Position numbers and translations under genes: made by a program. Below, piece after piece: positions 1 through 64,000 of a stretch of DNA of 64,000 nucleotides. The notes beneath the pieces are model-generated. The model saw only the letters and a list, made by a program, of their open reading frames with translations. It was not told where the DNA came from and ran no database searches. Source of the DNA: Guillardia theta CCMP2712 (lineage: Eukaryota > Protista > Cryptophyta); the NCBI RefSeq assembly GCF_000315625.1, contig NW_005434672.1, positions 713,374 through 777,373 of the forward strand. The letters are read 5' to 3'. Every line of letters starts with the position of its first letter. Within the stretch, counting starts at the first letter, position 1.

Positions 1-250
1 TCTCTCTCTCTCTCTTCTCTCTCTTTCTCCCTCTCTCTTCTCTCTCTGTCTCTCTGTCTCTCGTCCTCCCTCCTTCCCTCCCTCCATCCATCCATCCATC
101 CATCCATCCATCCCCTCCCTCCCTCCCTCCCCCTCCCTCTCCCTGCCCCTCTCCCTCTCTTTCATCGTCGTCGTCGTCATCATCTTCATCATCCGATCAT
201 CATCATCGTCGTCGTTGTTGTTGTTGTCGTCGTCGTCGTCCTCGTCGTCG
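1..250. repeat. Compound microsatellite: (TC)n, (CCAT)n, (CCCT)n, (TCG/TCA/TTG)n
   Basis: Simple repeats read directly from the sequence. Confidence 0.95.
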
Positions 251-1569
251 TGGAGACTGCAGGGCGCCGTGTCTCGCCCGGGCAGCAGACTGGGCTAGCC
301 TGAGTCAGTGAGACGTGTGACAGTGCTACGGTGTGCGGCCCAAGAACTGAACCTTTGTTCAAAAATGAAATGTGCCAATTCATTGTCATAAGCAGCTCAG
401 TGTGAGAATTAAACAGGTGTCCAGTGTCCAATACTTGAATTAGTACAAATTTTACACGGCCACTGAACGTCGGATGAAAAAACTGACTCGTGTGAACTTG
501 CCATATTCTGAGCATATTTCAAGCACATTTCATGAACATTTCCAAGACATTTCGTCACAAAGGACCCCTTTCGAGAACAGCAACAGGCGGACATAGGAAC
601 TTTCAATGGAATCATGCGAGCGGACATCGGCAGCCTACTAAAACGTGCCACCGTCAGAACAGTACATCATCATGACTCCGCCGGCCACGAGAAGATCTTA
701 AGTCAGCGGTCGGCGCGGCGTACGATCGGGAGCCTCGGATAGCGGTGGCAACTTGCCAGTTGGCTTCACAGTTTCAAACATTCCTGAGCAGTTCAAGGAG
801 GCGTGCCGCGTTGAAGCTGGAGAGAAAGTTCGATCAAACAGTAAGCTCTGATAATTGATTACTCAACTGTTCACTTAAATTCTTGAGGAGAAGCGCTACC
901 ATAATAGTACAGAGAATGAGAAGGAGGGTTCCAGAAGTCGTCTACCAGCTGCACAGGAAGTTACGCGATCATTCTCGTCACCTGCAAGTCTAATGTCTCA
1001 AGTGACCACTGTCTCACCTTGCTGTCATGGTGACCGTACTTGCGCGAACATTGCTGCTTCAAGTACGACGCGTTGTCCTTAGCCATGCGGACATTCAAAA
1101 GTGACATCGCGGATGTGCTTGCAAACTGTTGGGGACTTGGATGAGAGAGAAAATAAACGTTCACTCCTGAATTGGTCACCGTCCCCAGCGTCTTGAATCT
1201 ACCCTTAATCTTCAAATCGTATTCCTGATCTTCTCTTGAGATCTTTGAACCATTCCTCCTTCCCGCTCCAGGACACAACAACCATCCTGTCTCACTCCTT
1301 TCTTGGCCTCCAATTCTGCAATCAATTCCTCCATCCATCAACACTATCAGCAAATCTTCAACCCATCTCCCTCCCAGCCGCCCTCCCAGGCCCCATCTCC
1401 TCCCCGTCCTCCGCTTCCTTCCTCCTTGTCCTTCTGGTTCGACTTATCACTCTCTCTCCCATTCTTTCAATCTCGCTGACTCACCTTTTTGTCCCAAGCG
1501 AACCCTGCCATTAGCGAAGTGTTGTCAGTTACGTTAATGTAACGGAAAAAAGCGATGAGTGTACTACTG

Positions 1570-1790
1570 GGCCCGCCGTGGCCCGCCGCAGTAGCGACGG
1601 GCCCGGTCCGACCGTCGGTCAAGTTGAGCCCGGCCCGGCCCCGGCTGGCCGGCCCCTGGGTTTGACCGTTTACTCAAAGTTAATGCTGGGTCGGGCGCGC
1701 CGGGGCCGGGCGGAGGCGGGCTCAGAGGACGGGGAACTTGAAGCGCTAACCTGGGGAAAGCGCTAACCTGGTCCTGGCAAGTTAACTTCT
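1570..1790. promoter_or_regulatory. GC-rich palindromic intergenic island upstream of the S8 protease gene
   Basis: GGCCCGGGCC-type words, TTTACTCAAAGTT at 1669-1681 and a 14-bp direct repeat (1741-1754/1758-1771). Same character as the other islands in the window; a regulatory role is inferred. Confidence 0.45.
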
Positions 1791-1972
1791 AGGGTACGGG
1801 TCTTATCCTCTGGAAGTTAACGGTCGAAGAGGGTGGGGGGGTAGGGTGGCAGAATGTAAACTTCGAGATACGACTTAAATACATTTGGTGAGGCCCCCTC
1901 TCCCTGGCCCCGCGACGTCGCACGTCCCTGCTCGAGGCGCCACTGGGACCCTGTGACTTGAAGGCTTGCGGC

Positions 1973-4900
1973 ATGGTTCTCTTCCTTCTCAAGCTCACGA
2001 GCCTTCTTCTGGCACTCTCGCTGCCTTCTTGCCTTGCAAAATCAAGTGACACGAATGATGAGTTTAGCGTCGGGAGGCTTCCCGGTCGTCCATGGCACAT
2101 ATCGAGCATGGGCGACATTGCCCTGAAGAAGGTTGTCTTCGACCGCAAGCTGAAGGGATCCAGTCACTGGCCTCCAGCCTACGACAGTTTGTACGTGGTG
2201 CGAGTACCCAACCCTGAAGCAACGGTCTCTGCCTTGCAGTCAATCGCGGCGGGCAAGTACATGCACTACTACCCTCACGACACCTACCTCATGTCGCTCG
2301 ACGTTGAGCAGGCGGAGTCTGTTGCCTCCCTCCGAGGTGTGGAGGGCGTGTTCCACATGCCGGCTGAGGCAAAGACTGCCTCTAGGGCAGCACAGGTTAG
2401 AACAAAGAGGACGACTGCGACGGTGACGTTGGACGTGCAAGTGGCGGTGACTGAGCAAACGCAAGGCTTATTCCACTCCGTGCTGGCTTCCTGGAAGCAG
2501 CATCTTGTCAAGCTTGCGTCTGGTTCCTCTCAGCCTCTCCTCCGATGGGCCAGCGTGCAAAAGGTTGTGGTGGTTGTGGATCTCGCGAAGGAGGAGGCAG
2601 TTTGGGCCTGGCTTGCCAAACAGCCGCTCGTGGTGAGCATCGAGGAGCGGCCAATCTTCATCGCTAGCAACAAGTATGCGGTAAGCCCAGACCTTCCTCC
2701 CCTGCTCTGAATGACTTCTCAATCCAGTCCAAGGCTGTGCAGTCAGAGGATGGAACGCAAAACAAGCTCTGGAGCAAGGGGCTTCGCGGCTCTGGCGAGA
2801 TTATTGGGTGTGCGGATACTGGGGTGGACTATGACAGCTGTTTCTTCCGGGATTCCACGGAGCAGGTCAAGACTTGCCAGGGCCCGGGAGCTCTTGAGAA
2901 CTGCGTGAACATGAACCATAGAAAGATCGTGTCCTACCGCTTCTTCACCAACAGCTCCACCGACGTGTCCGACAAAGTAGGTGGCCATGGTACTCACGTG
3001 GCTGGCTCGATCCTTGGAAACTCCCTCTCGAACTCAACTGGCCCCTACAATGGTGCAGCACCAGATGCAAAGCTAAGCTTCGACGACGTCTCCAACGACA
3101 TCTCCGAAGCTTTTTTTTTGCCTGACGACCTCAATACGCAACTATTCCCTCACTCGTATGCGTTGGGAGCTAAACTGCATTCCGACTCCTGGGGCTCTGA
3201 TACCCCTCAGTACACGAGTAGCTCCAAGGAGATGGATCAGTTCATGTTCGACCACGACGACTTCCTCATCCTCGTCGCTGCGGGCAATACCGGGCCAGGA
3301 GCAGGAACCATCGGCTCACCCGCCACCGGCAAGAACATCCTTGCTGTGGGCGCAGGAGGCAACACGCTTGCTGCCTACGTGGAGTTGAATGGCGCCCAAG
3401 CGGAGTATGAAGATGACTACATCCCAGGAACAAGTCGAGACAGGGCGAGAACATACCTCGCCAACTTCTCGTCCCGTGGGCCAACGCCAGACAGACGCTT
3501 CAAGCCAGACATCGTGTGTCCGGGTGACAGCATCCTGTCGGCCAGATCCGACGGCAACCTCTCCTCTTTCCAGTGCTCCATCATGGTCATGAGCGGTACC
3601 TCCATGGCCACTCCGATATGTGCAGGCGCGGCAGCCCTCGTGCGCCAGTACTTCCGTGAGGGTTTCCTCTCCTCGGGAGTTCGCAACACCTCCAATGGCA
3701 TCGCGCCCTCCGCATCCTTGATCAAGGCCGTGATGATCCATGCGGGCCAGCCCATGTGGTTCCTGGAGGAGTCGACGTGGAAGTTCCCTGCGTCACTCCC
3801 TCACTTCTCGCAAGGCTTCGGACGGGTGGTTCTCGACTCGGTCCTCTACCTGGGCCCTGAGACTCCCTTCAAGCTCAAAGTGTGGGACCGCGAGGTTGTG
3901 CAGAACCAGCGCGTCAGACACTTCTGCTTCCTCGCTGCCAGTCAGTCGTCTTACTCCCGCTTTCGCGCCACCCTCGTGTGGCCAGACCCTCCTGCTCCTG
4001 TCTGGAGCAAGCTCACGCTGATGCACAACCTCAACCTCATCGTGCAGGACCCCAGCAGAGCGCTCTTCTTCGGCAACAACCTCACTGACGGCAGCAAAGA
4101 CGAAGTAAACAATTGCGAGCAAGTGACGATCGCCAACGCTAGAGGCGGCATTTACAGGGTGATGGTGGAGGGCTACGACATCCAAGGAGGCTCACAAAAT
4201 TTCTCGCTCGTCGTCACGGGGGACGGGGAGGAGGTGGAGTGTCCGGTGCAGGCCTGCCCGGGCAACTGCTCCTCTCATGGTGCTTGCAAGCTAGGCGTCT
4301 GCTCCTGCTTCATAGGCTTCCAGGGGGAGAACTGCAGCCTCCCCGCCCCTCCCCTCGTCAATTCGTCCATCTGTCACGCCATCGCCTTCGACTCCAGCAG
4401 CCCGTACTCTGGCAGTACATTTCCTGCTGCTGTTCTCCGCCCGACCCCTGTGGTCATCCAGTTCTCATCAGACGCTGACGTCTCAGGCAAAGGCTTCCTT
4501 GCCATGTTCGGGGACCCCTCGTCCCTCCCTGCCAACGAGGGGATCAACAACCAGGCGGTCTCTCTGACGATACCTGAGGGAATTGTGACGAACAGGGAGG
4601 GCACCTATCAGAACAACTTGAACAAGGTCTGGATCCTTGCGCCTCCTCTTGCTCAGCGTGTCTACCTTAAGTTCCTCGAGCTCAACGTGGAGAAAGATGT
4701 TGTCTTCATATTCGTGTACGAGTGTACGACAGCTGATTGCACCTCATTCGTACAGTTACCTGGAAGCCCCTTCACAGGCACTGCCATTCCCGACCTCCTC
4801 GTCTCCTCCACTGGTTTCATGCAGATAACGTTTGTGTCCGACAGTGGTACAACATTCTCGGGCTTCAAAGCTGTCTTCACCTCTCACCTCCATGACTGCT

Positions 4901-5355
4901 CCAGCAGCGGGCTAGTGCAGGCAAACTTTGGCCTCTTCTCCGACGGCATCGGAACGTACAGCTCCAACATGCGCTGCGGCATCGTCATCAAGCCTGCAAC
5001 CGCCTCAAGCATGCTCGTTCGGTTCCTTGAGATGAACATGGAAAAAGTCTTCGATCGCCTGTACGTGGGACAGTGTCTTCAACTTCCTCAGACAACTGAA
5101 GCAAGTCCTGCTCCCACGACGACTCCAGCTCCGACTCAAGCTTCTGTGACTTCCCCTCCACAGAGTTCACCTGCTGCTACCAGCGGAGCTCCAACAACGA
5201 CTCCCAGCTTGGTGACTTGCTGCATCGTTGGGCTCCTACTCCTCACTGGTGTCGCCGCACCCCGATAGACCTCTACCGCCCAAGAGGCTCAGCCCCTCAC
5301 TCCTCGTCGCGGGCAACATGTCAATGATAGACCTAGCCCATGTAAAAGTTACTGA
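1973..5355 (+). CDS. Secreted subtilisin-like serine protease (S8, KP-43/TagC-like) with EGF and CUB domains and a Ser/Thr/Pro-rich tail
   Basis: Signal peptide MVLFLLKLTSLLLALSLPSCLA. Catalytic motifs ADTGVD, HGTHVAG, AAGN and GTSMATP. EGF motif CPGNCSSHGAC..CSC. CUB motifs FVSDSGTTFSGFKAVF and YSSNMRC. Phase-0 intron 2681-2727. A probable last intron 5212-5268 moves the stop to 5353-5355; if unspliced the stop is at 5268. Confidence 0.9.
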
Positions 5356-6699
5356 GAGAGCTTGCTTGGTTTCTTTCAACATCTTCCATTTCAATCCTTG
5401 AGGGGGAGGGGAGGGGGAAAGAGAGCGAGAGAGAGCGAAGATATGGAAGTTGTTCCTTCTGCGAGTAAAACTCCCAGCACTTCAAGCAGCTGACGCTGGA
5501 GGCGCTCCTGTCTGGTGCGAGGCGCATGATTCCCTTGCGGGCGCAGGTGCTCCTCGAGCCAGAGGACAGCTCCTCCTCGGACTTTGTCGAGTCGCCCGAG
5601 TAGTCTTCGCCACACTGTGACGTCGGATGCCTCCGGAGAGCTCGACGCCACTGGGATGCTCACGGCTGGTCCGAGCTCGCCTGCTTGCTCTCAACCGACG
5701 GGGTCCTTGGCTTAGCTGCGGCAGCATAATCGCCGTCACTGGCAGTCTCGGTCTCGGCTGCTGTGTAGGGTAAGGGCTAGCGTCTGGTGCTTGTTTGTGC
5801 CGGTGTACTTGTTGCCTGGCCCTCCCTACTTGTCTACGCTTCTTCACGCGAGGGCTCAGAGCAGAGTGAGAGAGAAATTTACTCGCATAAGTTAAACTTT
5901 CTCAAGCACGTAAGGTATCAGGGACAAGCTTATCAAAGCTTCTCAGGGTACTCCCAGTGGGCATGAAATGAAGGGACCCCTCACAGCTGAATTATCATGA
6001 GTTTCATCACTCACATTCATCTAGTCTTACGGTCAGGATTCATGCACGCATAGATGACTGTAGAGAATCAGACGGTTGTTGATCATGAATCACTACATCC
6101 ATCATCGAGCTCTCCGGAGGCATCCGACGTCACATCACTCGCAGAAGGTAAAATGCAGACGCCTCTCCAGGCTCCGCGACGGTCATCCTGAGCTCCACTT
6201 CTGATGCTTCCGTCGTCGGTGTCCGAGACTTCCGGCGAAGACTCCTCGGGCGACTCGACGAGGAGCTGTCCTCTGGCTCGAGGAGTGCCTACGCGCGAAA
6301 GGGAGTCATGCGCCTCGCACTAGACAGGAGCGCCTCCAGCGTAAGGCGCTGATAGGAGCAGAAGAATATCCAGAAGTTGACTCGCGGAAGATGAAAAGCC
6401 TCAAGCTTTCTTCTACTTGCGGCACTTGTTTTACCTTATGCTACCTCCTGCTTGCCTACGTGGCTTCCCGCGTGGGCTGGCAGTGCAGTTGTTTGGTACC
6501 CGCTTTTGTCGCTGTGCGCTCTGTGCCAAAAGGTCTTGCTTGTTGCTGCCTTGTTCTAAATTTAGCAGCACAGACCACCTCAGCCACCGCAACAACAGCG
6601 ACCACAACCAAGAGGGCCGAGGCAGCAGCAGCCCGCCCCTTCGTCTCAGGAGTCTGAGCCTGTTGCTCCGCCGCGACTTCTCCTGTCTCTCACCTCTGC

Positions 6700-9000
6700 T
6701 GAAGCACAAGAGAAGGTCCCTGCTGGTGCGTCGCCTGCCTTTGGAAGTGCTTCCGAGGCTCATCTCACTCAGCAAGCGCTTGCAGTACTGCAGGTGGATT
6801 TGACTGACATCCTCGACACCACTAGCCTGATCCAGGCGATCAAGCGCTACAGCTCCTTTGCGGGGACCGATGACCAAGGGTTGAGGATGCGGCAACACCT
6901 GTCACCCCTCTCTGGTCATCCTGCAGCTTTGAAGCTCTACTGCAAACATATCTTCCAAGGGGCCTTCTTGGCCGGATGCCGGATCTTCTGATTCCTGCCC
7001 TGTCAGCCATTCGTCGAGGAGGCAGATTTATTCCCCTCTCCAAGGGAGCTGATAAACCTGGTCTCCGGCCAATTGTCATCGGTTCTGCACACCGTCGACT
7101 CGCGACGAAGCTTGCGTTGGCAGGGATTCGCTCATTTCTTGACCAGCACTTCCTCTCGTCTCACCCTCGAGCGATTCAGTTCGGACTCGATCGAGATGCC
7201 ACTGTTTGAAGTTCTCGCAAACCGCGTCAGCGCTCCTGCCCCTTCACGCTCGCGGTGATGATGAGGATGTTGCCAACCCCACAGAACTGGTGAGTTTGGA
7301 TGCAAAGAACGCCTTCAATTCTAAGCCGCTCTCTTCGATGCAATCGAGGGACGTGCGAGTCGTAACTAGTTTGATGGGAGCATCAGCGAAGGTGCAAGCT
7401 TGTCATCTTCCGAGCCTCTTCGGTTGTTCGCCTCCTACCTCTCCAGCTACTATGGAGACTCCGCCGCTTTCATAAGGATCAGTCAGCTTCCGTTCAGTGT
7501 ACCTCGGGCATCTGTCCGACGGTCAGGGCGATGTCCCCTCCATCGTACTCTTCTGCCACAGCATCCACCCACTGCTCCTCCATGAGTCGCAGACCTATTC
7601 CCCTCTGTTCGAGTCTTGGCCTACGCTGACAACGTCGTCATTGTAGGGCCACTCGAGGATGCCGTTGCAGCTACGTCCGCTATGAAGAAGTACATGTTGG
7701 CCGATCTGCAGCTTGCGATTCAACCTCGCGAGTCGAAAGTTTACATTACCTCCTGGCACCAACACCCTGATCTCTCGCAGCTGAAGAAGAGCCTTAAGCG
7801 CCGTCTCAAGACTCAACTTCTTCACTTCGAGGTCGTCACTGGCGGGATTCGGATGGTTTTCATGCTAGTCAGCTCCGAGCGAAGGTCTCCACCCTCAACG
7901 AAGAGCTCTCGAAGCTCGAGCCATCTCCAGAAGCTCCGCTTCTTCCTTCAGGGGTCATCTCCGCTTCTCTCGCGAGTCCAGTCACAGATTCGTCGCTTTG
8001 ACCTCTCTGTCCACCTGGCGCTTGAGAAATACCACCGCTGGCCTTCCTCGCAGTACCTCGCCGCGCACCCCGACCTGCTAGAGTTTGCGAGGTTCAAGCG
8101 GGAGCTTCCCCACAGTCGGGGAGGGGACGAGTTCACGCCCTCTGAAGGTATACACCCCGCTGTTTACTATACCGCTATCGCGTGGTACTCTGACCAGCCC
8201 ATGTCCCGGACCTTGCCCTCTCCTCATAGCCTGGACGTTCACTGCTCGAGATCTCTCCGTGCCGCCGTGCCCAGAAGCATCCTCTGGCGACCTTCTTCGT
8301 TGAGGCGCACGACTTTGTTCATAATGCTGGAGCGATTCTCTACCGTCGTAAACTCAGAGGACCGTCGCGTGAGGACTCATGCACCGGCTGCAGATGGCGC
8401 GGGGATCCCACCTGACCCGGCTGCTGTGCCTGATGACGCAGGACGCCCCCCCGGCATATGTAGTACACATACCTGGCTTGCGCGCTCTCGTCGACTCGTC
8501 TCATGAGCACTTCATTGCTCCACCTGCGCAGCGCAATGTGACTCCTCTTGTCATGCGAGTGTTTCCTCGCCATGTGCATGCTCGCGCTGCCCTCACCGAT
8601 CAGCAGCGTGATATCCTCACCTTGCACAGCCGAAGGACGTACTCGCTCAAGTCGCAGGATAGGGTCTTGCAGTCTACCATCTTCGCTCATTTTCCTGAGC
8701 AGGACCTGAGCCACTCTCCGATGCGAGTCTCGAGCTACTATACCCTCAAGGCCTTCCCGCACCGCTATGCTCAGATGCTCGACTGCTATCTCCATGGCAT
8801 GCCGATCTGTCAGTGTCCGACGGAATTTGATGGATGTCAGCGCGAGCTCGATCCCTCCGTTGCTGCACATCATCTCCAGACCTGCAAACGCCGATCCTCC
8901 AAGCTTCCCACGGCGCATGACAACCTTACTCGTACGATTCGGTCGATGCTCAACGAAGCTGGTCTTCAGAGCGTCATCGATACAGTCGGGGATCCTCGTT
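6700..9000 (+). pseudogene. Frameshifted RT and zinc-knuckle portion of the retrotransposon ORF
   Basis: RT blocks are spread over several frames (6794-7209, 7206-7475, 7616-8506, 8379-9077). The catalytic YADD reads YADN at 7622-7633. Confidence 0.85.
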
Positions 9001-12000
9001 CTCGACGCTGTGTGCATGCAGGTTTAGCTTGTTCCTGCTTTGTTTTGCTTGAGGCACTTTTTACCTTCTGCGAGTAAAACTCAACCTCCGACTCCGATGG
9101 GGGAAACACTTCGAGCGAAATGAAGCCCCCTTAGACGCGATACCCGGAGGCAGCCGACTGACCACTGTCAGTCGAGACGGCCTGCTCCTCCGCCGCGACC
9201 TACGCTGTCCCTCACCTCTGCGAGCGAGCGCCAAAGACAGTTGGCGATTCATCAGTTCAGTGCGGGTGACCTTCATCGGGCGGTACGGGAATAAATCTGC
9301 CTCCTCGACGAATGGCTGACAGGGGGTATAAGATTTACTGGCAGGAGGTAAAAAGTGCCTCAAGCAAAACAAAGCAGGAACAAGCTGAACCGGCAGGCAC
9401 ACAGTCCACAGCGAGAAGCTGCACAAACACACACAAAACACAAGCCCGAAAAGAACCAGCACTGCTGGCACCCAGACCCGGCATCGCCAGCCCAAGCGCG
9501 AAGCCGCGCAGACAAGCAGCCGAAGGGTCAAGCAAGCAAGCAACAAGCAGCAGGAGCATGCAGGAGGAATAAAATCCCTTACTAGACGCGATACCCGGAG
9601 CGGCAGCCGACTGACCACTGTCAGTCGAGACGCCGGTCCGCTGCCGCCACAAAGCGGGCGGCCGCGGACGGAAGCCGGCGCTGCCCGGCCCGGGGGTCCG
9701 CCTGGGGCAGCGGACGGAGGGAGGCTGGACACATGAACACGGTACCGCTCGAGGTAGTCCTCCTCGCTAGCCTCGGAGTCAGCGGTAGCCAAGTCAGTGG
9801 TAGCCGCCCGTGACGGCGGCGACGCCGCGGCAATGCCCAAGGACCGGCAAGACCAGGGCAGGAATCAGAAGATCCGGCATCCGGCCAAGAAGGACCCCTT
9901 GGAGGATATGTTTGCAGTAGAGCTTCAAAGCTGCAGGATGACTGGATTTACTGGCAGAAGGTAGAAAGTGCCTCAAGCAACACAAAGCAGGAACAAGCTA
10001 AACCGGCGTGCTGATCGCCTGGATCAGGCTAGTGGTGTCGAGAATGTCAATGCAGTACTGCAAGCGCTTGCTGAGTGAGATGAGCCGCGGAAGCACTTCC
10101 AAAGGCAGGCGACGCACCAGCAGGGAACTTCTCTTGTGCTTCAGCAAGAAGATCAGCGAAAGAAGTAAGATTTACTGGCAGAAGGTAAAAAGTGCCTCAA
10201 GCAAAACAAAGCAGGAACAAGCTAAACCGGCGTGCACACAGTTCACAGCGAGAAGCGGCACAAACACACACAAAACACAAGCCCGAAAAGAACCAGCACT
10301 GCTGGCAACCGTCAGCAGACGGACCCGGCATTGCCAGAGCATGCAGGAGGAATAAAATCCCTCAGACGCGATACCCGGAAGCAGCCGACTGACCACTGTC
10401 AGTCGAGACGTCCGCTGCCGCCACAAAGCTGGCGGCCGCGGACGGAGAAAGGGCAGCCGCCGACAAGGAGCTTCTGCCAGTAAATCCTATGAGGAGCCGG
10501 CGTTGCCCGGGGGTCCGCCTGGGGCAGCGGACGGAGGGAGGCTGGACACAGGAACACGGTACCGCTCGAGGTAGTCCTCCTCGCTAGCCTCTGAGTCAGC
10601 AGAAGCCGAAACCAACACCGCCCGTGACGGCGGCGACGCCGCGGCCGAAAGATTCAGCCTTGTAGATGCCGGAGCTCAGTAGTGTCCCTCTCCAAGGGAG
10701 CTGATAAACCTGGTCTCCGGCCAATTGTCATCGGTTCCGCACACCGTCGACTCGCGACGAAGCTTGCTTTGGCAGGGATTCGCTCATTTCTTGACCAGCA
10801 CTTCCTCTCGTCTCACCCTCGAGCGATTCAGTTCGGACTCGATCGAGACGGCTCAAGCAATCAAGCAACAAGCAGCAGGAGCATGCAGGAGGAATAAAAT
10901 CCCTTAGACGCAATACCCGGTTGTTGCTTGATTGCTTGACCCTTCGGCTGCTTGTCTGCGCGGCTTCGCGCTTGGGCTGGCGATGCCGGGTCTGCTGACG
11001 GTTGCCAGCAGTGCTGGTTGTTTTCGGGCTTGTGTTTTGTATGTGTGCTTTGTTTTGCTTGAGGCACTTTTTACCTTCTGCCAGTAAATCCTATCTCTCT
11101 TGTTTGTGCAGCTTCTCGCTGTGAACTGTGTGCACGCCGGTTTAGCTTGTTCCTGCTTTGTTTTGCTTGAGGCACTTTTTACCTTCTGCCAGTAAATCCT
11201 ATCTCCCGGTGGTCCACCCTTACATTGGTAGCTCTGCCGACCTGACCAAATGGGGGGAGGTCAAGCGTCTGAGAAGATTCGCAAACATCGCGCTGCATAT
11301 GCCATGACTACTCCTCCTCGAGCGTTCATCCCTCTTGCCATCTCGACGGACGGTACCCTTGTTTGTGCAGCTTCTCGCTGTGAACTGTGTGTACGCCGGT
11401 TCAGCTTGTTCCTGCTCAGCTTTGTTTTGCTTGAGGCACTTTTTACCTTCTGCCAGTAAATCCTATAGACTTAGGGTGGTCCTTCCTGAACCAAGGAAGT
11501 TCTCGGAGCTGGTGAGGCGTCTCCCACGGTCCCTCACTGTGACGTCGGGTGCCCGGTCCGGAGAGCCTCTCGACAACACTGGGCCGGGGGTGCTTGCTGC
11601 CAGGCTGGTCCGAGCTCGCCTGCTTCCTCCCCGGCATCGGTCGGGTCACGCCGGTCCTTGGGCATTGCCGCGGCGTCGCCGCCGTCACGGGCGGCTACCG
11701 CTGACTCGGCTACCGCTGACTCGGAGGCTAGCGAGGAGGACTACCTCGAGCGGTACCGTGTTCATGTGTCCAGCCTCCCTCCGTCCGCTGCCCCAGGCGG
11801 ACCCCCGGGCAGCGCCGGCTCCTTGTCGGCGGCTGCCCTTTCTCCGTCCGCGGCCGACCGCTTTGTGGCGGCAGCGGACGTCTCGACTGACAGTGGTCAG
11901 TCGGCTGCCTCCGGGTATCGCGTCTGAGGGATTTTATTCCTCCTGCATGCTCCTGCTGCTTGTTGCTTGCTTGCTTGACCCTTCGGCTGCTTGCCTGCGC

Positions 12001-12116
12001 GGCTTCGCGCTTGGGCTGGCGATGCCGCGTCTGAGTGCCAGCAGTGCTGGTTGTTTTCGGGCTTGTGTTTTGTGTGTGATTGTGCAGCTTCTCGCTGTGC
12101 GCTGTGTGCCAGGAGG

Positions 12117-12216
12117 NNNNNNNNNNNNNNNNNNNNNNNNNNNNNNNNNNNNNNNNNNNNNNNNNNNNNNNNNNNNNNNNNNNNNNNNNNNNNNNNNNNN
12201 NNNNNNNNNNNNNNNN
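12117..12216. other. Assembly gap (100 N)
   Basis: Run of exactly 100 N inside the repeat nest. Confidence 1.
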
Positions 12217-12659
12217 GCACTTTTTACCTTCTGCCAGTAAATCCTACCCACCCCTCCTTTTTACCTTCTGCCAGTAAATCCTATACTACTCGCTGGCACC
12301 CAGACCCGGCATCGCCAGCCCAAGCGCGAAGCCGCGCAGACAAGAAGCAGCCGAAGGGTCAAGCAATCAAGCAACAAGCAGCAGGAGCATGCAGGAGGAA
12401 TAAAATCCCTTACTAGACGCGATACCCGGAGGCAGCCGACTGACCACTGTCAGTCGAGACGTCCGCTGCCGGCACAAAGCGGGCGGAGAAAGGGCAGCCG
12501 CCGACAAGGAGCCGGCGCTGCCCGGGGGTCCGCGGCTGGGGCAGCGGACGGAGGGAGGCTGGACACAGGAACTTCGGAACACGGTACCGCTCGAGGTAGT
12601 CCTCCTCCTGTTTTGCTTGAGGCACTTTTTACCTTCTGCCAGTAAATCCTACCCCCCTC

Positions 12660-13349
12660 GCTAGCCTCCGAGTCAGCGGTAGCCAAGTCAGCGGTAGCCG
12701 CCCGTGACGGCGGCGACGCCGCGGCAATGCCCAAGGACCGGCGTGACCCGACCGATGCCGGGGAGGAAGCAGGCGAGCTCGGACCAGCAGCAAGCACCCC
12801 AGTGGTGTCGAGCTCTCCGGAGGCACCCGACGTCACAGTGAGGGACGGAGACGCCTCGCCAGCTCCGCGCCGATCGTCGGGGCCACTGGAAGGGTTTTCC
12901 CCATCGGAGTCGGAGACCTCCGGCGAAGACTCCTCGGGCGACTCGACAAAGTCCGAGGAGGAGCTGTCCTCTGGCTCGAGAAGTGCTTGCGCCCGCAAGG
13001 GCGTCATGCGCCTCGCACCAGACAAGAGCGCCTCCAGCGTAAGCTGCATGGTGAGGCGCTGATAGGTGGCGGCGCGTTTGCGAGCCAAGACCTCAGCAGC
13101 AGGGCTGTCATCAGGCACGAAGTGCCGACCAAACGCCGCATCCTCAAGAGGCATCGAGCGCTGAGCAATGATGTCCGCGAGATACCAGATGAAGCGGAGG
13201 GTGTCAGGATGCAGGGTACCGTCCGTCGAGATGGCAAGAGGGATGAACGCTCGAGGAGGAGTAGTCATGGCATATGCAGCGCGATGTTTGCGGGTACCGT
13301 CCGTCGTAGTCATGGCATATGCAGCGCGATGTTTGCGAATCTTCTCCAA
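12660..13349 (-). pseudogene. Best-preserved C-terminal (RLE end plus acidic tail) segment of the retroelement ORF
   Basis: ORF 12450..13349 reads EKIRKHRAAY..FIPLAISTDGTLHPDTLRFIWYLAD..LEPEDSSSSDFVESPEE. An internal duplication of KHRAAYAMTT is present. Confidence 0.75.
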
Positions 13350-14270
13350 AGCAGGAACAAGCTAAACCTGCTTGCACACAGCGACCAGCGAGAAGCTGCA
13401 CAAACACACACAAAACACAAGCCCGAAAAGAACCAGCACTGCTGGCAACCGAACGGTCAGCAGACCCGGCACCGCCAGCCCCGGCAAGCGCGAAGCCGCG
13501 CAGACAAGCAGCCGAAGGGTCAAGCAATCAAGCGAGATGGATTTGCTGGCAGAAGGTAAAAAGTGCCTCAAGCAAAACAAAGCAGGAACAAGCTAAACCT
13601 CCTGGCACACAGCGCACAGCGAGAAGCTGCACAAACACACACAAAACACAAGCCCGAAAAGAACAGTCAGTACACGGATTTACAAAACACAGGCCCGAAA
13701 ACAACCAGCACTGCTGGCAACCAGACGCGGCATCGCCAGCCCAAGCGCGAAGCCGCGCAGACAAGCAGCCGAAGGGTCAAGCAAGCAAGCAACAAGCAGC
13801 AGGAGCATGCAGGAGGAATAACATCCCTTAGACGCGATACCCGGAGGCAGCCGACTGACCACTGTCAGTCGAGACGTCCGCTGCCGCCGCAAACTTGAAG
13901 CTGGCGGCCGCGGACGGAGAAAGGGCGGCAGCGCCGGCTCCTTGTGGGCAGCCGCCGACAAGGAGCCGGCGCTGCCCGGGGGTCACTGAGTCCGCCGGGC
14001 CTGGGTGGTGGAACGTATGCCAGCCGTGCCAGTCAGATAGCGCCGAGTGACAACTTGAAAGACTCTCCTGTACACCAAGACGACTTACGTGGCAAGGCGG
14101 CATGTAGTACGTGGGACGAAGAGTGGGCTTTCCGTCTTGCTAAGGTCCTCTCATGTCTGGATGCTTGGGTTTCACATCCTAGCATACAGTCTATCTCTCA
14201 TGTGCTCCTCAATTCTGGTTTTGTGTGCATTAAACTCGGTCTTGAGCAAAAACTTTCTTGTTACACTGGG

Positions 14271-14350
14271 CTAAGGTCAATGTGAAATCTGCGTGACCCT
14301 TTGGACTACGCTAAGGTCAATGTGAAATCTGCGTGACCCTTTGGACTACG
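14271..14350. repeat. Perfect 40-bp tandem duplication
   Basis: ctaaggtcaatgtgaaatctgcgtgaccctttggactacg occurs twice, at the junction with a retroelement copy. Confidence 0.95.
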
Positions 14351-15919
14351 GTACAAGTCCAGCAGCGGACGGAGGGAGGCTGGACCGTGGCACAGGAACA
14401 CGGTGCCGCTCGACTCGGCGAGGCCCGGTAGTCCTCCTCGCTAGCCTCCGACGGTCAGCCTGGCAGAAGGGCCGAAACCAACCGTGAACACCCGGTGACC
14501 GCGGCCCGTGACCGTACGGTCGGACGGCCGGGCGACGCCGCGGCAATGGGCCAAGGACCGGCCGGGCGTGACCCGACCGATGCCGGGGAGGAACCGATGC
14601 CGGGCAGGAACCGGTGACCAGTGAACTTGGAAGCAGGCGAGCTCGGACCAGCAGCAACTTGGGGGGGCACACCCCCGGCCCCGCGGGGCCCCGCCCAGTG
14701 GTGTCGAGCTCTCCGGAGGCACCCGACGTCACAGTGAGGGACGGAGACGCCTCAGCGAGTCGCGGCAGCTCCGCGCCGGTCGTCGGCGCCACTCGAAGAG
14801 TTGGGCCCCCATCGGAGTCCCTGAGACCTCCGGCCGCGGTCGGAAGACTCCTCCTCGCCGGGCGACTCGACAAAGTCCGAGGACTCCGGGGCAGTGTCCT
14901 CTGGCTTGCGCCCGCAACTTGGCAAGGGCGTCATGCGCCTCCGAGCGGCGGGCATCAGACAAGAGCGCCTCCACAGTCAGCTGCATAGTGAGGCGCTGAT
15001 AGGTGGCGGCGCGTTTGCGAGGGCCAAGACCTCAGCAGCCGCACGCGGCCGTCATCAGGCACCGTCGAAGTGCCGACCAAACGCCGCATCCTCAAGAAGC
15101 ATCGAGCGCTGAGCAATGATGTCCGCCAGATACCAGAAAGTTGACTCAGTCACCGTCAGTACAGCTTCTCGCTGTGCGGAACAGTGCGGCGCGTCCGGCG
15201 ATCATCCGGAGTCCGATGTGACTCAGTGTCTATCCGCCCGGCCAGCCACCACCGTCTGAGAAAGCCTGCCGCAATGAACTTGGCAACGCATCGTCCTGCA
15301 TAGGGCCAGTTGACTTTGAATGACTTTGAGTACTGTAAACAATCGGATGGGCCCCGGTGGCGGCTCGGAGCCTCGGAGCGGCCCATCGCCGGCCCGGGCC
15401 TTCCAACTTCACCGTAGTCACAAAAAGCTAGGTTTACTCAAAGCTAGGCAGTCGGCCTGCTTTGTAGGGGTAGGGGTAAGCTGTGGAGAGTGGTAGGGGT
15501 AGGGGTAAGCTGGAGCCTTCGGGAAGGTGCGGATCAGTGACTGGTAGGAAAACGTGGGGGTCATGATCAGGCGCATAGGGGGTGGGGGTTACCCTCAGAG
15601 TCTACGTCACACGTGCGACGTGACCGTCCGACGGGGTAAGGTACGGTAGTACGGTCGCCTGCCCTGTTGGGTGGTGGATGAGGTAGGGGTGGTGGTATAG
15701 GTGTCTCAAGGGGTCTCGGTTGGTCCAGGGGTAATCGTCAGTACCCTACCTTTGTTAAGACATACCCCCGTTTCAAACTACCCCACCCCTCTAAATCCCC
15801 AAGCTTGAACCTCGAATATCTCTATGTACCCCTATCAATACTACCCTTGCTGGATCACAAGCACCCCTACCACCCGACCGCACTCTTAAGCCTCGAGGAG
15901 GCCGTTCACCTCTGCCGCA

Positions 15920-17409
15920 ATGCTGCTCTCTCGCGTCGCGCTCATCGCCTGCGCGATGGCAGGAGCCAGCGCTTTTGCTCCCTCGGGTCCCGCATCCCTG
16001 TCCTCTTTCCGAGTGCTTGCTGCTGCCAGGACGAATCTTCGCCCTAAGGCTGACACCGGCAGGACTGTTGTGAGGCGGTCAGCGTTGACGATGATGGCTG
16101 CGAAGCAAACCCCGCACGGAGGAAAGCTTGTGGATCTGATGGTGAAGGACGAGGCGGAGAAGAAGAAGATCGCCTCGTCATGCCACTTTGAGCACCAGCT
16201 TACTGATCGTCAGCTTTGCGACGTAGAGCTGATCATCAATGGTGGACTTTCTCCATTGAACGGGTTCATGAACGAGGAGACCTACAAGAAGGTTGTTGAT
16301 GACATGAGGCTGCCTAGTGGTCTTCTCTTCGGCCTCCCCATCGTATTCGACACCAACCGCGATGATTTTGTTCCAGGAAAGAAAGTGTTGCTGAAGCAGG
16401 GAGACCGTGACATCGCTGTTTTCACCATTGAGGATCGTTTTAAGCCAGACAAGGTTCACGAGTGCAAGCAGTGCTATGGAGTCACAACGTTGGAGCATCC
16501 CGGTGTCTTGATGGTTTCCACTGAGCGTGGAGCTTTCTATTGTGGTGGAAGTCTTCAGGGCCTCAACCTCCCAGTCCGTGAGTTCCCTTGCAGGACTCCT
16601 GCTGAGGTTAGGACCGACCTTCCTGATGACAAGGATGTTGTTGCATTCCAGTGCAGAAATCCCGTTCATCGTGCTCATTACGAGCTCTTCACTCGCGCTC
16701 TCGATGCTCCTGAAGTCGGTCCTGAAGGTGTTGTCCTCGTGCATCCAACCTGTGGCCCCACCCAGGCTGACGACATCCCGGGAACCGTTCGCTACAAGAC
16801 ATACGTGCGCCTGGCGGAGGAGACCAAGAACCCCAGGATCAGATGGGACTACCTTCCCTACTCTATGCACATGGCTGGACCTCGTGAGGCCATCCAGCAC
16901 ATGATGATCCGCAAGAACTTCGGTTGCACTCACTTCATCATCGGCCGCGACATGGCCGGTTCCAAGAGCTCGATCACTGGCGATGACTTCTACGGTCCTT
17001 ACGATGCTCAGGTAAGCAGGGCGGGAGGAAAAGTGAGAGAGTGGAGAGAGTGACCTTGGTTCGAACAGGACTTCGCCAAGAAGCATGGTCCTGAGCTCGG
17101 AGTTACCCCTGTCCCTTCGCTCAACCTTGTCTATACGCAGGAGAAGGTACGGTGACAGTTGCGAGTGTTTGTGATGACCTATGTTGACAGGGCTATGTGA
17201 CCGCTGAACAAGCCAAGGAGGAGGGACTGGAAACTCTGAAGCTCTCAGGTACCAAGTTCAGGAAGATGCTTCGCAGGTGACCGCGTGGCTTCTGATCCGA
17301 TTGTTGAACTGATGATGTGATTGACAGCGGGGAGGACATTCCTGAGTGGTTCGCTTTCAAGTCTGTTGTTGAGGTTCTGCGTGAGGATGTTCTTGCCTCA
17401 CCCAAGTAA
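15920..17409 (+). CDS. sat: Plastid-targeted ATP sulfurylase (sulfate adenylyltransferase), Cys-rich type
   Basis: Bipartite presequence ..AGASA-FAP. Motifs PHGGKLVDL, AFQCRNPVHRAH, MHMAGPREA, GCTHFIIGRDMAG, LSGTKFRKML and IPEWF. Introns at 17012-17068, 17147-17190 and ~17278-17328. Confidence 0.96.
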
Positions 17410-17513
17410 ACACTCCCGACACCTTCCACTTTCCGTTTGTTCTAGACACGTACAGGATGAAGCACCCAGGAGCACAATAGTTTTGACGCCAACAAAGAAT
17501 GACAATGCCGGCA

Positions 17514-18950
17514 TCAGTTCCATTTCAACTGGGACCTCTCATTCCAGTACTCGTCGGGTGACATTCGCACCTGCAAGCATTCGGACGAGCCGTCAAACTA
17601 GTAGCCTGGGAGCATGAGTGCAAAGGGGTTGAACCTCGTTCATCAGAGATTGGACAAGAGACATCTTGCTTGGGTCTGCCTGAATACTTGCAGACAGGCT
17701 GACCGCTTCGAAGTTTGACCTCATCTGAGAAACAGCTGAGCCGAATGTGTCTGACCTGAATCCATACCTGGTCAGGTGTGGCAGCACCAGAGAGCACGAG
17801 GGGTTGGAAGGGCTGGAGAAGGACGCCTGTAGAGCGTCAAAACTGTCAAGGCAACAGCCAGCTGCTCACATGCCAGGGCAAGAGCATCTGGTGAGCACCC
17901 CATGTGATCCGCGAGCTTCCTGAGTGATGGCGACGCTGAGCCCTAGCGGTGGTTGATGAAGGATCAGAGAAGACCAAAGCTCTCAAAGCTTACCTTCAGT
18001 AGCCGTCCGTTGCCCATGGCCTCCTTGACTATCACTTGGAGGTCCGCTACTCGTGCTTGGTGCAGCGCTTCACCAGCTGACTGCTCAGCTAGGTTCCATG
18101 TGGCCTGCGAACAGTGAGCGATCCAGGAGCTCGTCAAGGGATGGACCTGGACGGAGTCAAACAAGCGCCCTTGGCTAAGGTCTCCTCCTTCTTCCATCGG
18201 AATCTTGAGCGCTGCCTCCAGCACTTGCGCTTGTTGTGTCCCCGAGAGACTCAGCCCCAGCCCCACTCCATTTTCGGCCTTGAACCTCCTCATCTCGTTC
18301 AAGAGCTCCTCGTTTTCCAGCACTCCGCTCTCGAGAGTGGCAGAGTGGATCTGATACAAGCGAAGATGATCCTTGAGGAGGTGGAGAGTCTCCTGCTGCT
18401 GCTTCAAGAAGTGCGACGTTGAATGATCCTTCACTTCGTGCGGAGCTCCTCCAGTGTCGATCCTCCATTCTGCGAGGGGCACATTAGGGCACAGATTGTA
18501 TGCTGTTCATGGCACCTGCTGTATATCGATAACCCCATTTGCTTCCTATGCAGACGTCTTGACTCTCAACCTTTCGGCTTTCCAACCAAGACGACAAGAA
18601 TTCTTCTGCTCTACCGTATGATCGAGCCGCATCGAAGTATCTCACTCCACATGCCCATGCCGCATCCAACACCTGGAAAGTTTGTTCCTTCATGAGCTCC
18701 ACGCTGCGCTCACTGGATGTGCTCAGTTCCTCGCTCCTCCTGCATAATACAGTCATGCACGCAAAGCCTCTGGTTCTGCCTACCCCAGGTTGATGTAGCC
18801 AGGCCTCCCGAGAGCGGCAAGTCCCAACCCAATTCTTGGCACCGGTGTGCCCTTAGTAGCGAAGAGAGATGAGGAGACGGAGGAGGAGGGGGAAGGGGAG
18901 GAACTCATCACGATATTCGCCGCCATAACAAAAGCGCTTGTAACAACCAT
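17514..18950 (-). CDS. Aldo/keto reductase, bacterial-type subfamily
   Basis: IGLGLAALGRPGYINLG, GVRYFDAARSYGRAEEFL, GSKWGYRYTA, LYQIHSATLESGVL, VKEAMGNGRL, VLSGAATPDQ and C-terminal YWNERSQLKWN*. Multiple short introns. Confidence 0.88.
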
Positions 18951-19212
18951 GGAATCGCCCTCGTCTCCACTCTGACCAGTCCCGAGGAAGTTTCAGTCTC
19001 CGAGTCCCGAGTGCTCCAACCGGGCCCGATGAGCAGGGCCTGCCAGAAGGACCCGGTGGTTTCCCTTTGAATGAAGGTTGACACGACGGGTACCTGGCTG
19101 AGTTAGGGTCGTAACAAATGGGGGTACTTGTTCTAATATATGGGGGTAGGGGTGATCATTAGAAACAATTTTTGTCTCTATTCCCCTTCCCCACATTCGT
19201 AGCGCTGTACCC

Positions 19213-19315
19213 GTCTCCTCCCTCCGTCTCCTCCCTCCGTCTCCTCCCTCCGTCTCCTCCCTCCGTCTCCTCCCTCCGTCTCCTCCCTCCGTCTCCTCCC
19301 TCCGTCTCCTCCCTA
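19213..19315. repeat. 13-bp minisatellite (CCCTCCGTCTCCT)n
   Basis: About 8 tandem units between the divergent AKR and BART-START genes. Confidence 0.9.
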
Positions 19316-19442
19316 CGACCTTGCTCGTCATCCTTCTTCCTTCTGTCACCCTGCTCGTCATCTCTTGGTTATATCTATTTCTCCTGCTCGTTCTTGCATA
19401 CATTGAATCGCCTGACCTTCTCCGCCTCGTCTCGTGGTTGCC

Positions 19443-20704
19443 ATGCAGTCCGATGAAATCTTCCGTGCGTTGCTCAGCATTGAAAAGATGATCCAGGGAC
19501 CTGAGTTCGAAACCTGGCGCAAGCAATTTGTGGATCGGAATCTTGAGCATTTCTCCTTCGAGGATGAGAACAAGCTCATCTATACTGACATCCACAAGGA
19601 GTACGAGGAAGGCATCGAGAAGCTAATAGAGCAAAGTTTGCCTCCAGGCACGGGCATGGAAGGGCTCATGGAGGCGCTTCCTGCATACCTTGAGAGCTCG
19701 GAGGCGCACAGAGAGGAAACTGCTCGAACTGTGAAGCTCTTGCTGGAGATTGGAGACTTCAAAGACTTCAGGGAGATGATGCTATATGCCAAGAGGCAGA
19801 AAGAGGAAGAGGGCGAGAGCGGCACTGATCAATCTCTTTCCTCGCTCTCAGGAGGAGGCTCAGTCTTTGAAGTCGACGGTCTCATCGAGATGTGTGGACT
19901 GCTGGCTGACACTGGTGCAAATGAGGACGGCTGGGTGACCGTCTACCAAAACAAGTGGATGCGAATTGACAAGAAGGTATCCATCTCCATCTCCTTCTCC
20001 TTCTCCTTGTCCTTCTCCTTCTCCTTCTCCTGCTCCCCTTGTCCCCTCACCTCTCCACTTATTCGCCATCTTCCTGACTTTGCCGATCGCAGCCCGTGGA
20101 CGAGAAGCTCAAGCGGCATAAGAACGAGATCTTCTTGCGGGGGGTGATGACCCTCGACCTGACCTACAAGGAGTGCCTCGACATGTTCCTCTTCTTCGGA
20201 GATCGCAGGAGAGAATGGGACACCAACTACCGCGGTTACGAGCTGCCGATGGGAGGAGACGTAGTCGACGACGACGACGTGGTCATCAGGTCCAAGCTTG
20301 ACTTCGGTACCCTCATGCACATGGTCGGCATTCCCCGCTCCCTCCTCGTCAAGTACGTCAGGCGTTGGGACTTTCCGCGACAAGGAAGCGTGTCTACCGC
20401 CATGGTGCCATGGGACGAGAAGAAGAACGCCTTCGACGACAAGAACAAGGTCCTCTCCCTCAAAACCAACACCATCATGCCGCACCCCGAGCTCCCGGAC
20501 AAGTCGCTCATTACCACGCTTGAGATCAACAAGCTCGGCGGGATGCCGAAATGGGCCCTCAACATCCTCATGACCGCGACAGCTCCGCAGCTGGTGAAGG
20601 GACTCGAGCAGAGATACATCGCCAAGATCAGGAAGAGCGGAAAAACAGTCGACATGACGCCAGAGGGGAGAAAGAAGAGAGCGAAAGGAGCCGAGACCTG
20701 GTAG
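19443..20704 (+). CDS. BART (ARL2BP/CFAP36-like) domain fused to a START-like lipid-binding domain
   Basis: BART motifs FEDENKLIYTDIHKEYEEGIEKLIE and DFKDFREMML. START-like motifs RRREWD, RRWDFP and KLGGMPKWALN. Phase-0 intron 19977-20092. Confidence 0.72.
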
Positions 20705-20849
20705 ATGAAGACGCGAACCTTCAATCACTAAGCGGCGCTTGTCGGCTGCAACAACTGAAGGACCGGGCGAGCGACCCTTCTTAGACGCCATCGCACCTGC
20801 AAATGATTTAGATGAGTGAAAAGTTTCAAAATAACGTAGGAAGCGAAGA

Positions 20850-22726
20850 AGAATTATTGAATACTAATAGATACCTGAACTGCGAGCTGCGTCAGGCTAC
20901 GAGGAGCTGCAGGTGGAGGAGGGGTTCGCATGACGGCGCTCTCCTCTGGTGTCGCCTCATTGACCCTGTGAATGTGCGTGAGGAGAAAGACGGCTCATTC
21001 TTATTTTCACCTCCTCCACATGCCGCTGATCTTCGAGACCAGCTCGTTCCTGATCTGCAGGAGCGCATCAATCGACAAACGAAGAAGTGGAGATGGTGTT
21101 CACCTCTTCATCAAACAGGAGCTGACCGTGCTTCGCATCCCCCATCACATACGCCTCGACACAAGAAGCTTCGGAGAGACCAGCAGCATGTTCGGCGATG
21201 TGGTGCAGGACTGCACTAGAGGGGACGATCTGATCTCTTTCAGACAGGCAGATGATGGAAGGGATCTTGTGCTTTTCGAGGTCCTGGGCCCAGAGGATGT
21301 TGCGGTACCACCAGAAGTTGCGACGAAGCGCATGGTTGAGGAAGAGCTCGGAGCCGATCAGGTCGGAGATGCTGCCCTCGCGCTCATGGCGGTAGAGGAA
21401 GTTGAAGAGAATGTCCCGAAGGTTGAGCATCATCACAACAGGGTCAATGAGGGCGACGCCAGCGACCCGGGAAGGAAGGTGATGGATCATCCATGATGTC
21501 ATCACCGTACCGTACGAGTGCCCGACGAAGAAAGCCTTGCTGATATCCCAGCGAGCGAAGATGCTCTCCATGCTCGCGACCTGCTCACTGATGCTCGGCA
21601 CGTTGGCCTCTAAGTTGCTGGACACAAACGGGATCTCAACGCACAGGATGGGGCAGTCAAGAGCGACGAGCTCGCGGAGCACGCTGACGTAGGTCACCAA
21701 CCCGACGCCAACGCCGTGAAAGAAGACGATGGGTGTTCGCTTCCTCCCCTCCAGGGACTTGGGAACGCGCATCCAATAGTCGAAGGCATCGGAGCCGAAT
21801 TTCTCAAAGCCCAGCATGCCGAGCTGAGAACTGCCGAGGGAACCGAGCAGAGACTGACAGACAGCATAGTAGAGGAGAGGTTTGTGCGTGAACTGCAGCG
21901 GCTCGATGTTGAATCGCATGCAAGGAAGAGGAGATTCGCCGGCTGAGCGAGGACGAAAGGAAGAACCAGTCCGCTCTTCGATCAGCTGTAAAACGTCCTC
22001 CAGCAGCCGCTTGCTCTCCTTCTCCAGGCGGTCTGGCGTGCTGCTGAAAGTTGCCCAGGCGAGAAAGTCGTGCATGTCCTCCCGGCGAATGCGCTCGAAA
22101 TCAGCACCGTAGAACCAGCCGGAGAGAAACTCGCGGGGTCCCTCAGCTCCAGTCATCAAGCACAGCTCCCACAGCTCTCTCACATCGCGCGACAAGGGCT
22201 CGGGAGCCTTCGGAGAATCCAGCAGTCGAGCCTGGACAGTCAGGTAAGAGGCGAAGACAAGCTCCGCCAGGACATGCGCGTAGGTTGGCAGCAGCGAGTG
22301 CGTTGCTGGCATCCAGCTGAGCGCGAGCGTCATGGTGGCGAGCCAGGGGATTGCCTCTAGCTTGAGATTGTCGATCTGGACCTGCAGCTGGGGTTGGGGC
22401 ATCCCAGAAGGGACCGTGGTGGTCGGGGTTTGCTGACGGAGGATGTCAGGATCGAAGCAAGAGGTCGGGGGCGAAGAAAGATGTGAGGTGACCTGATGTT
22501 CACTGTTAGAGCAGACCAAGCACAAGCACTGCCATACCGACAAAGGAGCTCGCAGTCGGCATGAAGTTGAACGCCGGACACCATTCAGCTTGAGTGAACC
22601 CGAGCCATGTACACGTGCATGCGTTTGGACATGAGCGAAGGCTGCTGGTGTGGAGGTTGCTCCTTGGATGATTTCAAGGGAGCAGATTAAAGCTCCAGCA
22701 AGTGCTGAAGTCCAGGTGGGTAGCAT
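20850..22726 (-). CDS. Alpha/beta hydrolase fold protein with signal and transit-like presequence
   Basis: PIVFFHGVGVGL, nucleophile elbow GHSYG, LIDPV, DQIVP and KHG. The 3' end is approximate (two small introns near 21100 and 21000). Confidence 0.8.
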
Positions 22727-23181
22727 GGTAGCAGCAGGGTTGGCTCACTATACAATATCACACATCCCGCTATCGGTCGTGCTACCTGAGACCCAATCTG
22801 AACCGAGGACGACTATGAAGGTGAGTAAGGAGAGGGAAAGTTCAAACAGAACAATGCCAAGGAGAATCTCACGTCCCTCCTGTTCTTCTTGTTTCTTCTC
22901 TCTACCTTCTTCTCTTCACTTCTCTCTACCTCCTTGTCTTGTCTTCACCAGTAGCCTCCTCCCTGTCTCCCTGTCTCCCTGAGGGGTTTATATGGTTGCA
23001 ACTAGAGCCTTATCAGGGGCAGAGTGTGAGTACTGGGATAAAGTTAGGGTAAGGGTAAAAATGAAGGGGTACTATCGACTGTAATTTCAGGGGTCATCAG
23101 GTATGCTTGGGGGTAGATGACAAAGAGGAGTGTAGGGTGGGTGCAGTGAGGAGAGAGGAGGGGGTGGGGGTGGGGGTCAAG

Positions 23182-24746
23182 TCAATTCATTGGGAAGGCC
23201 ATGTCCAAGATCAGGGAGGATACAAAGTCGTCGAGGAGCATGAGCGGAGAGTCAGCGCCAAGACGAGCATGCTGACCCATGCACACGGCGACATGGCACT
23301 CCAGCAGGCTCGACAGCAGCTGCTCGGCCAGCGCCCGACACTGTGGAGGCTCGTTCCGCAGGCCGAGCTGAATCTGTTGCAACCCCGCTATCAACCCGCT
23401 CAAACGAATCCGATGCTGGAACTCGGGCTGATCGTTGATGCTGAGGATGATGAGAAGCACTCGTTCCATGACGCTGTCAGAGAGGTGCCTGCCAGCATGT
23501 GAGACATGTCGAGGCCTCGGCTCATGCCACTGCTTACCCTGGCTGCCACTCTCGAAGCACTCTGGCTAATTTTTCGATCATTCCCAACTCTACCAGCCTT
23601 GCCTAAGAGGCTGGAAGTCAGAATAGGTCAGAACAAGCAACAACGCAGATCGCACTTGATTTTCCTTGATGGCAGACAGATGACTCATTGGAATAATTAC
23701 ACTGTACAAAGCAAAAAGAATACCACCCCATTTCAACCCGTTCAACGAGTGCCTGTCGAACAAGAGGTTAGCGACAGGAATCCACGTAGGAAGTGAGATA
23801 CCCCAGAATGTTCACAGCCATTTCCAGGTGATTCGGATACTTGGCTAATACTGGGGCACAAATCTCATACCCTCCCTTCGCTCCCATGATGTTCGCAATC
23901 GCCAAGACGGCGCGAGCAACCCGGGCCTCATATTTCTCTCCTCTTCCCTTCTCCGATAATATTGGAGTGAGCACCTCCTCAACTATCCTAGCATGAATAA
24001 GAGCTTGAGCTGCTTCGATCGATCTTGACATGCAATTCAACGCCGAGATTGCCGCATTTCGCGCTCCCACGTGCCTTCCATTCGCTACAGATCTGATGGC
24101 ATCAAGCATGCCTGATATTCATGTCAGAAATAAAATGTTCGTATTATCGCAGAATTCCAAGCCAGCAAATAAAAGAACCGGGGCAACAAGGAAGAAAGAG
24201 AGAAAATACCTGGAAATTGTACGATATGTATGGGTGTGTGTTGACTGAAAGCAGCGCAATTGTTGATGACCAGAGCAGCATCCTCTTGATTGTTTCCATC
24301 ATGTTCTTGAAGCAGCAGTCTTAGACATTCCAGGCAACCCGGCGCGTTGATGATCGCCATACAGATCTTTTCATTTTGGTACGCAAGCTCACTGAGAGCG
24401 CTGCAAGCTTGGTACCTTGCTTCTACTGATCCAGACCTGTTGAGGCGATCAAGGGCAGCACAAAGATGAACCAGTGATAAATTTAACCTTAAGATACTAC
24501 AGAGTGCATTGACTGCTCCTTGACGATCCATCTTCTCTTTGTTTTCCCTGTTATGCTTATCCGCAGCATGTGCTTTTTGAAAGAGGTATCTTGCTGCTCG
24601 AGCTGCAGTTGCATCATCACCCGTAGCCAACTGTTATTGAGCTCAGAAGAGAACGAAACACACAGAATGGACACAACAACCTGTCGCACACACTCGCTGA
24701 TGTCTTCTGCACCGTCACCAGGTTGTGCTAAGTCTTGCTCTGTCAT
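23182..24746 (-). CDS. Armadillo-repeat protein with C-terminal MGxHARLG motif
   Basis: ARM-like blocks GAVNALCSIL, ARYQACSALSELA, QEDAALVINNCA and ARNAAISALNCMS. Spliced from ORFs at 24124, 23768 and 23182. Confidence 0.7.
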
Positions 24747-25729
24747 CGACGCATGCAGCAAAGAATTTCCTAGTAAACATGTCATTGGGGATCTCATTCG
24801 ATTCATTCAGCACAAAAGAAGACATAGCCTGCACAGGCATCAGCTTATTGTGCTCTAAGCACGCTGGCTCCTAAGATGAAGATGTTCATGTCGTGCAGAT
24901 GATCTGGGATTGAGTTCGCTGCTACTGCAGGGCCTCAAGCATCACCAATTTGCGAAAGCCATTATCTACGTGGTTCTTCTATAATTGGTGATTGCGCTAA
25001 TCATAGTCAACACCTGAGAGCATGTCTGTCGACTAATCAACCATCAAACTAGTTTGAATAAGTGAAACTCCTGTTGCGACCTTTCTGATGCAAGTAAGCC
25101 TACCAAAGGGTCAATGATTACGCGATGGGGCTACAAGGAATTGAGTTTCTAGCGCACCATTACCATCTGTCGCAGATGATCTCTGCCTAGTGGTCAGTGC
25201 CTCCCCTCCTCCCTCCTCCCCTCGACCATCAGCCTGCTGGCACAACATTGCAACTAATATGGGGGAATGGTTCCCGACGAGCAGGGTGGGGTGATACAAT
25301 GGAGATATGGGGGTGGGGTAGCTCATCCTCGGGGTCCCTTCACACAATCTTCGATGTCATAGGGGGTGGGGCAATGGATTCAGACAGGTAGGGTAGTAGA
25401 GTTGGATAAGGTTGGGGGTAGAGGAACAAGCATGGCCTTTCTTATCGAGGGGGTAGGGGTGGAAAAGGGGGTGGTAGAAGTGTACCAGGGGTCAAGGTCC
25501 CCCAATCCCTGGCAAAGGGCGTAAATGGGAGGGGAGTATCACCCACCCCCTGCCAAAATTTGTTGGAGTGTTGGAGGTGGTGGGCGAAAATGTACTTAGG
25601 TGCTCGTCCCAACAACAGCAGGAGAAAGGAGGGGTACCATAAAATTTACCACCCCACCATACTATCCCACCCACCCTCCAGTCGTCCTACGCCTGATCGT
25701 TACATGACGGTTTCCAAAGTTCGATGCGC

Positions 25730-26160
25730 GTCGCCGCCGGCGCCGGGGCCCGGGCCGCCAAGCGGCCGGGCTGGCGCTCCGACGGGCTGAGTCTTCAAGT
25801 TCCCAACTTGAGTTAAGTTCAACTTCCGGTTGGCACCGGCCGCCCGGGCCGCGCCGCCGGCCGGGCCCCGGGCACACTGCCACTGGCCTGCCACCGTCAG
25901 TGAGAGGCCGGGCCGGCGCCGGTCGCCCGGCCCGGCCGCCGGCGGGCCCGATCGGCCGCGTGCCACTCATACTACTTCGGAGGCTCCGGGGCCTAGCCGA
26001 TGATACGGTCTATCAGGCTCTCATGTACCAGTGTGTGCGGCTCCGATTCACTGAGTCCGAGTTATTTCCGACTACTCCGACTGGCATTTTTAACTTACTA
26101 CCTTGAACTTTGAGTAAAGTTATTTCAGCCTCATTTTTAACTTAACTTTGAGTAAATGTT
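25730..26160. promoter_or_regulatory. GC-rich palindromic island with two AACTTTGAGTAAA copies, between divergent genes
   Basis: CCGG/GGCC-rich tract. TCAAGTT-CCC-AACTTGA inverted repeat at ~25795-25811. Motif copies at 26106-26118 and 26144-26156. Confidence 0.45.
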
Positions 26161-26932
26161 CACACCACCTGTTGTCACTCGGATAAGACCCTACCCTCAT
26201 AAATAGCCATCCTTTTATCTGTGAGGTACCGGTACCAGGAAATTTACACGATCCGGTCATGAGGGCTCTGATATGATGGATCCCCCGCCGATTCGTGGCT
26301 CGGGGAGGGGTGGGTAGTCGATTAGTGGTACTGAGAAGTTCACTTGAAAGGCTGGGGTCGGGTGGGGGTGGGGGGTGGCGGGAACTTTGGTGGTTACAGT
26401 ACCACCGGTACTGGTGAGGGATGTGAGGCCATGGGGGTGGTCCATGGGGGCGAGATAGAATTTTTGACAGTGCGGCAAGATAAGAGTCAAATGGCAGGAC
26501 GAGGAGAGGGAGGGAGGGGAGAGCGGTGAGAGATAGGGAAAGGAGAGCTTCAAACTAGAGGAGGTGCCAGGGAAGGATTCTACGAGAGGGGACGGGTAGG
26601 AAGGGGACACTGGGGACCAAAGTGGGAGGGTAGGGTGCCTTGTGGAGTGCAGGTGGTAAGGCAAGATTGGCAGTAACTGCACAGAAGCAGAAGATGATGA
26701 GAAAACAAGATCATTGTAGAGAACGAACGACGACGAGGTAGATTGCGACCTGGATATTGATGCTAGGAAAAAGCAAACACAAACATTAAATCTCCCAGGG
26801 ATAAGCTAGGAACTTCTTAGAGTTAGAACTTCCGCAACAAGTTTTATCGGCAACACTCTTCGCTTGCTGTTCTGCAGCTGCCCCTGACTGACGATGGCAT
26901 GCTATTAAGATTGCGGCAGTTGTAGGAGTGCC

Positions 26933-29341
26933 ATGATTGCTGCAAGCTCTACAGTCGCCGCCTCTTCCCTTCTGAAACCTCCCAGCCAGCCAACCCCCAC
27001 CCACAATCGCACCTCTTCTCTCTCCGTAACTTCACCTCTGCAGACCTTTGCTGACTCTGAAAGCGATCTTGACACTCTGATCCCACAATCATCGAGGCTG
27101 TTCGAGCTCCAAGTGCACAAACTGCATCATAACGGAACATGGCAGAGCAGGACTCTGATTGCAAACACGGAGTGGCTGTATGTTTTGATCAACACAAAAC
27201 CTCCCCCAGAGAAGGCTGGACCATGCTTGATGACAAACATCAATCTACTCTCTGAAACGACACAAGAGAATCTACGTTTGTCGAAAGGATGGCTGTACTT
27301 CCTGCCAACGGAGCATATCGACGATGTCGATGTGAATGCAGCAACGAGAAGTTATGATGCAGACAAGGTGAAGGTGAAGATGGAGCGTGAGGATGGAGGT
27401 AAAGGCCTCCTCCTCAGTTGTGCTGGGGACACGCTTCGGATAGAGTTCAACAGCTTTGAGGAGGCGCTGGACTGGTCCGAGGCGCTGGAGCAGCATGGAG
27501 TCTACAGGTCAAAAGAGAAGCAGAGCATATCAGATCGAATACCATGGAAGGAGATGAGGGACGTCAGCCTGCTGGGAGACGTAGGGGTGAAACCGCAACA
27601 CCACACCACCAGCCTTCACTTCGCTAACGTCGCCTTCGCCCGGAGCTTTTTAGTGGAAGGTGACGCGAGTGGGAGGGGCTGAAGAGGCGCGAGGGCGGGG
27701 ACTCACCGTGACGCTTGCAGGCGAAAAGATGGACAGCATGCAGGCTCACCGCGAGCTTCGCTTTCAGTTCTCCACGGAGCCAGGAGGATACAACTCTGGG
27801 CGCACTTTCATCTTCAAGTGCGTCAACGCGGAGGAGGAGAGGAGCAAGGTCGAGACCCTAACAGAGACGGCGAAGAGGGAGAGGAAAGCCGCACAACGGC
27901 TGAACCAATGGACTCTGCTGCAGAAGAGGATGAAGAGGACGTACTCGTCTGTGCTCTGTCAGAGTTTCATCGCAATCCTCCTCATCCTCAACTTCCTCGT
28001 CAACATCATCGAGAAGCAGACCAACCCGGAGTCAAACTCAAGCGCTGCTGCTTTGTTCGACAACCTCGATATCTTCTTCACAGGTGACGAGAGCTGCTCC
28101 AGGCGCTACTGAGCTCCTTCCAGTGATCTTCACCGTCGAGCTGATCCTCAACATCTGCTCGAACTTCTTCTGGGACTTTGTGCTTGACGGATGGAACATC
28201 TTTGACTTCATTATCATCGTCATCTCCATCCTCCAGCTTGCCCTCTCTGCAATTCCAGCCGTCAGGTCGCTCAGAACTTTCAGGACTTTCAGGATCATTC
28301 GCATGTTCGGCAAACTGAAGCGACTAAGGACCATCATCAACGCCATCTTCGCCAGCATCCTCCCTGTCCTCCAGACTCTGGCGATCTGCCTTGTTGTTGT
28401 GGCTGGTGACCCTCCACTCCCTCCTCCTCCCCCCTCCCTCTACTCCGTGCGCTTCCCTCCCCTGCCTTCTCTCCCTCCCTTTTCTTTGCGCTTGCCCATG
28501 GGCCACCAGAGTTGTGACTCTTGTCAGTCTACTGCAGCCTCGGAGTTGAGTTCTTCCGCTCCGAGTCGCCACGAGACTTCGGTGAGGGAGGAGGAGATTG
28601 TCAAGAGGGAAGAGGAGGGTCGTGAGAAGGGGGAGGAGGGGCAGGAGCAGCACCTGATGTGTGACAGGAAATTTCTTCCGCGGGTTCTACACGCTCTTCG
28701 GGGTGGTCGCCTACGGCAAGTGGCCTGACGACACTCTCCCTGCCTTCCGCGCGGACGGGACGGTCGATGTCGGGACAGTAGCATTCATCTACAGCTACGT
28801 GCTCATCGTCGTCATCGTCTTGCTGCAGGTGCTCGTTGCCGTCCTGCTCGAGAACTTCTTCACAGCCGCGAGGAACGAGAAGGCGAAGATCTTCGAGGAG
28901 CACGACCAGTCGGAGATGCTGAAGCTGCAGAACCCACTCGACAGTCTGCTCGACACCTTGAGCATCCAGTTCTCAACGCAGGGAGACCTGGAGGAGAGGA
29001 TAGACATGCTCTTCCGCGTCTTCGACAAGGACCGAGGAGGGACGCTGACGTTCGAGGAGCTCTCTGAGGGGCTTCACCGCCTCTTCCCGCACAGCAACCG
29101 CCTCTCTGAGGACGACTTCATCACCTTCTCCGGGGGTCTGGCCGAGCTGTCGCCCGAGCAGTTCCGCCAGCAGCTCTGGAAGGAGCTCAAGTCGCACTGG
29201 CTGAAGAAGATTGCGAGCACAGCGATGATGTTCGATAGCGAGAAGGAGACTGAGATCCTCCTGACCACCGTCAAGATCCTCATGGTCATGGCCGAGTCCT
29301 CCTTCAACAACTTCCTCGTCGACACAAAAGAGGTTCGCCCC

Positions 29342-29389
<48 letters not shown>

Positions 29390-29725
29390 TACTTTCTTCC
29401 TCCCCTCACGTCCTCACACTCCCTCCTACCGCTTCATCTCTCTCCTGTCGTCTCCCCCATCAAGGTGCTTGTTGACATCTGATCTCATCAGAAACAGAGA
29501 TCGTCAGAGAATCTCGCAGACAGCGCCGAACCACAATTCTTGCGATCGTCTTCCTATGTGAACCTCTCGGTGCGAGAGGAACTCGCTGCTCTGCAGGATC
29601 AGATGTCCAAGAACGACGAGCATTACAGGAGTTCGCTTGACGACATTCATCGCAAGATAGAAGGTCTCACTGATCTCATCACCACCCGCCTCACACCTCT
29701 GACAACGGGAAGTTTTGTAGCATGA
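26933..29725 (+). CDS. Single-domain (6TM) voltage-gated cation channel, EukCat/BacNav-like, with N-terminal PH-like region and C-terminal EF-hand
   Basis: S2 FTVIFTVELILN, S3 WNIFDFIII, S4 RSLRTFRTFRIIRMFGKLKRLR, pore FGNFFRGFYTLFGVVAYGKW, S6 LLQVLVAVLLENF, EF-hand DKDRGGTLTFEEL and a terminal coiled coil. Start is uncertain. Confidence 0.88.
29343..29389. repeat. (CCTG)n intronic microsatellite
   Basis: About 11 tandem CCTG units. Confidence 0.95.
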
Positions 29726-29856
29726 GACTCAACTAGGTAGTTACAAACAATTATGAAACAAACATGCACACCATCGCCCTCATTCGCTCCTCCCTCTCTC
29801 CCTCTCTCTCTCTCTCCCTCCCTCCCTCTCCCTATCTCATCCCCCTCCCCTCTCTC

Positions 29857-30982
29857 TCACCGCGCTCGATCCCCCTCCCTCGTCACCCCGAAGTAGGTCG
29901 CATAACCGTCTCGCCCAGGAAACTTCACCTCGTACTTCACCATCTCCACTGCTGGCTCGACGTGTTGGACGGGCATGGGGCTCTCCTTGCGGAGGCCGTA
30001 GAGAACGTCGCAGATGCGGAGGATGAGCGGATGCTGCTGAGTAGCGACGAACTCACTGAGGGGCATCCAGCGGCAATCACTGATCTCCTCCTCGTCCGCT
30101 GAGATCTCCAGCGTCTTCGGCACCAGCCTGCACACGACGTAGAGGTCGGACTTGCCCCATGTGAGACCATGTCGGTTCCAGAAGCAGAGGACGGAGGCAA
30201 AGTCGCAAGCTATCCCTGTCTCCTCGAACACTTCCCTGCATGCTCCTTCTTCGAAGGACTCTCCGAGGTCTAGCATGCCTCCCGGAAGCTTCCAGACCGG
30301 CGAGCTGGTCCGAGTTCTGTTCCCCGTGTACTCTTTCACGACCAGCAGCTCCCCCTTATCATTGAGAACAAAACCTGCACAGCCCACCTGATGGGTGGCA
30401 AAGTCTGGCACCTTGTCCTCCTCCCCCTCTCTCAGCCACAGCTTCAGCACCACATAGTCGTCCTTGGCATGGTGGAAGGTGAAGCCCTCGTTCGTGTTTG
30501 CGACAGCAGCAAAGCTCGACAGGGCGATGGGCAACTGGAGCCAGCATGACTTCATCTGCTCTGACTTGAGATGGCTCACGGTTGACCTCAGTCGAAGGGC
30601 AAACTGCTCCTGGGACAGGCACAAGTCTCGCAAGGAGCCTTCACGGAAATCGACCAACGCTCCCATGTAAGGCAGCTGCGACCATGGCAGGTGCGCCTCT
30701 GACGGGGCAGCAGACGTGGACATAGCCGTGCCAACTATGCCCCCTCTCAGTGCTCGGAAAGTCGAGGAGCTCCGAGTGCTGCCGATAGTCCTGCAGCGCA
30801 TGCGTCAGTGGCGCCCAACATGTACAGGCCAAGTCAAACCTGGGAGGAACGCCGCTCCGGCGAATGGAGCTGAGGCAGGAGGGTGACTTGAGCATGAAGG
30901 ACATGGAAATGAAGGCTGAGTTCTTCGATGCTCCTGACAGCGACTGAGCCATAGCCATCGCCATCGCCGCCGCTACCCCCAT
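29857..30982 (-). CDS. Nudix hydrolase, NUDT6/plant NUDX8-like, with N-terminal presequence
   Basis: GFTFHHA, ATHQVGCAGFV and Nudix box GGMLDLGESFEEGACREVFEETG. A phase-2 intron at ~30792-30839 joins ORFs 30641..30982 and 29857..30801. Confidence 0.9.
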
Positions 30983-32397
30983 GGCAGTTCTGACTCATAA
31001 AGCCTCAGTCCCGGGGGCCCCGTGCCCACCGTCCCAACCGGGCCCGACGCCGGTCCGCCGCCGGCGGGGGCCAGATAACTTCAGTCAGTGAAAGCCCAGG
31101 GCCGGATGTGGCCCTCATCCCCTCAGGTTCCCTTGAGACTTCCGAAGTTCCGGGACTCATCATGATATCTGCATGCTACTACCCCACGAGCTCAGGCTTT
31201 GGAACCCACCCCACCCCACCCCACCCCACCCCCCGCCCTCCAACTTGATCCGATCCTGGCGGCATTCATCATGGCATGCCGCACTGTGACGATGGCTCCG
31301 TAGCACGGTACCCTTCAAGGCACTGATACCATACCCACCCCCCCGCCCCACCCCCACTCCTCGGTCAGGTACCACCGACTCCCGGAGAATTCTCGGACCG
31401 GACCCCCACCCCCCTGAGGTTAGGCCGTTCAGGATTCGACTTGAGCTCAGGCCATTTTGGGCCGCTGAGGCTGAGCCACCCTACCCCCTTTACCCCCTGA
31501 TACTCCTGCGGAATCCTGGGGGTACAACTCGGATGTTTTTGGCGACCCGACATTCGCAGTTCTGGCCGCACTACTTGTAATGCCGCAGCACCCGTGACCC
31601 CACTACCCCCACCCCCCATTCCGGCTACCACCCCCATGACTGAGGCTAAAGCCTACCTGACCTGTTGCGAATACCGTAGTACCCCCGCCGCTGACATTGA
31701 ATTTGAAGTGGGAGTACCCCTTCTCGATCAGTCTTTATCACCGGTGTGGTCGAGTCACTACCCGTCACTGATATGACCATAAGCACCCCAAGTGGTAGCC
31801 GGCATACCCCCTCGCGAAGCAGATATACCACCCCTACTTGTTTCTAGATACTCCACAATCATGTCACTACCGGTCTGAGTTTCAACCACCCCCATTCCTA
31901 AAGGAAGCTTGAGGGGTGGTGATTTGGTGCTGAACCTTGTCGTCATGTCGGAGCCGCGGGGGATGCCGGGGGGCAGGAGGAGGTAGCGGTGTTTGATGCC
32001 ATGGTAGCAGGAGAGAAGGAGTAGCACACGCAGTGATGAGAAGAAGAAGGAAGGAAGGTTGCAGCAAACAACCAAGTGCCAGCGTTTAGACCTCTGGGTT
32101 GTAGGTGACAATACCTCACCAAAATAAAAGCACGTTGGATATCGCTGTTGGTTTTGTTGTAGCGAATCAAGAGAGAAGAAGGAGAGAGAAACAATGATAA
32201 AAACAAATGGACAAGAAATGAAAAAGCTTCACGCAATTCTAACAGAGTAAATATTTCACAAGGATGACTTATTGTTTGTAGGAGCAAGTAAATCACTGGT
32301 GCCCACTTTACAAGGTTTCGGATCATAGGTCATCAAAGTCAAAGTCTCGGCGTTGTCACAAAGCGAGAGCACAAGAAGGTGTGACGCAGTTGAGGCG

Positions 32398-32980
32398 ATG
32401 GAAGCGATCAAAGATAGCAAGGAACCGCTTGACTTCTGGTCGTGGTGGAACGACTTAATGTCATGCGGGTGTGGAGGGAGAGCAGGAGAGACCAAGTTCA
32501 CTCCTCCTAGCGTCTCCACCAGCAAGATGGATTTCAACACTCTGCAACCCAACAGAGGTTCCGTCGGCTTGATCCTTCAGAAACGCAACAACGAGTATGC
32601 AAACTTGGATGTCTCGTTGTGTCATTCGAAGATTAACTTGTTCCCTAGCCATGGCGGAATGCGAGTGGTTGCGATTGCAGCAGATGGTGACCGAGTCTCT
32701 TGTTTGTCGCCTGATTGACTTCATGGTACAGGGCCGGCAAGGAGGTGCGGGGTGATCAAGACAGGCATGCTCGTGGTACTCGCGTCCCCCGCTCTTATGT
32801 TGTGCATGACGTGGAGGGCGCAGAATGTCATCGATGGGACGCCCGTCGCAGACCTGACAGAAGACGAGGCACGTCATTCTCCTTGCTCGCGAGTTGAGGT
32901 TGACTGGTTGCGTCTCTCAGGCCGTCAGAAAAATGTTGGGGGTCGAGGGAACGACATTGAATCTCAGCCTACTAGACGAG
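32398..32980 (+). CDS. Small PDZ-domain protein (3' end unresolved)
   Basis: Spliced reading GSVGLILQK..GMRVVAIAADGPARRCGVIKTG..VIDGTPVADLT..AVRKMLGVEGTTLNLSL. Includes a probable GC-AG intron from 32869. Confidence 0.7.
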
Positions 32981-33267
32981 GTGACTCGTCCCTCCTTCCC
33001 CCTTGCCCCTCTTGCACTCCCTTCTCTCCTCCTGGTCCTGGTCTTGGTCGCCATGCCTTACAACTGCTCGACCACATTCCCCAGTACCCCCCCTCCCTGG
33101 AGCTTCTTTTCGATGCTCGAGTCTCCTCACACTCTGTTAGACTACTGGGCAGTTCTTCGACGTCTCGTTGGTTCGCGAGGTCTTGACTTCTGGCGCTCGC
33201 TTCTCTTTCCCGGGCATGTCGCGCTCGGGCAGAAACATTCGGATTTAGTCACGGACTTTATGAAGCT

Positions 33268-36200
33268 TCAAACGCTCATGGCTAGACAGACAGTCTCCAG
33301 TTGCACAGCTCTCGTAGCCAGCATCGCCATCGTCCTCCTCTCCTGCAGCTGGCTGTGCAACGCGTCGACCTCCTCCAGCTTATTCAATCGCTGCAACGTG
33401 TCTTGGTCGCAACAAATTTGTTCCTCACCTGCTGGCTCGTCAGCTTACTCGTCCTCCCTCAGCCAACAGCTCGCGCACCTGAGTCTAAGAGGCTGAGGAT
33501 GCGCCGGATGCTCCTCGCCGCCTTCATTGGCATCTCTATGACGTACATGATGTACTCCTTGGACTGCCGAAGGAAATTCCGCACAAGGTGCTCCCTGCAT
33601 GATCGTTATCGCTGCTCTCGCTCCTCCTCCTGTGGTACCTGGCCGCGTTGTAAGACAGGGTTGGGTTCTTTGACAACAGCATGATGTCGTCGACAGTCAA
33701 CAAGTCGAGCTTCATCACCGCGTTAACCACGAGGAACTGAAACGACAGAAGGTTCCTCGGGTTAAAAATTCCCAGCAAGAGCAGCGAGAGCTTTCTGAGG
33801 ATAGTTGGAGAGTGCCTGAGGCTCAAGGCGTGACAAGAGAGTCGAGGTACTTCACCTCACCTGATGGAGATAATGTTGTTGTAGTCCTCGCTGCCCTCCA
33901 CCTCTATCAGCGGATAGTTCGGGGAGCACAACCGCTCGCCGTCGACATAGAAAGCGAGCTGCAGCCGTACAAGTCATGCTCCCTTCTCCCCACCCGGAGG
34001 CAGGCGAGCAGCACGCGCACCTGATGCTGTCCAGCCGGGAGCTTGAGGGTGGTCCTGAACTCGTTGATGCCGTAGGCGAGGCGGTTCATCACAGTCTTCT
34101 TGCTCCACTGGTTGTAGGAGTCCACCAGCACCACCTAGACTTGCTCTCACTCAAGAGCTCCAGAGGGAGGCGGGCTTACCTCCTTGGGATGGCAGTGCGG
34201 GGGCATGTCCGGGGTCGTCATCCAGTTGATTTCCAGCTCCTGCCTCGTGACAAAGTCCAGCAAGTTCCTCCGAGCTGCCGCGATCTGCTCGCTGACGGAG
34301 CTGAGGCATCCCATGGGAACCTGCAGGAGGTTGCCGCAGAAGCGACGGACTGGAGAAGTTTTCTTGACTCCCGTGTCGAGGACGAGGAGGAGGTTCACAT
34401 CGCCCTCGTCGGACCAGAAGGGAACTTTGACCTGCCTGTCAACTTCCACGTCCTCGTCAAGGTACTGCCGGGGGATCCGCTCGCTCAGAGGATGCAGCGA
34501 GAGTTTGAACACGTCCTCGATGATCATCTTGTTGTACCCCAGCGAAGTGTCGAACCGGCGGAAACAGCCGCTCTCCCACACCCGCGTCTTCCTCCTCCAG
34601 CCTTTTCGCTGCAGGAAGTACTTGTACCACACTTGTCCCACATCTAGGAGAGGGTGAGGGTCAACGCCGAACGCGAGGAGAGGAGGGGCAAAGGAGGAAG
34701 AGATGAAGCAGCAGTTAAAAGGAGGAGAAGATACCAGACTTCTGCTTGAATGATGATGTCCACAAGGTCGATCCTCGGAGTGCAAGGACTCCCTCTCCCC
34801 TCGTCGCCATGGCGATGGTGTTGTTTCTCCGCGCGAGCTTCATCTTCCTCTCTCTTCGCTTTCGGTTCTTGTCATTACCGTAGAACTCGCAGACGAAGAG
34901 CTCCCATTGAGACTCGTCGACCTCGAAGTTGTGAGTGACGGCGTACAAGTCCACTTGAAGGAACTCATGCTTCATCATCTTCTCCTCCAGCCTCCTCTTC
35001 CCGTCCTTCACTAGTTCCACCGCCAGCTCGAACGGCCAACGCATCGTCCTCCTACCCACTCGTGCGACTGCGGGCAAAGTCAATAAAGCAAGCACGGAGT
35101 TGAGGGAAGTACGTTGAGAGACGAGAGCTGCTGACGTCACGCTCCCCTTGCCGATCGTCTTGGAGGCGATGGTGGACAGCAGCTTGTAGAACCTGCGGTA
35201 GGGTCAACGGCGGCTGAGAGGCCGAGAGTTCACCACGATTGGAACAGGAAAGGCTTCGGAAAGAAGATGGTGGAGGTCCAGGCAAGCAGCGATCGTAAGT
35301 TCCTGAAGCCGTGAAGGAGAGGCAGCGCAAGGTTCCGGGCAAAAGTGACGAGCAATGACCTGGGACGACGGGCAAACATGTCAGAGGGAGGGAATTGAAA
35401 AGCAGAGGGAGCAGGAGCCTCGGGTCACCTCAGGAGAAGGAAGGGATTGAGCTTCAGTGCAGACGACATGGTCCAGGTGAGCGCATGATCAGAGGAGACG
35501 AGAAAGAGACGCGCGGCAGTGAAGGAGAAGAGAAGAGCGAAACCCAGAACGCTGGACGTCACGTCGAGCGAGGTGTACATGACCTCCATCTGCCGAGTCA
35601 TCAGCAGGAGACGCAACGTCTCATGACTGACTCACCTGGAGGGCGAGGAAAGGATCGATCACCGCGTACTGCAGCCTCACGGGCAGTAGCGAGACCTTGC
35701 AGGCAGCGCGGCCGACGAACCCGACGGGGATCGCAACGACCTTCAAGATCTGAATCGCCTGGGAGAGGACGGGGACTGAGAGCCGCCGCGCTGCTTCCGT
35801 CCTCGCAGGTTCCGTCCTCGCAGGTTCCGTCCTCGCAGGTTCCGTCCTAGCAGCCTCTGTCCTTGCTGCTTCTGTCGGACATGGTTGATCGCCTTCTGAT
35901 ACCATGTTCGAGGGGTAAGACTTTTCTCTCTTCACCTTCACCTCTCCCTCCTCCAGCTCCTCTGCCTGCGCTTTCTCGCTACCCCGGCCCGGCGTGAGCG
36001 AGCGGCTGCGCCGCTCCAGCGTCATGACGAGAGTGCAGCCTAGCAAACCTTCTCCTTCCCAGCGGGAGGGAACCACCTTGACGTAGCGCAGGTACCCGTT
36101 GGAGCCCAAGACAACCATGACGAGCGGCTTATTCTCGTGCTGGTTGATCTCCTCCACCAGTGCTGTGTTGCCCTGCTTCTCGATGACGCTGAAGTCCACT

Positions 36201-36553
36201 CGCCCTATGGAGATGAGCTTCTCTCCCGAGACCAGCCCAGCGTTGGCTGATGGGGAGTTGGGTATGACGTCGTGAATGATCCCCAAGATCTCATTCGAGA
36301 ACCTCTCCTCCTCCTCCTCCTCCTCCTTGTCTGTAGACGTGCAAGGGGAGAAGTTCTCGGACATGCTTCGCATCGCCTTCTCTCTGTGCAACCCCTTAGA
36401 CATGGACAGGGCCTTTGGCCTGTACATGCGCAGTGAAGAAGAAGACATCGAAGACGCCATCTGGATGCCCTGAGCCGTCTTGCTGCACCCAAAACATAAG
36501 ATAATAGACAAGAAGATACAGGTCCATGCGGGGAGCGCGAGCAGATGACTCAT
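33268..36553 (-). CDS. Signal peptide + PSMD9/GRASP-type PDZ + hydrophobic segments + degenerate CBM48 + C-terminal helix (single gene model)
   Basis: PDZ motifs VIPNSPSANAGL and VVPSRWEGEGLLGC. CBM48 motifs VVLVDSYNQW..F.TTLKLPAGQHQLAFYVDG..YNNII. All GT-AG introns between the two domains have compatible phases. Confidence 0.68.
35791..35875. repeat. 15-bp coding tandem repeat encoding (TEPAR/TEAAR)n
   Basis: ttccgtcctcgcagg units inside the PDZ-CBM48 gene. Confidence 0.9.
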
Positions 36554-38119
36554 GAAGCGATTTGGAATTTGAATTCTGCTGGGATGACGCTTGTTTCTGT
36601 TGGAATCAGCAGAGCTCATCCTGATTGTAAGCTGATTTACTCGCAGCTGCCTATCAACCGCAGTGCCATCACTCATTCGTGTAATAGCGGCGGAGGTCTC
36701 TGTTTGATAGCTGTTCCAGCAACAACATGGAGAGACTGAAGGATCTCAGTGAGCCTTTTCCCGCAATACAGAAGGAAACTGTGATGTGAAAAAAGTCTTT
36801 CTCTCCCCCCCTCTTCTCTTGCAACCCTCGTACTTTAAACCTTCCCTTCGAACTCTTCAAAGGTCGTCGACCTGCTGTCTCTCTGTCTTTCAGTCTTGCC
36901 CACCTTTGAGAGTCTTTCAGCGGTGATGCTCATGTCTCCTCCTGCTTCACGGTTCTTCTCCACTGACTCCGACCTCCTCCTCTGCTCCACTCCTCCCCTT
37001 TAGCTCCCAACACCCGCCATGGCGAAGCAAAAACGTTTTAATTTTAGAATATTTTTGTTTAGAGTTGGAAATATCTTTTAATATTTTTACTTTGTATCTG
37101 TACCCGCTCATTCAAACAAAACATTTTTAAAAGATAGATATTGGTACTAGAGCTTACTAGGAGGACCCCAGCCTGGATTCAACACCTTATAAAAGTACTT
37201 ATGAAGAAGTACCTCACAAACTTCATACAAACACTTTTAAAAATCGTTTTACAGCACTGTCTTTGTTACGTTATAGACCCCTACCCCCCACCTTCCCCGC
37301 GAGACCCGGCGGCCCCCACTCACCAGCCTGCCATTGTCAGTGCCAGTGCCACCGGGTCCACGGCCCGGGTCCGCGGGATCCGGGGGGGCCGGCTGATGAT
37401 TTGAATCAGATTAATTCGTTCCAACGCTGCTTTCCCGTTTTTTGAAAAAGCGTGTAGCCTTTGCAGCATGCTGTTTTTGAACTGTCATGCCCTGAGGAGG
37501 GGAGAGGATGGGCAGGGGAGCTGTCGACGTGTTGACACACTGATGTAGATCAAACAAGACAGCCTCCTGCTGCTCTGCTCCGCTCCCCACCCCTCCCCAC
37601 TCGCCTCGTCTTTCCTCTCGTCCTCTCCGTTTTTCGTCTCCCCTCGTTCCCTTTACTTCCTACTACCGTACTTAAAGCAATGAAGCCCTTCTCTAACCTT
37701 GATGTGACGTGCTGCTACAGATTTTCTAGGTGACTGTGTGAACAAGGATGAATTCTTGGTCATCGCAGCTGCGATCTCCCCTGCGTAATGTAAGTGAAAG
37801 AGCTAACGGGGAGGCCAGCGCAACCTCTGCGAGAGTTTCTTTTGTGACTTCTGACTGCCGTTCAGCCTTCATCCCCCTTGCGCTCTCCCACACGGAAGAA
37901 GATTAACCCTGTGGGTCCCTGACTTGTCTTTCAGTCGAGTCCGCAGCTGTCGGCAAAGCTGAGCGCATTGCGCTCACTTTGCAGGCACTGCTGGGCGACC
38001 TCGACGGCTGCAGCTGATCGACAACTTGTGACACACTCTTGGCAGTTACGAACCAACGAGACTGTGATCGAGGGAGCTCAGTCCCCCAACCGTAAGAACA
38101 AGGTCACTGCTGATGTAAG

Positions 38120-40711
38120 GTGTGCTCTCCCGGATACCAGAATGACCCGGGTGAACAGGATGGTACGGACAAGGGCGTCCTCTCTCCGAGACGAGTGCTG
38201 TCCAACGTGAGCTCCTCCTTGTCACCAGAGCTACTCGTTCTCAGTTTGCTACAGATTTCCAACTCAGCTCATGCGTCGACCGAGGACGCAGAGCTGAAAG
38301 AGGTCCTGAGCGAGAACCGCTCCCCGACCCGGGAGACACGACGAGAGCTCTTCGAAGCTTCATCGATGACGTCATCGGGCATCGAGCCTTTCTTTCCCTG
38401 GTCGCCAGAAGATACTCCGAGGAAGACCCCGAAGAGGAGATCCATCCTCCTCAGCAAGAACAAGGACGTCATCGACCAGTATCGTGCCTCTTTCGATGGG
38501 TCCGACTCCCTTCCCCCGGTCCTCAATGCAAGCAAGGCGATGGTGGACGCCCTGATGCAGGAGGGAGAACTGGTAGCCCAGCTCCAACAAGACCTCAAGC
38601 AAGAGAAGATCCTGCGAAGCTCGATTCAAAGTGAGCTGGAGGGCATTCTCTCAGCTCTCGTGCAGCTCTCCGAGGACGTGGCAGACCTCGAGTCCAACAT
38701 GCCGTCGGCGCGGGAGACGGCGAGTGACAAGAGGACGCTGAACAAGCTGAGAAAGATGCTCGCTCAGCACGAGCAGCTCTTTCAGCTCCTCTGCTCTCAC
38801 GTGGAGACGAAACAAGTATTGGAATACCTCAACCAGACTGGGCTCAAGGATTCCAAAGTCTCCCGCCACAGCATCGACATCTTGACGACCGTGTCGGAGG
38901 ACGAGGAGAGCTCAGAAGACAAGGAGCTCGGGCAGAACCTCTTCCTCGTTGTCAAGCTGCGGCAGGTGCAGGCTGCTCTTCCCCAGCTGATAATCCAGCT
39001 CACCCTGGAGATGCAGGAGCTTGATGCTGCTCGGTCGGAGGCTGAGGCTCTTCGACGTACCGCCGACTCGTGCTGGGTGCGCGAGCAAGCGGCAATGAAG
39101 AGGATCGAGGAGCTGGAGGTGAAGAGGATCGGGGGATGTCAGCAGGCCTGACGGCAGGGCAGGCAGAGAACAAGGAGCTGAACCAGTTCACGGAGCAGAT
39201 GGCTCAGGCCCACACGCGACTCACTGCAGGAGTCCAAGAGCTCCAGGAGAAGCAGAAGAAGATGGTTCCTCGTGAGCGCCTGGACGAGGTGACACTGCCG
39301 TCTGGTCCTCTGCCTCTCCCCGCTGCTGCTGCTGCTACCCTCCCACTGATGCGCTCCCTCCTCCTTCTCCCGCAGGTCCTTGAAGAGCTGGAGGAGATGA
39401 AGACGGAGCAGCAGACGATGGTCCCCCACCTCGACGCGCTGCTGAGGGAGCTGGAGGAGCTCAAGGGCGAGCGAGACAAGATGCAGCAGAAGAGCGAGCA
39501 GGTGACTTGCGCATCCGAGGGGGGGAAGGGAGAGGCTGAGAGCGAGTGGCAGGAGCGAGCGCTTGCGCTCTCGGAAGTGAAGGCCCTCAAGGAGGATGCG
39601 GAGGAGATTCAGGCGGAGCTGCATCAGCACATGGTGGCCGTGCAGGAGGAGGGCAGGAAGTTGGAGGAGAAGCCTGAGGAGGGAGGCGGGGAGGAGTCGA
39701 AGGAGCAGGCGTTCGACCTGATCGTGGAGGAGGTGCTGCAGGAGCAGGGCTGCATTTACGATGGTATCCGAGAGAAGCTGGACGCTATCCTGCAGCGGTA
39801 CAAGGCGATTGGAGAAGAGATGGAGGAGGCGAAGAGGAGGGAGGCAGAGCTGCAGGACAACGTGGGCAAGAGCTCGGAGGTGAAGACCCTGGAGGATGAG
39901 CTCGAGTACCTGCGCGGCCGCAACGAGGAGCTGCAGGCGGAGCTGAGCTCCACCAGCCAAAGGTGTCAGGCGCTGCAGGAGAGCAGCGAGCTCCGGCTGC
40001 ACGAGCTGAAGAGAGAGGCGTTCATGCTGAGCAGCCAGAAGATGGAGGAGATGGAGAAGTTGCACTCGGAGGCCTACGATGTGCTTACCAAGAGGATCGA
40101 GTTCCTTCAGGAGGTACAGGAGCACCTCCCCCTCCTCCTCTCCCCATCTTCTTCCTACTCTCCTCTCCTCTCCTCTCCTCTCCTTTCTTGTCACCCTGAC
40201 AGCGGGATTTGCGCAGGAGCTCGCTGAGAAGGGAGAAGACATCAACGAAGACTCGCTCCTATGCGACACCCCACTGGTAACCTCCTGTAACCTCCCCCTT
40301 CCCTCCCCCTTCCTTCCTTCTTTCCCTCCCTCATCTGACCTTGAACCTTGTCAGGGTGAGGTCTGGTTCTCGCCAAGGAAGAGGAGGAAGGAGGCTCCCC
40401 CATCGCCTCCATCGGCCAAGAAGCAGCTCTTCGACGAGCAGGAGCAGGTGAATCATCGCGGCTGCTCCTTTCCTCTCCTCATCCTGCTGCAGCTCCTTAC
40501 GGTCACTCCCTCGCCACATTCGCAGCTGTTCACGAGCAGGAGACTCTTCCTCCCCATCTTCATGGCCGTCCTGGTGATCGCTGCTGCTCCTTCCTCCGTT
40601 GCCCCTCACACGTTCATCAGGCACTTCTCCTCCTCCCCCTTTTCAGCGGGCCAGAAGCCTCGCAGCTTCACCCGCTCATCTTGTGACCCTCATGATGTTT
40701 CAAGCTTCTAA
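38120..40711 (+). CDS. Long coiled-coil protein with a hydrophobic segment near the C-terminus (start uncertain)
   Basis: E/K/L/Q-rich heptads across ORFs 38120 and 39070. S/TP-basic motifs TPRKTPKRR and SPRKRRK. Hydrophobic LFLPIFMAVLVIAAA. Confidence 0.65.
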
Positions 40712-41435
40712 CGGACATGTAAACTCAAGTAAAACTTCTTCTTGCATCACAATCCGATCGATCACCTCGTGCTGACTTACTAAGTTACTATGACAAGTGC
40801 CTGAGCCCGGGCCGGCACTGAAAGTTCGGAACCCGGCCGGGCCGGTCGGACTCACGGTCGGACGAGAGGTTCACCGCGGCCCGGGATAGTCCGACCGAAA
40901 AAAAAAAGAGCGGGGATGAGGGTGCCCATGGTGGGACGGATCTAGTGAGGATCTACATGCATGAATTCTTTACTCATGAATGCTGGAAGATGGGGGGGGG
41001 GGGATCGAAGAGAGAGGAAGAGGAAGGACAGAAGCCGGTAGATGGAGTCAAGGGGAGGAGGAGAGATGGAGAGAGGCGAGAAAGATACAACGAGTGAGGA
41101 GATGACGGAAGAGGGGAGGCGGGGAGGAGTAGAAAGGGTTGAGAGGGAGAGACGGGTCAAGGCGAAGAGAGAAGAGAAGGAAAGGTAGATGATTTTCAAT
41201 CATGGTGCACGGTGCTATGGCAAAAATCAGGAACAGGAACTAGGAGCAATGAAGACGTCATGACTATATGTTTCAGGGTGGATGTAAATTTGCGCAAGCA
41301 TGTTACTGAGAACCCTCGGGACCTTGTTGGTAACCCCCTCCTCTGGAGATTACAAAGGTCTTACCTCGAACAGGAATTTATGGCACAAAGCCTGACCAGC
41401 TGAAGAGATACCGTGAGCTGATTCAATCAGGCGTG

Positions 41436-42530
41436 ATGGATGGTGGGGGATATAGAATGGGAGCCAACCGGATCTTGCAGCTGATGGTTTCATTGAGCTC
41501 TCTTCTGCTCGTGACTACCTACACTGGTCAACATAATCAGATGCTGGACCTCAGGGGAAACCCCTGGATCGAGAGCACGGAGAAGTCGAGAAACTCGTTG
41601 TTGCGAGGACACCTGTTGGCTCACCTCAGGGGGGGAGCAAAGACGAAACCCACGAAGCCGCGGAGTTGGAAGGAGCAATCTGTACATCACCGCCGCATCC
41701 GACAGCGATCCATCAAGAAGAATCGCGGGAAGAACTCTCAGAAAGCTTACCTGAACCCAGCGGCCCTGCGAGCGCTGCAAAAAGCCGATGACAAATCACG
41801 TTTGAAGCAGCTCGAGAAGAAAGACGCTGAGCGCCGACAAAAGAAGGCCAACCTGGTTGACACCGTCGAGCACAACGTGCGGGTAAGAAGCATGAAAGTG
41901 AAGGAGGAGGCGGACAGGAAGCGCGAAGAGAAGTACCAGACGCTGGAGGATTACAGCGACTCGATCGAGCGCGAGCTCGAGGAGCTGCGGCAGAAGAGAG
42001 ACGAAAACAGAGGCCTGGTGCTGCCTGACTGGCGGGAGGAACACCCCACGTTCTGGAAGGAAGTGGACGAGATGAACGAGGGAGAGACTGACCTTGACGA
42101 CCCTGAGAAGGTGGAGGCACCTCGGCGGTTCTGCTCTCTTCCACCTGACTCGTTTCTTCAGGTTTGGAACGCTTACATCACCACCGGCAACACTTGGAAA
42201 GTTGCCGCCTATAACCGGATGATGATGAACCAGCAAACGTCGGAGAAGCAACTGGTGATTGGCCAACAGGCGCTCACGACGCAAGGGGATGGGTCAGGTG
42301 GAGGAATGATCCTTGCAGCACAGTCGGCACAGGACACCGGACCCATGGTCTTCCACGAAATCTCATCAGAAGATGTCAGGGAGGCAGAAGCTGAAGAGCG
42401 CAGGTTGGAGGAAGCCGAAGCCAAGCAGCTGGAAGAAGCGAAAGCACTGAAAGCGAAACGAAAGAAGGAAAAGAAAGAAATGGCGATTGAGATGCCCGAA
42501 GCTTCCCAGAAGAAGTTGACTTATGCTTAG
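41436..42530 (+). CDS. Hypothetical protein: signal peptide, LRGG motif, K/R-rich and coiled-coil mature part
   Basis: ILQLMVSLSSLLLVTTYTG followed by HLRGG. Probable in-frame intron at ~42110-42161. Confidence 0.7.
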   Translation: MDGGGYRMGANRILQLMVSLSSLLLVTTYTGQHNQMLDLRGNPWIESTEKSRNSLLRGHLLAHLRGGAKTKPTKPRSWKEQSVHHRRIRQRSIKKNRGKNSQKAYLNPAALRALQKADDKSRLKQLEKKDAERRQKKANLVDTVEHNVRVRSMKVKEEADRKREEKYQTLEDYSDSIERELEELRQKRDENRGLVLPDWREEHPTFWKEVDEMNEGETDLDDPEKVEAPRRFCSLPPDSFLQVWNAYITTGNTWKVAAYNRMMMNQQTSEKQLVIGQQALTTQGDGSGGGMILAAQSAQDTGPMVFHEISSEDVREAEAEERRLEEAEAKQLEEAKALKAKRKKEKKEMAIEMPEASQKKLTYA

Positions 42531-42581
42531 TTCTTTAAAACAATTCCTCAGAAGATGATAGCATGATGCAGTCGAGCTTGG

Positions 42582-43830
42582 TCACTTGACCAAGCTGCCA
42601 CTGCCCCCCTCCTCAACAGCAGCTGCTGCAAGCACTGCTAAGGGAGAAGGTACCTCCCTCTGCGCTTGCAATCCATGCTCATGTCTCGAAGCATCCGCTG
42701 CTGTGTCTCTGCTGGTCAAGTAGATTCCCTGTGGTGAACTCAGCGATCCACAAGCAGCTGACGGCGAATAACCTCAGGAGCGTAGCGAGGATGCTTCGGG
42801 CGGAAGGTGGTGCCTGTATTCGCCCACTTCTCCCCCCGATCGAGCACGAAGAAGTTATGCATCCTACTGAAGGGCCTCTCGAGGGCTCCGTCCTTGTGCT
42901 TCTGACGTATCTCCCTCAGTTGATTGAACCTCTCTGCCGCAAGGAATCAGCTCGTCACATTGCAGCCTGCCAGCAACTGACCTTTAAACCGCTCTCCATC
43001 CAGAACAAGATAGCATGCGTTAACAGCATCCCACGTCAGCACCTTGTTCTCCTTCACCAGGTGCTGGATGACTTGAGGAAGGGGAAGGTTCTGGCACTGC
43101 GAGTCCGTACGGTAGGGCCACTTCTTGATGCCCAGCCGTCTGCAGGCCGACTTCATGGCCGTGGGGGAAATCCCGAGCCTCCCAGCTGCTTCTTTGAGCG
43201 GGAGGCTGAAGTGCTCCCTGAGAGTACTCTCTCTCAGGACGACGGGCTCACCATTCCTGCGGTCCTGACCAGCCTTACGACGAGGGAAGATGGTGTTGAC
43301 GACATCAGAGCTTGCATCCTCCGTCGACGACGACATGGGGGACTGGGTTCGTGGCGACTCCTGGCCATCCGAGGGCTTCTGGTTGTCTTCAGAGGCCTCC
43401 GAGTCGAATCGACGATGCGAAGCGCTGAGTTCGCTCAGCTCGGCGGTTGCGCTGGGTTGAACAAGAGGTGATAGCGATGAGTCGCTTGCGTTGACGAAGA
43501 CGCTCTTGTTCTTGATGGTCGCTGTCATGACATGGAGGAGCTTGTCAAGGGACTGGGGGAGCCCTGTGTCGCTCCTCCCCTCTCCCCTCTGCTCGGAGCT
43601 CGTTTGCACGCAGATCTTCTCCATCTCATCCCAGAACCAGTGCTGTCTCTCCACATGGTAGGAGGTGAGAGAGCCGATGCTCGCAGCCTGAGACGGATAC
43701 GTCAAAGGGGGAAGAGAGTTGCCCAGATGGATCATGATCGATGTCCCGGCAGCGAACGAGCAGAACGAAACCTGAGGCACAGAGTCAGGCACAACAGAGC
43801 TTCCGTCTTGATTTCCACATCATAGAACAA
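42582..43830 (-). CDS. RWP-RK domain transcription factor (start uncertain)
   Basis: LREHFSLPLKEAAGRLGISPTAMKSACRRLGIKKWPYR. Spliced 3' exons end at 42582. Confidence 0.85.
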
Positions 43831-45079
43831 TGATTGCCCTATCTAGCGGTGAACAGGAAAGCACTGCCTGGTCACGTCATAGAAACAATCAACCGATATC
43901 ACTATAGCAACCTCTACGACTAACGAGCTCCTTGACAGCAAAGAAAGTTCATGAATAAAGACAAGAAGGTGTTGGAATGATTGTTAACATGATTGTTTCT
44001 GTCCCCAGTGGATTCGAACAGCACTGGGATCATCCCTTTATGTGCATGAGAATGGAGTCATTTTTTCCTGCACATGGCACTGTGAGGGTAGTTCTATGGT
44101 TCAGGAGTCGGAGAGTTAGTTCAAGTATGAGCGATCAGGCATGCAGGTCGAACAGAAACAGTTGTAGGAGCATCTCAGAGGTCGAGGGTGTAGAAGGCGC
44201 TGAGGAGGAGAAGGACGAGAGCCGTTCCCGCATCCCCATTGCCGCCATGAGGCCGAACAAGGAGAATTGTTTCGCAGGGGGTGGTAAAACCCCTAGAAAC
44301 CAGGGGGTAGGTTTGAAATTCAGGGGGGTGAGGGGTCAGGGGGTACACATTCCTGGAATGGTCTCAACACATGGGTTGAGTTTTACCCTGAAGAGCACAA
44401 GGAGATAGGGGTAAGGTGGTGACAATAAGCCCATAAAGGAGTGAAACGTTCATTTAGGGGGTACTAAATTTACTCAGGGGGTGGTCGGAACTGACGATCG
44501 GAGGGTTGTTGGGGTGCTTGCTATAATGTAGATATATAATTTGAGGGTGCAACTGAAATAAAACTCTAAAATTTCAAAGTTTCATTGAAATGTGAAAAAT
44601 ATCATTTCGTATCACTCAACCTGCGACAAGATCCGACCCGATGTTCGTGTCTTGCACGCCAATGCTGGATGGGAGCGAGGAGAGGCGAGGCGAAGAGAGA
44701 GGAGGATGCAAGCACAAACCAGGATGTTGAGCTTCGACAGCCAGGGGAACAGAACAGCAGATTTGGGCTCTCAGAGTTGTTCTCATCTTGTGTGCTGCGT
44801 GGCTGGAATTGCCTCGGAGTATTGGATGGAATGACTTGAGGCAACAAACCATCCGGCATAGGCCACAACCCCGACATGGCGATGAAATGCAGTTGATCAA
44901 CCTCAGAGTTTTGCCCAGCCATGGGCGATCTGATCACAAGGATTCATTCAAGAGGGGAGGCAGGGATAAGTAAAAGGACACGCGACTCTGAGGGTCATTC
45001 GAGGGCACGGCAGGAGATTGGAGGACGAAAAAGGGCAGCATAGAGATAACACTACACACTTGATTATGTTACATCAGCG

Positions 45080-46711
45080 CTACTCCCCGCTCTTCCCCTC
45101 GCTTATCCTGACCTGCAGCAAGCTCACACTGGGTTCAACTGTTTTTACCCTTGTCTTCGTTACCTGTGAGTAAATCAAAGTACCCAATGAAGCCATGGCG
45201 ATCCCAACGGCGTTGAGAGGAGAGATGTCGTTGCCTGACGGAAGGATCAGCACGGCACGACATGGCGAGGAGGGAGATGCCACCGAATTGCAGCCATCCG
45301 AAGAGGCACATGACGGGCCTGCGCAAAGAGTTGCAGACAGAGTGAGTGACGGCGGCAACTCTGCTGAGAACGAGCCAGGAGAGCTGCAGGTAGGCGTAGA
45401 AGGTAACGCCGTTCACCGCCAGCATCGTCATGTACTTGGAATCCGAAAACTTGATGGCGTCGAGGCCTGAGATCCCAAAGAAAGGAGCAGCCGCAAGCAG
45501 GAGGACGGCTTGGATGATCATGCCGAGGTAGCAGACCTGGAAGAAGAGGTTGAAGTTGTCCACACGATGAGAGGCCTTGATCCTCTTCGTGATGATTCCG
45601 CGGAAGGCAAACATGACATTGCAGATAGCGACAATCGCTAGTCCGGCGACGTTGAAGTCTGAGCTTTCGGCAGATGATAGAGCAGCACCGGCGATCACAG
45701 GAAGCAAGGAGAGGGACATGGGCAGGGTAATCTGGAGGAAAGGATGAGAAGTTCAAGCAGGAAAGTTGATAAGATAGAACAAGCGCCAACCTTCTCTGTC
45801 TTGAGAAACATCGTGGCAAGGAGCAAGGTGAAGAGAGGTTCGGTTGCTCGCAACGTCATCACAAGGGACACATGCATCATCCCCAGCGCCTGATTTCAAC
45901 CGTCATGGTCCACTGAGTTCTCACAGAAACTTTCCGAGTTGAGAGTGATAAATCCAGCAGCGAAGATCGCAGCGAGAAGTGAAGTCGACTGCAAAGCACA
46001 TCAGTCAAACGCTGACAGTCTTTGCAAACTTGCCTTGAGTTGAGAAAAGTTCTCAATCTCTTGGTAAGGAACGACTTTCAGCACCCGAATCACCACGAAG
46101 CCGCACAAGGAAGAGATGGTCAGCTGAATCAGAGTCAACAGGCCCCTGCCAACTCCATCACTCGACCAGATATCTTGTCTCTCCTCTTAATCCTACCAGT
46201 GTAGTCCGAGAGATTTCGTCGAGTTCGTGCAGACCACCTGAGTAACTCTCACTCCATCATGAGACGAGGGACTCGACAGGAGTGACCGAGGTTGCGTACC
46301 ACAAGACGATATACAAGATCAGTTCAGCATTCGCCTGTATGAATCCGGGTGAGAAGCTCCTGCTCATAGCTTGCCCACGTCAAACAAATCTCAGAAACTA
46401 CCCGCCATGATGGCACCACATCTCCTAGTTCTCCAGCTTTGCTCCCTTTAACGACGACCGCAGATTTCTCCTTCTTACAGGCTTGACATCAGCATAGCAT
46501 GAACATCTGCTTGAGCTGTGGGCACGCACCTTGTTAGCGCTAGCCTGCGATGGCGAAGCCTGCAATGCCATCTTGTTCTTCGGCAGAGCAGCTTTGCGGC
46601 CCGGGATCCGGAGGTTTGCTTTTCCTATCGAGGGGAAACTAAACGCGTCGACTGTGCATGCAAGAAGGGCTAAGACCAGAACCAACACCTTCCCTGCGAT
46701 AATGCGCAGCG
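45080..46711 (-). CDS. Triose-phosphate translocator family (TPT/SLC35E) transporter with bipartite plastid presequence
   Basis: LALLACTVDA-FSF, LYIVLWY, TLRATEPLFT, SLLPVIAGAALSS, VTHSVCNSLRR and NAVGIAMASLGTLIYS. An in-frame ATG was not located. Confidence 0.85.
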
Positions 46712-46844
46712 TCACGTTCAGCCACACATCAAGATGAAAGGAGGAGATGGCAACGGAGGATGATAATGAAGGATGACAGATCGAGGAGTTGGTAGAAGAG
46801 GAGGAGATCCTTGCGGAAGAGATTGTGGACGAGAACGAGGACGA

Positions 46845-46945
46845 GGACGAGGACGAAATGGCGGAGGAGAAGGAGGAGACGAGGTGGTTGTAGAGGAGGA
46901 GACGAGGTGGTTGTAGAGGAGGAGACGAGGTGGTTGAAGAGGAGG
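46845..46945. repeat. Purine-rich tandem repeats (23-bp GGAGGAGACGAGGTGGTTGTAGA x~3, GACGAG runs)
   Basis: Direct reading; lies between divergent genes. Confidence 0.8.
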
Positions 46946-47327
46946 AGGATGGTTGCGACCGTATTCATGCATGGCCTCCTCTTGACCAGACTGTACCCTC
47001 CTCCCCGCTCATCCCCGCTCATTGCAATCTGTGCCCACATCCCCCCCACATCCCCGTCAGTTCAACGGAAGGCGGGAAACAGCATGGAATGTCCACTGAG
47101 TGCGAGAGGGGGGGAGGGGAGCAGGAGCAGGAGGAGAAGCGGAGGAGGAGGCCGAGGGAGTGAGAAGTTAGAAAGACATATGAATGGCGACAGAAGGGAT
47201 AAGAATGCCAAAAGAACATGTAGGCAAGGTAGGGAGGATGAAGGAGGATAGTAGAACATCGCGGGAGGCGGTTGAGAGCATCATCGTGACGCAGCTGAAT
47301 TGTTTGTTGTCCATCAGGTCAGCAAGC

Positions 47328-48948
47328 ATGTCAGGGCTGCACGTCGACACGACGCCGTTTCTACCTGCGGTGAGTCAGGCCTGTGGGCTTGCTGTGAGAG
47401 CACTGATGCTTGTGGCTGAAGGCGGGCAAGAAAGGAGGATCGCTCCATGAGACAGCAGCTGCTTGTTTCGTGGAAGAAGAACGTCCTCCTACACCGGAGC
47501 ACATCCGGCGCTTCAGAAAGTCCTACATGAAGCAGCCGGGGAAGCGAACTCAGCATTGGGGGCTAGAAAATGATCCTCCTCCTCGACCTTCGGAGTTCAC
47601 CTACGGAACTCCAGGAATGAAGTCTCGGGGGGTGGATGGACTGATGGGAAGTCATGCGGAGCCGACGAGTATGCAGGCATACCAACAGATGCGGGCGGAA
47701 ACGATCTATGAAACCAGCAAGAAGGAGCAACTTGGGAAAACATTGAATAGACACTATGAGTGGCCGAAGCAGATAGTACAGGACGAGGAATTTCGCTTCG
47801 GAGTGAAGGGATCAAAGGAGAAAGTAACGGCCATAGAAGTCATTCTCCCTTCCGACGCTCCTTCGCTGAACGTGACGGAAGAGCAGAAAGAGATGTACAA
47901 GCTCTCGCACTATGCCTACGAACCTGGCGAACAGAAAAGTCGAAAATATAATTGGCAAAAGGCTGGAATAGACCCAGTCACGCATGTGTTTGGGGCTGTA
48001 GCTGAGATAGACTACAAGGATGGTGTTGCGAAAGCGATCAATCCTGACCTGGAGTACGAAAGCAAGGTGTGCTGAAATCCAAAGTGTCATTGCTCTAATC
48101 TGGTATGTAGGTTCAACCGACTGAATTCATGCCAAAGTCTGTAGCAGATTTCAAGAAGGTGAATCTTTGATGTAATCAGTCAAAGCTGATGACTCTATAG
48201 GTTCGACAAGATGAACTTGGCAAAGTGAAGAACCTTGGTCTCGGGCGACACCCGGTTCCTCCCGACTACACCTATGGAATATCGTACAAGCGGGCAGATG
48301 ACTGGGGAGCAAAAGAATGCATTCAGGTAAGAGAAACTTGTGTCTGTATACCCCCCTGAGACTTTCGTTTCAGGGAAACTATACCGAAGAAGAGCAACTG
48401 CCTGATCCTGACCTCGGCCGATCATTGAGAAGGTGAGGTCAGACCTTTCTTTCCCTCCAACTCACGATGAGCGGCACAGAGGTTGTGCACCGGATGAAGT
48501 TCTCGTTTCTGAGAGAACCTTTGGCGTTCCAAATGTGCGAAACGATATCAAGCCCCCCAAGTTCCAATCAGTGGCTGACAGCAAGAACTACGGCAACGAA
48601 CCTGGAGCAAAGGTAAAGACTGATCGTTTCCTCGCCCCCCTGGTTGAATATCTTTTCAGGCATTGCTGTATCCGCAGCCTTACGCTACAAGAGGGGTGTA
48701 CGAGGAAGATTTCCTGAAGAAGTACCCCAAGGGAGAACTATGCGACATCGCGATCAGTGCAGGTTTCTGTGACACGATGGACGAGTTTGACAGGGTACGA
48801 CGATCTGAATTGACCTTGATATATTCACATTCGCTGAAGTCCTTTACAGCTCTACTCAGTGGCGTGCATCTCAAGTGGTGCCAGCGAAGATGAGATGATT
48901 ACTTTGGACTCGATCCGGAGGGCGATGTACGCTATTTCTCTAGAATGA
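47328..48948 (+). CDS. EFHB: EFHB/CFAP21-like flagellar microtubule inner protein
   Basis: RPPTPEHIRRFRKS, YKLSHYAYEPGEQKSRKYNW and FGVPNVRNDI..VADSKNYGNEPGAKALLYP..GVYEEDF. About 7 introns. Confidence 0.82.
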
Positions 48949-49033
48949 TGCTGGCCTATCATCGGGAGTTGAGCGCAAAAGATCGCCGGTGGAAGTATTT
49001 CTTTCATGTCTCCATGTGGCAAAGGTGCTAAAT

Positions 49034-50314
49034 TCACAAGACAACCAGTCTGGACTTCCCTGCGACAAACGGATGCTTCAGGGCCTCTTCCGGTGTGATT
49101 CTTGCATCAGGGTCGCAAACGAGCATCTGTTGAAATCGTTCAAAGTCACATTTCATGGGTTGGCTACACTCCTCGAATTTACCTTCAATACAAGATCAGC
49201 AACTAGCTTTCGCTCCTCCTCTGTCTCGTCAATCCATTTCTCCCTGCATGCCAGCAAGTCAGTTGCCGCCAACAAGTCAGTTGCCATAGTCCTTCTACAG
49301 CATCGTTAGAGAGGTGCTTGACGTACCTGTGTTGCAGCAGCCTGCTTGTGATGCGCTTGTGAATGTCTTCTTTTCCTTGTTTCCTGTTGGATCGGCTAAC
49401 GAGGTTATCCACCTCCTTCATCGATTTTGTCGTCTCTTCATCACACCTGAACCCCCCGGGCCTGTCAGTTGCAGCCGAGCAAGACGTCACGAGACCTTCC
49501 AGTCATGTGCTCGGGCGGCATTCCTAGAGCATCCACAATGAGCAGCATCTGGTCTAGGGAATCTTTTCCCCTGAACGGGCAGATGCCACAAAACATCTCG
49601 ACCAGCAAACATCCTAGCGACCACATGTCTGCTTGAATGCTCGCGGGAATGCCCAGTAGAACCTCGGGTGAGCGGTACCACCGGCTCTGGACGTACATGT
49701 TCTCCTGAGCTCTGTCAGAGTAGGAGGCTCGTCACGCAGGCTAACCTGCATCTTCTGCTCTCTAGACGCCAAACCGAAATCGATCAGCACGGCCTTCTCC
49801 CTGGCTCTCTCCTTGACAATCAGGATATTCTCGGGTTTGATGTCGCAATGCACCATCCTTATGCTGTCTGAGGACATGAAGCGAAGAGTCTCGAGGATGC
49901 TCCTTACCGTGGACCTGAAGGTGGAATCTCATTCGCAGATTCTACGAGCTCTCCTCACCTTATCGACGTCATGGGTAGCCCAGCATTCTCATACGGAGAG
50001 CGGAGCAATTCTTGAGATACAGTCCTTCCGCGAATGAGCTCCATCACGATGCACAGCCTGGTCTTTTCATTTATGATTCCATAAAGCTTAGGAACGAACT
50101 TGTTTCCAGGGTCTCGAGCATTCAGAAAGATGAGGTTGCCCACCTCCTTGCGAAACTGATTGTGACGTGATCGGATTGCCTTGAAAGATTTGACGGCGTA
50201 CAGTTCATGGGTGTCCCTGTCCTCTGCAAGCCACACAGTCGCGCTGACACCTTCTCCGATCTTTTTGTGGAAAATCAACGTTTCTTCTGGGATGTCTTCG
50301 CATTCAAACCGCAT
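49034..50314 (-). CDS. DYRK/HIPK-like CMGC protein kinase
   Basis: IGEGVSATV, AVK, HCDIKPENIL, IDFG, YVQSRWYRSPEVLLG, DMWSLGC and RITPEEALKHPF. Confidence 0.9.
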
Positions 50315-50586
50315 TTTTGCCTTGACTCGACAACAAGGAAGTGACGTTGCAAAGGAATGAAAAGAATGGGCTCGAGTAGAGGGAGGAGAGGAGGGAGGAA
50401 CGGAGGGGGGAGAGGAGTGAGGAACGGAGGGGGGAGAGGAGTGGGAGGTGGCGAGAGGTGACCAGGAGAGGAGCTGAGGGCAGAGTAGCAGAGGAAGACG
50501 CGGTGGAGCATGAGGGAAGCGGTCAAAACGAGAGTTTGTGGGGAAGCGTATAAAAAAAATTACCATACAACTGTAAAACATATATG

Positions 50587-50668
50587 CGACCACGGCAGGG
50601 TTCGAACCTACGCGGGAAGATCCCAACAGATTTCAAGTCTGTCGCCTTAACCACTCGGCCACGTGGTC
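50587..50668 (-). tRNA. trnS-UGA: tRNA-Ser (anticodon TGA)
   Basis: 82-nt cloverleaf with acceptor GACCACG/CGTGGTC, D-arm TGGCCGAGTGGTTAAGGC, anticodon stem ACAGA-CTTGAAA-TCTGT, a long variable arm, GGTTCGAACC and a G discriminator. T-run downstream. Confidence 0.97.
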
Positions 50669-50959
50669 AAATCGCACATGGCTGTCAGTGCTCGCTGGCC
50701 TTTATCTATGTGTCAATTTGATGCCACAATGAGCAAACACTGGCGGCATGCCAGCGGCCTCGCTAGAAGAGGAGGGGAGCAAGGGAGCAAGGGAGCAAGG
50801 GAGCAGGAATGTAAGGGGATCAGGGTAGAATTATCTGTCGACATAATGCTCTGCGCGAACTGATGTTGTATTCATTTCGTAAAAATTAAAGAAGGTTGAA
50901 AACAAAACTAGAAAACTCCATAATGAAACCAGAAAACTGCTCAAAACACTTTCTTTGAC

Positions 50960-52593
50960 CTAATCCTTTGGGTCAATGATTCCAGCATCTGAGATCTTCA
51001 CAAAAAATTAGCTATCAAAAGCAGGAATTCTGATTTTTTTTGCATACTTGATATGAAGCTTCCGCTTCCGGTTGCGATGGCGAGTCCACAACCTTGCAAA
51101 TTCTGCAATCTCCCCTACCTTTCTTGAGCTCAAGACGAGTTGTAGAGGCATGCGCCAGCACGTGACCTCCAACTGACACATGGCTGTGAGTTTCATTGAA
51201 TGCGAAACATTGCACAATACCTGGCTTTTTGGGATCGGAGACGAAAGTCATTCCTCCGTCGGGATTGCTCATCACTTGATTGGTTATCAAGACCGCTACG
51301 TTGAATTCTTCCGCCATCTTTGTAATTTTGCTGAGCATTTGACCCAACGATTGCTGTCTTGCAGATAGCTCTCCTCGACCTACATAATCAACACGAAACA
51401 GCGACTGCGGTGAAAGGATTAGTCCAACATCACAACTCGGAATTCTCAAAGGAATCTTTACCGTCATGCTATCAATTATAAGGATAGCGAATGGCCCTTC
51501 CTCCATCATGATTGCTGCTAGATCTCGAATCATATTCATCTGATGGTCCGTATTGTACGCTCGAGCAATAAGCAAATTGTTCAGCACTGATTCACAGTCG
51601 ACACCGAACCTTTCAGCAATAGGTGCAATTTTTTCTACGGCCATCGTGTTGATCACAGCAAAATTATAGTTCAACATTCTCACCAGGTCGGAAAGCACCC
51701 TTTGAACATTGGTCAGCGTCAAAACCATGGAATCGCTGTAAGCCTACCTCGGTATCGATGATGGCCACTTTACCTTCCCCGCCACCATGCTGCGCTGGAA
51801 GCTAAGAAAAGGAGATCAATCATGATCGAGTTTTTTCACAGAACATGTTGCTTGTACCATTGCTGTCACGGCAAGGGTGTGGACCCATTGTGTTTTTCCA
51901 GTCCGAAACTCACCATAAATTTCTGTGATGCTGGAGCTCTCTAAACCGCCACCCAATAAAGCGTCAAGACCCTTGACTCCTAAATTGACGTCAAACTATT
52001 GAAAAGTATTCAAACCATGCTCGTTCCTGTTGTGATCTTCTTGATTCGCTTTCGAAGATGCAACGCTTCGACCCCTGTCTTGAATGAAAAAGACTGAAAT
52101 GAAAAAACACATAGTCAGCATCGTAAACAGTCATTCATGGGATTTGACCTTTTCTTTCTGGATTGCTTCGAGAACTTTGTCAATCTTCGCTTCCGTGATA
52201 CCTTTGATGAGGAGAAGATTCTTCTTGACGGTGTACAGAACAGATTCAACCTGGGCAGCAGAATGCGATTTACAATTTTTCAGACATAACATTGTATTAA
52301 GGTATGTACGGTATGATATCCCGCATCTTTGAATTTGTTGACATCTGTCTTTGTAATCTAGCAACATTACAGATAAGTGGGTATCAAAAAATCATAGCTG
52401 GGAGGATGACTTACCCCGTGCTTTGTCACCACCTCCAGGTCCTGAAAACAAAGTAAGGATTCATAGTATTGTAAAAACATGCATGAAGAAACAATTCAGG
52501 ACACTTCCACATAACATGAATTTGCCTTACCAGGTATGGGCTCTCGCTAGCAGCGGTGGCATGGCCAGAAGCCGATTGTGCTTGTGCTTGCAT
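50960..52593 (-). CDS. DMC1: Meiotic recombinase DMC1
   Basis: IKGITEAK and Walker [33 protein letters not shown] and [18 protein letters not shown] use DMC1-type rather than RAD51-type residues. Many micro-exons. Confidence 0.88.
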
Positions 52594-52729
52594 AGTTCAG
52601 GCGGGGCCACAAACTTTTGCGCGCCAACTGTTTCGCGGGTCGTTTTTATAGACCGTACAGTGTAATCAGGCAACGCCAAGCCTATATCTAGCATCAGGAC
52701 ACCTGTCAGTGTGTCCTGTCCTCGCTCTT

Positions 52730-53100
52730 CGCTGACACCGGGCCCACCGTGATCACCTGACAGGCCTCACTCACTGTCGCAGGCCTGGCAACAGCGGCGG
52801 GGCCGGGCCGGGCCGGGTGCGTGGCCCCGGGGACTCCGAAGATCCGATCGGATTGAGTCGTGCCGCGTACTGATCACTGACCACTCAGTGACTGCCAGGA
52901 CTCTGCCGCGGGGCTGTGACTGAGCCTTCAGACGGCCTCAGGTGAGCGCCACGGACGCCGGTGCCATGATGCACTCGGAGCCTCCGCTGCGCGCCCCGCC
53001 CCCCCGGGCCTCAGCGGCCCCTGAGTCTCAGCCGCCGGCGAGCCGGCCCGGGCCGTCGCCGTCCGACCGGGACGGTCCGATCAGCATCCGTCCGACACAT
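52730..53100. promoter_or_regulatory. GC-rich palindromic island upstream of DMC1
   Basis: GGCCGGGCCGGGCC, ATCCGATCGGAT and CACTGA/TCAGTG words. Confidence 0.4.
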
Positions 53101-53192
53101 GAAGTTTTACTGAAGGAACTTTGCACACTGAATCCCGGGGCCATGAGACCATATAACGTCATACGAAGAAGCAAATGTTCTTTCGATTCTCT

Positions 53193-56170
53193 TCAGTTTG
53201 CGCGAGATGTCAGGCTAGCATCCTTGTTGGTCACCCCGAGGACAGTCTGATACTGCGCCCCGTCCTTGGCGATGGCATACGCCTTCTCTACCTGTCTCAG
53301 TCAGTCAGATCCGAGGGAGCCGCAGGTGACCCTTCAACGTCAGATGGCCATAACAAACCTGTTCGTCGTCAGCCAGCGAGAGAGAGAGGATGTAGCTCTC
53401 AGGAACGTAGTGCTGCCGGATGGCTATCTCCAGCCTCTTCATGATGTCCTTGCGGTTCTTGTCGAACTCGCCCATGAGCAGAGACGACAGGTGCTTCTGC
53501 AGCGACTGCACATCGTTCTTTGCCTCTCCGTAACCAGCCTGATCGAGCGCCTCCTGCTCGCCGAAAGAGACGGTCACAAGGCAGACCGAAGAAAGGAATG
53601 CGCTGAGTCGTACCTGCATCAGCTCCAGGCTCTTGTCAAAGGGGCCCTCGAATTCACTCTCCTCCTTCTCGACATATCGCTGGAACTCCTTGTAGACTTC
53701 ATCCGTAACGACTGGCAACGGGCCTTTCGCTAGCGCCTCCCCGTCATCGACATGCTTCTGCGGGTAAGGCGGGTCAGCCACTGGAGCCTGTCAACCCTGA
53801 GCTCACTTTCTGCCATTCTGTAGCAAACTTAAAGAACGTGTCTCGCTTCTCCAGCTCCTTCTCGAGCTGTCCGGGTTGAGCTGGTTGCATCTGACAGACC
53901 AGTCAGGAATTCCCGTAAACCTCAACTAGTCAGCACTCACCGCAATGTCCGGCTCGATCCCGCCAGCGTCCCGCACGGGCCTCCCATTGTCAGTGTAGAA
54001 AACCTTGAACAGATGTCATGCAAGGGAAGACCCTGTGCCTGCCTCACTTTTCTCTCGGCGATTGCTGTGGCCTCAGTGCCAACAAAACCATTCTTGGCTT
54101 CCTTGTAGGTTTTGCTCTGAATGCACCTGTTCTCAAGGTTCGAACACTCGATTCTTCTCAAGCAAATAGCTCAACCTTCCAGAAGGCGTGTAGTACTTGC
54201 CAACGGTGAACTTGATCTGTGGAAGACATTCAATCCATCCCTCTGATCCCTCACCCCTCTCCCCTTCCTCCTTACCTGCGTTCCTCCCTTCCCGATCTTT
54301 TGAAGCTGCTGAACCAAACCCTACGCACGTCGTGTGAGTCGATGAAAACGTACAGGAGAAGACTTTGGGTCAGGAGAGAGGCATCGCACCTTTCCGTATG
54401 TAGTTTCACCTATGATCACCGCGCGATCATGATCCTGACTCCAGCTGTCACTCCTCCTCACCGTGGACAGCGAACTACACACCTGCAGGGCTCCAGCAAC
54501 GATCTCCGAAGCGCTGGCTGTGTTCTGCTGGACATGTGAGGCGGGAGCAGGAAATCCCTTCTTCATCCAAATGACCTTGTTCACCAGGACCACCAGTCTT
54601 GTGCTTGGGTCTAGCAGAGGAGGATGGAAAGCAACACGACTGTTTCCTGCTGGGATCAGGATTGGCATCGCCTGTACACATCCTCTCAGTGGGCGCTCCT
54701 CTCCGCCGACAGCTGACCTTGTAGACAGTCTCGAACGATGAAGTTTTGCTCTTCTGCCCCGACTTTGTCAGCAGGCTCTTGTCCACCTTGTTCTCATCCT
54801 GCGACAGCTCGCTCTTGGCAGTGTCGCTCGCGATGTTCGACTCTATCAGCCGTCCTCGGGTGGTCACGATGTCCTTCCCTTCGCCGATGAAGAGATCGGA
54901 AACCTTGCACCCCCGTCAGACGATCCACCAGAACCATCTCGAGACACCTTGATAGCCGACGTTAGCAGCCCTCCGGGATTGTTGCGAAGATCCAAGATCA
55001 GGCCGTTGAGGGGGCTCTTTGACTGAAGCTGCGAAATCTACAAGGCCAGATCAGTTTACCCGACGCCTAGCAGGCAGGCAAGTGAGATCATACCACGTAT
55101 GCGAGCTCTGCAGCTGCTGATGAGCTGAAGCCTTGCAGTTTGACATACCTGCAAAAACCCGTCAATCATTTCTGAGAGCACTCCCGCAACACACCCAATC
55201 TTCTCGGCTTCATCTCCGATCATCATGCCGAGGGGAACGTCACGAAGGAGGACAATCTGGTCACCATGTCAGTCAGGCAAGCAAGGGATCAGCAAAACAC
55301 CAGACCCTTCGCTTCAACTCCTGCTCTTGGACCTCCGCGATGCCAGGACGGGAATAGCGAATTTTGACGCTAGTGCCCGGATCCCCCTTGAGCAATTCGC
55401 TCACTTTGTCCACAGGAAGGTCTTTGACGTCCTTGCCATTCACGCTCAACAGTACATCTCCGGCCCTCAGCCCAGCATCGAACGCGTAGCCCTCGAATGC
55501 CCCCATAATGTTGATGTAAGGGAGTTCTTCACCCTGATGGGGAGTCAGATAAGACCACAAGCTTCACATTCACCTTGGAGTTCTTGGGCTTTGCGATGAC
55601 CAGACCCACCCCGCCATAGTTGCCAAAGGTCTGCACTTTCATCTGCTGAGCTGCTTGCACGTTCTCGAACTCCGTGTAAGGGTCTAGAGAGGACAGCATC
55701 GCGTTGAAACCAGTCTCGGTCAGCTTGTCAAGGTCGACAGGTTCAACATAGAGGTTTTGAATGTCTTTCAGGATCTCTGCAAATAGCTCTACCTTCTCCT
55801 CGATCTTGGAGTTCTTCTCTTCGGCTGCCACATTGTTGGCCTGCACAGGAGCGACCTTGGTCTGAGGGGGTGCAGCTTTTGCTTCAAGGTGGGATTGACC
55901 GAAAACCAGAGAAATCGCAATGAAGGCAGACAGAGCTTGGTTCCAGACCGTCTTTGAAATGTCATTCCTATCCTTGCTCTGAAGGTTCATGTTGACAACC
56001 ATCGGAACTGTTCCCTTCCTGACTCCTAATGTGTACCTTTGGTGTTGGTGGAGGCATGATGATGTAGGCCGTAAATGAAGTGAGTGATATGAGGCAATGG
56101 GCTGGAATCCCACCACTCCAGTCAGACTGAGGGACAAGGTGAAGAGAAGGAAGGTGCTTGAATGGCTCAT
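53193..56170 (-). CDS. Carboxyl-terminal processing protease (S41A, Ctp-like) with PDZ; tripartite plastid/thylakoid-lumen presequence
   Basis: VVG-FQP signal cleavage and a second hydrophobic stretch ending AKA. Motifs LDPYTEF, YGGVGL, LDLRNNPGGLL, TASASEIVAGALQDHDRA, TYGKGLVQ and YYTPSGRCIQ. Confidence 0.9.
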
Positions 56171-58360
56171 CGAAGACGCTAGACTGTAGGACGCTACAAA
56201 AGTTGACTCGGTAGCTGAGCCAGAAATCGCTCAGCGAAGAGATGCAGAGCAAAAGGAAGAGAGCGAGAGAGCTTCAAGAGGAGAACGCGGGATAAGGATC
56301 TTCTTGGGGTGAGCTGATGCGCTAGGGTTGCGGCGGCACCACAGTCCCTGCCCTGCCTTGCTCTTCCTTCCTGACCAGCGAAGACGCCTTATGTCTCGGG
56401 TCTGCAACAAGGTGCCCGCAGACTAGGTGTGTCCGGTACGCTACTATCTGTACGTTGTTACTGTAGGTTAAATTCGCGTACAGTAGGAATTTCAAAAAGT
56501 GATTCGGTACGAGCTGTACTATCCGAAAGAACGAATTTCAATTTGTTTCAAAGTTTTCAAATTTTTGATCGAACATACAAAATGATGAGGACCCACTTGC
56601 CATGCTGCGGGACGGCCAAGTTGATGATGGAAGCTACAGCGGTTCCGCCGACGTTGCTGGTGAAGATAGATAGGTGATGTCAGATACATGTTATCATCCA
56701 TTCAGAATCAGGTCCATTTTCTGCAGCATGGATGAAAGCCGCGCATTCACGAGTGCGTAACGAAAAGAATCCAGGTTAAACATGCAACGAGGTTCATGCT
56801 GCATACTACAGGCAAAGGCTTCTTATCGTTTCAACTTTGAAGCACAGGCAAGTCAAAAAGACTGTATGCATCCGATGTGAAGGCTTGTTATTGTCGCGGT
56901 ACTGGGCAATTCGCAGCATGCGGCAAGCAAACCTGAATCATGCTCGCACAGAAATCTATATCATGAAGCGACGCTTTGAATGCCGGGCGAGATCCACTCG
57001 CTGTAGATGAATGGAAGCAAGCAAAGACAATCAATGAACACCTCGATGCAATCCGTACTGCAGAGTCAGACATTGGCGGGGATAGGAAAAGTATATTGAA
57101 CAAGCACATTGAAGGTGGGAATACCTTGATTGAATTAGAGAAGTTTTATATCAAGATTCAGCTGCTCTACTAGAAACTCTTTATCAGTAAACTCTTACAG
57201 CTCGGTTTGGAATTTCATCCACTTGCCTTATGACATGGCTTCTGTTGATAGCCTGGTGGAAACTTACGAATGTGTCTTGATCTAAAAATGGTTTGCACCG
57301 CCTTGAATGATCGAGGTTTGAGAAAAGAACGATGGTTGGTTGACGATTAATGAACGAATGAACGATGTATTCATCAGAGAACATTCATCTAACCATCAAC
57401 TTGATCAGGATCGCGGTAAATCGCGGTCGGAAGCGAAGGGCTGATGAGCGGGAAGGATGGGAGAGGGGGCAGGGCGGTGGGCAGGGGGGGGCGGTTTAAA
57501 AACTTGACTTTTAAATTTGACGAACCTACAGTAAGTACTAAACGTTCTTATTTTGCTCGGATTTGAGAAATAGCGATTATCGTACTATCTGTACGTTCAT
57601 CGTTAAAAACGGTTGTAGTGAAATTTAACGGACTGTCCGTAACATTTGTACCAGGGAACGTACAGATAGTTGCGTACCGGACACACCTACTATGGTAGAC
57701 CAGAGAAATTCCGCCGGAACTTCCCGGAGCAGTCCCGGCCCGGACTGAGTTCAAGTTCCGGGACTCCGATGAACAGCACAGGCAGCAGCTGGCGGGCGGG
57801 GCCCGGCTGCACTGACCCCCAGTCCTTCTCCTGCAGTGCGGCCCGCGGGGCTGCCTTGCCGCAGTGCCACCTGTCGCACGGTTTTCCAGCCCCGGTTTGC
57901 CACACCCCCGGGCTCTCGGGAGTCTGACACGTGACAACTTGGCAAGCCTGTCACCGGGGCCGAGTCAATCTCCGAAGTTCTACCGTACTCTACTGCTACA
58001 GTTCAAGAAGATAAAAACACAAACTTTCTCGGTGATCCGTGGATCATGTCAGCCGAGAATGACGAGAGAAGGAGGATAAGATAAGAGAGTCTGAGGACTC
58101 GGAGAGAACTTCTGAGATAACGAACAAGAGAAGGATTCCGTCACTCTTTGCCCCTCAGGGGCCTTGTGATGCGTGGGTCCCGTCATATCTACGAAGAAAG
58201 GGCCAGCCCTAGAATGAAACATCTTGTACGATTCATCTCACAGAGTCAACGGTCTCGTACTAATGTCAGTGCTTTCAGAACTCACCAAACACCGTGACTG
58301 AAGCAAGCAGATCAGCCTCACGAAGGGTCAAATGTAACGTTCTGTAACGGTAAGGGAAAA

Positions 58361-59230
58361 ATGGTGCGGCGACAACAGACTGGATGGTAAGGCACAAGAG
58401 TCGCAAGAGGAGGATGGGAGGGTGGCAGAGAAGGAGGAGAAGACCAGGGGTGAGAATGAGGATGAATCATACTCACTTGGTACCGTTCCAGGGCCTTGTT
58501 TGCCGCTTCCGTTGTTCTGGGAACCCTTGCCATGTCCTTGGTGGCCGTACGAATGATGTCGAACCGAGCCGCCGCTCTTGAAAGTTGGCATACGCTGACG
58601 CCATCGAATGTGCGAACTGAGCGTGCCAAGTTTGCTTTCGATCGTGAGAAGGATCATCTGGTGAGGTAGCATGTTGGCCAACTCAAGAAAACTCAAAGTT
58701 GGTTTTCAGGACCACAGTGGCCGACACCGTCTGAAACATTTCTTTGGATTGCAGCACTTCCCAGGTATGATTGATTCGAGATGATTCGGGACGAAAGGTC
58801 ATTTTTGTTCTTGCAAAGGACATGCACTTGCCAAGCAACCCAGGAGCTCGGTTCTGCGGGACAAGAATGACGAAGCTGGGGCGAGCAAGCTTACAGATGC
58901 AGCGTACATGCAGAAATTGGCGCAAGAGCGCAATTTCCGCATGAAGAATGGTTACTTCGATTCAAATAGGTATGCATACGAATCCGAGAATCTGATATCT
59001 GACAAAATCTTGCAGTTATGCAGAAACCCTTATGACGAATGCGAAGTCTGAACAGGCGGCATACATGAAAAATTGGCACAAAAAGAACAGGATTGCGGCC
59101 AAGGCTGCAGTGAAAGTATGTTGGCTCTCCAATTGATTTTCGATAAATTCACAGCTATGGGCAGGATGCCTCAGTCCTCTACAAGAAATGGATGTTGATT
59201 GATCCTTACACCGGAAGGTCTGTTCGGCCA
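58361..59230 (+). CDS. Hypothetical small protein with N-terminal membrane anchor
   Basis: Spliced reading MVRRQQTGWALFAASVVLGTLAMSLVAV..KLTDAAYMQKLAQERNF, with canonical GT-AG introns. The last exon frame is ambiguous. Confidence 0.5.
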
Positions 59231-60300
59231 TAATGTGGTTTCAGGTGGTAAATAGTTTTTCAGATCTAAATCCAACATGGTAGTGCCACAAGAAAAGGTA
59301 GCAATTTTAAGATCTGATATTGCATTCCACCTCGTTGAATGATTGATTTCAGGCTGCAACGCAGGGAATGAGAAAACAACAACTTTTGGAAGTCACGGCC
59401 GACAACGATGTGAAATACAATGTGCGTAGATTGAATCTTGAGCTTCACTCCCACAGAATTCGTCCTTGTCTTCTTACCGGTGATGATCCCACGTCCTGGT
59501 CTGACCCGTTCGCAGCTGCCTTGGTGGTGTGTTGTCGAGCACCCTGAAGTCAATGGGGCTGGGAAGGTCTGTTTCTTCTCATGTCGTCTCCTGCAGGAAT
59601 ACGTCCTTGGTTACCCGGTGTCTGAGTCTATTGTTGTTCAGGGTTGGGATGGAGCGGTAACACCGGCGGGGAAGACTGGACCAGGTACGTAGCAACTTCC
59701 GAAGCCATGTTCAAATTCAAATTCCCCCGTGATGACTGCTTCAGGCGTCGATTGCTCTTTCCCTGGCACTGGCAACGCTGCAGCATACCGAATGCAGACC
59801 AAGGGGACCACTGAGCAGGTTGAAAGTGCTACCGTGACCACACCCAGCGACTCTCTCATTGTCGCAGCAGTTGTCTCAGATTCCGTCTCGTCGCACCCAG
59901 TTGTTGGAGTGGAGGCATACGATGAATGCTCGTGAGTTAGCTCGCCCGCCTTGCCGCTCCGCTGTCTCTGACATAGTTGGTAGGTAACTACATGAACCGA
60001 CCGGGCTCAGCCACTTCGGTGACTAACTCCGATGGCCCGGGTAAAGTCAGCACATCTCGTGAACTTGTTTGTCTGATCAACGAGCAGAGTATAACGTGAT
60101 GGCGGATAACTTTCAGTTCCCCGATTATTAGAGCTTCTTCGCGAAGATTCTTTGGCTCTAAGATGACTCCTTGCATGTTATTTGCGGTCATTTAGAGTTG
60201 TGAGGGGTTTTCGAAATTTGAAGCATGGATACAAGTCACAATCAGCTGGCTTAAGCTACGGATGTAAATTATAAACAGAACATTCTACCTACTCCTTGCT

Positions 60301-60906
60301 TCACTTTGCGCCTTCCTGCATTGCAATCGTCTGTCGTTTCCCTTCCACCGCTGAAAGTATCGCCTGCACCCGTGGAGTCAGAAAAATCATGTCTTGCTGA
60401 AAGTCTTTACACACCTCTTGCTGATCCGGAGTCATGGTCTCCAGCTGTTGTTGTCTTTCTTCTTCTGAGAGGGCAAGCCAGGTCCTGCACAGCACTCTGA
60501 TTCAGTCCAAGTCTGACACCTCCCTAGGTCCTTACTTCACGGACTCCTCGGACACGGTCAGTTGAGGTTTCCCAGCAAGAAATGCTTCTGTGGCAGCTCT
60601 TTCCTGGGGAGACATAGCCTCTAGGATTTGGTCCTGCTGTTCTTTGCTCAAGCTCTTCCAATACTCCATCTGCTCCTTTGCGAAATCTTCTGCATTTCCA
60701 CCCTGCTCGGCCGCTTGTTGCACAGTAGCATCCTCAGCCCCTGCCTGCCCGCCTCTCAGTCGTGCGACGTCAGGACTTCCATGCATCTTGGCGCTAGAGG
60801 GACAAGCTTGAGGAGAGCAGGAGCAGGAGCAGGATGAAACCACCAGAGCAAAGACGCACAGCAGCAGCGATGCCCTCCCTTGCCCCACCATGCCTTCGGG
60901 CGTCAC
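60301..60906 (-). CDS. Small hypothetical protein: signal peptide, RLRGG, two helical repeats (W..LS.E.Q..LE.M[ST]P.[EQ])
   Basis: ORFs 60532..60906 and 60301..60495 joined by short introns. Confidence 0.7.
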
Positions 60907-61184
60907 AAATAATCTTCAGTCAACTCCCCGACAACTCTCTCTCAGTCAAAGGTGCCAGCTGCCGCAGTGCCGTGCGGCAACTCAGTGCGGGCCGCCGAGC
61001 GCCCGGTTCCCCGGGCCTGCCAGACTCCAAACGGCGTTGAACCGTTCGAGGCCGGAAACCGCCGTGGCACTGCACTGCACTGCTCGGGGGCTCTGTCCGG
61101 CGACTCCGGAGGGACAGTTGACCACACTGTTTTATTGGACAGAGAGAGTTGCCATCATGTTCGACAAACTAGGTCCTCACTGAA

Positions 61185-62842
61185 CTAATTCATGATGTCA
61201 AAGCACTTGAGCAGGACACTTACGCCCCATCCAGTAGCTCGTTGGTTCTCTTCCACTTGTTTCGCCATATCGATATGCTAGCACCCAAGGAGTTAGTCGT
61301 TTTACACTCATGCTCCCGGCGACAACAACTTACAATCCATACGCCCTTGTAGCTCTCAGGCAGATGAGCTTCAATGAAATGCCCTGCACAAGACGACAAG
61401 GCATTGCTGCGGTCATCGGCGCTATTCTTCATGTCTGCAACCTAAAAGCAGAATGAGACTCTGGGGAAGAATGCTTGGAGGCTCTCTGAGAAAAGATGCA
61501 CCTCTGAGCGGAAAGCTTGCTCCATGAAGAACTCGGGACAATAAACCACAGGATAGACCAAATCTCCGGTCACGATGCCAGCTTCGACAATCTTCTTCTC
61601 TGACTCTGTGTTGTTGCATAGCACTGCAGCATGCTACCAAGCAAGGGATGAGTCAAAGTTGCTGTGATCACTGTAAAGTTGTACCTTCTTGCCGGTTGCG
61701 ATGCACTGAGCTCCTGTCAAGGTTGCCATGTCTAGAATCACGTCTGGGTTGAACGTGGACGCAGCGTAGTTGACTCCGTCGGCAAGAACCAGCCTTCCTT
61801 CGGCATCAGTGTTGTTCACCTCAACGGTTTTGCCAGACAGCATTGTAATGATGTCATCAGGACGCATGGAGACGGAGTCAACTGAGTTTTCAGCCAGGCA
61901 TAACAAAGCGACGAGCTTGAACTTACATCCAATCTGAGTAGCAGCCGAGAAGGACGCCAAGACAGCCGCTGACCCCCCCATGTCTCTCTTCATGGACGGC
62001 ATGTCTGACTTTCCCTTGATGCTCAGCCCTCCAGTGTCGTACACAATGCCCTTTCCAACCCAGCAAACAGTCTGAGCATCCTTTGGCATGTCACTGGGAG
62101 TGTAGGTCAGGACAACCAGGGCTGGTCCATGCTCAGCTGCCTTGCCCACGTTCCACAGGCCCCCGAACCCCTTCTCCTGCAGTTCCCTGTCGCGAATGAC
62201 CTCCATCGAAACCTTTCCTGTCTTGCAGTCAAGCTGAGCCACTTGCTTCGCTTCATCTATCATCGCATCTGTGTGCATGTAGTTTGTTGGAGTGTCCACC
62301 AGCCGGGCAGCCAAGCGAATAGCCCTTGCCATTTCATTTAGTTGACGTACAGTTTCTTCCGACGCGACCTCAAAATTTTGGCCCTTGTGAACGAGGACGA
62401 GGACTTGCAAGTCAGGCTTCTTTCGCTGACTGGACTTCATATCAAACAACGGTGGGCATGAACGGGTCACAGCCGCCGAGAGAGCCACGACATGCTCTGC
62501 AGGGCATGCAACCACAACCGTCGTGTCTTTGCGGGCCAGCAGTGGCTTCAGGAGAGCAGGAACCTTGTCAGGACGAGCAGGACAGTTGCATCGAGTGTGC
62601 TTGGTCGGGAGGCTGATGACTGTCAGCTTCTTACCGAGCAACGGGAGAACTTCGCCAGCATCCGACGCATCCAATCCCTTGACGGCATTGGCGAAGGATG
62701 CCTCATCGATCTCAGAGGCAGGAGACACTGCCGACTGAGCTGCCTGGAAGAGAGAAGGAGCCTGGAGGGTTGGAGGAGCGCCGATAACGACGCATGCGCG
62801 CTCTTCGAGGCTCCCGCCGCCTGCCGCCGCTCGAACAAACAT
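61185..62842 (-). CDS. NPEPL1: M17 leucyl aminopeptidase, NPEPL1-like
   Basis: VGKGIVYDTGGLSIK, MKRDMGG, NTDAEGRLVLADG, DMATLTGAQ, MKNS..DRSNA.SSCAG and HIDM. The start may lie further upstream. Confidence 0.88.
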
Positions 62843-63117
62843 GGTGGGGTGAGAGTCGGACAGCCTACAGGGCGAGCTTTTCACTCAACTTCTTTTTGTA
62901 CCGGCGCGGCGTACCGTTGCAACGGAAAGTATCGGGATCGTAACCGTCAGTCGATGCGCCCTGAATGGCTCGAGAAGAGGAACGAGAAGGAGGAGAGGGA
63001 CGTAGGCGATGAAGCGATGACGGAGAGCGCAGAGGGACTCCTGCTCTGCGACTGAATCTCAGAGGGCTGAGCGATCCTCCGCCCTCCCCTCCCGGTGAGG
63101 GCACTGGCCCCAGCAAC

Positions 63118-64000
63118 ATGCTTGCCGATCGATGGAAGGGATTGAGACTCCTATGCTTCATCTTACTCTGGCAAGTCATGCCTGGGGCGCTGACGTCAGT
63201 AGGAAACAACGGCATGGATGGAGGAGAACGGGTCATGTTCGTTTCTAAGATCACAAAACTTGTGCGGCGAGGCCCTCGCATGTTCGCAGTTCTGGACGAA
63301 GACAAGTACCTACCCTTGTCGCACCCTCAGGAATGTCCCCGTCCCCCTGGACTACAATTTGAGGAAGGGCAATGGCTGAAGATTGAGGCTCGCAGGAACA
63401 TGGACGCTTCGAAGAACCCTTGGACATGCACTCGCGTCATTTCTGCAGTTTCTCCGCCCTCCATGACACCTCAGTACATCGATAGACCATGGCAGGGCAT
63501 GAATAATCCTACGGGGATGCTTCCACCGCACGCCGAACCAGCGCAAAACGCCTACCAGCATGGAAAGAATGTGTTCCAGCAGGACGTGGGCGGAGCAGAT
63601 GTAGGCTGGAACGAGGGGCAGCCATTGGGCATGATGCAGCAAAGACCTCACGGGTACCCAGCGCCTGGCAGCGTACCCCAGTACGTCGCACAGGATAATT
63701 ACGCTCCACGTGCAGACATGCCGTCCTTTGTTCCATCACCTGGGAAAAGACCCGCCTCCTCCCTCAACCCAGGCTTCCACAGCGGGGCTCGAATGCCGAT
63801 GGGGCTCCGGGGCAGCATGCAGTACGGGGAAGGATCGTTGCAGCCGGTGAAGATGCACAGAGGGAAGTCTTGGGACTCCGGAGGTTACAGGCAGCCGACA
63901 GAGGAAATGTTGGCCGAGGATATAAAAACGTGCCGCAAGTACATGGACCTGATTAGATGCCTCGATAGTTACTTTGCCTCTTCTCCCATCAGCGATCTGA
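63118..64000 (+). CDS. 5' part of a signal-peptide-bearing hypothetical protein (runs off the window)
   Basis: Stop-free frame from ATG 63118 to the window end, beginning MLADRWKGLRLLCFILLWQVMPGALT. It is absent from the ORF track because it has no stop. Confidence 0.7.
   Translation, partial: MLADRWKGLRLLCFILLWQVMPGALTSVGNNGMDGGERVMFVSKITKLVRRGPRMFAVLDEDKYLPLSHPQECPRPPGLQFEEGQWLKIEARRNMDASKNPWTCTRVISAVSPPSMTPQYIDRPWQGMNNPTGMLPPHAEPAQNAYQHGKNVFQQDVGGADVGWNEGQPLGMMQQRPHGYPAPGSVPQYVAQDNYAPRADMPSFVPSPGKRPASSLNPGFHSGARMPMGLRGSMQYGEGSLQPVKMHRGKSWDSGGYRQPTEEMLAEDIKTCRKYMDLIRCLDSYFASSPISDL

Follow-up and report, generated by a model that had tools for sequence, protein, structure and literature searches.

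P nucleotides of V(D)J coding joints and the excision footprints of hairpin-type transposons are palindromic additions at the sides of a break, the P nucleotides being even and spacer-free, and fungal repeat-induced point mutation (RIP) changes C to T in all copies of a repeat. Quasipalindrome and short-range template-switch mutations, known from Escherichia coli, yeast assays and great-ape genomes, likewise add short inverted copies of nearby sequence, by which small palindromes are created or completed; the cause is taken to be brief copying of a different strand by a polymerase, and in yeast such mutations have been tied to high transcription (PMC7202029, PMC3820800, PMC7954356, PMC8794818). 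Polymerase theta and synthesis of the SD-MMEJ type also leave short flank-copied insertions, direct or inverted and sometimes made in several rounds; the inverted ones start from 1-3 base pairs that close a loop of about 6 bases, and deletions usually accompany them (PMC5728401, PMC11292364, PMC7165422). Fold-back inversions at yeast double-strand breaks are templated inverted duplications of 5-34 bases in which one break end is extended by a polymerase and the other is joined, and at the one engineered break in question they require a natural inverted microhomology with a 41-base loop (PMC11724301). DNA repair and replication are known to yield fold-back and template-switch insertions (PMC11724301, PMC11292364, PMC5728401, PMC7954356, PMC3820800).

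We analysed a 64-kb window (C2:713374-777373, the whole stretch of 64,000 nucleotides, whose coordinates are used throughout) of the Guillardia theta genome, in which a retroelement fragment is laden with short insertions, many of which make palindromes. Compared with the template-switch systems, the net change at this locus is almost always a plain insertion, 3-5 bases long and with a new G or C as pivot, and most events need no prior inverted repeat; there are about three times as many of them as substitutions, gathered in islands, and a comparable density is absent from the cited papers. Whereas polymerase theta pairs bases across a loop, the arms here are one new base apart, deletions are rare and there is no excess of templating within 60 bases. 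The yeast fold-backs start from a single engineered break, whereas hundreds of sites are affected here, in 3-5-base units with a one-base spacer. Unlike P nucleotides or hairpin-type excision footprints, the insertions show no enrichment of even palindromes and no target duplications. Four features set this locus apart from the systems compared: the spacer is a single G or C, deletions are almost absent, the insertions are dense and they are confined to islands. A full-text search of the literature on Guillardia and other cryptophytes, with most subscription journals outside its scope, returned no description of the pattern.

Insertion load of the retroelement fragment

The reporter for these events is a high-copy element. 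Its segment at 12660-13200, which is a cleaner copy of the focal segment and part of a 299-aa minus-strand open frame, has more than 40 copies that are 97-99% identical in the 87-Mb, 669-contig genome; a copy search with this segment gave 383 first-look candidates, and the 40 that were scored were 97-100% identical. Because there are so many near-identical copies, the family is young and the ancestral state of each copy can be read from its sisters, and the proposal of the first-pass annotation (made from the letters of the DNA) that the transposon acts as a reporter held up. The 798-aa and 872-aa frames of a fuller copy gave weak matches to RVT_1 (28.2 bits against a Pfam cut-off of 29.6), and the element was classed as a retroelement from these matches, just below the cut-off, together with the high number of near-identical copies.

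Positions 8000-15140 of the window are a cluster of fragments of this one family in both orientations. Short fragments form a scrambled mosaic with repeated internal modules, again in both orientations, in this cluster and at L032, L052, L053, L054, L059 and L060, and such mosaic clusters were found on several contigs. A run of 100 Ns (a scaffold gap) lies within the cluster at 12117-12216. Terminal tag units of about 45 bases that end in CTGCCAGTAAATCCTA recur at 11078, 11186, 11450, 12231, 12268 and 12636 on the plus strand and at 9329 and 10166 on the minus strand, and a tag with the same ending was also present in copies L037, L032, L052, L055 and L056. Pieces of the tag, 7-22 bases long, are inserted at varied sites in copies of the same family, sometimes with a short target duplication. 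These inserts resemble retro-insertions with extreme 5' truncation, or template jumps, and form a second kind of insertion, separate from the palindromic kind.

The focal fragment (14357-15137, minus strand, truncated at 15137) carries 31-35 insertions that amount to 194-207 bases. The references for this count were the closest natural copies (L018 and L037) in place of a family consensus, and the alignments were global. Against L018, the closest genomic copy, the alignment had 569 matches, 10 mismatches, 35 insertion gaps (207 bases) and 11 deletion gaps (29 bases), with one clear deletion of 11 bases. Against an L037-type subfamily copy, which is nearer around 14467-14510, there were 31 insertion gaps (194 bases). 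The earlier reading that the copy differs mainly by short insertions was thus borne out, with 31-35 gaps against about 10 substitutions (roughly a threefold ratio) and the one clear deletion. Most inserts were 1-13 bases long, with one of 23 and one of 39; their G+C content was 74% compared to 67% in the remainder of the copy, and they were distributed over its whole length, more sparsely in the final 200 bases. When 38 clean copies were aligned with the focal copy by MAFFT, fewer than 10% of them had bases in the columns that were scored as insertions.

The first-pass annotation had judged the inserts against the 12660-13200 copy. Most of them stand, but around 14467-14510 a few consist in part of inherited sequence that a subfamily has in common, for example CCGAAACCAAC, and discounting these lowers the count from about 35 to about 31. 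It is extremely improbable that the inserts as a whole descend from an older, divergent subfamily of the element. Part of 14467-14510 is indeed common to copies of the L037 and L059 types; however, the best genomic match to the focal copy does not exceed 83% identity over query bases 305-748 (the first 304 bases matched only as short pieces), and three 24-base words that span insert junctions each occur once in the 87-Mb genome with up to two mismatches allowed. The genome search found the inserts of the focal copy in no other copy, and they are not common to a subfamily at other loci. The substitution divergence of the focal copy also speaks against an old subfamily: it was 1.7% from the reference copy, compared to 0-3.3% among the sampled copies. 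In this family sample (76 copies or fragments of the segment, the focal one included), 33 private insertions (204 bases) were counted in the focal copy compared to 0-7 in the 75 others. Its substitution divergence is ordinary and its insertion load is exceptional.

The inserts were also present in independent public data. A 238-base contig from run X4 (a lake water metagenome of 2024) covered 14307-14544 without a gap and with one C>T difference, spanning about 10 insertions. Run X1 (2021) covered 14812-14925 at a depth of 30-40, which is below single-copy; its depth was 71 on the unique flank and in the thousands on stretches common to clean copies. No indel differences were reported at the covered focal stretches in these data, and clean copies account for the joints in which 39 or 36-45 bases are skipped. 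The read support takes the form of contigs, and the organism's own runs had no contig across 14413-14526. That gap in coverage, together with the N run in the same cluster, would be expected if the inserts were an artefact of assembly or base calling, made where a GC-rich repeat region close to a scaffold gap has poor coverage; the gapless X4 contig, the X1 coverage and the recurrence of one 20-base insert word at 29 places in the genome (up to two mismatches, always in similar GC-rich stretches, compared to 0-1 for a control word) contradict this, and we consider an artefact highly improbable. The insertions are real, derived and private to this copy. The X4 contig, nearly identical to a copy-private stretch, was found in a freshwater metagenome, and it comes either from the same strain, from a very close relative or from carry-over between libraries.

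Odd palindromes with a G or C pivot

The four examples on which the first-pass annotation was built were all recovered. A perfect 12-base palindrome (14510-14521) lies in a 13-base insert and can be built in four steps, each consisting of a G or C plus the reverse complement of the adjacent 2-3 bases. A perfect 14-base palindrome (14677-14690) lies in a 23-base insert, which is beyond the size range tested below. An 8-base insert (14914-14921) gave CAA-C-TTG-G-CAA, two overlapping odd palindromes with C and G as pivots that correspond to two such steps, and the alignment confirmed a gain of GGCCG at 14560. In addition to these, an 11-base odd palindrome with a G pivot (14855-14865) was completed by a 3-base insert (14856-14858) between outer arms TCG and CGA that already existed, and here the locus does resemble a quasipalindrome correction. 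A pre-existing imperfect inverted repeat was clear at this site; most other units require just 2-4 copied bases, and few of them are single-step events. The 39-base insert (14590-14628) begins as a tandem copy, with one mismatch, of the 17 bases at 14577-14593, repeated at 14594-14610, and no source was assigned to its remainder.

Secondary examples elsewhere in the cluster were also present in the alignments. An 8-base insert in the otherwise clean copy region gave GAA-C-TTC-G-GAA (12568-12580), a 6-base insert gave CTT-G-AAG (13890-13900) and insertion gains were present at 13450-13490. The reverse-strand copy at 11500-11940 had seven gaps (27 bases) clustered near one end at 11540-11600, where CCAG-C-CTGG and GAGAG-G-CTCTC are read on the minus strand, and seven private insertions were counted over 11504-11802.

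Of maximal palindromes with arms of at least 3 bases, the clean copy has 12 odd and 13 even ones and the focal copy 36 odd and 20 even ones. The pivot of the 36 odd palindromes was G in 20, C in 12, A in three and T in one. Across insert junctions we counted 21 odd palindromes compared to 10.6-15.1 in three controls (P = 0.0015-0.024). We expressed the pattern as a rule in which a new G or C is added with the reverse complement of the adjoining 2-4 bases, iterated and tested by exact stepwise removal on inserts of 2-13 bases (19-24 inserts, the 23- and 39-base inserts being left out). The rule exactly reduced 8 of 24 inserts (56 of 126 bases), including inserts of 13, 13, 10 and 8 bases in 2-4 steps each, compared to 2.35 ± 1.3 in composition-matched controls, and none of 200-300 controls reached 8. 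When the real inserts were permuted among the real sites the mean was 3.26 (P = 0.002), and when they were placed at random sites of the focal copy it was 2.64 (P below 0.002); a control with reversed inserts was uninformative because several short inserts are identical when reversed. The rule also accounts for 10-17% of control inserts, and its decomposition paths are non-unique. An A/T-pivot operation fitted none of the 24 inserts, and copying of an arm alone beside an existing pivot fitted four of 24, which was not significant. By eye, over 16 rule steps, the identity of the pivot bore no consistent relation to the original neighbouring base. The same rule fitted private inserts in other, non-island copies of the element (7 of 33 compared to 1.45 in controls). 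A raised local rate and an odd-palindrome signature with G/C pivots are shown for these insertions.

The first-pass annotation had supposed that the inserts are templated by inverted copying of their flanks, in the manner of fold-back synthesis by polymerase theta. This stands for the immediately adjoining bases, to which the odd-palindrome rule applies, and fails at longer range, since inverted matches within 60 bases of inserts of at least 5 bases covered 51 bases compared to 54 in shuffles. Long-loop fold-back was rejected as a general explanation on this result. Direct matches over the same range were in slight excess (65 compared to 56 bases, P = 0.017), and this excess is due to the one 17-base tandem copy at 14594-14610. 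The folding of DNA at 14380-14700 (z = -0.94, compared to +0.62 for the clean counterpart) indicates that the insertions form no larger hairpin. A clear exception lies outside the interval that the annotation had described, in an adjoining fragment of the same element, where a 23-base insert (13923-13945) contains at 13928-13945 an exact reverse complement of 13958-13975. Separated from its source by 12 bases, this 18-base inverted copy has the classical form of a fold-back templated insertion, and it fits polymerase theta well.

The annotation's other analogy, to P nucleotides, fared no better. On this model, symmetric hairpin-sealed breaks are opened off-centre and filled in to leave palindromic additions, and many inserts are indeed palindromic with their flank, two of them as the perfect even palindromes at 14510-14521 and 14677-14690. 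The model predicts spacer-free even palindromes, however, and these were not enriched across insert junctions (8 compared to 6-8 expected), an even-palindrome operation fitted 2 of 24 inserts compared to 2.9 in controls (not significant), and the 12-base even palindrome is also buildable from four odd steps. We regard this model as unlikely. A hairpin with a one-base tip is made in hAT-type cleavage, and a variant of the model with such a tip would merge with the explanation that we favour below.

Cut-and-paste DNA transposons of some superfamilies leave excision footprints in which short inverted additions lie beside a target duplication, and the clustering of the insertions would agree with repeated insertion and excision of an element that favours the island. 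Such an origin is very unlikely, as no target-site duplications were found, a tandem-duplication operation fitted none of the 24 inserts (and 2 of 33 in other copies), the inserts have no terminal bases in common and their 3-5-base units are too short to hold both a duplication and a footprint.

Palindrome-rich islands

Across the 64-kb window, odd palindromes with a G or C pivot reached 2.2-4.8 times their first-order Markov expectation in eight discrete blocks (1501-2000, 14001-15500, 25501-26000, 31001-31500, 40501-41000, 52501-53500, 57501-58000 and 61001-61500) and were near expectation elsewhere. Even palindromes numbered 907 compared to 886 expected window-wide and were slightly raised in the islands. 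The focal copy sits in the second island, and its flanks had the highest density of G/C-pivot odd palindromes among the sampled copies (34 per kb compared to 3-20 for the others). On whether insert density rises near GC islands, a check that the first-pass annotation proposed, the focal island copy is extreme, but over 70 copies insertion load and flank palindrome density were weakly correlated (Spearman 0.20, P = 0.10), because the focal copy alone lies in an island. The effect of location within the family rests on this one island copy.

The surroundings of the copy carry the same signature. The palindrome-rich flank at 15138-15520 uses the same vocabulary of words as the inserts, and the right flank as a whole (15138-15900) occurs nowhere else in the genome. 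Just left of the focal copy lies a copy of a second high-copy repeat family (14009-14308) with an insert of the CAA-C-TTG type near 14050, while its AT-richer core (14140-14265) is free of inserts. The second-family copy also contains an exact 40-base tandem duplication (14270-14349). When the whole island was aligned to the element with cheap insertions, the score was not above that of shuffles. A 74-base stretch (15253-15326) was, however, collinear with the element module at 11266-11312 through insertions only, with a score of 34 compared to 22 ± 3.5 in shuffles and 16-26 for other islands (P about 0.007). This stretch may be a further, overwritten module of the retroelement, and the island could be element DNA of greater age in which overwriting has gone further.

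These surroundings bear on the possibility that the copy was born hypermutated, through error-prone reverse transcription with many template jumps in a single retrotransposition event. Reverse transcriptases readily switch templates, the element encodes a reverse transcriptase (by its weak RVT_1 match) and the low-rate, rule-type private inserts in other copies could date from the birth of each copy. Against this, the signature extends to the unique, non-element flank and to seven other islands, the neighbouring copy of a second repeat family has the same kind of insert, the multi-step nested inserts require successive events, and one of 76 copies or fragments, the one in the island, is affected at this level. 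We therefore think that an origin at birth is quite unlikely. Each of the rival explanations weighed here and above is contradicted by at least one test.

As in RIP, a transposon copy is heavily mutated here while its substitution age is ordinary. RIP differs in that it strikes all repeated copies with point mutations, whereas the changes here are insertions that load one of the 76 copies or fragments heavily and extend into unique DNA. A repeat-directed genome defence of the RIP type was rejected on these grounds, namely the single heavily affected copy and the signature in unique island DNA.

Island 14001-15500 lies 400-1500 bases 5' of the ATG of a downstream gene on the plus strand, the first open frame of which (15920-17053) we take from its translation to be an ATP-sulfurylase-like protein with an N-terminal signal. 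The islands at 1501-2000, 25501-26000, 31001-31500, 52501-53500 and 57501-58000 are also mostly 5' of genes, and the genes near islands include a subtilase (2737-5268, plus strand), a NUDIX protein (29857-30801, minus strand) and a Rad51-like protein (51015-51728, minus strand) besides the gene from 15920. This 5' position was not better than chance in a compact genome, as assessed without an annotation, and a link between islands and promoters is possible. By analogy, the association of template switching with transcription in yeast could fit an island on the promoter side of a gene.

A proposed short-range inverted-copy process

The explanation that we favour, and hold to be reasonably probable, is that the copy has been overwritten by repeated short-range inverted-copy insertion in the island, through turn-back or template switching of a polymerase. 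A retroelement fragment would have ended up 5' of a gene, in an intergenic island rich in G+C and in palindromes, and then been hit repeatedly. Each event would add a new G or C and, after or before it, the reverse complement of the adjoining 2-4 bases, and nested, repeated events would give rise to longer palindromes and to the words typical of islands. At a break end or a stalled fork, a DNA polymerase may turn back over a very short distance or switch to the opposite strand; it would add one base, copy 2-4 bases of that strand in reverse and return to resume synthesis, which would make this a form of template-switch or fold-back synthesis. A simple intramolecular hairpin cannot have a loop of one base; the template would then be another strand (across the fork or in the partner end), or the intermediate would be a hairpin that an enzyme closes with a one-base tip. 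We infer the enzyme, the turn-back and the sequence of events. Such a process would run at a low rate genome-wide and at least 10 times more strongly in islands.

The first-pass annotation had described a site-restricted process. The restriction applies to the rate (33 private insertions compared to 0-7 in other copies), but the kind of event is general, because the same rule was found in other copies, in another repeat family, in the words of the unique flank and in other islands. The process is therefore genome-wide in kind, acts after insertion of the element and is at least 10-fold more intense in this island. The sequence agrees equally with the breakage and repair that the annotation inferred and with a template switch during replication. 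Counting against the explanation, only 8 of the 19-24 inserts fit the rule exactly.

A polymerase-theta-like (POLQ) gene is encoded in the genome (C21:619102-623302, minus strand): a 1272-aa frame matches POLQ_helical (E = 5e-40), and further downstream on that strand lie matches to DNA_pol_A (family-A polymerase). Together with the fold-back insertion at 13928-13945 this is a further likeness to polymerase-theta repair, although the inverted insertions of that enzyme favour loops of about 6 bases (PMC11292364). The predicted gene speaks for the presence of such an enzyme and does not imply a role in the inserts. At least four further family-A polymerase loci were found (on C61, C7, C91 and C120).

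More tentatively, the islands might be written by a dedicated or highly stereotyped insertion process. This would take the form either of enzyme-made hairpin ends with a one-base tip or of polymerase U-turns at G:C pairs, at forks stalled near promoters. If true, DNA that lands in an island, transposons included, would be made palindrome-rich faster than the substitution rate, by a mutational mode that has no description in any organism.

Neutral DNA normally decays through substitutions and deletions, whereas here a stretch of known ancestry has gained about one-third of its length by some 30 or more tiny insertions that follow a simple reverse-copy rule, with only about 10 substitutions over the same time. 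The locus offers a natural in vivo system with a built-in reporter for template-switch and fold-back synthesis, and it calls for caution in alignment-based dating of repeats and in gene prediction near islands. If the process is general, it would explain the origin and growth of the GC-rich intergenic islands of this alga.
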